A stretch of DNA of 64,000 nt, from contig NC_092677.1 in assembly GCF_964355755.1 (NCBI RefSeq), positions 18,622,101 to 18,686,100 of the forward strand. Reading direction: 5' to 3'. The translations under genes and the position numbers were made by a program. Source of the stretch: Antedon mediterranea (taxonomy: Eukaryota > Animalia > Echinodermata). Shown here one piece after another: positions 1 to 64,000 of this stretch. Position 1 is the first letter of the stretch, and each line of letters opens with the position of its first letter. The notes under the pieces are model-generated. The model was not told where the DNA came from. It was given only the letters and a program-made list of their open reading frames with translations, and did no database searches.

Positions 1-45
1 AGACACGATGTAGAATATAATGTACATTACCCTTATTTTTTTCAG

Positions 46-3000
46 GCGATTATTATGCTTTCATTCAACATTCTTGGTACTACGACGATGGATATATGTG
101 GACCACAGAGATACCATCGAGTTGGGGTGATTTCTGTGTTACATTCAACTATTATTTGAATGATACAAATGGTCATATAGAAATTGAACACTATCGTTCC
201 TTTGATTATTGGGTTAATTTCAAAGGGTTCTACTTTACAAGTAGAGAATGGAAGCTAGGACATGTTAGCTTTACCACGAGTACTCCTGTCAACCGTCTGA
301 AATTCTATGGACGATCATATACATATAGAAACATTGTAGCAATTAACAACGTTAACATCAGTAGAGGAACATGTGAAGGTAAACTGTTATTAATGAAATG
401 CGTATAGTTTTAATGATTGGAACAAATTAAAGAATTACATATACCAAATGATACCCTATAATGATAATTGAATGATGAGCAAAGAATAAAGCTGCTTAAT
501 TATGTTTATAAAATAATAATAATATAAATTTCAAAGAAAATGTCCTTGAGAGATTTATTTTTTGAAATGAAATAATAAAGCAAATTTAGATTCTGAGTAA
601 ATTCCAATCCGGCTAAGATAAAGAAGCTGCTAAAATGGTTATACTTTCATACACTTTTTTATACGTGTATAGCGCTCAGTATGTTCACTAAAACACAATA
701 TTACAAATCAGAGGTGGTGCATATTTATTTATAAATTTATAAATTTGTACCAATGTTAGCTATTTCTCTAAATTAGACGATGATGTATGTTGCTTTTAAT
801 TAAACGTTGTGTTTTGACTTTTCTGTCTTTGTATAGAGCAATATTATTTGAATAGGCCTATTCAATTTAATTTTTACACTTATTAACGTCCAAAAGACAA
901 AAAAGTAACCAAAAAAACAATAATAAAGAAAAATGGACGAAAGCAGATCCCAGATAGATAAGTCTCTTGTGACGGGATTGCCTTTACAAATTACTTAAAA
1001 ATTAGAAATTATGAATAAAATTTAAAAAAAATAAAGTAAATATTATATATAAATAAATATATATATATATATTCTGTAAGAATCACAATGTATTTCTTAT
1101 TATTTATATTAATGTATCGTCAAAGGATTATGTAAACATTAAGGAAATTTAATTTAGATATTATGCTTTGATCATTATAATTATTAACTGTAAAATATTT
1201 CTTAAATTATTCAATAGATTGTATGAAACATATTTACCTAACAACAAATGATGTTACCAACATAACATCCCCATACTACCCAGAAACCCATAACAACCAA
1301 TACTGTGAGTGGATCGTTGAAAGTCCGCAGAATACAGAAATTCTGCTTACGTTATATGATTTGGAGCTTCAGACCTGTTGTGACTTTTTAAAGATCATTT
1401 ATGTTGACTTACTTGGCAATACCGTTACTGAATTTTTCACTGGACAAAATAATAACAACATTTTAGCTAAAGATTACTTAAGTATAATATTTCAAAGTAA
1501 CCATGACGGTGCTATCAGAGGATTTGCTCTACAGATAGAAGTTATTGACATAGGTACAGTATGTTCACATTATATAATTATTAAAGCAAGTTTTCTATTA
1601 CATTATTACTGTTTACAAACATTAAGAGCCATTGTCTGTAAGAATCAAAGAAATATCAAAAAGAGTGGCAGAAAAAAAAAATAGATTTCTTTCAAATTTT
1701 GCACATGGCTATATATGTGTTGAGAGAAAATCAAATATGAAGTATTTTTTATTTCACACGTATATTTCCATGGCAACGACCAAATTTGTGTTTTTGACAA
1801 ATTTTGTCCTTTTTTAAGGTTTTTAAAAATGGATATTGGTACTATTTTGATGAACGATATTTTTTGTTTTGTTCATTTAATTATAAAAAATAATTAGTGT
1901 ATGCATAATAACAATGCATTGTGTACCTGTTTCATATTTTTTTATTTTTTTTTTATTTTATACTTTGGGAGATACCATTTATTTAAAAAGGGGTGTTCTT
2001 CACTTTTTTTAAATTGTTCAATGCAACTAAACTTTACTTCACTATAACACCTAAAGAAGTGTATTTTTTTAGCTAATTTATTACAAATAGGTAGTTCTAA
2101 TGTTTAATAATTGATTTCTAAAATAAAATACTGGGGTAATTTTTAAATATACAAGCAGTGTTGCGAGAAACATAGGCATTTTTATAATAAAAAAAAACAT
2201 GGTATATTAGTAAAAACATTTTATTTTCTTTGATTATTTGATTTGAAACTCATTGGTCAGAAAAAATTCTTAATATTTTATATAGTTGTAGTTGTGTTGT
2301 GAGAAAAAAAACAATTTTAATTATAGATTCTGTAATTCCCAGTTTTAATGTCATTTTATAGGTTATAGGCTATCCTCTGGAAATTTTAATAAATTATCAG
2401 ATCGTTGTGAATTTTAATCTTAATTTTGAAACTCCTCTTTCATTTGTTTACTTCTTTTATTTGCTAACCTAAGCAGATCCCACATGCCCCATCCACCACC
2501 ACTTTCGACTACCACCCCCCCCCCCCCCCACCCCGACTATAACCACAAAACGATAAACTGCAACACTTTTGTGTGTCAAATGCATGCATTCAAGCACCAC
2601 CCACACTGCCGCTACCATCGCCCCAATGAATAGACGGATTCAAACTCCTCCATCCCACCCCCTCCACTTTCACCCACCCCAAGTTAAAAATTGCAATGCA
2701 AAAGATAGGACATAAAGTTAAGTTTTTAGAGCCTCGCCTTCAACCCCCTAACTATTTCAAAGTCCTGGATCCACCACTTTCCCTGATGTGAAATTTCATT
2801 TCATTTAAGGTCAGCATGTAAAATATCACACTTTATTATTAAATATTGGTTTTAAATTCTATATTATTTTTACTGTGATGGTTGGATTCAGTATTAATAA
2901 TTAATTAATAATTATCTGATAATTATTTAATTTCCCTTAGTTATGCATAGCAACAGTTACTATGGTAACTAAAATTGAGATATTATTTAGATTTTGCATA

Positions 3001-6000
3001 TTTATCTTATACAAACTTAAATTTGTAGATTATTAGCATGCATGCCTTATTTGCATTTTCAAATTCGTCAGGTCATATTCGTAAGGATTTTCTTCTGTGA
3101 TTATTTTTATTCATGAAAACTCCATATTTTATTTACAGGGGGCACCTCCCGTAAGTGGCCACCTCTCTTAACGGACGCACTTTGAAAAGCCTGTTTGTTC
3201 TTCCTATCTAATTAGTGCATTTGGTGCTTACCGTAAGCAGCTGCGGGCACCTTTTTATACTAAAAATGACATTTTTTGTAAGCGGCCAATCGAAAAATGT
3301 GATACTTATTGCATGAACCTATGAATTAGAGGTCCATGTTTATTGTATTTCTTTATATATTAGCTTTATTTTGAAGAGGTTTTAAAAACATTAATGTGAA
3401 GAGATGAGAAAACTACACAGATTTTGACCGACCATTTTTCATATGATAAAAGCTTTTAAAATTTGTCTGAAAATGCTACAAAATACTAAACCACCTGATT
3501 ATAAACACTAATAGGCCTACAATTAGCTGGAAAATTGAGAGGCTCGTTTCGTTAAGAATATCGTATATAGCCATAATACGTGATTTTGGCCCTTTATCGG
3601 CAGAACCTCCCGTAAGGGGTCACCACCCTTAAGGGGTCACCACCCGTAAGCGGCCACTTTTTCAGGTCCCGAGGGTGGCCACTTACGGGAGGTTCAACTG
3701 TATTTAAAAAAACAATTATCCATAGTTACGCATAGAAACAGGTTCTAAGATAACATAAATAATACAATTTGACATAACTTGACCCAACAATTGACCCTTT
3801 CACAAGGTCAGACATTTTCTGGGATTCAGTAGATAAGTAAATTTGGGAAAAAGTAGTAAAGCTATGTAATCAATTGTTTGTAGTCATGAAACCCCATATT
3901 AAAAATATTGTACTTAGTTACTTATAGAAACAGTTGCTACAATATACTATAGGTAAAATGTTGATGTCATTTGACCTCAATATGTAAAAAATTTTTTTCT
4001 TCATGAAAACTCCATATTTAATTTTTTTTTAAATATCCTTAGTTACGTAGACAGATTTAAGATAACATTAAAGGTCAATTGTTTACCTTTATTCAAATTT
4101 GTCAAGACTTTCTTTCTGAGATTATTAGGATTCAGTATTTAAAGTACATTTAGCAAAAAGTAGAAATGTAAAACTATCTAGAACAAATGTTTTGTGTTTA
4201 TGAAAAACCCCCTATTTTTTTGAAATTTTCGCATAGAAACAGTTACTATGGTAAAATGTTGACCTCATTTGACCTCAAAATGAATGAATTTACAAGGTCA
4301 AGTTTGTCATTAATAGAATGCAGTAGAAGTAAAATTGAGAAAAATTACAAATGCAATCAATTCTTTGTAGGCTATTTATAAAAACGCCATTTTTTACGTT
4401 TAAAAAAATTTTTTTGATTAAAGATTAATAGTTGTAGTAAAGTGTGGACCTGTCCTGTTTTGCCTTCTGACCCCTTTTGACCTCAAATGACCTATTTACA
4501 AGGTCAGATTTTTGGAGGTCTTTCTGTATCTCTTTACACAAAATAGATTTAAAAATTTATAAAAACCATTGACGCAATTATTTCAAAGTTTAACATTATT
4601 TTTCATCAACTAAATATTTCAATGCAAAATACTGTTTTTCTGGCAATTAATTGAAATAAACCTGGCAACACATTCTCCTATTTTATCTAAACTATTTGTA
4701 TGACTCTAGTAGCATTATGACAAGCCACATATACATTTTATTATTGGATTAGCCATATTTAAATTGTGTTTCATGTGTTTTGTTTGTTGATATTTTGTTT
4801 GTATTTTTCGTATTTTCCTGGCAATACAAAACCTATGTACCCCAGTGTTTTTTTTGTGATTATTGTTGACAAACATATTGACTATCAAATTAAAAAACCT
4901 CATTGATTTAAAAACACCACTTTGGAAGTTATAGGTACGTTTATGAGGTATACTTTTATAAAAAAATATTTTTTAAAAACACCCCTTTTTAAAATAATGG
5001 TATCAACCAAACTCCATTTTGTAATTTTTTTTTCTACATTAAATGGATCTCAATACATGTTGTTTACACTGCTATAAACAAAAACTGTATACTGTAAGTA
5101 TTTTTGGTTAAAATAAGTATACAAGTTTGTACTTTTTCACTATAGAAAATCTGTGAAAAATGGCAAAAACATCAAAATTTGGATAATTGACCGTTGTCAT
5201 GGCAACGGAGGCTAAACATTAAAATGAATGCTGTAAATATGCTTTTTTTTAAATGTCTATCCATGGTAAAAATTTGAGAGAAATCCAATTTTTTACATCT
5301 GCCACCAAATCTTTGATTTTTACAGACAATGGCTCTTAATTTGTTTCAGATTTTACTTTTTCATAATAAAAAAATCTTTCTTGTAGAATGTTTGGGATAT
5401 TTGTGCTTGAATGGTTCTAGTCCTGGCGTTTGTTTAAATAGATCTATAGTTTGTGATGGAACCAATGATTGCGGTGATTGGTCCGATGAAAGACATGGGT
5501 GTACGGACCGTGAGTTAATTATTATAGAAAATCTCGAAATTAAAAACCCAATGCATTGTAGCATTGAAGATGTTTTTATAGATTAGTTATTATTTTTAAC
5601 TCCCAATAATGTGCATAGTTAAACAAATACAAAATACTAGTCAATAAATAGCTCAGGTCGGTAAAAAGGAAGGGTGCGTACAGGTCTTTAGTAAATAATA
5701 TTACATGAACCGTGCTACACAGTTCATACATTGTTGTTCAATAACAATTTACTTAAAAAATTTGACTTTGTTTCTCGAGTTCTGCGCAAAACTATTGACG
5801 AATGAGTTCAATAATTTTGAAAGGATGTCTCTTTAGTTTATTGAATAGTTACTACTTAAGTTCCTAGTTCCTTATATGATGTGAATTATAAGGACAGACA
5901 GAAATATATGATTATTACAAATTTTACAAATATAAATAAACTACTCTACCGGACAGCAGGTAACACACTAATGTATTATATTATACTCCACCAGGTTAAA

Positions 6001-9000
6001 CCCGACACGTTCATTATTAATTTTTCCAAGAAGACAAAAAAGCATAAAGTCATTTTATACAAAGTTATCACTCTTTTTGTACTGCTTTTAAACTATAATA
6101 TTTGTATTAAGTACAGTATATGCTACTAAATAATAAAGTTTGGTATGTTTTATTTTTTGTCAAATTAGGTCCTTTAACCTGTAACTTTGATGTTGATATG
6201 TGTGGATGGGACCATCACCCATATGAAGATCCATGGCAACTTTCCGATGAGACAACTGATGACAACATTAACCCTGGTCTAGGTAGATTTTTTCTTTTGT
6301 AATTTAGAATATAAATATAAGGAATATGAAATTACACAAGTCTAAAATCAAACTAATACCAGTAGCTACCCTAATACAATTTTATCAGTCTAGACTCTAG
6401 ACACACTCCAATTAATTTGATTTATAACAATAATCTCAGTAAACTTTTTCCATAAGAAAAACTGTATTATTTTGGTAAAAACCAAATATTATAAATATTA
6501 ATAGACAAAAAGAAATATTAAATTCTTTAAAAATAATTTTTATTATTATATATACATTGCACTGATAAAGAGATTGCCCGAAAGATCTCCTAATGTTTCT
6601 GCTTGTGTTTTACTTTATCGTTTTGATTTAGCCTTTTGCTTATTTTATTGTTTGTATCGTCATATCTAGGCACATATATCAACGGCATAGTTATTTTTTA
6701 GTAATTTGCCTTTTATTGGATTTATATAGAAGTGAAAACAGACATGTCAATACATAATTAAGAATGTTAAAAGAACGAAGCGTATATTGAAATAAAAGTG
6801 ATATAAAAATGATGAACCAACGTAAGAGAGAGAAAGAGAAAAATTGTTTAAAGTGCTAAATAATTATCAATCTTTACACATTTGTCTGTACCTTGTATCA
6901 TGTCCTGTATTATGTCTTTTCATCATCATTTCTAATAATTTTAAATACAAAAACAATATTGATTTTAAACAAGGCTTGTTTTCTTATTATTTTACAGGCG
7001 ATTATTATGCTTTCATTTATTCTTCGGAGTCACGTTATGGACACATGTGGACCACAGCGATACCATCAAGTTGGGGGGATTTCTGCGTCAAGTTTAACTA
7101 CTATTTGAGTAATGTAAATGATCGTATAGAAATACAACACTATAGTTCGTTTGATTATTGGGTTACAGAAAAACGTTTCTTCTTTACAAGCACAGGATGG
7201 AAGCTAGGCCATGCTAGCTTTACCACGAGTACTCCTATCAACCGGCTGCAATTCTCTGGGAGCTCATATAGACATATTGTAGCAATTAATAACGTTAACA
7301 TCAGTAGAGGTTCATGTGAAGGTAAAGTGATGATAGTATAATATCGTAGGCCTAGACCTAATGATAATAATTGAAAAAAATAATAATTGTGTTTGAGATT
7401 TTATTTTCAGAAATCAAAATTGAATGCAAAACTCCCAGCTGCAGGAGTGTTAGATATGTCTTTATACGTACACAAAACTCAGAATGTTCAATATAGCATA
7501 TTCATTAATTATTAATTAATTAATTAATAAGTAGACATTTACAATCATATTTTATATTATAAATGTATTACTCTATTAACTTTTTAATAATGCCGACTAA
7601 GTTTTAATTCCACATTAGCTTAAGAAGTTTATTTTATATAGTATATAAGAATGATTAGAACTAATGATCTCATAGACTGTAAATAATATTTGTAATATTA
7701 CGTAAAGTACTTTATATATTATATGGCGTTTAATCTGAGAGTTAATCAATGTATCATTAGCTGTGTAAGTAAGTACTCAAATGATTAGATGAACAAAATA
7801 AGAATTTCTTTCAATATATTCATTATGTTAACTCTAAAATATTAACATAAGTGTTTCTTGATTCATAGATTGCGTGAAAACTATTTATCTAAACACAAGT
7901 GATACTATCAACATAACATCCCCGTATTACCCTGAAAACCATAACAACCAATACTGTGAATGGATTGTGGAAAGTCCGCAAAATACTGGAATTCTACTCA
8001 CGTTTTATGACTTTGAGCTACAAAGCTGTTGTGACTTTTTAAATATCACTTATGTTGACAACATTGGCAATAACTTGACTGAATTTTACACTGGACAACA
8101 TATATACAACATTTTAGCTAAAAATAGTATAAGTATAATATTTCAATCCAACTATTACGGTGTTAACAGAGGATTTGCTCTAGAACTGAAACTTATTGAA
8201 ATAGGTATGTTGACATTTTTGACACAAGTTTTTCCATTACATTGTTATTACAAAATTAATACGTATTTTTAATTTCAAATAACATATAACATTTTTCTTT
8301 TAGAGTGTTATGGATATCTGTGCTTAGATGAATCTCATACTGGTGTATGTTTAGATAGTTCTTTTGCTTGTGACGGGTTCTATGATTGTGGTGATTGGTC
8401 TGACGAAAGACATGGATGCACAGAACGTGAGTTAATTAGTATATAAGGAATCTGTAAATTTTGTTTATTTACTACTTGTGGGCCTTTTCCTGCCTTTATT
8501 TCAATTTTAAAAAAAATTTGGCCGTACTAATTGTATTCATTTTATTTCTCAAACATCATTAAAATCAATGCTCATTACTTATCAGAGGGAATACAAACAA
8601 CACAAATTAAATACATTTACTACTACAGGTAATACTATTACAAAACATACAGAAATTATTTCTATAGATAATTCAGGTATTGAAGAAAAATAATTATTTA
8701 CGAATACAATTATTAACTTTGCTACCATATTAAAATTACTAAGTTACAATTTCATAACGAATTACCAGACATATAAACTTAATTAAATGAATTCCCTTTT
8801 CCAAACATACTACTCTATTCCATGATACGAGAAACAACAATATTTATATTAATTTCACAAACAATTAAGATAGTGTTCTGGATCAGAATCCCAAATTATT
8901 TTATTTTGTTGTCCGTATAGTTATGCTACTTAATAATAAAGTGATGTGCAATTTGTCTACGTGTCAAATTAGGTTCCATAACCTGTAACTTTGATGTTGA

Positions 9001-11571
9001 TATGTGTGGATGGGACCCGTATCCATACAGTGATACTGATTACACACCATGGAAACTTTCCAACGATACAACTGATGATAACATTAACCCTGGCCCAGGT
9101 AGGTTGAGTGTTTGTAGATTATAAAAAAAGAACCCTAATTTAAAAAAGTTCATTATGAAAAGAATCCCCATTCTTTCTTTTTGGTTTCAAAAAAATCTCG
9201 GAATCAAGCTTTTATTTCAAGATAGCATTGGCTTCTTTTCGAGATAAACTGTATTTGAATGTTAGTATAATATATATTAATTACCTATTTTTAGAAATAC
9301 ATTAATACAAAATATCTCACGTACTTTTCAATTATTACTTTTTGTTTATTTTTGGGATCAGATTGCAGATCTTTTTCGATTTATTTTTACTTGAAAATGG
9401 AGGGACAGTTATTAAAAAAAATACAAAATATATGAAAAAAGACTTGTTTTCTTATTCCCAGGCGACTACTATGCTTTCATTTATCCTGCATTTTGGTACT
9501 ACTACTACTACTACTTACACGATGGATACATGTTCACCACAGAAATACCATCAAGTTGGGGTGATTTCTGTGTTAAATTTAACTACTATTTGGGTGATTC
9601 AAATGATTATATAGAAATACACCACTATCGTTCGTTTGATCATTGGTTTAAAAGCAACACTTTTTACTTCAAAAATGCAGAATGGAAGCAAGGTCTTGTC
9701 AGTTTTACAACGGCGGGTACTCATTTCAACCGTCTACAATTCCATGCGAGAACATATAGAAACATTGTAGCTATCAACAACGTTAACATCAGTAGAGGAG
9801 CATGTGAAAGTAAAATTTTGAAATTAAAGTTAATGAACTGAATTATAGTATCTGGGTTTAACATCTATAAACATTGTAAATAATGTTAATACCTGTGAAT
9901 AAACATGTAAAGTTATGCCAACAACTCATAAACAACAATTATGTTTATACTATACGATGTGGACTGGACGACTACCGTATATTTTCCATTCAAACTAGGC
10001 AAATACAAAAATAGTGAAAGAAAAAATAACTTGTCATGAAATGACTCCAAATTATTAAATCAAAAGCCTACTAAACAAAGATTTAACCACTGTTTTTTTT
10101 TTATTATTTAATGTTAATATTAAACCTCGATCAATTGGGAACAATATAAATTAATAAAATCTAAACTTATACAGTATACAGTTCACAATAACATTGTTCC
10201 ACACCTAACATATTGTCCGTTTATCAACGGATGTTTTTATCTCTGTCAGTTGATTTAAATTTCTTTTTAAATTAAAAAATATTATTTATGAATCACAAGC
10301 GTTTGACAAAGTATAGTAGAGTAGATGTAGGCCTACAAATTACTGTTCAGTCTAATTCAGAATAATAATATATTTATTTTATTTATTTATTTATTACCAT
10401 CTTTACTGAGGGTAGACTATCCAGTTCAATTCAATTCAATTCAATTCAACTTTATTTCAGACAAACTGTCCATATGAAACATATAAATACAATAAAACAC
10501 AATACAAAGTATTATGTGACAACCGTCATGGAGAGAGGACTAATAATTATTTGTTGACATATAGTGCCTCTTAAAATACATGTGCATTATGTTTTGGGAT
10601 TTATTGAATGTAGACTAATGGAACTGATCATTTAGGGCCCTCGATAAAACATACATACAGTAAAACAGTAATAATAGGGTAGAACTATTCGGAACACTCA
10701 ACACTGTTGAAACTGTTAATACAATTATACAATGCAATTAATGACACAATACTATGATTGCTGTAAGAGGTGGCGGGGAACAATTATAGAAACTAATAAA
10801 CGTGCACGTTACTACAGCATATCATGGTCGAATTGAAATAGTAAAAGTATAATAGTGCCACTACTATTACAATTAGTAAGACGTTTTTAATTTGTTGCTT
10901 TAATCCCAATACATTTTGGAGAAAAAAAACAACATATAGTCTACGAGTTAATATCAACATTAAAAGACAGAACAAAGAATTTCTCTCTTAATGATGAATA
11001 TCATCTCTAGTTTCGAATTCCAACTACCAAACCAATATTGTTCTGTTTCAAACAGACACACATTTATGTTGAAAAATACAATTTAATAATATTAATGAAC
11101 ATTTTGTTTTATATGATATTTTTATTGTAAAATTACTAAACGTAAACACATTATTGTATTGTACAATATTTCAATTTGGTATACTTTAATATACTAACTT
11201 AAGTATTTATCATGGTTCGATAGATTGTGTGGACAACATTTACCTAACAACAAGTGATGTTATCAACATAACATCTCCATACTACCCTCAAAACTACGGC
11301 ACCTACCACAACTGCGAATGGACCGTGGAAAGTCCGCAGAATACAGGAATTCTACTCACGTTTTATGTCTTAGAGCTATCAACCTGTTGTGACTTTTTGT
11401 ATATTACCTATGTTAACACCATTGGCAATACTGTGACTGAATATATTACTGGAACTGAATATACCGACCAAAACTCCATTGTAGCTAAAACAAACATTAT
11501 TATAACTTTTCAAAGTAATGGATACGGTTTTTACACAGGATTTGCTCTTGGACTGAAGGTTATTGGCATAG
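46..11571 (+). CDS. Tandemly triplicated MAM-CUB(-LDLa) exon cassette of the adhesion GPCR
   Basis: MAM: TCNFDVDMCGW ... FCV(T/K)FNYY ... VAINNVNISRGxC. CUB: NITSPYYP...CEW...CCDFL...GFAL. LDLa: CDGTNDCGDWSDE. Three near-identical copies; the third lacks the LDLa exon. Confidence 0.85.
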
Positions 11572-14500
11572 GTATGTTTACATTTTTTTATAAGTATTTT
11601 ATGCAATTTCTCAGATTAGACTTAACTATTGATACTGAACAAATATTTATATTTTTTGTTTAAGTAGTTTATTTTTAAATAGAAATAGAAAATGTAGAAT
11701 ATTCTTGCTTTACTCGAAAACCGATATCCATCAAAATTGATATTTTACTGATTATATTCTTTCTATGAAAGGAGTTAAATTCTAATTTTATTCCAATAAT
11801 AATAATACTGTTCAATTCCACTCATTATTTCCTCATTCATGATTATGAACTGATCTTTTAGGGGAGTTTTAAAAGTCTCTTCAATGCATTTTTATGTTAG
11901 AATTTATTTTTCCAACTAATTAGAAAAATAATTAATAAAGTTCGGTTTGCGATACATCATATGTTTCCAAAAGTTAGAGGTTTCTCGGCATTTCAGTTGT
12001 TATACTACAGCTGCCTTTTATAGAATAATCATAATCTATACTATCTGAAAATTCATCTACGAATAGCCTACTATCATTAAGGTAATATTGATACACTTAT
12101 TAGGAAATATAAATAGCACAACATAAATCATGTTATTGTATTGTATTTCATTAATAGATATTGAACGTTTAGTAATTGAATGTCCAACAAATGTCACTTC
12201 AAACAATTACATCGGAGAAGGAAATGGACTCGTAATTGTCAGCACAGATATAGGAAGTCGCAATGCCACTGTCATCTGGGATCCTCCTGTGACAAGTGAC
12301 AATGAAACACTGAGTATAATATCATCGCCATACGAATCAGGTGACATGATACCAATTGGTATTCACACAATCACCTTTACAGCAACTGATTCTTTTGGCA
12401 GTATTGACACATGTGACTTTGGTCTCCAGGTAGAAGGTAAAATTATAAACCTCATATTATTTAGTTTATGGTAAAAGTCAAACAAAAAGTTTCCTTTTTT
12501 TTAACGCGAGGTTCTTTCAATACATATAATTACAAAATAATAATTATTTGCATTTTAACATAATTATATTTACAAATACATTTAATTGATACAATATTTT
12601 TTTGTTTCAAATTACTTGCCTTTATAATGATATATAACTGTAACTATTCTGTATGTACAGCTGGTGCTGGAGTGGTTCCGTCCTACACCAATAAAAGTGT
12701 AATGTTCTTAAATTATAATAATTACTAAGTATGATAAGTTTAATTATTGTGTTTTTCTTAATTATTAAATAGATAATAAGGATCCTGTCTTGGTCTGTCC
12801 ACCTAATATTACAACTACTACAGCAGATGGATCAGAACAAGCAGTTAATGTCAACTGGACTGATCCAATAGTAATTGACAATTCTGGTGAAGATATAACA
12901 CCAACGTCCAAGTACAATCCGGGAAATAATGAATTTGATATTGGCAGCACTGATGTTATATATGATGTAGTTGATAGTTCAAGCAATGCAGCAACATGTA
13001 CCTTTACAGTAACTGTTACTGGTAAGTATAACTAGTCTCTCCTCCTCCCTCCCCACTGAAGTGTCAAAATTAACTCGGTGATATCAAAATTATGGTATAA
13101 ATGCATTATTACCCTGATCTTCTTCACTGGGTATTATTATTATCGTTGTTAAGCATAATATAAATTATACATTTCAATTATTATCATTACATTTTAGATC
13201 CAGAAGCTCCAGATATTATAGATTGTCCAATCGGTATGATTGTTAACACAACAACTGGTGAGGCATTTGCAATCAATGTCACATGGATGGAACCGACAGC
13301 TACTGATAACTCTGGAGAGACTCCTATACCAGTAACAGTCTACACTTCCGGTGATAATAAGTTTCCAATTGGTGACACAACAGTCCAGTACAATGTGTCA
13401 GATTCAGCTGGTAACTTTAATGATAGCTGCAGTTTTGCTATCACTGTTCAAGGTAAGAATGTACCTTATGAAGAGACTTCCCAAGAATGAATTATAATAT
13501 AAATAATTAAAACATACGACTCGATAACTCATATAAAATATAATGAACAATATCAGATAAAACTGATTTCTATGTAAAATGTAAATGTATTCTGATATTT
13601 ATTCCAACTAACTATTTCGTTGAGTATTGCTATTATAAATTTACATTTCAACATAATGAGTTTTGATAATTTATTTGTTTATATGGTATTTATGAAAATG
13701 TGTTATTCTTTTTACGATTGTAAACGTTAAATAGATTATTAGAATTAGTAATTCCTGTTTGTTTGTGTTCTATTTTGAAATTGATAATGAGAATATGTAT
13801 TATTTTTTAGATTAGTTCAGTACCTAATCTCAATTACTAATTCGTATTCTTGACAGCAATTTCACCAGCCATCATGCTTGTTTGAAAGTTCATCGTTCGT
13901 CTACAAAGCATTGGCCTAAGATCATCTAATATAAGTGTAATGGCCTTTGCTCTTCGGGTTCAGTCAATTATTGCAGGCTACGATTGTGCAATGCATTACA
14001 TAGTTCACGGTCTTTTGATATCCATTTAGATGCGTTCTAATATATAAGCATTCGGTTTAGAAGGGCCCACGTCATCAATACTACATTATGCTAGGCATTA
14101 TAGATCACAGATCTGCTCGCCTCACTCACTTGCAGTTTGCAATTTCTAGTCATTATATTTTAATCTGTATAATTATAGTGTTGTTTTATTTTACATTATT
14201 CTCTTCTCACCTGTATTTGTTTGTTGGCATAAAATCCAGACTACCTTCATTCAGATATTATATCATGGCTCTGGGCCGATAGATCATAAAGCAAAGCATA
14301 GCACTAGAAGACTTTTACGTTATAAGTTATGAACATGAATATGAACAGCTACTATAGTTGGTTTGTTTTCAATAGATGAGCAAGATCCAGTATTCAAATT
14401 TTGTCCTGATAGCATTTTCACAGAAACTGATCATAGGACATCTACTGCACGTGTAAGTTGGAAAACTCCAGAAATTGAAGATAACTCAGGTCAAGTGTCA

Positions 14501-17500
14501 CTAGTTGCTTCAGCAAGTCCTGGTAGTGTTTTTAATATTGGAACCACTTCTGTTGTATACACTGCTAGTGATAACAGCAATAACATAAATAAATGTGATT
14601 TTAATGTTACGGTGGAAGGTAACTTGGAATAATCTGTTTTTATTCTATTTGTTTTTTTTTATTTGGTGTATCAATAATAAAATATTATAAGTAACTGTAC
14701 TTAATACAGACCAACATAAGATGATATATAATGCAACTAACTTTAGCAGATTAGTTTTGGATTGCCATAGTCAAACAGTGACAACCTATAAACATCGTGC
14801 CAACTACTTTACCAACAATTCTTCCCTAAATAGAACAAACTGGACACAAATAATATAGAAGGCGTAATAATCATATCGGTAATATGTTAAGACACAATCA
14901 GTCCAGTGGGTTTAAATATCTCAAATGTCTTAATAATATTAGAGGAATATTTTGTTAATTTTTTTGTAGATAATGAACCACCGGTTTTAGAGTGTCCTGA
15001 TGACATCATTGATATAGCAACTACCACATCTGGAATTGTCATTACTTGGCCAGACCCTAGCTTTATTGATAATTCTGGAAAATCTGTTATATTAAGTTCA
15101 ACAAGTAATTCTGGAGATATATTTACCTTCGGGACGCATACCGTATTTTATACTGGATTTGACCAATCCAAAAATAGCGGTACATGTCAATTTGAAATAA
15201 AAATAGGAGGTAAGTATTTATTTGATCATGAATATGGAATGTATCAAACAATTGATTTTTGCAGAAAATACTACTACTTAAGATTAACTATACTATAGTG
15301 TGTTGTCCCACTCTCCAATACAAGTAGTGTAGTACAGTATAGCGTAGTATGGGCAATGTGTCACTAACCTAATTGGGCACAGAACCCAGAAAAACTGGCA
15401 CAATAGACATCCTGATGAAGAATGGAGTTGTTTGTAATAAATAACTAAATGAATGTGTTGCTCTCGTAGAGTGATTCGGCTAACATTTCCATTTGAATAA
15501 TTATAGTAACAAATCAGTAAAATATTAGGAGTACTACTAGCTGTACTGCACATATTGGATAACCTTTTTTTTTCATTACAGATTTGTGTACTTCTTCACC
15601 ATGTCAAAATGGAGGAACTTGTGTACAGTTAGAAACGAGCTTTGCATGTAACTGTCCTGTATTATATGAAGGAAATTTATGTCAAATACTACCAGGTATT
15701 AACTAAACGTTGCACTTTGTTAATTTCTCAAGGTTTAGGCTTAATATTGGATTAGGACATGCACGAATGATACAAAGAATATAATCAATAAATCAAATGT
15801 TTCTAAATTAATCATATTATATGTATTATACTGTATAATTTAGGTGAACCAACAGCAGAAATTCAACCTTTATCACTGAGTGCTAATTTAAAAAATACAG
15901 TCACTTTCCAATGTATTGTAACTTACTCAATTAACTGGCGTTGGTATAAAGACAACATCGAACTCCCATCTGAAACACAAAGGCTAAAGTTCCTCACAAT
16001 TAATGAAGTTGGTCTGGCAAACCAAGGCTATTATTACTGCAAAGCATTTGGAGTATCGCCACATGATGGCGTAACAGACATATCAATGAAGGCAGTCCTT
16101 GTTGTTACAGGTAAACATATTGCATTATTATATGTAAACGAATAGTGATCCAATTGCAAAATAGACACAGTTACATGGATTGTGGAATTAAAAGATCTCT
16201 AAACCAATTTTTCTAAAGTATATCAGTAAACTGTACTCAACTCAATTGACTTACTTTGGTATACTTCCATCCAATCGTTATGACCATGAAAAATTGATGA
16301 CTAGTGCAGCTACTGTATCTGTATTCATTTCGGTGTGATGTACTGAGGTACAATGTCTAGACTTCGTATCAGAAAAGCAGATATTGTATGTATGTGTATA
16401 TGGAACTGCTGATTTTGATGTTACATTAAATAATTTATTATAATAATACGTTTCTATTAATCCTTAGATGCATTTACTGTACCAACAGTATTAACTTTCA
16501 AGAATTTACAATTTACGTCTGCATTAAACAACCCTTCCTCGGAAGAATTCAAAAACACTTCAACTGAAATTGAAAACTACGTAGGTTTTGTTAAACAATT
16601 TAGAAAAGTCGTTATCTGTATTTTGACCATCCCACCCCACCTCCTCTTCTCTAAAATCATAGAAATACTATGGTCTGTTGCTACCAACAGGCAATACCTA
16701 TTTAAGAATTCATTTTTAGCTGTGTATTTTTGACATGATAAACACCTATAACCTTATTTTTCCACAGTAGTGGTGTCAACATAAATGCATAACCATGCCG
16801 AATTACAAAACAATTTGGTTTTAATAACTTATTATTTTTTCTTGTTTTCAGTTAACTGAGAGTATAATTATAACTGATATATTTGTTCAAGTTCGTACAC
16901 TACGTTCTGGAAGTGTGATTGCTAACATCAACATATATAAACCAAGTGCAGACCAAAGTTACAATAATTTCAGCAAAAGTTTATCAGGAGAAATTAAAAT
17001 AATAGGAGATAAAGGAGTTATAGATGCTGATAATATTATCATATTTAGCACGGGTAAAACTTGTTTAAACGAGATTTTAAATTACTTGACATGTGACTTC
17101 TCGTTTCCATCCTCATTCAGAATAGATGGATAACATTTTATTATAAACAAAATATTATGATAACCTTTATTTTGTATTTTATCCCTCGGTATCAACCATT
17201 TGCATACATTAAACACCTACATTACTAAATGTTTATTTTGATATTTTTTTAGATTATTTTAATCAATAATAAGCCTGTATGCATTGTTTTTATTCATTAG
17301 AGAGTTGCAATGTAGAGATAATAGATGGATTAACATTTGGGCTTGCTGATGTTGGTCAGAATACACCATCTGACGAAGTTTGTCCAGAATCTAAAATCAA
17401 CTGTAAGTTGTATGATCGTTTTAATTATTTTCCTGTTTTGTGGATTGATCTCTTTCATATATGAAATAAAATGTTGATAAAAATTCCTGGAGGATTAGAT

Positions 17501-20500
17501 GGCACCACGTACGTTCCTACTACTTCCTGATATTTGTGATGTTGTACTTTGACAGCTTGCATAGGATTAATATAACGAGACAATAGGACTAGCGTCTTCA
17601 TATTAAACATATTCAGATGAAAGATATTCATAACAATGTATTACATGGCTGCGGTGTGGTTATTACATTATTAGTATATGCCTCAGAAGAATCTGTATTC
17701 ATCACAGAGTGATATAAATATTATATTTTGTCATAAATAGATGGTATGCCTCTAGGCTTGTGTACATGCTATAGTGATGGTCTGTCAGCTGCTGTGTGGC
17801 AGGATGTGATTTTGCAAGACTGTGGTCGAGATGCTACATCTGATGAACTTCTAGAAAGGTTAAATACGGTCAGTGAAGAAAGTGCTATATTGACTATTAC
17901 TAAGTACTGAGATCTAATTGTAATGAACTAATTATTAATGATTTAATCATTAATGAATTTGTTCTACTTACTTTTAGTTCATCGTGTTTTACTATCTTGT
18001 TATATTGTAATTCATTTTAGATCACAGTTACTGAAGAAAATGCAGAGGAAGTAATTACTGCAGTCAACAACATTACAACAACTGAATCAGACACTATTAC
18101 ACCAGATGGTTTGGAAGCAACTGCAGAAATTATTGAAAGTGTTACTTCTGTAAATTCAACATCTGCTGAAGTGAGTTTATATTTTGTTTATATACATTGC
18201 AGTATAAAATATTACATTTGTAAACTAGAGTTGTCCATGTGTATTATTATTATTATTTATTTTAATTTCCGTCCAGGTGACATCAACTTTAGTTGGCACA
18301 GTTGCTAGTCTGTTTGAAGTAGACGATGATGTTCTCTTAGAGAGTCAGATGCAAACACAAGCTCCAAGTAGAATTGTTGAATCTCTTGAACAACAATTAG
18401 CAGTTGTTGATCTTAAAAACGATAAATATGAATTTGTAACCAGCAGCGTAGCGGTGCAAGCTCAAAGTGTTAAAACAAATGAACTTGATTACACTGGGAT
18501 TGGAATCGCATCATATCAATCGGCAGATACCAGTGCAATAGTAAATGTGACAGGATTTAGTAAGAAGGTTGAGCTGAATAATGCCGCATCTGTCAGTATT
18601 TACATTCCTCCAACAATTACTAAAATGTTTGCAGCCTCCAATGGTAAGTTGTCAAAATGACGATTATTTTGAAATACAACATGATCAGGATCATCATCAA
18701 CGTACTCGTTATTCATAATTAATAATCAACACACAAGTATGATATGACTGTTCCAAATTTTTCAAAGAAACAAAAGTTTACAACATTGTCATTATAATGT
18801 ATGTTCGGATTGTCCCTCAAAAAATGAAAAATAAAGATGAAAAAAATCAAATTTTGAATAGACCGTTTTGTAGTTAACATAAAGTTATTCACTTCCACCG
18901 AAAAAAAATCCGAAAAAAATATTGATTTCGCTTATAAAAAAATCAAAATAAGTTTACCATTTTTTAGAACTCATCGGCTCAGAAATTAGGCCGGTAGAGC
19001 TAACTCATACATATGCATGATATGTTAATGAGCATCCACACAGCAGAGATCTGATCTAACAATGGACGATGCACGTTGTATCAAAGATAGTGTAGTAGGA
19101 AGATGTTACACTTCGCTCAAAAATTAGAGAACCGCTCGAGATAGGGCGCCTCTCACGACGAGTAGGGATAGACGAATCTTAAAGATGAGGAGCGCAATGG
19201 CAAATCCCAACGAAAATGGTGTTTTCGGCAATAAATTGTAAAAATAAGCCACAAAAAACATCAAACTTCTTTTTTTTTTTCTTTATTATACAAAGTTAAA
19301 AATTAATATGATGTTTTCATACTGTTTTTGGATCTTTTTTATTGTTAATACATTTATTTGGAGTGAGTTTTGGAATGACATGACTGTAAACACTGAGCTA
19401 GGATCAGGAGGAGGCTCACGCGCGCCTGTAGACGCAATCATGCATGGATGCTGGTCATCTCGTACCCAAACCAACCCGTACCCAAAACAACCCGTACCCA
19501 AACCAACCCGTACCCAAACCAACCCGTACCCATAAAAACTCTTACTCATCTTGGTAAACCCCAGTCAAGTCTGAAGTCATAATGCAAATTTTACAGTTTA
19601 CAGTATTGTTGTTGGCAAACAATATATGATTTATGAATATGAATTTCTGCAATTTCAATATTTTCTATACAGCAATTTCTAAAAACTCTAGATAGGAGGG
19701 GTAGGTAGAAATTATCTGTTTCTATAGATTAATATAGAATTCTAAAACTTCTCAGATATAGATTCTATAGAACATTTTTTGTAAGGGTAGTATAATAAAA
19801 GGGGGTAAAGTAGGCCTCCCACGGATATTTTTTTCTTTGATATACCTTACCAATATTAATGAACTCATCGGCTTATAATTAATATTATCGATAATGTTAG
19901 GCATTACATAATCATGGCAAATTACGATGAATGCACGAAAGTTCGGAGTGTTACAAGCATAATATAATAATTATTAGTTATTATTAAATTATTTAAATTA
20001 ATAGATAATTAACAATAGGCCTAATTGTTTTTTTTTAAGTAAAAAAAAATACCCCGTAGTCCTAAATTCCTATTGAATGTTGCGGCCTACTGGTACCGTA
20101 TTCATTGTATTCCCCTTATAGACGGCTATTTGTATAATATTATTGATTACAATAAAGATTGATTGATTGATTACAAGCCATACTACCTATTCTCTTGTAT
20201 TACCCATTTAGAAATAAACCATACGTAATCGATTATTATTTTTATAGGCATACACATAGGCCTATTATTATTACCACTAATAGGCCCCTAATATATTTAT
20301 TCACTCTGATAAAAAAGTGTTTCTAACGCTAGGTATTAAATTCTCTATCTCTGTCCAATGATAAACAATTAAATGTAAATAATAATTTAAAAAAAGTTAA
20401 GTTGATTTGCAAATAAAAACATTAAAATAAAAGAAATAAAATATGGTAGATATTCCAGGTACCTAAACAATTCCAAGTAATTGAAACACAAATTTGTATT

Positions 20501-23500
20501 CCAAAACATAAAAATATGATTCATTTGCACTTTCTATAAAGATAACAGTACATTTTATATGTTAATTCGTATTAAATCTTAATTTTACAGTCATATTATT
20601 CTTCTGTTATATAGCCTATTTCCTATACAATAATCTTCCGTATCCCTACTCGACGTGCGAGGCGCCCTTTAAATTTAGCTCCATGTTGTCTCGCTTTTAT
20701 TTGCATTGAACGAATAGGAAGTGTAACATCTTCCTACTACACTATCTTTGGTTGTATGTACAACACCACCAGAGATCGACGCGACTCGACTGAGGGTTTC
20801 CCTGGCCTGATCGTATAAATATGTAAAGCTGAGCTGTTAATTTGTCGGTAAGTAGGCCTATACGGTTATTTTAAATATAATAATATATATAACGCAATAA
20901 TAACAGGAAGATAAATTAATTAACTTAGCCTGGGATTTTTTCCGTTCAGGACTAGGCCTAGAATAATTAATACATGCTGCTGCATATTACTAGGCTAGTA
21001 GTAAGCAGACTGTGACAATCGGGTCCCTGCAGAAGATGACCAGCTAGGCCCTATACATTGTACTCTTCATAGACTGGCCTAGGCTATATGCCATCAATCT
21101 TAGCTAAATTACGAAAATACAGCCAGCTTGCTGTACCATATATATTTACAGTTGAAGCTTGTTTAACTAATTTTTATGATAAAAATAAAACAAACATTTT
21201 TCAGGGAAAATGGTTGCAATACAAGCCTGAAATTGAGAACCTTCCAGCAGCACTGTACAAGTAGACAGAGGGGAAAGCCAGCTTAGCCATTTTACAACAC
21301 AAACAAATGTTCTCTGTACTGTAGTAAGTCAAATATTTATCTTCTCTTTTTATAAGTTATAACATTATAAGTAATGTGTTTTAATTACCATAGAAAGGTA
21401 GTATACTTATTTGACTATGTCAAAGTAAGCAATTTCACTAGCCCAATTTTGCACTAAATATGCATGATCTATTTTTTCCAGATTTTCATACTTTGCTTTT
21501 ACTTTTTTTAAAGACGTTGAGCTGATGAAGACTGGAACAGAGGTCACCCAAAGACAACAATGATAGACTCGGTATTGGAATATGATTGGACATTGCAGGA
21601 AAAATATTTCTGACTCTCCTGCTGCATTCGGCCAATATGTTCTTGTCCAGCTTGTAAAATATTGTATAATTTGTTTTGTATTATATGTACAGTATATTAT
21701 TTTGTAAACATAACATTCAATAAATAAAAAAAAACTACTACAACAGTACACAGGATAAATTCTTCAAATTTCTACTAATTATCAATGTGTTGATTGTGGC
21801 AGTAATTACGACAGCTATAGTCTTCTAAGATCGCTCACATCTATTACAAAGTGTCATTTTAATAGTAAGAAACGTTTCAATAAATTGTGAATGTTGCCAC
21901 TGTACGATACATTTTATGTTATTGTTCAATCAATCAACCTAAAAAAAAAAAGAAATTTGTGTCAAAATATCTGCATAAAATGTTTATTTGCGGAATGTTA
22001 ATTTGAACCTATTGCATTTGATACAGAAAATATTTTTAAATTATTGCATCAGTAAAACATCCAAAACAATATTTAGATTTTCTTTTTTTTTAATTTTCAC
22101 TGCCGAATAGATAGTTGAAATCTTTAAAAATTAAACCAATTCATCATGATTAAAACAAAAATACATCCCTTCTGGTGGTGGTCTACTGTAGCCCTAGCTA
22201 GCAGTGTACTGCCTAGGCCTACTACACTCTACTTCTAGAGACAGAAGTAGGCAGCAGTTAGGCTACTCGAGACTGTCAGTGCTAGTAGTAGTAGTAGTAG
22301 ACTAGTAGTACAGTATTAGCAAATTCGGGCCTAGGCCTAGCTAGGCTTCTCCTGTTAGCGAAACAAAAACTCACCTAAATGAATAAGATTCATCAAAGTT
22401 ACCAACTGTAATTCTAACTTAGCATTCTGCTAGCTATAGTTTTCGTGTTTTCTTCAAGATTCGTCTCGCATCACTACTCGACTCTCTCGCACGCATGCAT
22501 TGCTATCGTTGTTGGCTGTTGATTTGGAAAGCATCATCATCCACACGATGAATCCATACAATATGAATATTTATGAGCTAACTCAGGTCAAGGGTTAAAT
22601 TAAACCGGAACACATTTGTCTTCCAGACAAATAGCTTCCGGTTGGTTAATTTTTGCATTAAATTGCGATTTTCCCGTGTAAAAAAATATTTTTTTCAATC
22701 CAAATTGAGGTCAAAGTGAATAACTTTTATGTGCAATTAAAATGGCCTATTCAACAAAAATATTGAAAAAAAATTTTTTTCAGGGGGACAATACATCTTT
22801 AATGATTTATATGATTTTTTGTTAAACAGGAACATCTGATTTTCGTGTGGTTACAGTAATATATAATGACAGTTCACTATTTCCAACAAACCAGTCAAAT
22901 AATGCAACAAGAACCAATGGTCAGATTATTTCATTGTCAATACCTGGAGTTAAACTGAACAATTTATCAGACCCAATTGTCACAACATTTATACCTGCTG
23001 AGGTAATTAGACATGTCAACCTTACGTTTTATTATTATAACCGGCCGGTACATATCTGTCATTGAGACATTTAAGAGCTTAGTGGTACGCATAGCCTTGT
23101 TGATTGTACCCTATAGAGTGCGGTTCTCTACTTTATTGAAAGTTGAGATAATTTGCTTACAATTATGAAAAGTTTGATCCGACTCTTTCTATGTTACCAT
23201 GTTTTATTACAAAATAAAAATGTTGATAAATATATTGCATTTCAAGTCGCATTCTGTAGTCAGCAGATATACTTTTAGTACATCGTAACTAGTTGAAAAC
23301 AGGAACATTAGTCGGCCAAGAATTGTTAAAATTACCTCATTCATTTTATAATCATTCCAATTTCTTTTTATTTAGATATCCAAAAAAAATAATGAGACAG
23401 CCTGTGTGTTTTGGGATTTTGAACTTGATGATGGTAATGGTGGCTGGTCAAGTGCTGGATGCTACTTAGCTAATGGATCGTTGGATGGCAGTGACAGACA

Positions 23501-26500
23501 AATTTGTCATTGTGACCATTTAACCAATTTTGCAATCCTTATGGCAAGTTATGAAAGTTCTATAACAAACGTAGCATACATAAAATGCATTTTTATGAGT
23601 GCTATGATTCAAATAAATTCATTAGGTGAAAGATGAAAGGTGAAGCCAAGATAAAATAGAACAAATGTTCATCTTTCACAGAATAAATTTTGTTCGAATT
23701 GCTATTCAACAATTCTTGAGAGTGTAGACCAAAAAAACGACATTAGGTTTTAATAGAATATTTATTGAACATCATTAATCATCCAATCAAATTTTTATGT
23801 ACTTGTTTTGTTTATGTTTTTTATTTATACTTCTCATTAACTCTGTTAGTGAACGATCTGGACCAACAGGTAAACACCTCTAAAATGGTCCAGTCGGTCC
23901 AGTCCCAATTGCACAGTGGCTGTGTGTGACAGTGGCTGTGTTTGTGTGGACTAGTACACTACTTGTCTCAAAAGATATACTATGTTCTTTAAAGTGCATA
24001 TGAGCTGTGTGTACACTGGACCTACGGTTTATATCCGAGAAGTTCTCCGTGGTTCTTCCACCAGAACCATGGAGTGAGTGAGCGAACCATTGCCGATGTT
24101 ATGACTACGTATTATGGACCGCTCGGCCTCTCACTCGCCTGTTATTTGACACTACAGTATATTAGTAAACATATTATAAATCCTTCAATAGTTATACAAT
24201 GATGAAGTATATTATGATTTTAATAGAATATTTTTTGAACATCATCAATCAAGTTATTAGGTGCTTCTTAATAATTTTTATAGTGCGACACTACAGCGTA
24301 TTAGTGAAAATAGTATTATAAATCCTTCAATAGGTATACAAAATGCAGTCCAGAAAGGATTGAATTATAACAATATTATGGTTTCTCAGCACCAGACTGA
24401 ACTATAGACAATGTGGTAGGCTTGTAAATCCATTTAAAACCAGCCCAACTCATATCAAGGCTAGTCAGTAATGGTACCGCTTTATACAAATTAAATTGTA
24501 TTTTTCCATTTAGAATTTTTATCCAGGTCAAGAAGACACACCGTTTCCAAGGTACATCACAAATATTGGTCTTGGTGTTTCAATTGTTTGTTTACTTGCA
24601 ACTTTAGTCTCTTTTACAATCAACAGGTAGGATCGAAATTAATTCATAAAATGTATCATTACAAGTTGGAATTTGTTTTTTTTTAAAATTACAATGATAA
24701 TTGGATTTTAATTAGGTAATGAAGTTAACCATACAAAAAGTAGCCAAAACAATAATATTTATGTTTATTAAGGGAAACTTGTTTTCACAATAATGTATAA
24801 TGTAGCTAATTATAGTGATCTGCAAATCTTGGTTTTACTCAGAAACAACTCATATACTTACTAAGTATTGAATAATTTTGGTAGCTAGATTGGTTTAAAT
24901 TAAAATACACATTTTTATTGAACTGCATTTTTTGTATTATTTCCTACTATAGAATAAATCGCAGACTACATCTTAGATTAGGGACAAAATGGTAATCGTT
25001 CTTCATTCGAAAATTTCAACTAATGAAGTTGACTCTTTGTTTATAAAAATGAGTTTATTCTAAAATGATGAGAGCTCCTCCGTGTTTACAAAAATATAAT
25101 TTTTTCACAAAAAGTTTTGTGAAATGTTTTGAAATATATTACATTTATGATTAACTAATCTTTTTTCAATTTAATTGTTCAAAACTTTTCATTGATAACA
25201 TTCTTATCTTTTTATAAACAGTTCAGTTCACTGTGATGACAAAACAATATTATACATTTTCAACCTCACAATTCACTCCGGTTAAATTACAGATGCTGTT
25301 TCATTTTTTTTTTTCAGAAAGCTACGAAAGAGTAAACCAAAACAAATATTATGCCACCTGTGTGTATCACTACTCTGCTTGTATCTGATCTTTCTGGTTG
25401 GGATTGACAGAAAAGATAAAAAAGGTTCTTGTACGGCCATTGCTGGACTGATTCACTACTTTTTGTTGACGTCTATGTTTTGGATGTCTGTGCAGGCAAT
25501 TAATCTGTATTACTTGATCGTACAAGTTTATAATACACACGTTTCTAGGTTTTTCTTAAAAGCTTGTCTTTTTGCTTGGGGTAAGTGTACAAACATACAA
25601 AATGACAATTATTAGCTAATCTAAACTAACTACATGATTAAAAAGTGTGTTTTTAAATGGAAACCAAACGCTACTCGCTAAATTGATTCATTTGGGCTTA
25701 CTTTTTAAGTTATAAATTAGGATGTGTGATTATCACTATTATATACACATTTATTATTTACAGGTCTACCAGCTGTGATTGTTGCTATTACTGTTGGTAT
25801 TGATGTTGACAATTATGCAAATAAAGACTAGTAAGTTACAACATTTATAAAAAAAAATGCAGCATACATTAATTAAAATAACTGAAATGCTAACATTAAA
25901 TTGTAATCTATTAATATTTATTAATAGATTACAATTTAATGTTAGCATTTCAGTTATTTTAATTAATGTATGCTGCATTTTTTTTATAATAATAATAAAA
26001 TAATATAATAGTAAACTAACTCGAAGTTTTTCGATAATTCGACTAACTTCATAATTAAAAATGGTTTGAGATATCTGTTAAGTGTACACATCCTTTAACT
26101 ACAACATATTATTAAGAACATTGAGTTTCATTTATGTCAAACTCATTTCCTTTTCATATATTTTCATTTCATATATTTTCATTGTTTGCTATTTACATAT
26201 TTTCTTTTAAATAAACATATATATATATATTAAATTTAATGTTTTAGTTGTTCTATAATAATAATAATAATAATAACACTAACACTATTAATAATAATAA
26301 TAATAATAATAATAGAATATACCACTTTAAAACTGCGTGTATTTTTGTTTACAGCTGTTTCCTTGTTGTAACCCGTATGTATTACAGCGTAGCATTACCT
26401 ATTGCAATCGTATTACTCTTTAATATGATTGTGTTTATTATGGTGTTACGCAGCATAAGTAAACTTGGTAAAATAACAGCACAAGCTCACGAGCACAACA

Positions 26501-26871
26501 AAAGCAGGCACTTACTGCAGAATGCAGCGTGCATATCTGTAATTATGGGATTGACATGGGTTATTGGATTCTTTGCAATTGGTAGTGCCGCCAATGAGAT
26601 TCAGATACTCTTCTGTATCCTGAATTCTTTTCAAGGGTTTGCTATCTTCGTTCTGTATTGTTTAAGAAGTAAGGATGTTCGTATTTTCTGGACAGAAGAG
26701 GTGCGTAAACGATTTTACGGGGTATCTTCAACACTTAGAGGAACCAAAAGTAGCTCTGTCAATTCCAGTACAGGTAGAACTACTTCCTTTGGTTTGAATT
26801 CGTCTAAAGGAGAGCAACCCAATTCGGATTTTAAAACCAATTCAAGTAACAACCAAGAATATGTTGCTTGA
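46..26871 (+). CDS. Multi-exon adhesion GPCR (5' end outside window): (MAM-CUB-LDLa)x2-MAM-CUB-HYRx5-EGF-Ig-SEA-GAIN/GPS-7TM
   Basis: Exons read from AG/GT boundaries: 46-378, 1218-1553, 5387-5509, 6169-6282, 6998-7321, 7869-8204, 8304-8426, 8973-9098, 9462-9809, 11224-11571, 12158-12436, 12773-13021, 13198-13452, 14376-14618, 14970-15209, 15582-15695, 15844-16110, 16468-16580, 16852-17053, 17301-17402, 17741-17868, 18021-18170, 18277-18643, 22830-23002, 23376-23543, 24514-24626, 25318-25580, 25764-25830, 26355-26871. GPS motif CHCDHL/TNFAILM and secretin/adhesion-type TM motifs (HYFLL..FWM, GLTW..G, NSFQG); stop TGA 26869-26871. Confidence 0.88.
2860..4510. repeat. Degenerate internal tandem repeats of the TTAA element
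   Basis: Recurring GGATTCAGTA, CATAGAAACAGTT, TTTGACCTCAA and TCATGAAAACTCCATAT motifs. Confidence 0.55.
3136..3700. mobile_element. Tc1/mariner-pogo-type MITE nested in the TTAA element
   Basis: TA|CAG...ACCTCCCGTAAGTGGCCACC at the left end and GGTGGCCACTTACGGGAGGTTCAACTG|TA at the right end; TA duplication. Confidence 0.8.
12158..15209 (+). CDS. Five HYR (hyalin repeat) exons of the adhesion GPCR
   Basis: D.E.P...CP...V.W..P...DNSG.......F.IG...V.Y...D..GN...C.F...V pattern, one repeat per phase-1 exon. Confidence 0.85.
15582..17053 (+). CDS. EGF, Ig-like and SEA exons of the adhesion GPCR
   Basis: LCTSSPCQNGGTC...FACNCP..YEGNLCQ (15582-15695); FQC...WRWYKD...QGYYYC (15844-16110); FTSALNNPSSEEF and VRTLRSGSVIA (SEA GSVV-like site). 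Confidence 0.8.
18021..23543 (+). CDS. GAIN domain with GPS autoproteolysis site and Stachel sequence
   Basis: CVFWDF....GGWSSAGC...CHCDHL|TNFAILM at 23376-23543, preceded by helical GAIN-A exons and Y....LF / IISLSI GAIN-B motifs. Confidence 0.88.
19082..20750. mobile_element. Non-autonomous element with 33-bp TIR and 7-bp TSD (P-element-like)
   Basis: CAAAGATAGTGTAGTAGGAAGATGTTACACTTC and its perfect inverse ending at 20750; GTTGTAT on both flanks; subterminal inverted AGGGCGCCTC...CGAGTAGGGATA. Confidence 0.8.
19454..19512. repeat. 15-bp minisatellite (CCAACCCGTACCCAA)n, likely one arm of a foldback-type MITE
   Basis: About four tandem copies seen directly. Confidence 0.65.
23975..24045. 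repeat. Possible SINE fragment (Nin/Deu-like core)
   Basis: GTTCTTTAAAGTGC...ACACTGGACCTACGGTTTATATCCGAGAAG resembles the Nin-domain SINE core as I recall it; not verified. Confidence 0.35.
24514..26871 (+). CDS. 7TM region and cytoplasmic tail of the adhesion GPCR
   Basis: Four exons splice in frame: ITNIGLGVSIVCLL; KLRKSKPKQILCHLC...HYFLL...FAWG; LPAVIVAI; YCFL...GLTWVIG...NSFQGFAIF...stop. Confidence 0.9.
25845..25989. repeat. Near-perfect palindrome with ~72-bp arms and 2-nt loop
   Basis: 25845-25916 is the reverse complement of 25919-25989 apart from one base in the A/T run. Confidence 0.9.
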
Positions 26872-29490
26872 TTTGCGCATGTTTCTAATGATTATTGGGA
26901 CCGCCCAATCTCTATAACGGTGATGGTTTCTATAATTTTAGTTAACTTTCTGTTCTATATATTATACTTAGTTCAGTCATCATCATCAGTCAAGGTAAAT
27001 CAAATCAATTCGATTTAGATAACACCAGTATAATTGTATCTGGGATCCCGATGTAAACAAACTACTTTTGCATTAATATTAAAATCATTAAAAATACAAT
27101 TGAAAGAGTTTGTTGTTATGATTGATCCATTATTACAAATATTTTACATAGAATATCATGTATATAGATAGTGTATATTTTAATATTTGTGTCAAATATC
27201 ATCTTTGATTTGAAACTTAATTTTTTGTGTTTGATATTTTTTAAATAAATAAATCAATAAAAAAGTGAAGAAAGGCCTTATGATTCTAGAATTCTAACTT
27301 TTATGTGTTTTGTATTAACATTATGATCATTATTATATATTATTTTAGGTACATTAATTTTGTTTGGACAATCTAATGCAACTGCTTTTGCCATATTATT
27401 ATCATCATTTCAAATAATTTGATAGATTAAATAGATTGATTACTAAATCGATATATTACTAGCATTTAAACAGTTTATTAAATAGTGCAGGGGAAGGAAT
27501 CCCGCGATAGATTGATACTGTAATTAGCATACCAAACGTTTAAAGTTAATACAAATAAATATATTAATAATAATTAATTAGGCCTAATAATTAAAAAACA
27601 ATAAAAACACATGATAATGGATACTAATAGAATTATTACACAGTGATATAAAGAATACACAATGAATGTAACTAGTATAGAATACCCTAATAAAATAATT
27701 ATATGAAGCTGTTGTGTCTGAAAAGTCTTGTTTTAAATTGATATGTTTGCATCACAATTGAAATTTATTTATTTAAGATAGCACGTTATATTTATCTTTG
27801 CACGTGTTCACGCATAATACGAAATGACGACAAAAGATAAATAAAGAATAGGTATTAGGTAACACTTTATTGTGTTATATTCCACTTTTTTAATTTACTA
27901 CAACAACCACTATCACTTATTTCTTTCCAAACTGTTGGTTTATTTGTGTAGATACTAATTCATTTCAATATGTCTGGCTGGATACATTTAATTCCTGCCG
28001 TCTTGTTGGTAAATAATGCAAATTAGTATACCATGCAGGCAAATATAATTGTAGTTTAAAATGTGGGTTAAAATACTTCGAAAATATTTCAGGAAATTTA
28101 TATCGGTGTCTACCTTTCTTGTTGAGTCTTTCAAAACGTCTAAATAATATGACTAGAATAATGTATTCTCGTTCATTCATTTCTCTGTATTCTTTAATTA
28201 TAAATCAGGTGGTATAATGTATATGCAAATTAATCATGCTTGATTTAGTTTGCTTGTTACGTAAGAACAAGACAAGAACAAAGAGATATATTTAGAAGCT
28301 TGAAGTGAACTGTTTATAGGCTTACTTGAAGCCTAAAGCCAGCTGATGCCTAGACTTTAGAGGTTCACCTAGATAGCTATATTGTAACTTACTCTAGTAG
28401 AATACACATGCATTATTATGTTCGTAAGCACATTTTTTATATTACTCTTTTACTTTGTATATTATTGATATATTGACAATCAATTGAGCTATCTTACTAT
28501 CCTAACGAACATTTCTTATAAATGAAGGCCTATATTAAATCTTATTACATGTCAACTTGATACATTGCATTGTTTGATTTCACTACATTTATGTTGAGTT
28601 AGTTTAGTAAATCGGATAAACATATCAGACATAGAGATCCCTAATAGTCAGTTTGAACCAGATAAAGTTGATTAATAAAGGTAAAACTTCTTTCAAAGTG
28701 TGTCCATAATAATACAAAATTGAGAGGCCCTTTGAAAAATAGTTCAAATGGTTGAACATATTGTCCGTATTGAATTGCGTGACTTCTTTGTACTAATATT
28801 TCTATAACTTTATCGTCTATGTTTACAGTATATTGTGGTAAAAACCCATTGGGCATATTCCTGTCAACTGTTTGTAATCAATAGAAACAAATTGTTGTAA
28901 TAGTTCGTGGAACTTTACATATTCTTAAATGTTTATGGGCATTGTGTACATTACACGTTAATTTTTATTCTCAGCTGGGTCTCTACATAGGCCTACGACT
29001 GTCTCAGTATCATAGGACTTTTTGGTAATACAACATCTCCTACATAGAACATGTAGCCCTATCGTGTAGGTTAGGTAAAGGGTATGTTCATAATATGTGA
29101 TTGTGTATTACAGATCGTCATGATACCGGAGTAATATAACTACAGAAACAACAATCCAGTGATGATTAACGTGTAAGCAACACCTAACTTTTCTGAAAGC
29201 AATAAGGAATAATTTGAAGATTTTTATTTGTGTGGACAATTCACAATGTTAGCTTTAGTTAATAATTATTCCATCTTGCTTCTTGTTTGACTAGTAATCC
29301 GAGTGCCTTGATTTACTTTTATTATTGGAAATCACACCCAAACGAATCCATAAAAAAAGTTTTAAGATAATCCACTCTCGATGGGTTTTAAAGGTAAGCA
29401 TATTGCACATTAACTGGATTTCTTTTTTAATATGATATACATAATTATAAGTATATGCCTATATTTCATTAATATAGGTATGATTACGTA

Positions 29491-29895
29491 AGTAGTATAT
29501 GGAGTACTTCAGGCCGTAATGTACCCCCAGGGAATATTTCATATTTCTATTGTTTAATTTCCAGGTATTGTAATAATAATTAGTGAAAGGTCACTCTTTG
29601 TACCAGACCCGAATGGAAGGTCATACCCCCAGGGCAGGAGTACTTCAGACCCGAATGGAATGTCATATCCCCAGGGCATATTTCATATTTCTATTGTTTA
29701 ATTTCCAGGTATTGTAATAATAATTAGTGAAAGGTCACTCTTTGTACCAGACCCGAAAGGAATGTCATATCCCTAGGGTATATATTATATTTTCTATTGT
29801 TTAATTTCCTGTTATTGTAATATTAATTAGCGAAAGGTCATTCTTTGTTAGAGAAGGGGGTTTGTTATTTTGGCGGGGTTTCCGTTTTGTCCTGT
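29491..29895 (+). repeat. Left terminal inverted repeat of the Polinton, with internal tandem subunits
   Basis: Inverse of about 45075-45383 (e.g. ATTTCTATTGTTTAATTTCCAGGTATTGTAATAATAATTAGTGAAAGGTCACTCTTTGTACCAGACCCGAA). Confidence 0.88.
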
Positions 29896-30252
29896 GTTAT
29901 ATTCGTAATTAGTAAAGAATTTGTATTTTAAAAAATTAGTGAAAGGTCATTCTTTGTAAGGGGAGGAGTTTTGTTATTTTTTTGCGGGGTTTTTGTTTTG
30001 TTTTGGGCCTGTGTTATATTCGTAATTAGTAAAGAATTTGTATTTAAAAAAAAAAAAAAAAATTAGTGAAAGGTCATTCTTTGTTAGAGAAAGGGGTTTT
30101 TGATTAAAAGCTGTTGTAGTTTTATTTCAAATTTTGTTTATAATTTAGTGTTTCAGTGTTACTTGAATAGGTATTGTTAATTAATTTCCAATCGTGTATA
30201 TATTGTTTGACCACTACAAGGCCTTGAATAATCCTTAACAACTCTCCCAACT

Positions 30253-30728
30253 GTTATTAATTAATCCGTTTACCGACCCCCGTATTTACGGTTGAAGGCT
30301 AGCTCTAATGGTCACTGTTATGGACGGAGTTTCCTAATTATTAAAGATTGTCTGACCAGTCATAATAGTGTAAAGTTCATTGGAAGGTTTAAAAATAATG
30401 TAATTTGTTTTTAATTAGTGAAGGTAATTCTTTGTTTGGGGAGTACTATTGTTATTATTTTGACGATTTATCCATTACAATGATCACCTTTGTTTAGTAT
30501 TAATTAATCCGTCTCAGTGTTTTCGGGTGAAGGCTAAATCTATTGGTCACTATTGTGGGCGGAGCTTCCTAATTATTAAAGAACGTCTGACCAGGGAAGA
30601 GACCAAGCGTAATCGTCTCGAGAAGGTTTATTACTGTTATTAATTAAGCTATTGGTCAATATTGTGGGCGGGGCTTCCTAATTACTAAAGAATGTCTGAC
30701 CAATCGTAATCGTCGCGGGAAGGTTTTA
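30253..30728 (+). promoter_or_regulatory. Three direct repeats carrying CCAAT (ATTGG) and GC-box motifs upstream of pPolB
   Basis: TATTAATTAA...CTA(A/T)TGGTCA...TGGGCGG(A/G)GCTTCCTAATTA.TAAAGA..GTCTGACCA...GAAGGTTT at about 30254, 30498 and 30638; the first copy is the most degenerate. Confidence 0.55.
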
Positions 30729-30814
30729 ATAACCGTGTGTTACTTGTTTAGTTCATCATTCATTTACTAATTCTTCAAAGTTTCGGTACCGATTTTTTTC
30801 TTCAAAGTTTTGCA

Positions 30815-33800
30815 ATGTCTCAATTCGCTTCTTCCTCAACTGATTCTAACGATAGTTTATTTATCGAGTGTCAAAGAGCTGTTGACGCTATAGTTAATCT
30901 GTCGCGTGCTAATAATGTGCCTGACAATGATATCCCAGATGTGGGTTTACTAGAGGATTTTGTGTTTGGAGACCAGGACTTTGATTTACCGGTCAGTCAA
31001 AGTATTTCTGAAACCGGTAGTCTTTCTCTAGGGGATATATGTGATAACGCCATACAGGTTGTTAAAGATCTATCGGAAAGTTTAATAATTGATCACGTAG
31101 AAGTAAGTGTTTTTGTTTAATATATTTTTATCGTAATAATTTTTTCATTACCGTATATAACTCGTAGAGTAGCTTGTGTAAACGAATGTGCTTCTGCGTT
31201 TACAGTACCATCGCGTTTCCTTTCTAATTTTTTAATTTTTTTTTTCTTTAGTATGGTATTGGTGCACACACCAAATGTTTGAAAATGAGGGAATGTGGCG
31301 AGGATAGTGATTCTCAGGAGTCTTCGGTTATTGATGAGGTAACTATCATTTTATTTTCTTTGCTATTGTTGATGCTGTATTACATCGTTTATTTCTATTT
31401 CTTTACCGTTATACTTTTTTATTTCAGCCTGTACCGGTACAATACGGGAAAGGAGCCAACAGGAAAAGACCAAGGATAGCCGAAGAAGAAGAAGTTGACG
31501 ATAATGACAGCGATGAATTGAACCTTGACGAGGTAGATTTGAGTCATTTTTGTAGTATTAACCGCTTAGCTGATAGGTTTAACCAGCGTTTTAACGCCAC
31601 GATTAGCGATTTTTCGGTTAAATTTTTTAATGTAGACCATTTAAGTTTAGAGGTGTTCCTTCCCACTCTATATAGAATTTTCGAACATGTCGTCGATAAT
31701 CTTTGCATTAACGTGCATGTCGACGATATGCTTCGGATAGTTATTCAAGCTGAGGGGTTGGATACACCTATCTCTATTCCTTTTGGTCGGAGGGCCCATC
31801 TGACAGCTGATGTTATTTTTGCAGCCATCATGAAGGTCCTTCAGTCCAAAACGGATATTTTAATTAACAACAAATTTAAGTTTAACGTTCTCCATATGAG
31901 AATGCCTAGGGGTGGGGGTTATAGAAGAAACGGTATCGACAAAATGATTAATGCTAAAAGCATAATTAAGATTAAGAATGATGGTAACGAAACTATCTGC
32001 TGCGCACGCGCAATTGTCACGGGTATTTCTATGCTCGAAGATAAAATTAATAACGTTACTAGGTGGAATAATGTTAGGAAGAGCTATGACCAGCAAAAGA
32101 CAGCCGCCCTTCATTTACTTAGAGATTCGGGGGTTAGGGAGCAAGCTTGCGGCATCGAGGAATTAAAAAAGATGCAATCCAAATTACCTAATTATCAAAT
32201 TATTGTCCTTTCTAAAGACAATTTAAATTCTGTAATTTTTAGCGGCGATTATTGTAAGAAGCAGATTTATCTTTACCATCATTCTAATCATTACGATCTT
32301 ATAACGACTATGACAGGTTTTTTAAAAGTTGTTTATTTTTGTGATAGATGTTTTACAGGGTATAAGCACCAATATTCTCACAAGTGTCAATACACGTGTG
32401 TACTCTGTAAGCATCATGAATGTGACCCTTCTATTAACGTATCTGTAAATAATACTGTAGAGTGTAAAGAGTGCAATAGATTTTTTAAAAACCAGCAATG
32501 TTTCACCAATCATAAAAAATCTCCTGATTCTAAAAAAGTTTCAGTATGTGACAAAATTAAAAATTGTACAACTTGTGATAGGATCATTCAAAAAGATCAC
32601 AACTGTCAAAACCGTTTTTGTAGAATTTGTCGGACTTTCGTTTCATACGATCATCAATGCTACATGGAACCGGTTGTAGCCCCTAAACATACTGAAAAAA
32701 AGTTTAAGAATCAGGAGGACCAAAAAAGGGCTGTCACTAAATATTTCTTTTTTGATTTTGAATGCACGCAAGAAACTGGCGAACACAAACCAAATTTATG
32801 CGTTCTTCAAAAAACTTGTCTTAATTGTATCGATGGTGCTAATGACTCTGCCGAGTGTGACGTGTGTGGGGAGAAATCAATGACTTTTCACGGGGAGACT
32901 GCATGCGTAGATTTCTGCAATTACATTTTTAACGAATACAAATATAATCATAACATTACGTGTATCGCTCACAACCTCCAGGGCTACGATAGTTACTTCG
33001 TGCTCGAGTACCTATACAAAAACTGTATTGTACCAGATATTATTGCACGCGGTGGTAAACCTATTTCAATTAAGGTTAAAGAAACGAGTATCCGATTCAT
33101 TGATTCCCTTTCATTTCTACCCATGTCTCTATCCAAATTACCCAAAACTTTTGGCATCTCCGAGCTAAAAAAAGGTTACTTTCCTCATTATTTCAATACT
33201 TTAGAAAATAAAAATTACGTAGGTCCTTATCCCGATTCTTCCACCTATTCCCCCGATAAAATGACTACTTCAGGCCGAGATTCATTCTTTAAATGGTATA
33301 ATCAGAAAATTGTAACTAATCAAATTTTCAATCTCCAAAAAGAACTCGTCGAGTATTGCATCAGCGATGTGGATATTCTCAGAAAGTGTTGTCTTACTTT
33401 TAGGCATCTTTTTTTGAAAGTAACTACATCGCCGAAAAACCCTCTACTCGGAGGCGTTGACCCCTTTTCAAATAATTTAATGACAATTGCCTCGGCGTGT
33501 AATCACGTCTTTTCTAGAAATTTTTTAAAACCATCCACCATCGCTTTATTTCCTCCATCAGGGTATCTAACAACCGTTAACCATTCTCACTCTAGCATGG
33601 AATGGTTGTGCTACGAGTCGCATAAAAGGGGGGTCTTTATCCATCATGCGAGAAATGGAGGGGAAAAAATGTTTGGGCCTTACTTTGTCGACGGCGCATG
33701 TTTAGAAAACAAAATTATTTTTGAATTTATGGGTTGTTTGTTCCACGGGTGCCAAGATTGTTATAGATCCGATTCCATTAACCCCTTCACTAACGAAACC

Positions 33801-35339
33801 ATGTTGGAATGCTTTGTCAAGACAAGCAAGAAAACACGGTTTCTGAAGGAGCAATTTCCAGATTTTGATTACGTCGAAATTTGGGGACACGAATGGAAAC
33901 GGATCAAACAATCGCTGGCCCCTAACATTAAATCTATCGTCTCCAAAGTTCCTTTCATTAGGAAAACTTTGAATCCAAGAGACGCGTTTTTCGGTGGGAG
34001 GACTAATGCCAGTTGTTTGTTCTATAAGGTAAAACCGGGTGAAGAAATTAATTACATCGATTATACTTCCTTGTACCCTTATGTAAATAAATACGGTACC
34101 TACCCCGTAGGACATCCTGAAATCGATGATCGCAAAGACATGTCCACAGATATCAACGAATATTTCGGTTTGATAAAGTGTACTATCGAAGCGCCTAAAA
34201 ATTTATTCCATCCAGTCTTACCTTATAGATCAAACGGTAAATTAATGTTTGCTCTCTGTAGAACATGCGTCGATTCTCAACAACAAACCGCTTGCAATCA
34301 TTCTGGTACAGATAGAGAATTTACAGGTTCTTGGGCAACGATCGAGGTCGCTAAAGCCGTGGAGGTTGGGTACGAGATACGTAAAGTTCACGTAGTATGG
34401 CACTTTAAAAATAAAAGCGCGTACTCTGCAGATTCTCCCTCGTCCGGTCTATTTGCCTCTTACATTAACACATTTTTAAAATTGAAACAAGAAGCTTCGG
34501 GTTGGCCTGAATGGTGTAAAACGCCCGAAGATAAACAAAAATATATTTCGGACTATCGAACCGTAGAAGGTATCGACTTGAATCATGACGACATTGCGTA
34601 CAATCCTGGGCTTCGATCTCTGGCCAAATTAATGCTAAATAGTTTTTGGGGTAAATTTGGTCAGCGTGAAAATCTCACGAGAATTAAATATACGCAAGAT
34701 CCTAACGAGGTTTACGATATTTTATCGAACCCACGGGTAGTCGTTCATGATCTAAATTTTGTTAATGATGATTTGGCTGAAATAAAATACGAAGACGAGG
34801 AACAATTTGTTGAAGTTAACCGAAAGGTTAACGTTGTCATTGCCGCATTTACCACTGCGCTAGCGCGTTTAAAATTATACGAGCTGTTGGAGAAATTACA
34901 GGAACGTGTCCTGTATTACGATACCGACAGCGTAATCTACGTGTCAAAACCCGGGGTTTGGGACCCTCCCCTGGGCGACTACTTGGGTCAGTTAACGACC
35001 GAGGTCGACCCTAAAGACGGTAAGTACATCGAGTCCTTTGTTTCTGGGGGGGCTAAGAACTACGCCTATAAATTGGATACAGGGAAGACCGTTTGTAAAG
35101 TTAAAGGTTTTACCCTTAATTTTACAAACGCTCAGAAAATTAACTTTGACACCGTCTCCAATATGGTAAGAGGTATTGGTCCTAATACAATTAAGACAGT
35201 TGAGAAGAATCGCATAACGCGCAAGCCAAAAACACGTAAGATAGTCAACGAAACATCGACTAAAGACTATCGAATCGTGTACGATAAAAGAATTATTATC
35301 GAAAATTATCGTACAGTTCCTTACGGTTATGTTTGGTAA
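30815..35339 (+). CDS. Protein-primed family B DNA polymerase (pPolB) with predicted spliced 5' exons (30815-31102, 31252-31338, 31428-35339)
   Basis: Exo motifs FFDFE, AHN.GYD, FIDS, YC.SDV; Pol motifs DYTSLYP, KLMLNSFWGKFGQ, YYDTDS, KNYAY, KVKGF. The long ORF has only a TTG start; GT-AG phase-0 introns join it in frame to ATG 30815. Confidence 0.9.
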
Positions 35340-35454
35340 ATCACTGCAATAAATTTCATCTCTTTTTCTTTTAAAATATAACTTCCTTTTTTTTTTTATA
35401 TATATAAATAATTAATTGTTACTTTTTATGTAATTTCATGCACTCAATTTCCTT

Positions 35455-35850
35455 TATAAATTCGTTTCCTTTTTTGTAGCTTAAGCAAAATATATTTGTA
35501 GTTTTAATGTAAATATTTTTATACATGTTTTTAATCAAATTTTCTTTTAATTTTGTTTATAAAGTCGGTACCGTTTCTCTGTTAGTAGATTAAGTAAATA
35601 TATTTTGTAATTTTAATTTAAATATTTTTTACATTTGAATTCTTATGTCGTTACCGTTTCCTTTTTTTTTGTAGTTTAAGCAAATTATATTTTAAGTTTT
35701 AATGTAAATATTTTTTATACATTTTCAATTTTGTTTATAAAGTTTTTAAAGTCGATACCGTTTCTATTTTTGTAGATAAAGTAAATATATTTTGTAATTT
35801 TAATTTAAATATTTTTTCCTTTTGAATTCTTATATCGTTACCGTTTCAAA
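35455..35850. repeat. AT-rich degenerate tandem repeats between the convergent pPolB and Bcl-2-like genes
   Basis: Repeated (TAC)CGTTTC...TGTAG.TTAAG.AAA.ATATTTT..TTTTAAT.TAAATATTTT units of about 90 bp, arranged as about 190-bp dimers. Confidence 0.6.
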
Positions 35851-36138
35851 TTTATTTTTGTAAATAATTATTTTCTTTATCATAATTTTGTTTTACGAGA
35901 AATAAATGTATACACCGTACTTGTTTATAATATTATATACTTGTCTGTTTCTTAACGTAGACGACGACGATGACGACGACAACAACAACAACAAAAGACA
36001 TGCGTAGTGTTGACTGTATTTTTATTTTATCCTATCCAATATAAATATTGTAATCTCTCCTCTTCCTTGTTTAAATATTTTATTTATCCAATGTCACCAA
36101 ACAGTTTGTTCCAGCAAGGCTATACAAAAGCCTACTAG

Positions 36139-36644
36139 TCAGTCGATCAAGTACCATGCTCTGTTAATTCCTAGCTTCTTACTACACAGAACAAGTTCCT
36201 ATAAATAATAATAATAATAATAATAAATAAAAGATAATATAAAAAAAACTTAATTACTAAAATGAGAATAAAAAGAAATTTACTTACCAAATCACTGTCG
36301 TTACAAAGTTCCAATAAAGAAAACTTTTCCTTCACAAATTCGCAGGATATGCGTTTAACGATTTCTAATTCTAAATCAGTATCACACTGTATCGCAACAC
36401 GTGCGCACACTGAAATTCCTGTCACGAGTCTACCGACGTGTATATTTTGGTCTATCATCATTTCTTTCAACACACTATCCAACGTCTCCGTAGTAATGTC
36501 TTTACACAATGCAATCAAACCATACTTTTTCTCCACCTCGTTACAAAGGCGAATAGTACTATAAAGGATTGGGGAGTCCCACACAACTACCCCCGTTAAT
36601 TTATATTCAATGTACGATAAAGTCAGTTTTTCCAAATCTGCCAT
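36139..36644 (-). CDS. Bcl-2-like protein (putative viral Bcl-2); likely exons 36644-36288 and 36198-36139
   Basis: BH4-like LTLSYIEYKL, BH3-like YSTIRLCNEVEKKY, BH1-like LDSVLKEMMIDQNIHVGRLVTGISVC, recognised by eye; TTG|GTAAGT donor and TTATAG acceptor. Confidence 0.62.
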
Positions 36645-36877
36645 TTCTCTCTCTACTAGTATACAGACGCTAATGACGTTGGAATTGATTTTTTAGGTTT
36701 TGATATACAATCATTTGTTAACGTAATTATCATTATTAAGCTCCTATTGGTTTATAATATCGGCCCTCTCTCTCTCTTTCATTAGTTGACAGTTTTTAAA
36801 ATAGAGTGATGTGGATAAGGAACCCCCCTCGTTATAAAATACCGATATACAAAAGCTATGACTCATTGAAACTGAAG

Positions 36878-37513
36878 ATGACGTGTGTACTGGTAACCCC
36901 CTTCACCGCCGTAATTAGCGGACCGACCTCATCGGGAAAATCATATTTCGTGAAGCAGTTATTGGAAAGTAATTATTTCGACAAGCCGTTCGATGACATC
37001 ACGTGGTGTTATGGGGAATATCAGCCCCTTTTCACCAAACTGAGCGGGTCTATTAACAACATTCAATTTATAGAGGGGATACCTATGGATTCGATAGAAA
37101 CGATGGAACCGTCAAAAAACCATTTAGTAATCATCGATGATTTAATGACCGAGTGTAGCCGCGATAAAAGAGTAGTAAACATGTTTACAAAGGGATCGCA
37201 TCATAGAAACATTTCGGTTATATTCATTATGCAAAACTTTTTTTACGGTTCTAAAGAAATCCGCACCATTACTTTAAACGCTCACTACATAATACTATTT
37301 AAAAACCCTCGGGATAAATCACAAATAGCTAATCTATCTAAACAAATGTACCCCGGTAAAGGACGTTTTTTACAGGAGGCTTTTGAAGACGCTACCCGCG
37401 TACCGTACGGTTTTCTTTTAATCGATCTAAAAGCAAATACCCCTGAGGAAATGAGGGTTAGAAGTAACATATTTTCAAAAACCAATCACTTTGTTTACGT
37501 GCCTAGAATATAA
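36878..37513 (+). CDS. A32/FtsK-like genome packaging ATPase
   Basis: Walker A GPTSSGKS, Walker B LVIIDD, FTKGSHHRNIS, QNFF, YGFLLIDL; first ATG after the TATA/Inr. Confidence 0.93.
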   Translation: MTCVLVTPFTAVISGPTSSGKSYFVKQLLESNYFDKPFDDITWCYGEYQPLFTKLSGSINNIQFIEGIPMDSIETMEPSKNHLVIIDDLMTECSRDKRVVNMFTKGSHHRNISVIFIMQNFFYGSKEIRTITLNAHYIILFKNPRDKSQIANLSKQMYPGKGRFLQEAFEDATRVPYGFLLIDLKANTPEEMRVRSNIFSKTNHFVYVPRI

Positions 37514-37562
37514 AACGCAGCCTGTACCGTTCTATTTATTCATTTACCTATTTACCAACATC

Positions 37563-37889
37563 ATGTCGAAACGTATCAAAAAGAACGCTGAAACTATTCG
37601 TTTCCTAGCCCACTGTTCACCGCGTCAAAGAAAAATTATCTTGGAAAACGCGGACGATCAACTGGTGACGGCTTTGTGCGAATGCGCAATGAATGTTTTA
37701 AAAGGTCGAGTGCAAGTATCCAACGCTCACAAGAAGAAGTTGGTTCGGTACAAGAAACACATGCGTGATATTACCAATAAAAGCATTTCGCCTCTCAAGA
37801 GAAAACGTTTACTTATTCAAAAGGGCGGCTTCCTCGGTCTTATATTACAACCGATTCTACAAACATTGGGTAGTTTACTTTTGAAATAA
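37563..37889 (+). CDS. Small basic conserved Polinton protein (putative core protein)
   Basis: Lys/Arg-rich; LCECAMNVLKG; C-terminal QKGG|FLGLIL protease-site-like motif followed by an amphipathic tail. Confidence 0.75.
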   Translation: MSKRIKKNAETIRFLAHCSPRQRKIILENADDQLVTALCECAMNVLKGRVQVSNAHKKKLVRYKKHMRDITNKSISPLKRKRLLIQKGGFLGLILQPILQTLGSLLLK

Positions 37890-38659
37890 TGCAGCACACC
37901 AAGAAAATGGTATTGATACCACAAGAACTGGCAAATACGGCTCTGTACAGTAAACGTTACGAGAAAAATCACGAGACAATCACTTCTGGTTTAGATAATT
38001 CTATGAAGGGTATACTCGAAAGGGATGACTTGCACGATTACGATAAAATTACCATGTACAGTCAAGTACTTCAACGATATTTAAATAAAGAGAAACCCGT
38101 AAATAACCCTTCACCTATGAGCTTGAACGTACAACAAACGGGGAACGTTGAAATAAACGAAAATGGCGCAGAATCTAAAGAAGATTATACGGACTCTATA
38201 TCTAAAGAAATACTACAAAGTATGCCCTCATCGTTGAAATCCAAAACAAAAACATTTCTGGACCGACTAGACCGTTACCGGAAGATGGGAGTAATTGATT
38301 GGTCAAGATACGGTGAACTACTAATCGAAGGACAAATGGTAAAGGGGAGTAATTTACTAGATTTGACTAAAGATATAATACAAGAAAAGAAAGGATTTGA
38401 ACCTATAGGCTGGAGGGATTTTATAATGGTATTGGCGAAATTGAACACCCCAGAAATTTTGATTGGAAATCCGACGAGACGTCGTACCTTACAAAGAATT
38501 AAATCGAGCGGTATACCTCCTCACGCACTACCTAAACGAAAGAATGAGGAGGATTATGCCCTCGATGACGATGATGATGAGGATGAAAAACTTACCTTTC
38601 GAGCGCCTGCCAAGAGGCGTTCAACTAGACAACCTAAACCTAAATGGTTAAATTTTTAA
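37889..38659 (+). CDS. Conserved Polinton protein of unknown function (PZ-like)
   Basis: KKMVLIP start, W...GEL...G..V.GSNL.DL and P.GW..F...L...N.P...IGN motifs typical of Maverick ORFs; TAATG overlap with the upstream gene. Confidence 0.75.
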   Translation: MQHTKKMVLIPQELANTALYSKRYEKNHETITSGLDNSMKGILERDDLHDYDKITMYSQVLQRYLNKEKPVNNPSPMSLNVQQTGNVEINENGAESKEDYTDSISKEILQSMPSSLKSKTKTFLDRLDRYRKMGVIDWSRYGELLIEGQMVKGSNLLDLTKDIIQEKKGFEPIGWRDFIMVLAKLNTPEILIGNPTRRRTLQRIKSSGIPPHALPKRKNEEDYALDDDDDEDEKLTFRAPAKRRSTRQPKPKWLNF

Positions 38660-38802
38660 AAAACATTAATCTTTATGTACTATAATGAGGAAAGGAATTG
38701 AATAAAAAAGAAATAAATAAAATAAACTCGAATTTGTTGTTGTAGTCGCTCGATAAATAAAACGTCCAAAACATATCCATTTTAAAAAACAATTTTTATT
38801 TA

Positions 38803-39327
38803 CTACGCATTCAATAACATTTTGACAAATTGTACTTTAATATATTCACTATCGTATACGGGTAAGTTAACATCGTATCGACGTTTTACAAAATCATTGA
38901 CGAACCAATCATTGGATGGTTTATCTTTACCAAACATATTTACTATCGTGGACGTATCCACTCTTCTACATTTATGAAGAATATAAAAAATACAATACTG
39001 TCCGCATACCGTAGACAAGGGCGCTTGTAACGCTTTATCGTTAAATGTCCAACTTTCTACAGAGTTATCGAGAAAATTAACAAAATGATTACTATAGTAA
39101 TTTGGGGGGTTCCCAAAAGAATCGAAAAATTCACCTTTGTTTAAGTTGTTAAAAAAGAAAGCTACCCAATGCGAACCGTTTTGATTGCTAGGCTCAACGT
39201 TTGCTATGTAAGCTCTAGGATATCCCGTATGCCCTAAAGGTAACAAGTCAGACGGGTACACCCCTCGAAAGTATCCACTAGCCAACGGATCTGATTTAAT
39301 TAACCTCAATAGTTGTATCGTGTTCAT
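38803..39327 (-). CDS. Adenain-like cysteine (maturation) protease
   Basis: GSHWVA, FFDSFG and QAPLSTVCGQYC catalytic motifs. Confidence 0.93.
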   Translation of the reverse strand: MNTIQLLRLIKSDPLASGYFRGVYPSDLLPLGHTGYPRAYIANVEPSNQNGSHWVAFFFNNLNKGEFFDSFGNPPNYYSNHFVNFLDNSVESWTFNDKALQAPLSTVCGQYCIFYILHKCRRVDTSTIVNMFGKDKPSNDWFVNDFVKRRYDVNLPVYDSEYIKVQFVKMLLNA

Positions 39328-39329
39328 AA

Positions 39330-40652
39330 TTAAAAATCTATAATTACGTTACGAGACTTGTCAATTTCTATGATTGAATCAAATTCTGAATAAACTAAAA
39401 TGTTGATGGTCTCGGTCAAAGCCGTAGAAAACTGAATTTCTAAACGTATATTTCCTTGCCGAATTAGATTAAAATGTCCGGCATTTGCCAAATCGGGAGT
39501 CAGGTCAAAAGCAAACAACGAATAGCCTTTAGGATAATCGTCTCTAGAAATCTGATTTCCGGTATCCTGGAACAACGTGTTAGAACCCGAAAATAGACTC
39601 TGATACGCCAGCATGTAGTTGCCTCCGTCTTCGAACTTTGGTTTTAACGGTTTCCACGGTACTTGCTCACCGTCAATATATAGAGCCAGGAAATTGGTGT
39701 TGAAATGTTGAAAATTGTAGGGGTTCTTCTCGTAGCTACCGTTGAATGCTTCGGTGGTCACCAGTCCTACAACCAGACGTTTCGGTAGATTACCGTTGTA
39801 CAGCGATTCCCTCGTAAACGATAGATTCCCGCGCGGTATAGTTAATGTCTTGACCTCAACGCGACGCAGCGGGTATTTGACCGGACCGCGTTCCAGAGCT
39901 TTTGCGTGGGCTAGCGCGATAGACGGGTTCAGGCGGACCTTGCGAACAAACAAGGACGCGTCTTCCAGGCGGATCTTAAAACCGGCCGCGGCATCTGAAG
40001 ACATGAGACTAAATGCGTTTTTACTTCGATGCAGTTTAATTTTGACATCTACACCGTTGAGCATCATTCGATCTTGGAAAAATATATCGCAATGAATAGG
40101 TCCAATCAAGTCGACAAAACGACTACCGCCAATGTATTGAGCCCGTTTTTTAAGACCTTTATTCACCGCATTTTCGGCTAGCGTAGGGTCAGCTACATCC
40201 ATTTTACCGGCCGTGTCTTTATGAAACAACCCACCCGTGAGGTGTGTATTCTTGGCATCGGATCCATAAGTCAGTAATGTTTCAATTAATGCCCTATACG
40301 AATAAGTATTTGTCGAAGGGGTAATCAATCTCTCGTTCAAAGAAACGTCAACTTCGCTAAACAATGATTGCAAAAGTAAATTGGCAGGGCCTACCGGATC
40401 GGCGGGCTGGAGATCGGTTCCGCCTTGTTTAGTAATTTTTAGTTTAACATTAAGCATCGTCTGCGACAAATCCATGTATTCCTCGCTGGACCCTTGTATG
40501 TTGAATTGCAAGGGGCCCACGTCGGTGATGCTGTTGAAAGGGTGATATTGCACCCATTGTCCTTTGGTTATACTAGTCTGTGTCGGCGGTACAGAAAACA
40601 AGTCCAATTCCGATTTTAAACACTCGCACGAGTGATTGTGTACAAAAGCCAT
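39330..40652 (-). CDS. Major capsid protein (double jelly-roll, hexon-like)
   Basis: 440 aa; KSELDLFSVPPTQ, SLFS.V.V.LN, NPYNFQH, GY.LFAFDLTPD, typical of Polinton MCP. Confidence 0.92.
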   Translation of the reverse strand: MAFVHNHSCECLKSELDLFSVPPTQTSITKGQWVQYHPFNSITDVGPLQFNIQGSSEEYMDLSQTMLNVKLKITKQGGTDLQPADPVGPANLLLQSLFSEVDVSLNERLITPSTNTYSYRALIETLLTYGSDAKNTHLTGGLFHKDTAGKMDVADPTLAENAVNKGLKKRAQYIGGSRFVDLIGPIHCDIFFQDRMMLNGVDVKIKLHRSKNAFSLMSSDAAAGFKIRLEDASLFVRKVRLNPSIALAHAKALERGPVKYPLRRVEVKTLTIPRGNLSFTRESLYNGNLPKRLVVGLVTTEAFNGSYEKNPYNFQHFNTNFLALYIDGEQVPWKPLKPKFEDGGNYMLAYQSLFSGSNTLFQDTGNQISRDDYPKGYSLFAFDLTPDLANAGHFNLIRQGNIRLEIQFSTALTETINILVYSEFDSIIEIDKSRNVIIDF

Positions 40653-40655
40653 TTT

Positions 40656-41042
40656 TTAGATATCGAATATATCGGAGGATCTTCTTACTCTCTTTGCGTT
40701 CGATCGACTGATGCCTTTACGCTTACGTTTTCTCTTTTTATTCACCCTACCGTTACCATTTTGGGAAACGATACGTTGACCCGCCTGAGTAAATCTGCGT
40801 TTTGCAGCTTGTTTAACGTTTTTACCGCTCAGAACATCTCCCACTAATTCGCCACCCGTGCGCAATGCTTGTTTTCCGAGAGCCTTTGCACCTTTCTTTA
40901 GCAGCGGTACAGCCTGTTTAAAGAGACCGGACAAGATACCTCCCAACCCGAACCCTCTTTGATTGTACGACCCTTGGAACACCGGTATGTCGATACCTCC
41001 AGCCTGTCTGACGTAGTAATCTTCGTAATCATCTGCCCCCAT
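40656..41042 (-). CDS. Small basic core/membrane-active protein with amphipathic helix
   Basis: YY.RQAGG, QRGFG|LGGILSGLFKQAVPLLKKGAKALGKQAL, basic C-terminus ending DIF. Confidence 0.8.
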   Translation of the reverse strand: MGADDYEDYYVRQAGGIDIPVFQGSYNQRGFGLGGILSGLFKQAVPLLKKGAKALGKQALRTGGELVGDVLSGKNVKQAAKRRFTQAGQRIVSQNGNGRVNKKRKRKRKGISRSNAKRVRRSSDIFDI

Positions 41043-41067
41043 CTTTATTTATTTGTTGTTGTTTTTT

Positions 41068-41844
41068 TTAAACGAGGTACGACGATCTGGCCTGTCTGAA
41101 ATGTAGTTTAGCGAGAACCCTTCCTCGTTGAAATGATACCTTTTCTCCCGTGTCGTTTCTTATATCTATAAGGATGGTATCGATATCTTTTTTCACCACC
41201 CTTTTGTATTGAGGACTAGCAAACGTATGTCCGACATTTTTCTTCATGTTTGATTCTCTGGTTTGTAGCGCTTTCAAAATAGGGACGCTCGCGTCTCCAA
41301 CTCGTTGAGATTCGATTATATCGGTGTACAAAAACAACGTCGGCACTCTGTGATGAATGTACGCGGGTCTAGAACCGTGTGTAATAGATCCTCGGGGAAT
41401 CGATGATTCGTCCATACCGAGTAATATGGGTAATCCATTTAATAGCGTAACTGATGCTTCTTTGGCGGTTTCCACGTTAATCACTTCTTTAATTGAGCTG
41501 AACCGAAATCTCACTTTGGACTGTAACGACTTTGAAACCAAAACCTCGTTAAGAGCATCAATCACTTTACCTCCGGTTGAATAAAACCCTGGGGCTATAG
41601 CTATTTCGATCGACGAGTCTTCTTCTTCTAATTCGTTATCTCTTATATTCACCAGCAATTTATTGTTGGTATCGTCGACGTTATACCACGTGTGGGGATA
41701 ATAAATTTCACTTAAACCAACCTCCCATTCACCGTACAAATGAATAGGCTCCGCCAGCTTGGTCGTGTATCTCGTAAGAGTATTTTCGGGAAAACAGTTC
41801 ATGGAACTGTTGCTAGGTAAGAGGACGTAAAACTGAGCCGTCAT
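41068..41844 (-). CDS. Minor capsid protein (penton, single jelly-roll)
   Basis: FYVLLPSNSS...FPENT, WEVGLSEI.YP, LFLYTDII, LHFR. Confidence 0.88.
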   Translation of the reverse strand: MTAQFYVLLPSNSSMNCFPENTLTRYTTKLAEPIHLYGEWEVGLSEIYYPHTWYNVDDTNNKLLVNIRDNELEEEDSSIEIAIAPGFYSTGGKVIDALNEVLVSKSLQSKVRFRFSSIKEVINVETAKEASVTLLNGLPILLGMDESSIPRGSITHGSRPAYIHHRVPTLFLYTDIIESQRVGDASVPILKALQTRESNMKKNVGHTFASPQYKRVVKKDIDTILIDIRNDTGEKVSFQRGRVLAKLHFRQARSSYLV

Positions 41845-41849
41845 GATGT

Positions 41850-42908
41850 TTACCGGGCAATATTCTGAACCCAACTGTTGAACTTGGCCGGATAACCTAA
41901 CCACTTAACGAAATATTCCGTTTTCCCTCCTCGTTTTCTTTTCTTTATTACTTCTTCCACGCGATACGTATCCTTGTCGCTTTTGGATACTTTTTGCAAT
42001 TCCTTTTCGTAAAAAGTACCTTCTATGATTTCGCCGTCCCAATCCTCCAGTTTATATGTGGGAACGGTCGAACCGGTACGCTTACGTATCCTAAATATCT
42101 CCTCCGTCCAGTTTGCCAGGTAACCTTTCTCGAAAGGCATTTTGTATCTACTTATTCGTACTTTATTACCCTCTTTGAACTTGGGCCGAACTTGTTTCTT
42201 TTGCTTCATTTTATACAGATTTTCCCAAACTTCATGTTCGTTATCTTTTGTAACCTGTGAGGGCGCCATACCGATTGATCTGTGTTTAGAATTATTGTAA
42301 CTCGATACCAATTTTGGAAGTACGTCTATATATTTTCGCGTAGCTTTTGATGTAAAGTATCTCCACATCCTAGTTTTCAACGATCTATTGAATCTTTCCA
42401 CGACGCTAGCTTTTGTTTCGTTATTGGTAGTGAAAAAATGTATATTCAACGATTTTAGGAGCGCTTGAACTTTACGATTAGTAAACTCTGTACCTTTATC
42501 AGTGTGAATTTTTAATGGCTTTCTTTTTCCAGATAATAGTTTTTTCATAGCAGTAAGCATAGAATCGGTAGATTTATTCTTTATAGGTAAAACCCATGCA
42601 TATTTACTAAGTACGTCTATACACGTAATAAGAAACGTGTTTTGTTTATTATACTTTTTTAAAGAAGACAAATCAACGAGATCCAATTCCCACTGCTCGT
42701 CAATAGCTGTAACAAACACCCTGTTTCTCTGAAAACGTCTTTGAATAGGTTTATGAAGAGTGTACGTATCTTGTTTTTCTAACCAGTCTTGAACGTCAGT
42801 CTTTGAAATATTAGAGTCATTTTTCACGTTTGTATAAAGTCGATCGACACCCCCGAAACTACCAGGGTTTTTTGGGTCGTAGTACGTAGAACTTAATAGT
42901 CTGTCCAT
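41850..42908 (-). CDS. Retroviral-like (DDE) integrase with C-terminal chromodomain
   Basis: W.LDLVD, IDVLSKYAW, TDKGTEF, VERFNRSLK, YN...H.SI; chromodomain YRVE.V.....EYFVKWLGYP..FNSW. Confidence 0.94.
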   Translation of the reverse strand: MDRLLSSTYYDPKNPGSFGGVDRLYTNVKNDSNISKTDVQDWLEKQDTYTLHKPIQRRFQRNRVFVTAIDEQWELDLVDLSSLKKYNKQNTFLITCIDVLSKYAWVLPIKNKSTDSMLTAMKKLLSGKRKPLKIHTDKGTEFTNRKVQALLKSLNIHFFTTNNETKASVVERFNRSLKTRMWRYFTSKATRKYIDVLPKLVSSYNNSKHRSIGMAPSQVTKDNEHEVWENLYKMKQKKQVRPKFKEGNKVRISRYKMPFEKGYLANWTEEIFRIRKRTGSTVPTYKLEDWDGEIIEGTFYEKELQKVSKSDKDTYRVEEVIKKRKRGGKTEYFVKWLGYPAKFNSWVQNIAR

Positions 42909-43195
42909 AACTCTCTCACTCGTTGAAATGAAACACTCACACATAAAACATTACTTTTAAAAAAAGAACAACAACATTTTTTTTTTTGTAAATTATCAAA
43001 CAATATTTTTTATTAACACACCGCACGAATCAAATATAGTACAATTGGAAATATAGTTTACATACATTTGGTTTACTAATACTTTTAAAAATAATTGCAA
43101 GTAATTAGAATAATCGTGAAAATAAAAGAATACAAATAAATTGTAAATGACGTCGGTAAACAAATAATTTGATTTATAGTTCATTGTTAAGAAAG

Positions 43196-44011
43196 TTATT
43201 TCAACATTGATGTAGGCCTGCGTCCTCCGTTATCGTTTTCGTCAACACCACCGTCGACGGTAACTGCATTATCAACCTCTTCAATCATCTTTTGTATTTC
43301 GCCGTGTTGTTCGATCAACTTGTACCATTGTTTCTTTGGAAGGTTTATACCTTTTTTGCCGGGCTTAAACTCGCCTCCTTCTTCGGCCTGGTAACAACGG
43401 CGAATACATACAAACTGCTCTTCTTTCCAGTTACTAACTATCACATGTATTATAGGTGTGTCCGAAAGAGGGATTCTTACTGCCTCCACCAAGTTAATGT
43501 CTCTTTGCAAATCGTCTAGGGCTTGAAGAATTAAATCAATATTGGTAAAAAGTTTTTGCCACAACAGAACGGGTAAATTAATACCTACAGGCCCAGGTTT
43601 GAAGGCACCATTTTCTTCCGTTTGATAAAATTCTCTGAGGCAAACATAAACAACTTCACCCCAGCGCTGGGCCACTACATGGCGTTTTTCAGACAGAAAA
43701 ATCCTGTTTGTTGAGGTTATTGTAATCTTTGGTTCAGCACCGGTCATTTCGGCATAATCCTTGGCGCTCATTCCTGAGGCAGAGTGAAATGTTTTTTTAC
43801 TTGTTGACGGCTTCGTTGCTTTACTCAAATCGTTAGATTGACCGTTGAAAAATTTTCTAGGATCCAATAATTTCGAGGAGTTAGAAGTCATCGTTGGTAC
43901 TTTAAAACTGCTTAACTCGTCAGATTTAGAGCTTCCCATAACTCTTTTCATAGTCCTACGAGCCTTCTCACCAATTGCTAATTTTGGAGCAGGTACGTTT
44001 TTGAAACTCAT
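43196..44011 (-). CDS. Protein with two tandem PC4/Sub1-like ssDNA-binding domains
   Basis: V.....W....YVCLREFY......FKPG..GINL...W and V.VSNWK...FVCIRR.Y......FKPGKKGINL..QW match the PC4 core (IREY....KPG.KGISL..EQW). Confidence 0.82.
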   Translation of the reverse strand: MSFKNVPAPKLAIGEKARRTMKRVMGSSKSDELSSFKVPTMTSNSSKLLDPRKFFNGQSNDLSKATKPSTSKKTFHSASGMSAKDYAEMTGAEPKITITSTNRIFLSEKRHVVAQRWGEVVYVCLREFYQTEENGAFKPGPVGINLPVLLWQKLFTNIDLILQALDDLQRDINLVEAVRIPLSDTPIIHVIVSNWKEEQFVCIRRCYQAEEGGEFKPGKKGINLPKKQWYKLIEQHGEIQKMIEEVDNAVTVDGGVDENDNGGRRPTSMLK

Positions 44012-44267
44012 GTTGAGCGATTGTATGTAGAGTGATGTACAGAGAGAGTAAAACGAATGATGGTTGATAGTTCTGAATGATTTCGTTTGAATCAGCTCCG
44101 ATATATATACAGTTGAGTACGGAAGTACCTTTTTAAAAGTAATTAGCCTAAAGCGTTGTTAATTGTTTTTCCTATCAATTGTCTCCCTACAACACGTGCG
44201 GCTTAAAGCATTGTTAACTGTTTGTTTTCCGGTCAATCGTTTTTCCGTGGCACGTGCGAAACACGTT

Positions 44268-44819
44268 TTAGATATCCTCACACAATAACTTATACAGGTT
44301 CTCTGAATTAGTCAAGGTATTTACGAGAAAGTAAACAAAATGTCTATACCGTGGTAATGAATATTCCTCGTACTTATTCAGCTCGCTGTACACGGTATCG
44401 TCTGTAACATACTCTTTATCCAGAACCTCCCGATAAAAATAATCAATCTGTTCTTCTGGAGATTTCATTAAACAGAAGTCATGATCTTTTTGACCAGGCC
44501 TATCAAATTCGCAACCATAACAAGCCGCTTTACTTAACATCCAACACATGTTTAACATTTGAGAAACAAACACTTCTCTGGTTAAATATTCCAATTTCAA
44601 TAAAAATTCTCTCTCCACCTCATCTACGTACGTAAATATACAACTTGTAGCCCGGCTACCCCTCTCATCTCCTTCATCAACACCGGCGGGTACACCCTCA
44701 TTGGTCCGCATGTACCGATCACCGATATCGTTACCTGTAACAACAGTCTCCTCATCATCGCTAATAATTATAACTGTATCTACACAGCTACCTAACGAAA
44801 AATCTATACTTCCAGACAT
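44268..44819 (-). CDS. Polinton accessory protein of unknown function with CxxC...H..C motif
   Basis: 183-aa intact ORF; CYGCEFDRPGQKDHDFC; acidic N-terminus with VIIISDDEE. Confidence 0.7.
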   Translation of the reverse strand: MSGSIDFSLGSCVDTVIIISDDEETVVTGNDIGDRYMRTNEGVPAGVDEGDERGSRATSCIFTYVDEVEREFLLKLEYLTREVFVSQMLNMCWMLSKAACYGCEFDRPGQKDHDFCLMKSPEEQIDYFYREVLDKEYVTDDTVYSELNKYEEYSLPRYRHFVYFLVNTLTNSENLYKLLCEDI

Positions 44820-45074
44820 AGCGAAATACTGTAACTCTACGATAAAATAGACGAAACAACTGGAAAGGTCACAAAAAGCAGTCCCTCTTCTTACAATGTC
44901 TAAAAAGAAACGGCTCTAAAATATAAAAAACAAAACTATTGTACCAAACAAAAAGAACAATGAACAAAAGAAATTAGGAAATACTAAACAAAGGTGACCT
45001 ATGCAATGGTCAAACCGCCTAAAAATAACAATAGCAATCCTCAAACAAAGAACTACCTTCACTAATATATTTTA

Positions 45075-45383
45075 ACCCAGGCCAAAACGAAAACCCCGCC
45101 AAAATAACAAACCCCCTTCTCTAACAAAGAATGACCTTTCGCTAATTAATATTACAATAACAGGAAATTAAACAATAGAAAATATAATACCCTAGGGATA
45201 TGATATTCCATTCGGGTCTGGTACAAAGAGTGACCTTTCACTAATTATTATTACAATACCTGGAAATTAAACAATAGAAATATGAAATATTCCCTGGGGG
45301 TATGACCTTCTATTCGGGTCTGGAATACTCCTGCCCTGGGGGTATGACCTTTCATTCGGGTCTGTATTCCCTTATATACTACT
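45075..45383 (-). repeat. Right terminal inverted repeat of the Polinton
   Basis: Reverse complement matches the left TIR subunits; ends ACTACT. Confidence 0.88.
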
Positions 45384-48300
45384 TACGTATCGTTTTTATA
45401 TACACATTCCCTTCCCCTAAACACAATTTATTGGTCCGTGTCTGTACCCTCTGACTTGCATAATTCCATTTGAGAAATTGCGTGTCAGACATTTCCTTAT
45501 TGACAGTGGGCGAGCAATGAACTGTACTATTTGAAGATGGTTTCATAGAAGTCCTAGTTGTCTTTTCAAAGTCAAAATGTGTGAAATATAAGCATTATGT
45601 ATTGCTGTACATGCATGACAGAAGAAACAAATTAGGTTAGGATAAAAGTACATGCCGGAAGAAATTATTTCAAACAACAAACAAAGTTCATAAGCTTTTT
45701 ACATGTTATTTCCTGTTCAAACAGCACTACAGATTACTGTCGATATCTGGTATCTTACAAAAATAGAACACATCTTAATTTGGGGTTTGTTTATGATCAA
45801 TGCGTCTGAGGTATAAAGTCATTAATGATTTTTATTGTGATATTTGGACTTCTGAATAATCTTGTCAATTCACAAAGTGAGTATGTTATCTAATTAGACT
45901 CGTATCTTAATTAATCTTAATTATTTTACAATAAATCTGAAAAACATGAGACATTGGGTCAGTAAAGTTCAGATTTGAGGGATCGATAGTATTTATGTTT
46001 AGAGAGCTGCTGGTACAGTGCCCCTCTACCTTTAGATCCGCAAGGGAAGTTAAAGAATATAATATGCATTTCCAATGCCTGTCAAATATCAGAAACCTGA
46101 ACTTTTTCAATATTTTTTTTATTTGAATATGTTGTCTCGTTACCACTTTTTTGGAAGCTGTCTAATGTGTGTAATACATAATACTACTCAATAAGGTGTA
46201 GGCCTATGTGGTTGAATTGAAAACGAAACAACAGATGATGGGTGGGAGGCGACTAGTTCGCATTAAATATGATCATGAAGTAATAATAATTACTCCATGA
46301 TATGATAGGTGGAATCCACTCTTCCCTGATAGGCCGTAGTGTAAACACAGTTTATGATACCAATTTGACATTTTGGTGATCGTAGGATTATTAAAAGAAT
46401 GATGATGTAATGTACGGGTATGTTGAAAGTTATGCTATAAATAAATGAGTTTATGAGTTGTGATGGGTGGGTAGTGGGTAATGTTTGTGAGGTGTCTGAC
46501 ATGAGGATTTGTTAGAAGGCCATGTCACACATATGCCTGGAAGGGTTTATGATTAGTCTATCAGATGTGATTGGACTAAAATAAAGTAGGAATGAGGCAG
46601 AAATTTAGGCAATAATCATACATTGCTGCCTGTCAGGCTTATGTTGTTACAATTTTGTTATAATGTGTATGGGATCGATATATTGTTAGGTTTGCTATTA
46701 CTCTTTGCGTTACTGTATAAACTATATTTAGTGACTTGGATTTAATTCAGGTTTTAAAAAATATTAATAAAATGAATTAAGCTGAAATTATTGCATAAAT
46801 AAAAACAAATTAGTTAATTATTTGTAATTTAAATTATAAAGATAATTTAAATAATCCTCAAATTTACCTAAATAAAAGGAAGAATTGACATCTTTAAATA
46901 TTATTGCGTGGTTTCTTAATTAGTTTAATTAAAAATAAAATAAACATAGACTCGATTTATGTTTGTATTTTTTAATGACTTTAATTTATTATTCTTAGGC
47001 CCATGTGATACTGATCTGGTGCTTACAGAGTGGCAACGTAGTATTCTTTACGACACTCCGCCGTCTGAGTCTCCAATATCTGATGATTTTATAATAGATG
47101 GCTGGTACAAGCTGAGAAATGAGGGTGATAGAATAGATATCAGAATGCCAACTTCATCACCAGAAAGTTTTAAATGTGGAACTTTATTCCCAGTTTGGAT
47201 TGATGGTTGGTTAACTGTTTGTTATTATAGAAAATGAGTCCAATATAATATAAATCAATTATCATCATCGTCAATGACTCAAAAGCGTCATTTTTTAGAT
47301 AAACACTTTAAAAAGTTAGACCAACATACCACATGAAGCGAATGAATACACCCTGATCTATGTAATCAATTACAATTGAAATTACCTCCGAAACAGAAAC
47401 CTGACACAGAATTAGGTCAAGTAATGATTCAAATTTAAAAACGAATCTAGGCCTATTTTGAGTTGCACATTTGATGAATTTGGAGTATTAAAGCCTAAAA
47501 CTTATTGTCATTGTAAACTTTAAATAGTAGAAGTGTATGGCACTAGCATAGTTTATTACACCACGCCACGCCTTTAAAAATATATTTCCAAACTGCAGTA
47601 ATACAGATTTATTTATACAGTTTTATACCACACTAAACACAGGCGGTATAACATAGTATCTAGCCTACATGGCGTAGCTGTTATGGTTCTATGCCTTTAG
47701 ACAATATGTAGGCCTAGGATAAATGAAACCGTTGAGCAACCACTTGTATTGAATGCAGGCCTACAGTCACGGATTTACAATTTTAAATTATTGTATTATT
47801 GCGGGTATGTTTCAGCACCAACAACAACCGACAATACCGCAATCGGAAAAACACCCATTTTTGGGGCAAATAGTTTCACCTAAATTCGTTTTAATCGCCA
47901 ATAATGTATTATCTAAATAAACTTAATTAGTGTACTTGTTTTCAGTAGGTATTATAAATCAGTACCGAAAGTATGTGACATCCTTTGAGCGATTTACTAA
48001 AATTTGCCCAATGATCTATATGTTGTTCATTTGTTTACTGACACTCCTGGAACTTCAATGGGATATTGTACAGGTAAAAATAAAGTTATCAATAGTGTTC
48101 TTTCTGTTGCTGAGTCAATATAATTAATAAAAACTATCTACAATTTAGGAAAATAAAAAGTTCTGTAGGCGTAACGCACCCAATTATTATATATTATTAT
48201 GCATTTATTCATCGGTCCCGATGCTATAAATCCATGGAAACCTACGTATTAAAAAAAAGATTCGAGTCGATATAATAATAACAGCAACTATCTACTTTAG

Positions 48301-50470
48301 AAAATAAAACGTTTTGTTTGCGTAACACATCCTACAAAATAAAGGCCGAACCTATACGAATTATTTGTTTTCAGATTAAAAAAAATCAAACACTATAAAA
48401 ACAAATATAAAAAAGAAAAACAATATTGATAATATTAATTATATCTTGATAGAAATGTTTAAAATAATTTTAATTAATTCAATTTCTATTGGGATACTTA
48501 ATTTTATTTAAAAATTATAATTTTGTTTTTATAAAGCTCAATGAATTTAGGGCTTTTTATTGATATGAATTTATTCAAATAAATATATCTTTATTTATCC
48601 TTCTTTGGGCAATACAAAATGGATTACATTACTGTATAAACAAATATTTTGAAGAGAATAAACTGCTTGATATACCAATACTAACAACTTCCATGTAATA
48701 CAAACTAAAGTGGCTTATCAATCTTAAGCATAGTGAAGATTATACAGTAGGCCTACATGGCAATCCTGAACTGGAGGTATGCGATACAAGACAAAAACAA
48801 ATAGAATTGATAATTTTTCATTAAAAACTCACAGAAAGTATACGGTTTGCATTCCCTAAGCTAAGATGGAGCTGTATACTGTGTAAGAGTAATTTTGATA
48901 CATTTTTTTTAAATAATGAGTTGTGAATGTTGGTTGGTAATTAACAAATTAAAATGATTTTTTTTTTTCAGATTCTCTTTTGCCTTGTGAAGGTAACCTG
49001 ACTGCTTCAGCTATTCAGTTTTTACCTTGTAACGGTGAGTTTCATCATTTTTTTTATAACAGAATATGCTGCAGTTTGCTGCGGTAACAATACAACTGGC
49101 CGATGATAATACTGAAAACAGTGAAGATGAAAACAACTTTAATATGATTATTTGTTTAAAATTGTCAACAACAGTATTACATTTACTGTAGTTTACTTTT
49201 AAATAAAATGATATGATTTCATAATCCATCAAAACCACACAAAACAACCACTGTTCTAAAATATTACTTGGGTAATTCATTAAAAATATTTTAAGACATC
49301 CATACCTGGACATAGGAATAAAAAGATTCGTTGCCCTTCATAATCATTGAACAGCCTATTTTGACTGGAGTTAAATTTGTAACCTTTGTTTGCTACACAA
49401 AAATCCATCTCTTCATTGTATGAATTTCTATATTTGTTATATTAGCACTTAATAAATTATTATGTAAAGAAATTCTGCATAAATATGACTAATCAAATAA
49501 AAAAAACTGAAAAGCCATGTGACGTTTCTTAGTAACTGTACAGTATGTACTTTATCGACAATGTATTGTTAATCTTCCAAAGGCATTTTGTTTGAAGATA
49601 AAGTTCCTTAACAATGATTTCAAGCCACGCAATCAGGTGATAATCAGTCACTTGTCACAAGGGTCCACTAAAGCTTTAACGATATTGGACATTTAAATGT
49701 CTGTAAATGAATAAAACAACTTCAAAACAATCGAAATCAAATTGCAATAACAAATGAATCTTTTAATAAAAAAATACATATACATTGTCATGTAATGACA
49801 AATCTGTCTGGGAATGTGTAAGTACAATTCAATCCGGTCCGGTCTGTCTTTCTTCCAGCACGCCCTCTCTCTCATTCTTTCTCGCCACTGATATGGCTTG
49901 ATTATATTAAAAGTACATACATGTTATGATCATAACTGTTATATATCTATCTATATCAATCGTTAAAAAAATAAAAAGAGCATTCACATATACAAAGAAT
50001 GCATTCCTCTTCAGCTACAAACATTGATTTTGTATGTGAAATTTTATATTTTTAGAACGTTTTTTCACAAAAATTCTAAGAAGTTTAGCATCTATAAATA
50101 TTGATGTCATAAGTAAGAAAAAAGAGTAGTACTATTTAAACAAATAATGCCTACCAATATGACTAACAATTATGTCTGTATTTCTCAAATTTATAAACAG
50201 TTATAATTATATTACCATAGAAGGACCAAACCGTGTTTGGAAGAAAGTCCAAATGCAACAGTCACGTGGGATCCTCCTGTGACAAGTGGCAATGGAACAG
50301 TGACTGTGGTGTCATCGTCATACGAGTCAGGTGACATGATACCAATTGGTATTCACATAATCACCTTTACAGCAACTGATTCTTCTGGTAATTTTGACAC
50401 ATGTGACTTTGGTCTTCAGGTTGTAGGTAAAATATTTATCTGTTTTCATGAATAGTATAGTGATTTAAAT

Positions 50471-50548
50471 AATGTACTTGATCATTAATGTATTGATCAT
50501 TAATGTATTGATCATTAATGTACTTGATCATTAATGTACTTGGTCATT
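50471..50548. repeat. 15-16-bp minisatellite (AATGTA(C)TTGATCATT)n
   Basis: About five tandem copies. Confidence 0.75.
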
Positions 50549-53500
50549 GTTGGTTATAGTCAATTCTTTTTATATTTCTGTTTGACATTTGTGTTTTACC
50601 GATGAAACTTCATCTTGCGTTTTTCACACAGGATGAGTCAAAATTTAAATTGTAAGATTGGTTTGGGCCTCATAAATTAGTTTGTAACGATTGCTCTGTA
50701 ACATAACATCATAACATAAACGAAAATAATTAACTAATGTTAAAAAATGATTGATATTTAGATGATAATTTTAATATATAATTGAACCTTTAATTCCTGT
50801 ATTTTTTTCTCTATTAATAATAGATAATGAGAATCTTGACTTGGTATGTCCACCTGATATTACAACTACTACATCAGATGGTTTAAATCAAGCAGTCAAT
50901 GTCACCTGGAGTGATCCAATTGTATTTGACAATGCTGAAGAACATGCAACACCAACGTCCACTTACAATTCTGGAAATAATATATTTGATATTGGCAGCA
51001 CTGTTGTTATATATGATGCAGTTGATAGTTCAGGCAATGCAGCAACATATAACTTTACTGTTACTGTTAGTGGTAAGCATAATGTTGAATAATCTTATTT
51101 TAATAATTAGCATTGTTGCTTGTTAACCATTATGCAATTAAACTAAACATCTACAGCTCATTATGTCGGTCGGTTGGTCGGTCTGTAAACACTAACTAGA
51201 GCACGCGACTGCAGCCATGTATATGGCCTTGTTAGAAGATGGCAGACTATCGGACAACCGAGAGTCATGGAACCAATTAGCATACGCAATGTCTACCCAA
51301 TAGGAGCAGCGTAACATATGTTGTGATAATAGTTCATAACTGTTCACAATTTGATTCAGTATATCCAGTATTAAATAATAATAATACTTATTATCATTTA
51401 TAGATCTAGAATCTCCAGATATTATCAATTATTGTCCAATGAATATGACTGTTAACACAACAACTGGTGAGGCATTTGCAATCAATGTCTCATGGGCTGA
51501 ACCAACAGCTACTGATAACTCTGGAGAGACTCCTGCACCAGTAGCAGACTACAATTCTGGTGTTAATATGTTTTCAATTGGCGACAAAACAGATCAGTAC
51601 AATGTATCAGATTCCTCTGGCAACTACAACAAAAGATGCAGTTTTGTTACCACTGTTGGAGGTAGGTTTTTATCACACTACAGTAGGTAGGCAATTTAAA
51701 TTTAGCAAATAGTTTGTCCACATAATACAATGTATGTTATATTTTTTACATTTTAGTGAAGAAGGCAAATTATAATTATAATAAATATATCATGTAACTG
51801 TATTATAACATGTTTGATCTTCACCTGTGTCTGCACAATTCTTTCTTTGTTCTTTACCATCAGTGCCTTGACTGTATTATCATCTTATAATTCTTTCTTT
51901 CTGCCAACATTGATTCTGGTTTCTTTAAATGTTAGCAGTATGACCAATTTATGACCATTTACGGTGCTTCAAAGGTCACGTAAAATAGTACAATTTTCCT
52001 TGTTAATTTACAACAAAATCTACTAATCGGAATTGTTGCTAACTGGGCTCATGTTATTTTTGTTTGGATATCTCAAATTGTCATAACTAATTATCATAAC
52101 ATTTTCTACAATTCTTCACTTCTCTTGGAATATAAGCTTTCCAACGCTGCCTTTCACATGCTACCCTATCTACACAGTGTTGTATTAAAACATTATGCCT
52201 AGTGTCCTATGTAAATCGTATATTATGCGAGCTGAAACTTCAGGTCAAACTTGAATGTTCAATTTCTTAATCATTTCATGTTTCATATTTTCCGGCGCTT
52301 GAGATAAGTTTTGTCTCTAATTAAATTTACCTTATTGCAACATTTGCATCCATGTTTTTGAAATATGTTTCTCTCAACATACTTTTATTGATGTTTATTG
52401 TTTACCTTCAGACTATGTCTTATATTTTTATTAATAGATAATGAACGTCCAATGATTGAATGCCCACAAAATATAACTTCAAACAATTATATTGGATTAG
52501 ACAATGGACTAGTAAGTGTCAGAACGGATGAAGGAAGTCCAAATGCCACTGTAACGTGGAATCCTCCTGTGACAAGTGACAATAGTAATACAAAAGTGAC
52601 TGTAGTGTCATCACCATATAAATCAGGTGACATGATAACAATCGGTACTCACGCAATCACCTTTACAGCAACTGATTATTCTGGTAACATTGGCACATGT
52701 GAATTTAACATCAAGATTGAAGGTATATAAAAGCTTTATTTATGAATCTAGTAAATGTATCATTAACAACCAAATAAAAAACATGATTGATGTAGCCTAA
52801 TGTGATTAATATTGGAATATAAATACTATTTAAGTGTAATATTTCAAATCAAAAAACAACTAATGAATAACAGTTATCTTTTACTATTTGTTTGCTATAT
52901 TTGACGTTGCGTTTCCAGAAACAACCTAATTAAAGGCCGCTCAATTAAAAGTTAACCGATAATTATCTCATTCAAATCAGATAATAATCTGACAAAATTT
53001 AACAATATTGTTTGTACTGTAGGTATTGATCACCTGTTGAAGAGTTAAAATCTACTTTGTTTAGTTAAAAATATAAATTATTTAGGGTTTATCGTTTTTC
53101 TTTAATATATCTTATATATGTAATATGTCATTTAGTTGAACAAACATTTAAACATGCTTGGAAAGTTTTTTTTGCATATTTTTTTTTAGAAGTTTCGTAC
53201 ATCAATGCTATTGTGTTTTTAGATATAAACATATTTTATTGTTCAGTCTATTTGGCAGATTAAAAATTTCCTAATGATATTATTTTTAGGTTATATTTTG
53301 AATTTTGCACAGTTCATTTAAAATTCATTAACGTTTAGATCAAGAAGCTCCAGATATTATCAATTGTCCAATGGATATGACTGTTAACACAGCGACTGGT
53401 GAGGCATTTGCAATCAATGTCACATGGGTTGAACCTACAGCTACTGATAACTCTGGAGAAATTATTGAGCTAGAATCAAATTACACTTCTGGTAATATTA

Positions 53501-53990
53501 TATTTCCAATTGGTGACACAACAGTCCAGTACAATGTCTCGGATTCATCTGGTATCTTCAATGACAGCTGTGTTTTTGTTATCACTGTTGAAGGTAGAAA
53601 ATACGTTTTGTTCAACTCTGACGTACGTGCACTGACAATTGAGTAACCTGTACAGTTACGTTAGACAGAGTTGACCAATAAACTTACTCCATGGTGCAAA
53701 TCTACATAGTAGTAGTAGTAATTATGATTATCATCAGGTAATGTTTAATTTGAAGAGTACAGTGGGTTCTAGTTAACAAAACAGGATTTTGAAACATACA
53801 TTCTCTATCCTGGAAAATGTTTAAATAATAAATTTCAAATTTCAACAATAACCACTTATTAACCAAGTTCTGAAGTTTCTTCCACCATGTAGTAGGTATT
53901 GAGTGTACTCCGAGAATAATTTGTTACTAAATGTTTGTGTTTTTTTTTTTATACTTAGATGTTTTTTGTAACACTGACAATTGTTTAAAA

Positions 53991-56108
53991 CTAGAAAGCC
54001 ACTCCGAGAGGGCATACCTCCGTCTACTGTAAAATTCTCTTACATAAGATTTCTCCGGTAAAAATATATATATATATATATATATGGGTGCGTGTCTTAA
54101 TGCTGTTTGTGATTTAGGCTAATTTCATTACAAGCATGTGTATGCGAGTTTGGTGTAATGGTTATGTAACAAGCCTTTCAATTAACAATAGCTTCAGTCG
54201 ACTAACAATAGAACAGCAACGCGAAAATCAAACGAGTGAATTTGAAAAGAAATAGGTTTTTTAAACTACTCGCATCAAGAAACGTGCACATTAAATCAGA
54301 TTATGTTTTAAAATTACAAATCACAATTTATACCTCTTGCCTCTTGTTCAAGAATGAAGTTTTTTAGATAAGTAGTTCTCGAGAAAATGCAATTTCAGTT
54401 TACTTGTTACTTTAAGACTGCTCGCTGGCTTTTGAAAAATTCTCTCCTATCTTTTAACACTAGCAGGTCTAAAAAAAGTATACTAAAAAGTAGTCCAGAA
54501 TTGGGACTGTGTTTCCAAATGGTCCCAAAATTTAATGGAATGGTCCTTGACCACATATCTATATGTCTATTCATTTTGGTAAAGATCTTGTAATTACTTT
54601 TTGAGTAATCCTGCTAACAAACAAACAAACAAACTAGCCTTCGCGCATAGCGCGATACTTGGCCAAATCAAAATTGGCCTCCTGACATTGACCCAAATTT
54701 GCACCAAAAGTGTGTGTCTTATGCTGTGTGATTTAGGCTAATTTTATTACTATCATGTGTATACGAGTTTGGTGTACAGGTTATGTAACCAGCCTTTCAA
54801 TGAACAATAGCTTCAGTCGGCTAATAATAGAACAGCACGCGGAAAACACACGGGTGAATTTGAAAAGAAATAGGTTTTGTAAACTACTCGCATCAAAAAA
54901 CCTCTATATTAAATCTAATTCAGTTTAAAAATTACAAATCACAAATTATAACTCTTGCCTCTTGTACAAAAATGAAGTTTTTGGGACAAGTAGTTCCCGA
55001 GAAAATGCAATTTAAGTTTACTTGTTAATTTAAGACTGCTCACCGGCTTTTGATAATTCTGTCCTATCTTTTAACACTAGCAGGTCTGAAAATAATTTTT
55101 AAAAGTGGTCCAGAATTGGGACCGTGGTCTGGATTTTAACCAAAATTGGGCAGAGTCGTCCTTGCACCAGGTGACATGTATGGTAGTAATTTGGAGTAAT
55201 TCGAATCAAAACTGTGAGCGCTAGAGTGATGACAAACAAACAAACAAACAAACAAACACACAAACCGCACCAATCAACATACTTGGCCAATTTTCAATTT
55301 GGCCAAGTAACAAACAAACTAGCCTTCGCGCATAGCGCGATACTTGGCCAAATCAAAATTGGCCTCCTGACATTGACCCAATTTTGACCAAAAGTGTATG
55401 TCTTATGCTGTGTGATTTAGGCTAATTTCACTACAATCATGTGTGTACGAGTTTGGTGTACAGGTTATGTAACCAGCCTTTCAACGAACAATAGCTTCAG
55501 TCGGCTAACAATAGAACAGCAACGCGAAAAACACACGGGTGAATTTGAAAAGAAATAGGTTTTGTAAACTACTCGCATCAAAAAACCTGTATATTAAATC
55601 AATTTATGTTTTAAAATTACAAATCACAAATTATAACTCTTGCCTCTTGTACAAAAATGAAGTTTTTTGGACAAGTAGTTCCCGAGAAAATGCAATTTAA
55701 GTTTACTTGTTAATTTAAGACTGCTCATCGGCTTTTGATAATTCTGTCCTATCTTTTAACACTAGCAGGTCTGAAAATAATTTTTAAAAGTGGTCCAGAA
55801 TTGGGACCGTGGTTCGGATTTTAACCAAAATTGGGCAGTGTCGTCCTTGCACCAGGTGACATGTATGGTAGTAATTTGGAGTCATTCGAATCAAAATTGT
55901 GAGCGCTAGAGTGATGACAAACAAACAAACACACACACACACACACACACAAACCGCACCAATCAACATACTTGGCCAATTTTCAATTTGGCCAAGTAAC
56001 AAACAAACACACACACAAACCAAACAGATCAACATACTTGGCCAATTTTCAATTTGGCCAAGTAACAAACACACGCTACCGATTACATATACCTCCTTGG
56101 CGGAGGTA
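53991..56108 (-). mobile_element. Nested Helentron-associated (HINE/DINE-like) non-autonomous elements
   Basis: On the minus strand the outer element starts TTACCTCCGCCAAGGAGGT and ends GGAGGTATGCC..hairpin..CTAG. Inner copies 54634-55310 and 55319-55999 start TTACTTGGCCAA....TTGGCCAAGTA, carry a (TTTG)n/(TG)n microsatellite and end TTGGCCAAGTATCGCGCTATGCGCGAAGGCTAG. All three share a ~500-bp core. Confidence 0.72.
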
Positions 56109-58059
56109 AATAAATTACATTTTCTTTTCTGTTAAAAATATATAAACATTTTTTTTACTAAGTTACTTAGATATATAGCCTAACTGAGCTTTTATTGATA
56201 TTATAATAATCAGATAATGAAGAACCAGTTTTCAATACGTGTCCAAAATGATACCACAGTAAACACTACTACTGGACTACCAACTGCTAATGTGTTGTGG
56301 ATTGAACCCACAGCAATGGATAACTCCGGCATATCGATTATCATTTTTACCATGGCCCCGGGAAGTATTTTTCCAATAGGTGATAACCTTGTAATATATG
56401 CATGCTGCAACTGATTCAAATGAAAACTTTGCTCTATGTTCATTTAGTATCCTTGTGAAAGGTATGTTTTAATATTTTAAAAATAATACAATCTAATTTG
56501 ATTGATCTCACCTGATATTTAATATGAATTCAGTTGTATTGATTAACTTTGGTAACATTAAACAAAAATATAAAAATAGTACAATTTAACGATGCAAATA
56601 AGGAACATAAATAAGGAACATTTGACATAGTTCCTAGTTATGTTTTACAATGTTTCGCAAGTTTAGATATGCGATAATATTGTGTTTGTAAGTTTTTTTG
56701 CTTTGTTTTTTTTTTACTTTATTATTTTTGTTTCAACTTATCAGCATATATGAAATCAATTTACTTATATAACAAAGTGCATCAATAAAGTACAATACAA
56801 CGAGGTAAATAAGAAATATTTGTTTGCAACATTTATTGTCAAAATGTTGGATGATAACTTAAATGTGTTATTTGCACGAACACTAATTGTTTGAATAATC
56901 AACATGATCAGTCACACGCTTCACTATCTACTCACACAAAATTGCCTTTTTAAAGATATGACTCATTTTTTATCCTATTTAAATCATAATTAACAAAAAG
57001 TTTTAAATCAATTGAAAATAGTATTTTGATGTTATTTGTCACTAGTAATAAAATCATAAGCATTTATATTTTATCTGATGTTGCTGTAAATCTTAAACGT
57101 GTGACGTCGCAATCTTTAAATTTGCTTTTCTCAGTTAAAATGTCTTTCCGCTTCTTTAACAGAACATTCTGTTTATTTTTTTTAGATAACGAACGTCCAA
57201 TGATTATCTGATGATGATGATGATGTTGTATTAAATTTTAAACGTGTGATGTCGCAATCTCCCTTTTGCATTTCCACATAAATATGCTTCTCTAACAGAA
57301 CATTCTGTTTATGTATATCTAGATAACGAACGTCCAATGATTACCTGCCCAACAAATGTCACTTCAAACAATTATATTGGATTAGATAATGAACTAGTAA
57401 GTGTCAGCACAGATGAAGGAAGGCCAAATGCCACTGTCACCTGGGATCCTCTTGTGACAAGTGACAATAGTAATGCAACAGTGATTGTTTTGTCATCGCC
57501 ATAAAAATCAGGAGACGTGATTCCATTTACAGCAACTGATTCTTCTGGTAATATTAACACATGTGACTTTGGTCTCAATGTTGAAGGTAAACATAATCAG
57601 GAATTGGGTTGAGAACACAATTCTATTTTGAGAACGGAGAGGGCGGGTTTTTCGACCTCTTTGATCAAGCACCCTCTCTGTTAACACGATCACATTAAGT
57701 TGAAGACAATTTTCTTATTTTTCCATCACCGATTTCCATCCTAACACGACAACATTTTTACAAGTAAGTCTTCTAACAATCCGGCACCTTATGCGACACA
57801 ACTCAGTTACTCATAATTTCCACGACTACAAATACAGCCCTTTCCATTATGGAAAGTCTACCTATGTACTGTATGTGTGGTAACGTGAGTGTATTTTAGG
57901 GTGTGTCCGGGCTACTGGTGTGATTCTAGTTTACACGAGTTTACACTGTACTAATGTTCGGTCGCCATTGTGATTTAACACGGTTTTTCGACTTTATACA
58001 TATATTATTATATATACAGTATATATATATTTCTGTATACTTTGCACATAATTATTCTC

Positions 58060-58464
58060 TTATATGTCGTGCGATTAACGACTCGCACATGAATTTTATA
58101 TGTCGTGCGATAACGACCCGCACATTGATTGGTTTCGCCTTAGTCGAAGACAAGGCCCATACATAAATCCTCTTGTATGTCGTGCGATTAACGACTCGCA
58201 CACGAATTTTTATATTTCGTGCGATAACGACTCGTACATTTACTTTCGCCTTAATCGAAGACAAGGCCAATACATAAATCCTTTTGTAGGAAGATATTAA
58301 TGACACAAACATTACCCGCACATATACTTTTATATGTCGTGCGATGAACGACTCGCACATGAATTTTATATGTCGTGCGATAACGACTCGCACATTTACT
58401 TTCTCCTTAGTTGAAGACCAGGCCCATACATAAATCCTCTTGTAGGAAGATATTAACGACACAA
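58060..58464 (+). repeat. Tandem repeat array in the Ngaro 5' region, containing self-complementary 25-mers
   Basis: Three higher-order units, each with two copies of TGTCGTGCGAT(T)AACGACTCGCACA. Confidence 0.85.
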
Positions 58465-59067
58465 AAATTTTTGTGATAAAAGCTCTTTTAACAGTACTGT
58501 ATTAGGTTCAGGCCCAAGAGTGCGATTTACACTGAAATCTGGCGTGCTTAACAGGCAGGCACTATAGTAACCGAAAACCACATTACACATTGGTTTGGTA
58601 TGTCGGGCGATAACAGACTAGCATTTTTCGCCTTATCAGATATTAGAACTTCTATCGAGTATCCAGTTTTCCCTACTGTGTGATATATTTACTAAGGGAC
58701 ACTGTTGTTTATTTATTTCATTTATATATATTAGGTCAAAGTGACGAGTTAAATTCTAGTTTTAATAATATATATTATTTTATATATATAATTTTATTTT
58801 TTTTAATATATACACACTTCCACTTCCTAGTAAAAAATAAAAGCTAACTTGCTATATTAACGTCTACGCCTTGTAATAGTACAAACAAACGTTTACCTTT
58901 TCCATATGTTTGGTCAAGTGAAGTTTTGAATTCAGCCTAGCTACATTATACATAGGCATAATACCTATAATAATTATATCGTACGGCAATACACACTACG
59001 TTTTGGTAAACATTATTAACATTTTGTTGTATTGTCTTCTTACATCGATTTCTGCTAGGGGTTCATA

Positions 59068-60214
59068 ATGGCCAAACGGACAGCACGTAAGACACAGAAA
59101 CAAACAGCACCCAAACAATCCAACAGCACTTCTGGGGCTTCTGGTGCACCTAAAAGGAAAGCACAAACTACACCTAAACAACTAGCTAAGAAGAAAAAGC
59201 TCCCTGCCACTGCTTCTACCAGTACAGATAATACTGACACATGTAACGCTTCGGCGGTTTCCGCCGAGGTCTCGGAAAGGCTGGAAAAAATGGAGCACAT
59301 GATTTCTGGATTGGCCGAGGTACTTACTAATTTGAGTAAGTGTGGGAAGTCTAATATAGGCATATCCGATACCACTACTACAATAGCTAACGACGCAGAA
59401 CTAAACAGCACTCGGTTCTTCGACGACACAACACCAAATACTATATCAGATATCACCATGCCACTCACTCACGCACCTGACACTATTGCCACACCGCCAA
59501 AAGACACATTTATTCCATACACTATTGTTGAAGGAGATGCAGCTCAAAACCCCCTCCGGTATACCGGAGGAATTAAGGCCAGAGCTTTGGTCCCCGACAA
59601 ATTAAAAATAAAAATTAAAGACCACAAATATGTTGAGTTTTCAGATATCGTTAACCCAGACGAAAGCGATACATTCGCGTTACAGTTCAACGGGGGCCTT
59701 GAAATGGTGCCAAAAAAGAAAAAACGATTCTTGTCCGAACATGAATGGTCCATGGCATTTTACGACTTTGCCACTATACATCTAAGCTATCATCCTGCAG
59801 ATTCAAAACATGATGCGGAACAACGCACAAAATTGGCGGTCATACGATGAGGCTTTTCGGAGAGCTAGGGAACATACCAAATGCTCATGGGCCACAGTAC
59901 GGGGCGACCTTATTCACAACTTGATGCTACAACACTATTGCCCACAAAGTCATTTTCGGGGCTTCAACACCCCACCTTTCAACAGGAAGACCACCGATTC
60001 CCAAATACCACTTCGATACTGCCAATCATACCACACCCCAGCGCGAAAGTGCTTACAACCATACCGCTGTAAGTACTCTCATCAATGCTTTAAATGCTCC
60101 GAAGACAGGCCACACCCATATTTCCTGTGCAAACGAGTTACAAATCAATCACGTCACCCATCAACAACAACATCCTCTGCTAACACCACTGCCAACCCCC
60201 CTAAGGGTAGATAA
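59068..60214 (+). pseudogene. Ngaro gag-like ORF1, frameshifted near 59800
   Basis: KIK...YVEF, EW..AF..F in the first frame; W..YDEAFR and a Cys/His cluster C..YH....C.....CKYSH.C..C....HP...C in the second frame. Confidence 0.75.
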
Positions 60215-62003
60215 ACTCGAAACCCTTCTCTCGGGATATTCCAACAAAGATTACCTCATTTCCGGCTTTACAAATGGTTTTTTCCTGAATTACGACGGTC
60301 CGGAGGCCGGCTTTACTGCAAAAAATTCAGTATCGGCATTACAGAAACCTCAAATTATCCAACCGATGATTGCTAAAAAGATTGCTACAGGGCGTATAGC
60401 TGGTCCATTCGATTTTCCCCCATTTCTACATTTCAAATCGTCACCTCTGAGTTTGAGGGAGAAATCCGTTGCAGGAAAATACAGATTAATTCATAACTTA
60501 TCATATCCGCACGACAAAAGATCAGTGGATCATAATATTCCGCAACATTACAAAACAGTCCACTATGAAAATATATCCACAGCCGTAAATATCATTCAAA
60601 AATCCACCTACCCAGCCTACCTATCAAAAAGCGATATTCAAGATGCTTTCCGGCTCATTTTCTTGCACAAAACGCAGTATCACCTTACCGGGTTCTCTTG
60701 GAGAAACAAACTGTACTACGATAAGGTCCTCCCACAAGGGTGTGGATCCTCTTGTAGAATTTTTGAATCGTTTTCAGACGGAATAAAATGGATACTGACA
60801 AATAAACTAGCATGTAAAAACGTAGTCAAGGTTTTAGACGATTTCCTGCTTATAGGCGATACAAAACATGAGTGCCAAAGGTACCTTAACAATCTCATTG
60901 CCTTATCAGGTGAAATTGGCCTTCCTCTCTCTCCTCACAAAACAGTTGAGCCAACTACAAAATTAACCTTCCTAGGGATCGAACTGGATACGCGAGCTAT
61001 GGTAGCCAGATTACCCAAGAACAAACTAGAAAAGTATAGGTCCGAAGTAGAAAAATGGTCAAGTTTACATTACATAACACTCAGAGAACTTCAATCTCTT
61101 ACCGGCAAACTTCAGTTCGCCACGTGCGTTATTAAGACCGGCAGGGCTTTCCTTACAAGACTATATACACTCACGAAAGGTCAGACAAATCCCGACTCAA
61201 AAACACGTATTACACAAGGAGTACGGGAATATTTAAAAATTTGGATACAATTTCTTGACCAATACAATGGAACCACTATCATCAATGTACTACCAAAAAA
61301 GTACTCCGAATGCCTTCACTTCTTTTCAGATGCTTCCAAAAGGGAATTTGGTGCTACATTTGGGGCTACGTGGGTACACGGTATATGGCCAGAACGTTGG
61401 AAGAAGTTAGATATAATGGTTTTAGAAATGTACCCTATTTATCTCATGATATCACTGTACTCAAGCCAACTGGCCAACACTCATGTAGTATTTCACACCG
61501 ATAACCTACCCAATGTCTATCATGTTAACAATAAAACTAGTTCTAATTCTGATGTAATGCGCATAATCAGGCCGTTAGTGTTAGTACTACTTACACATAA
61601 TATACATCTAACAGCCAGGCATATACCAGGTATTAAAAATGTACTAAGTGATGCAATTTCCCGTTCACAGGTAACGCAAAAACTTCTCAAACAATTCGGA
61701 ATGCATCAAAACCCATTAACAATACCACCGCATCTGCTACCAGAGAACTTCGTGCATTCACGAAAACCTGATAAGAGCTTCCGTCACGACTGGAACCAGA
61801 AAATCATACAACAGGGCGTGGTCAACCTTACTTATGTTCCTACAAAGCCACCACCTACCACATCAAATGCCTATCTCACCACCCCACATCTCACTTTTCG
61901 TCTGCCACCTCTTTCGGACAGGTCTCAACCAAAATACCATAATAACGTATCTAAGTGCCATTGCATTCATGCACAAAATTACCAACAACCCAGACCCTAC
62001 TAA
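60180..62003 (+). CDS. Ngaro reverse transcriptase / RNase H
   Basis: KYRLIHNLS, KSDIQDAFR, LPQG, VLDDFL, FLGIELD; RNase H FSDAS, LE, HTDN, HIPG..N..SDAISR. The frame is open upstream of ATG 60366 (LPTPLRV...ISGFTNGF). Confidence 0.9.
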   Translation, partial: LTPLPTPLRVDKLETLLSGYSNKDYLISGFTNGFFLNYDGPEAGFTAKNSVSALQKPQIIQPMIAKKIATGRIAGPFDFPPFLHFKSSPLSLREKSVAGKYRLIHNLSYPHDKRSVDHNIPQHYKTVHYENISTAVNIIQKSTYPAYLSKSDIQDAFRLIFLHKTQYHLTGFSWRNKLYYDKVLPQGCGSSCRIFESFSDGIKWILTNKLACKNVVKVLDDFLLIGDTKHECQRYLNNLIALSGEIGLPLSPHKTVEPTTKLTFLGIELDTRAMVARLPKNKLEKYRSEVEKWSSLHYITLRELQSLTGKLQFATCVIKTGRAFLTRLYTLTKGQTNPDSKTRITQGVREYLKIWIQFLDQYNGTTIINVLPKKYSECLHFFSDASKREFGATFGATWVHGIWPERWKKLDIMVLEMYPIYLMISLYSSQLANTHVVFHTDNLPNVYHVNNKTSSNSDVMRIIRPLVLVLLTHNIHLTARHIPGIKNVLSDAISRSQVTQKLLKQFGMHQNPLTIPPHLLPENFVHSRKPDKSFRHDWNQKIIQQGVVNLTYVPTKPPPTTSNAYLTTPHLTFRLPPLSDRSQPKYHNNVSKCHCIHAQNYQQPRPY

Positions 62004-62661
62004 CATACCATTGTTAACTATTGTCACAAGAGGTGCCGGGAAGCTATACAACGTTGCCAGCCGCCGCCGACGCCTTTACCCGGTTACCACTACCATAATG
62101 GAGAAGCTTCTCGCTCAACTCAAGCTTATTAAGAGCAATGAATACGAAAGGAAATTTTATAAAGCTTTGTTCCTCACCTGTTACTACGCTTATGCGAGAG
62201 CAAGTGAAATGGTACGGACCAATAATCCGGAACACGTCCTAAAACTGCGTGACATTACCATATCACACACTAATGTTACCTTCCAATTTAAATCCTTAAA
62301 ACACCACAAGGGCGAATCCCAACATTTCAGCATTAGCAAAAAAGGAAACAGCATATTATGCCCGGTACAGGTGTTACAGGATTACAATTCGATCAGGCCT
62401 ACGACTCGGGGGCAATTTTTCATATTTCAAACCGGAGCTCCACTACTTAGGAAGCATTTAAGTCATACGTTAAAAGAAGCCGCGTTACACGCCAACTTAG
62501 ACCACACCCGGTACAACACACACTCGTTCAGAATCAGAAGGGCCACGCAACTTAGAGACCTGGGCGCAGGTGAACAAGAAATTCAAGCTACCGGAAGATG
62601 GAAAAGCGACGCATATAAACGATATATCCGACCCCACTTGATAACTCTTAATAATGACTAA
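61760..62661 (+). CDS. Ngaro tyrosine recombinase, overlapping the RT ORF
   Basis: T.KSY.RAW, TI.TYLSAI, ARASE, LKHH, CPV, HSFR, GRWKS.AY.RY catalytic residues; frame open upstream of ATG 61834. Confidence 0.9.
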
Positions 62662-64000
62662 TAAAAATGTACATTTACATTATAACTCACTTACATCCAT
62701 GCGTCTATTTACGTTTTTTTTTTCCTTCAGTATTGTTTATTGGCAATGTGTTAGTACAACTTTGCTCCCATGGCAGTGCACGGTAGTGGAGCCCTCGGAT
62801 TAGCCTTGGGTGGAAGGTGCTGATGCTCAACATACTGCCATGAAGTATCTGCGTATACTTTCATGGGGAGCATTGTTGTATTAATGGTGATTTTTGTACC
62901 TATCAGTCTCTTTGGAGACATTTCCAGGGAGTTCTGGTAGTACGATTTTTTTTTTTTTATCTCAGTTTCATGTGGGTAAGTGAACATTCTTCCTTGTTTC
63001 CTGCACTTTGGTGGGCTGCTCTTGGCGGTGCCTTGGCACCTGTCGCGGGCTAATTTTCTCTGAGCATCCCTGTTGTGCTTACTTAGAATTGGAAAATTAT
63101 TGCTATATAACTTATATTTGCTTATGACTTTTATGTGCAGTTTTACATGGGCGAATGTTCATTTACTAATAAACTATTTAAGCCAGAACTTATGTTGTAT
63201 GCATCTTTATTTGGTATTCTATGAGTTTGTTAATTGCCGCTGTCTCCGAGTAGCAAAAATCAAGAATTGGGTTGAGAACACAATTCTATTTTGGGAACGG
63301 AGAGGGCGGGTTTTTCGACCTCTTTGATCAAGCACCCTCTCTGTTAACACGATCACATTAAGTTGAAGACAATTTTCCCTCCCTCCCGCCCAATATTTAG
63401 ACACTTAATAAGGGCTCATTTTCTCTGAGCATCCCTGTTGTGCTTACTTAGAATTGGAAAATTATTGCTATATAACTTATATTTGCTTATGACTTTTATG
63501 TGCAGTTTTACATGGGCGAATGTTCATTTACTAATAAACTATTTAAGCCAGAACTTATGTTGTATGCATCTTTATTTGGTATTCTATGAGTTTGTTAATT
63601 GCCGCTGTCTCCGAGTAGCAAAAACATATTTACTTTTTCCAAAATTTACTTCTACTAAATCCTACTAATCACAGAAAAAATCATGACAAATCTGATCTTA
63701 TGTGAAAGGGTTATTTCAAGTCAAAAAGGTCAACATTTTACCTTTAGTGTTATCTTAGAACTTACACTAAGGATAATTTGTTTTAATCAAAAAAAAAGTA
63801 TGGGTTTTTTTATGAATAAAATAAACTAGCATAGTGTGTTTGCAAGCTATAGCATAGTCTTAGAAAGCTATAACGTACCTCAATGCTGTTTTGATTTTAG
63901 ATGTAAACAGTTTAGAATGCTTTTCTTTTTAAGTTATGTTAATTGTTGATTTAGCCCAGTTTTTTTAAAAGATTACACTAAATATCATCATATTTAGATT

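What the first reader, a model, noticed from the sequence alone, without database searches (positions are those of the whole stretch)
36139..36644. Bcl-2-like gene inside an intact Polinton (candidate anti-apoptotic cargo analogous to adenovirus E1B-19K)
Seen: an ORF between pPolB and the ATPase, with its own TATA/TCATT promoter. It has helices resembling Bcl-2 BH4 (LTLSYIEYKL vs Bcl-2 IVMKYIHYKL), BH3 (TIRLCNEVEKKY) and BH1 (VLKEMMIDQNIHVGRLV vs VVEELFRDGVNWGRIV), in the right order and with a short loop. Established: adenoviruses, herpesviruses and poxviruses use vBcl-2 proteins to block host apoptosis; Bcl-2 is not a core Polinton gene. Inference: this element manipulates host cell death, which argues for a real infectious cycle. 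The NWGR-to-HVGR change and weak BH2 suggest a divergent vBcl-2, possibly a Bcl-2-fold immune modulator instead.
Basis: partly seen in the sequence, partly recalled or inferred. Interest (0 to 1): 0.85.

Follow-up and report, generated by a model that had tools for sequence, protein, structure and literature searches.

The report
Feather-star Polinton carries eroded Bcl-2 gene
An intact virus-like transposon (Polinton) in what is likely a feather-star genome carries a small, heavily eroded relative of the cell-death regulator Bcl-2 that is predicted to still grip the death-trigger helix of Bak and likely helps keep the host cell alive; this kind of cargo is already reported for such elements.

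Summary
The gene is real and is a Bcl-2 homologue. It lies on the minus strand between pPolB and the ATPase of a 15.9-kb Polinton (29491-45383; AGTAGT ends, TACGTA target duplication), likely in a crinoid. Pfam Bcl-2 matches at E 1e-4, below the curated cut-off. Its nearest relatives are multi-copy Anneissia Bcl-2 proteins, one joined to pPolB pieces in a gene model. The model has the Bcl-2 fold (Z 13.8 to Bcl-xL), and a Bak BH3 helix is predicted in the groove (0.73, best control 0.01; may reflect likeness to solved complexes). BH1 keeps only Gly-Arg; BH2 is absent, not weak. The TATA box fits the ATPase better. Splicing and expression are untested; the membrane-like tail of the 157-aa form may be read-through intron. 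Most likely role: blocking host Bak/Bax (0.65). It is not new: Starrett et al. 2021 report Bcl2 in adintoviruses, and this scan holds 22 similar notes from at least 5 other genomes. The gene alone does not show an infectious cycle.

The parts
29491..45383 (.). Polinton/Maverick element, 15,893 bp, AGTAGT...ACTACT ends, 6-bp target duplication TACGTA (29485-29490 and 45384-45389), imperfect terminal inverted repeats with internal repeats
   Evidence: best arm match 296 nt at 94.6%
36288..36644 (-). Bcl-2-like gene, exon 1 (119 codons; holds the whole predicted helical bundle and BH1 HVGR)
   Evidence: (Pfam E 7.7e-5, 23.6 bits)
36199..36287 (-). predicted 89-nt GT-AG intron, 10% GC; if retained it reads in frame into a hydrophobic tail and the ORF ends at 36171
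   Evidence: not shown by RNA
36139..36198 (-). predicted exon 2 (19 codons and stop, not hydrophobic); AATAAA at 36084 and 36026 downstream
36645..36808 (.). divergent intergenic region shared with the ATPase; TCATT 32 nt before the Bcl-2 ATG; TATA box paired with the ATPase TCATT (26 nt)
31428..35339 (+). protein-primed DNA polymerase B; frame open from 31428, first ATG at 31728, upstream exon(s) likely spliced on
   Evidence: (PF03175 E 3.6e-45)
36809..37513 (+). A32-like packaging ATPase
   Evidence: PF04665 E 6.5e-6
37563..38659 (+). two ORFs (108 and 256 aa) in the PM and PZ positions of the vertebrate Maverick layout; named by position only
38803..39327 (-). adenain-like maturation protease
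   Evidence: PF00770 E 1.7e-4, above cut-off
39330..40652 (-). likely major capsid protein (440 aa; by position and size, no profile hit); 6 named Antedon mediterranea relatives at 94.8-99.3% identity
   Evidence: no hit
40656..41844 (-). 128-aa basic ORF (PW position) and likely minor capsid protein (258 aa), named by position
41850..42944 (-). rve integrase with chromodomain
   Evidence: PF00665 E 1.6e-13, PF00385 E 1.9e-8
43196..44819 (-). accessory ORFs: 271 aa with two PC4 domains, and 183 aa without a family
   Evidence: PF02229 E 1.8e-23, 2 stretches

Best explanation
The element carries a compact, divergent Bcl-2 homologue that is predicted to keep the BH3-binding groove and likely binds host Bak/Bax-type death effectors, which would keep the cell alive while the Polinton is active. 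Shown: the ORF, its place in an intact element, homology to Bcl-2, loss of the BH1 Asn-Trp and of BH2, retention of the BH1 Gly-Arg. Predicted: the helical bundle and BH3-in-groove binding through G71 and R72. Inferred: capture from an animal Bcl-2 gene by an ancestral crinoid Polinton; expression when the element replicates; splicing to a soluble 138-aa form (about 0.6, against a tail-anchored 157-aa form); a benefit in surviving DNA-damage or infection stress from linear DNA and integrase cuts, whether or not virions are made.
For: Pfam Bcl-2 E 1.4e-4 and 7.7e-5. Atlas top three clusters are Bcl-2, 0.90-0.91, 10 of 10 best named hits in one family or clan, though recognition 2104 is under the 2300 mark. 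The only phmmer hit among 1.84 billion representatives is P0001 (E 8.6e-5), whose N-terminus is Bcl-2 at E 1.9e-11 with NWGR and BH2 and whose later parts match this element's pPolB (57% over 134 aa; N-terminal piece E 1e-4). Four more Anneissia proteins of this type, 91.5-97.2% alike, lie on four contigs. These five and the window protein form one side of a branch: 93/79 with all 38 rows, 99/93 with two long rows dropped. AF2 with 38 rows: pLDDT 86.9, pTM 0.68; the top 36 VIA rows are Bcl-2 family or Bcl-2-fold proteins, best Z 13.8, rmsd 2.9, 123 aligned, first unrelated row Z 6.2. R72 is kept in 37 of 37 relatives, G71 in 33 of 37. Complex with an axolotl Bak BH3 helix, folded without alignments: score 0.73, best of 3 controls 0.01; mark reached by 51 of 78 solved complexes and 2 of 108 mismatched pairs (eukaryotes 71 of 105 and 2 of 126); runs agree in at least 80% of contacts, partner pLDDT at least 67; closest pairs include G71-G88 and R72-D89. 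Frame open in related contigs as far as shown: 8 listed differences in exon 1, 4 silent, 4 missense, no stop.
Against: Below the Pfam cut-off (22.8-23.6 against 31.4 bits). N69 (37 of 37 relatives) and W70 (36 of 37) are replaced, and BH2 (36 of 37) is gone; BH1 and BH2 are needed for Bax binding in cellular Bcl-2 (recalled). The good model rests on an alignment of Bcl-2 proteins; the single-sequence AF2 model was poor (pLDDT 57; no Foldseek match under E 0.5). Foldseek gave no match at E 0.001 even for the good model (best 9e-3 in PDB, 7.5e-3 in BFVD), and Z near 13 is not rare for helical bundles (note). The complex is a textbook pair with a vertebrate stand-in, so the pass may come from likeness to solved structures. 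4 silent to 4 missense among the listed differences shows no purifying selection, only 40 of 323 differences were displayed, and one contig in run X6 has 20 gap letters over the gene with the frame effect not shown. The window's branch is long (1.4-1.55), so its tree place is unsure. No expression data.
Confidence: 0.65

Rival explanations
1. A Bcl-2-fold modulator whose main target is not apoptosis: autophagy (Beclin 1) or innate signalling, like vaccinia N1, A46 or A52.
For: Loss of BH2 and of the BH1 Asn-Trp; no anchor in the spliced form or in the Anneissia relatives (last-40 hydropathy 0.3-0.7); N1L lacks a TM and acts mainly on NF-kB, and M11 prefers Beclin 1 (PMC11209288 passages).
Against: Poxviral signalling modulators rank lower (Z 6.0-9.0) than BH3-binding proteins (up to 13.8), though the model was built from cellular Bcl-2 rows; G71 and R72 are kept and a Bak BH3 is placed on them. 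Beclin binding uses the same groove, so that variant is not excluded.
Confidence: 0.2
2. A decaying passenger: once-functional cargo now eroding in this family, with no present role.
For: The most conserved family residues are lost, while the Anneissia relatives keep NW[GS]R and BH2; long branch; 4 missense of 8 listed differences; the exact protein is not in the protein collection.
Against: Open frame in an element whose core ORFs are unbroken; contigs of 3 of 4 runs, from two coded organisms, cover the gene, one at 6 differences in 241 nt without gaps; about 70% divergence from the nearest relative without a stop, with G71/R72 and the two helix-1 tyrosines kept.
Confidence: 0.1
3. A pro-death protein (Bax/Bak-like or a dominant-negative) used for release or to kill non-carrier cells.
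For: A two-sequence profile hits Bax best among solved structures (E 1e-7); the crinoid group sits next to Bak-like rows in one tree, at weak support 62/63.
Against: No Gly-Asp BH3 core, no BH2, no conserved anchor; the Bax hit is driven by P0001's BH1/BH2; characterised viral Bcl-2 homologues in the passages read are inhibitors.
Confidence: 0.05

Closest known systems
Bcl2 homologues of adintoviruses (Polintons/Mavericks), Starrett et al. 2021, PMC8502044 (sections 3.1 and 3.2 read; text layer of Supplementary Fig. S2 read; Fig. S1 slides not readable)
   Same: Accessory Bcl2 gene in an animal Polinton with PolB, integrase, ATPase and protease; 3 Bcl2 labels in the Fig. S2 text.
   Different: The paper gives one sentence, with no motif, structure or binding analysis in the text read. 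Here the gene is antisense between pPolB and the ATPase, predicted two-exon, without BH2. Whether the published genes are orthologous was not tested.
Anneissia japonica 'bcl-2-related protein A1-like' models (XP_033096041.1, XP_033096042.1, XP_033096711.1, XP_033123993.1, XP_033121109.1)
   Same: About 30% identical, shared YIEYK...WDSP motif found in none of the other 32 relatives, no membrane tail, multi-copy, one model joined to pPolB pieces.
   Different: Keep NW[GS]R and BH2 and pass the Pfam cut-off (39.9-44.8 bits for the 3 scanned). In P0001 the gene precedes pPolB on the same strand, and consecutive accessions suggest a tandem pair; DNA context not seen.
Adenovirus E1B-19K
   Same: Divergent viral Bcl-2 that inhibits Bax and Bak (PMC11209288 passage); best BFVD row (E 7.5e-3, TM 0.48); one Atlas cluster with 20% PF01691 at 0.90.
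   Different: No PF01691 match; nearest sequence relatives are cellular-type Bcl-2 proteins. Analogue; shared descent not shown.
Avipox CNP058/FPV039, ASFV A179L, iridovirus GIV66, gammaherpesvirus M11
   Same: Compact predicted bundle, Z 10.7-13.5 for CNP058, A179L, M11 and GIV66; FPV039 in the Foldseek list.
   Different: 11-19% identity; these are from large free viruses and have measured BH3 binding, this one has none measured.

Membership tests
Polinton/Maverick (adintovirus) | Terminal inverted repeats with (AGT)2 ends and a 6-bp target duplication | tested here: met
   end motif and size range in PMC8097293
Polinton/Maverick (adintovirus) | pPolB, packaging ATPase, rve integrase, adenain protease in two inward-facing modules | tested here: met
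Polinton/Maverick (adintovirus) | Major and minor capsid genes | tested here: inconclusive
   ORFs of the right size and place; no profile or PDB sequence hit; not folded. The label F54H12.2-like as Maverick MCP is recalled.
Divergent viral or mobile-element Bcl-2 homologues (filed here) | Sequence homology to Bcl-2 proteins | tested here: met
   (above all 2000 shuffles with two profiles)
Divergent viral or mobile-element Bcl-2 homologues (filed here) | Bcl-2 helical bundle | tested here: met
   predicted only; chain pLDDT 77-82 in the alignment-free complex
Divergent viral or mobile-element Bcl-2 homologues (filed here) | Binds BH3 motifs and blocks cell death | not testable with these tools
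   prediction supports binding; no measurement
Canonical multi-BH Bcl-2 family (PF00452) | Pfam gathering score 31.4 bits | tested here: not met
   22.8-23.6 bits
Canonical multi-BH Bcl-2 family (PF00452) | BH1 NWGR | tested here: not met
   HVGR; G and R kept
Canonical multi-BH Bcl-2 family (PF00452) | BH2 W-x4-GGW | tested here: not met
   36 of 37 relatives, absent here and in predicted exon 2
Canonical multi-BH Bcl-2 family (PF00452) | C-terminal membrane anchor (many, not all members) | tested here: inconclusive
   present only if the intron is retained (hydropathy 3.0); 6.5% of 20,000 shuffles of the intron are open and hydrophobic
Adenovirus E1B-19K (PF01691) | Match to the family profile | tested here: not met
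   not listed at E up to 1
Poxvirus A46/N1-type signalling modulators | Bcl-2 fold with signalling-adaptor function rather than BH3 binding | tested here: inconclusive
   Z 6.0-9.0; function not testable here

The most novel reading that the evidence does not exclude
A minimal Bcl-2 that has shed BH2 and the BH1 tryptophan yet still neutralises Bak/Bax, and that switches between a soluble form (spliced) and a membrane-anchored form (intron retained, the T-rich intron itself encoding the anchor); part of a crinoid Polinton Bcl-2 lineage kept, duplicated and moved within the element across feather-star genera.
Probability: 0.15. Interest if true: 0.55.

Novelty: new member of a known kind. Interest (0 to 1): 0.3.

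Why it matters
It adds a well-anchored case to a class reported in one sentence of the adintovirus paper: an intact, recently multiplied element, a relative in a second crinoid that keeps the canonical motifs, and a testable binding prediction. If binding is confirmed, it shows how little of the Bcl-2 motif set a mobile element needs to control host cell death. It does not settle whether animal Polintons are infectious.

Tried and rejected
No whole genome is held for this window, so sibling loci and host Bcl-2 genes could not be read; no crinoid host Bcl-2 came up in the searches, and the donor gene is unknown. Single-sequence word search: 0 hits among 22 candidates; PDB sequence search 0; PHROGs 0 of 3 proteins. 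No related loci in viral contigs or metagenome contigs. Single-sequence AF2 model uninformative. Atlas search with P0009 gave only leads under 0.9 (BID/BCL2L15 clusters). Sequencing runs: no RNA holder listed; X5 is only guessed to be RNA. Contigs were laid on 36258-38680 only, so the splice joint and exon 2 were not covered; X1 may be the window's own sample; X9 covered 1 of 30 bins; depth was not used as copy number. A diverged X1 contig runs from the ATPase to the first 19 coding bases of the gene, too short to count as a bridge. Longer or shorter protein forms were not searched (3 of 3 searches used at near length). Rejected: the TATA box as this gene's own; 'weak BH2'; the hydrophobic tail as established; a 31-nt intron to the AG at 36257 (too short, recalled); cargo as proof of infection. 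Literature: searches found no paper on crinoid or echinoderm Polinton Bcl-2 (0 papers); subscription papers are mostly not held, and Fig. S1 of PMC8502044 could not be read and may show such a gene.

Full report
Setting. The finding lies in a Polinton at 29491-45383 (15,893 bp). The ends read AGTAGT and ACTACT, both flanked by TACGTA, and the arms match over 296 nt at 94.6%. Pfam finds pPolB, an A32-like ATPase, an adenain protease and an rve integrase with chromodomain, in the two inward-facing modules described for vertebrate Mavericks (PMC8097293, architecture section read). The capsid ORFs are named by size and place only (no hits). The 440-aa ORF clusters with 6 named Antedon mediterranea proteins at 94.8-99.3% identity, so the host is likely a feather star and the family has multiplied recently.

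The observation. The ORF (36644-36171, minus strand, 157 aa) and the quoted motifs are present. A GTAAGT donor at 36287 and an AG at 36199 bound an 89-nt stretch of 10% GC between exons of 38% and 40% GC, giving 119 + 19 codons. No RNA shows the splice; no RNA holder was listed, and the stretch laid did not include the joint. The promoter claim holds only in part: TCATT at -32, but the TATA is 80 nt further up, whereas 4 of the other 11 ORFs have the pair 26-31 nt apart, the ATPase among them, using the same TATA bases.

Identity. Pfam Bcl-2 matches at E 1.4e-4 (whole ORF) and 7.7e-5 (exon 1), under the cut-off of 31.4 bits. The Atlas puts Bcl-2 clusters first (0.90-0.91), with recognition below its mark. 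phmmer over 1.84 billion representatives returns one hit, P0001 from the crinoid Anneissia japonica. Its first 120 residues are a clear Bcl-2 (E 1.9e-11); later parts match the N- and C-terminal regions of this element's pPolB, so it is most likely a gene model stitched across a Polinton in which Bcl-2 precedes pPolB. Profile searches add four more Anneissia proteins on four contigs, 91.5-97.2% alike, and 32 other Bcl-2 proteins. Exon 1 scores above all 2000 shuffles against profiles that leave it out. The six crinoid rows group together at 93/79 (38 rows, mixture model) and 99/93 (P0041 and P0037 dropped, LG+G4); long branches meet there, so this is support, not proof, but the WDSP motif is confined to these six. 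No crinoid host Bcl-2 was in the set, so the donor is unknown.

Structure. Folded alone the protein gave a poor model. With 38 rows it gave pLDDT 86.9. VIA ranks 36 Bcl-2 family or Bcl-2-fold chains first, Bcl-xL at Z 13.8 (rmsd 2.9, 123 aligned), the first unrelated chain at 6.2. Foldseek lists the same families but none at E 0.001. The alignment biases this model towards Bcl-2. An alignment-free run placed an axolotl Bak BH3 helix in the groove: score 0.73, best of 3 controls 0.01, runs agreeing in at least 80% of contacts, partner pLDDT at least 67, with G71-G88 and R72-D89 among the closest pairs; the mark was reached by 51 of 78 solved and 2 of 108 mismatched pairs. That is the canonical geometry (recalled), and such pairs can pass by likeness to solved complexes; it shows compatibility, not binding.

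What is eroded. R72 is kept (37 of 37 relatives) and G71 (33 of 37); N69 and W70 are replaced; BH2 (36 of 37) is absent. The hydrophobic tail exists only if the intron is retained. The intron is 55 T of 89; 11% of its shuffles are open and 6.5% open and hydrophobic. Contigs in three runs stop matching just inside the intron, at 36270, and two runs show a 6-nt insertion there. The Anneissia relatives have no such tail. I therefore favour a soluble spliced product (about 0.6) and keep the retained form as an open possibility.

Conservation. Contigs of 3 of 4 runs, from two coded organisms, cover all 30 bins of 36258-38680; one from organism B differs at 6 of 241 nt in the gene without gaps, another has 20 gap letters of unknown frame effect. 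Of 40 differences shown (283 not shown), 8 fall in exon 1: 4 silent, 4 missense, no stop. This keeps the gene in the family but does not show selection.

Mechanism. Most likely (0.65) the protein sequesters BH3 motifs of host Bak/Bax-type effectors and delays death of the cell in which the element replicates or integrates. Rivals: an autophagy or signalling modulator (0.2), a decaying passenger (0.1), a pro-death protein (0.05). Function is inferred from fold, kept residues and the behaviour of other viral Bcl-2 proteins (PMC11209288, passages only).

Infectious cycle. The gene does not decide this. Survival of the carrier cell helps any replicating or integrating element. Planarian Burro retrotransposons carry BCL2-like and BIR motifs, along with an Env-like region (PMC6431247, passages). 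Unchecked earlier notes of this scan describe Polinton derivatives with Bcl-2 but no viral genes; these are leads only.

Prior art. Starrett et al. 2021 state that adintovirus homologues of Bcl2 and IAP were observed (PMC8502044, sections 3.1 and 3.2 read; three Bcl2 labels in the text layer of Fig. S2; Fig. S1 unreadable). Buck et al. 2024 note anti-apoptotic homologues in mammal-associated adintoviruses (PMC11071296, passages; lead from note e1-7352434). Intron-bearing cargo is described for nematode Mavericks (10.1101/2022.07.12.499685, passages). Passages of 10.64898/2026.10.13.758929 had no mention. Nine searches found no paper on a crinoid case. The scan itself has 22 notes with these words in at least 5 genomes, none on this sequence or in this genome.

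Verdict. Observation confirmed with corrections; interpretation partly supported. New member of a known kind; interest 0.3.

Noticed in passing
window 43196-44011 (-): Polinton accessory gene with two PC4 domains (PF02229 E 1.8e-23), a likely single-stranded DNA-binding protein; Fig. S2 of PMC8502044 has SSDBP labels.
   Followed up: partly
window 59068-62661 (+): Reverse transcriptase (60366-62003) overlapping a tyrosine recombinase ORF (61834-62661), with a 213-nt identical repeat at 63047 and 63412: likely a DIRS/Ngaro-type retrotransposon (class name recalled).
   Followed up: no
window 96-26871 and 50242-57591: Host exons for MAM, CUB, HYR and secretin-type 7TM domains, in internally repeated blocks, with HYR exons repeated about 38 kb later: likely tandem adhesion-GPCR-type genes flanking the Polinton.
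   Followed up: partly
window 25850-25985: Perfect AT-rich palindrome, 67-nt arms, 2-nt spacer; possibly a small MITE or an assembly artefact.
   Followed up: no
window 35470-35816: Four copies of a 51-nt unit at about 100-nt spacing in the 22% GC spacer between the converging pPolB and Bcl-2 3' ends.
   Followed up: no
window 37563, 36809, 41042, 44011: TATA followed 26-31 nt later by TCATT upstream of 4 of 12 element ORFs examined: a shared core-promoter layout.
   Followed up: partly
P0001, P0009: Consecutive Anneissia accessions on one 216-kb contig hold two Bcl-2 paralogues (62.5% identical) next to pPolB pieces, annotated as host genes.
   Followed up: partly
window 29491-29899 and 45073-45383: The two terminal repeats differ in their number of internal repeat units and agree in only the first 10 terminal bases before diverging.
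   Followed up: no
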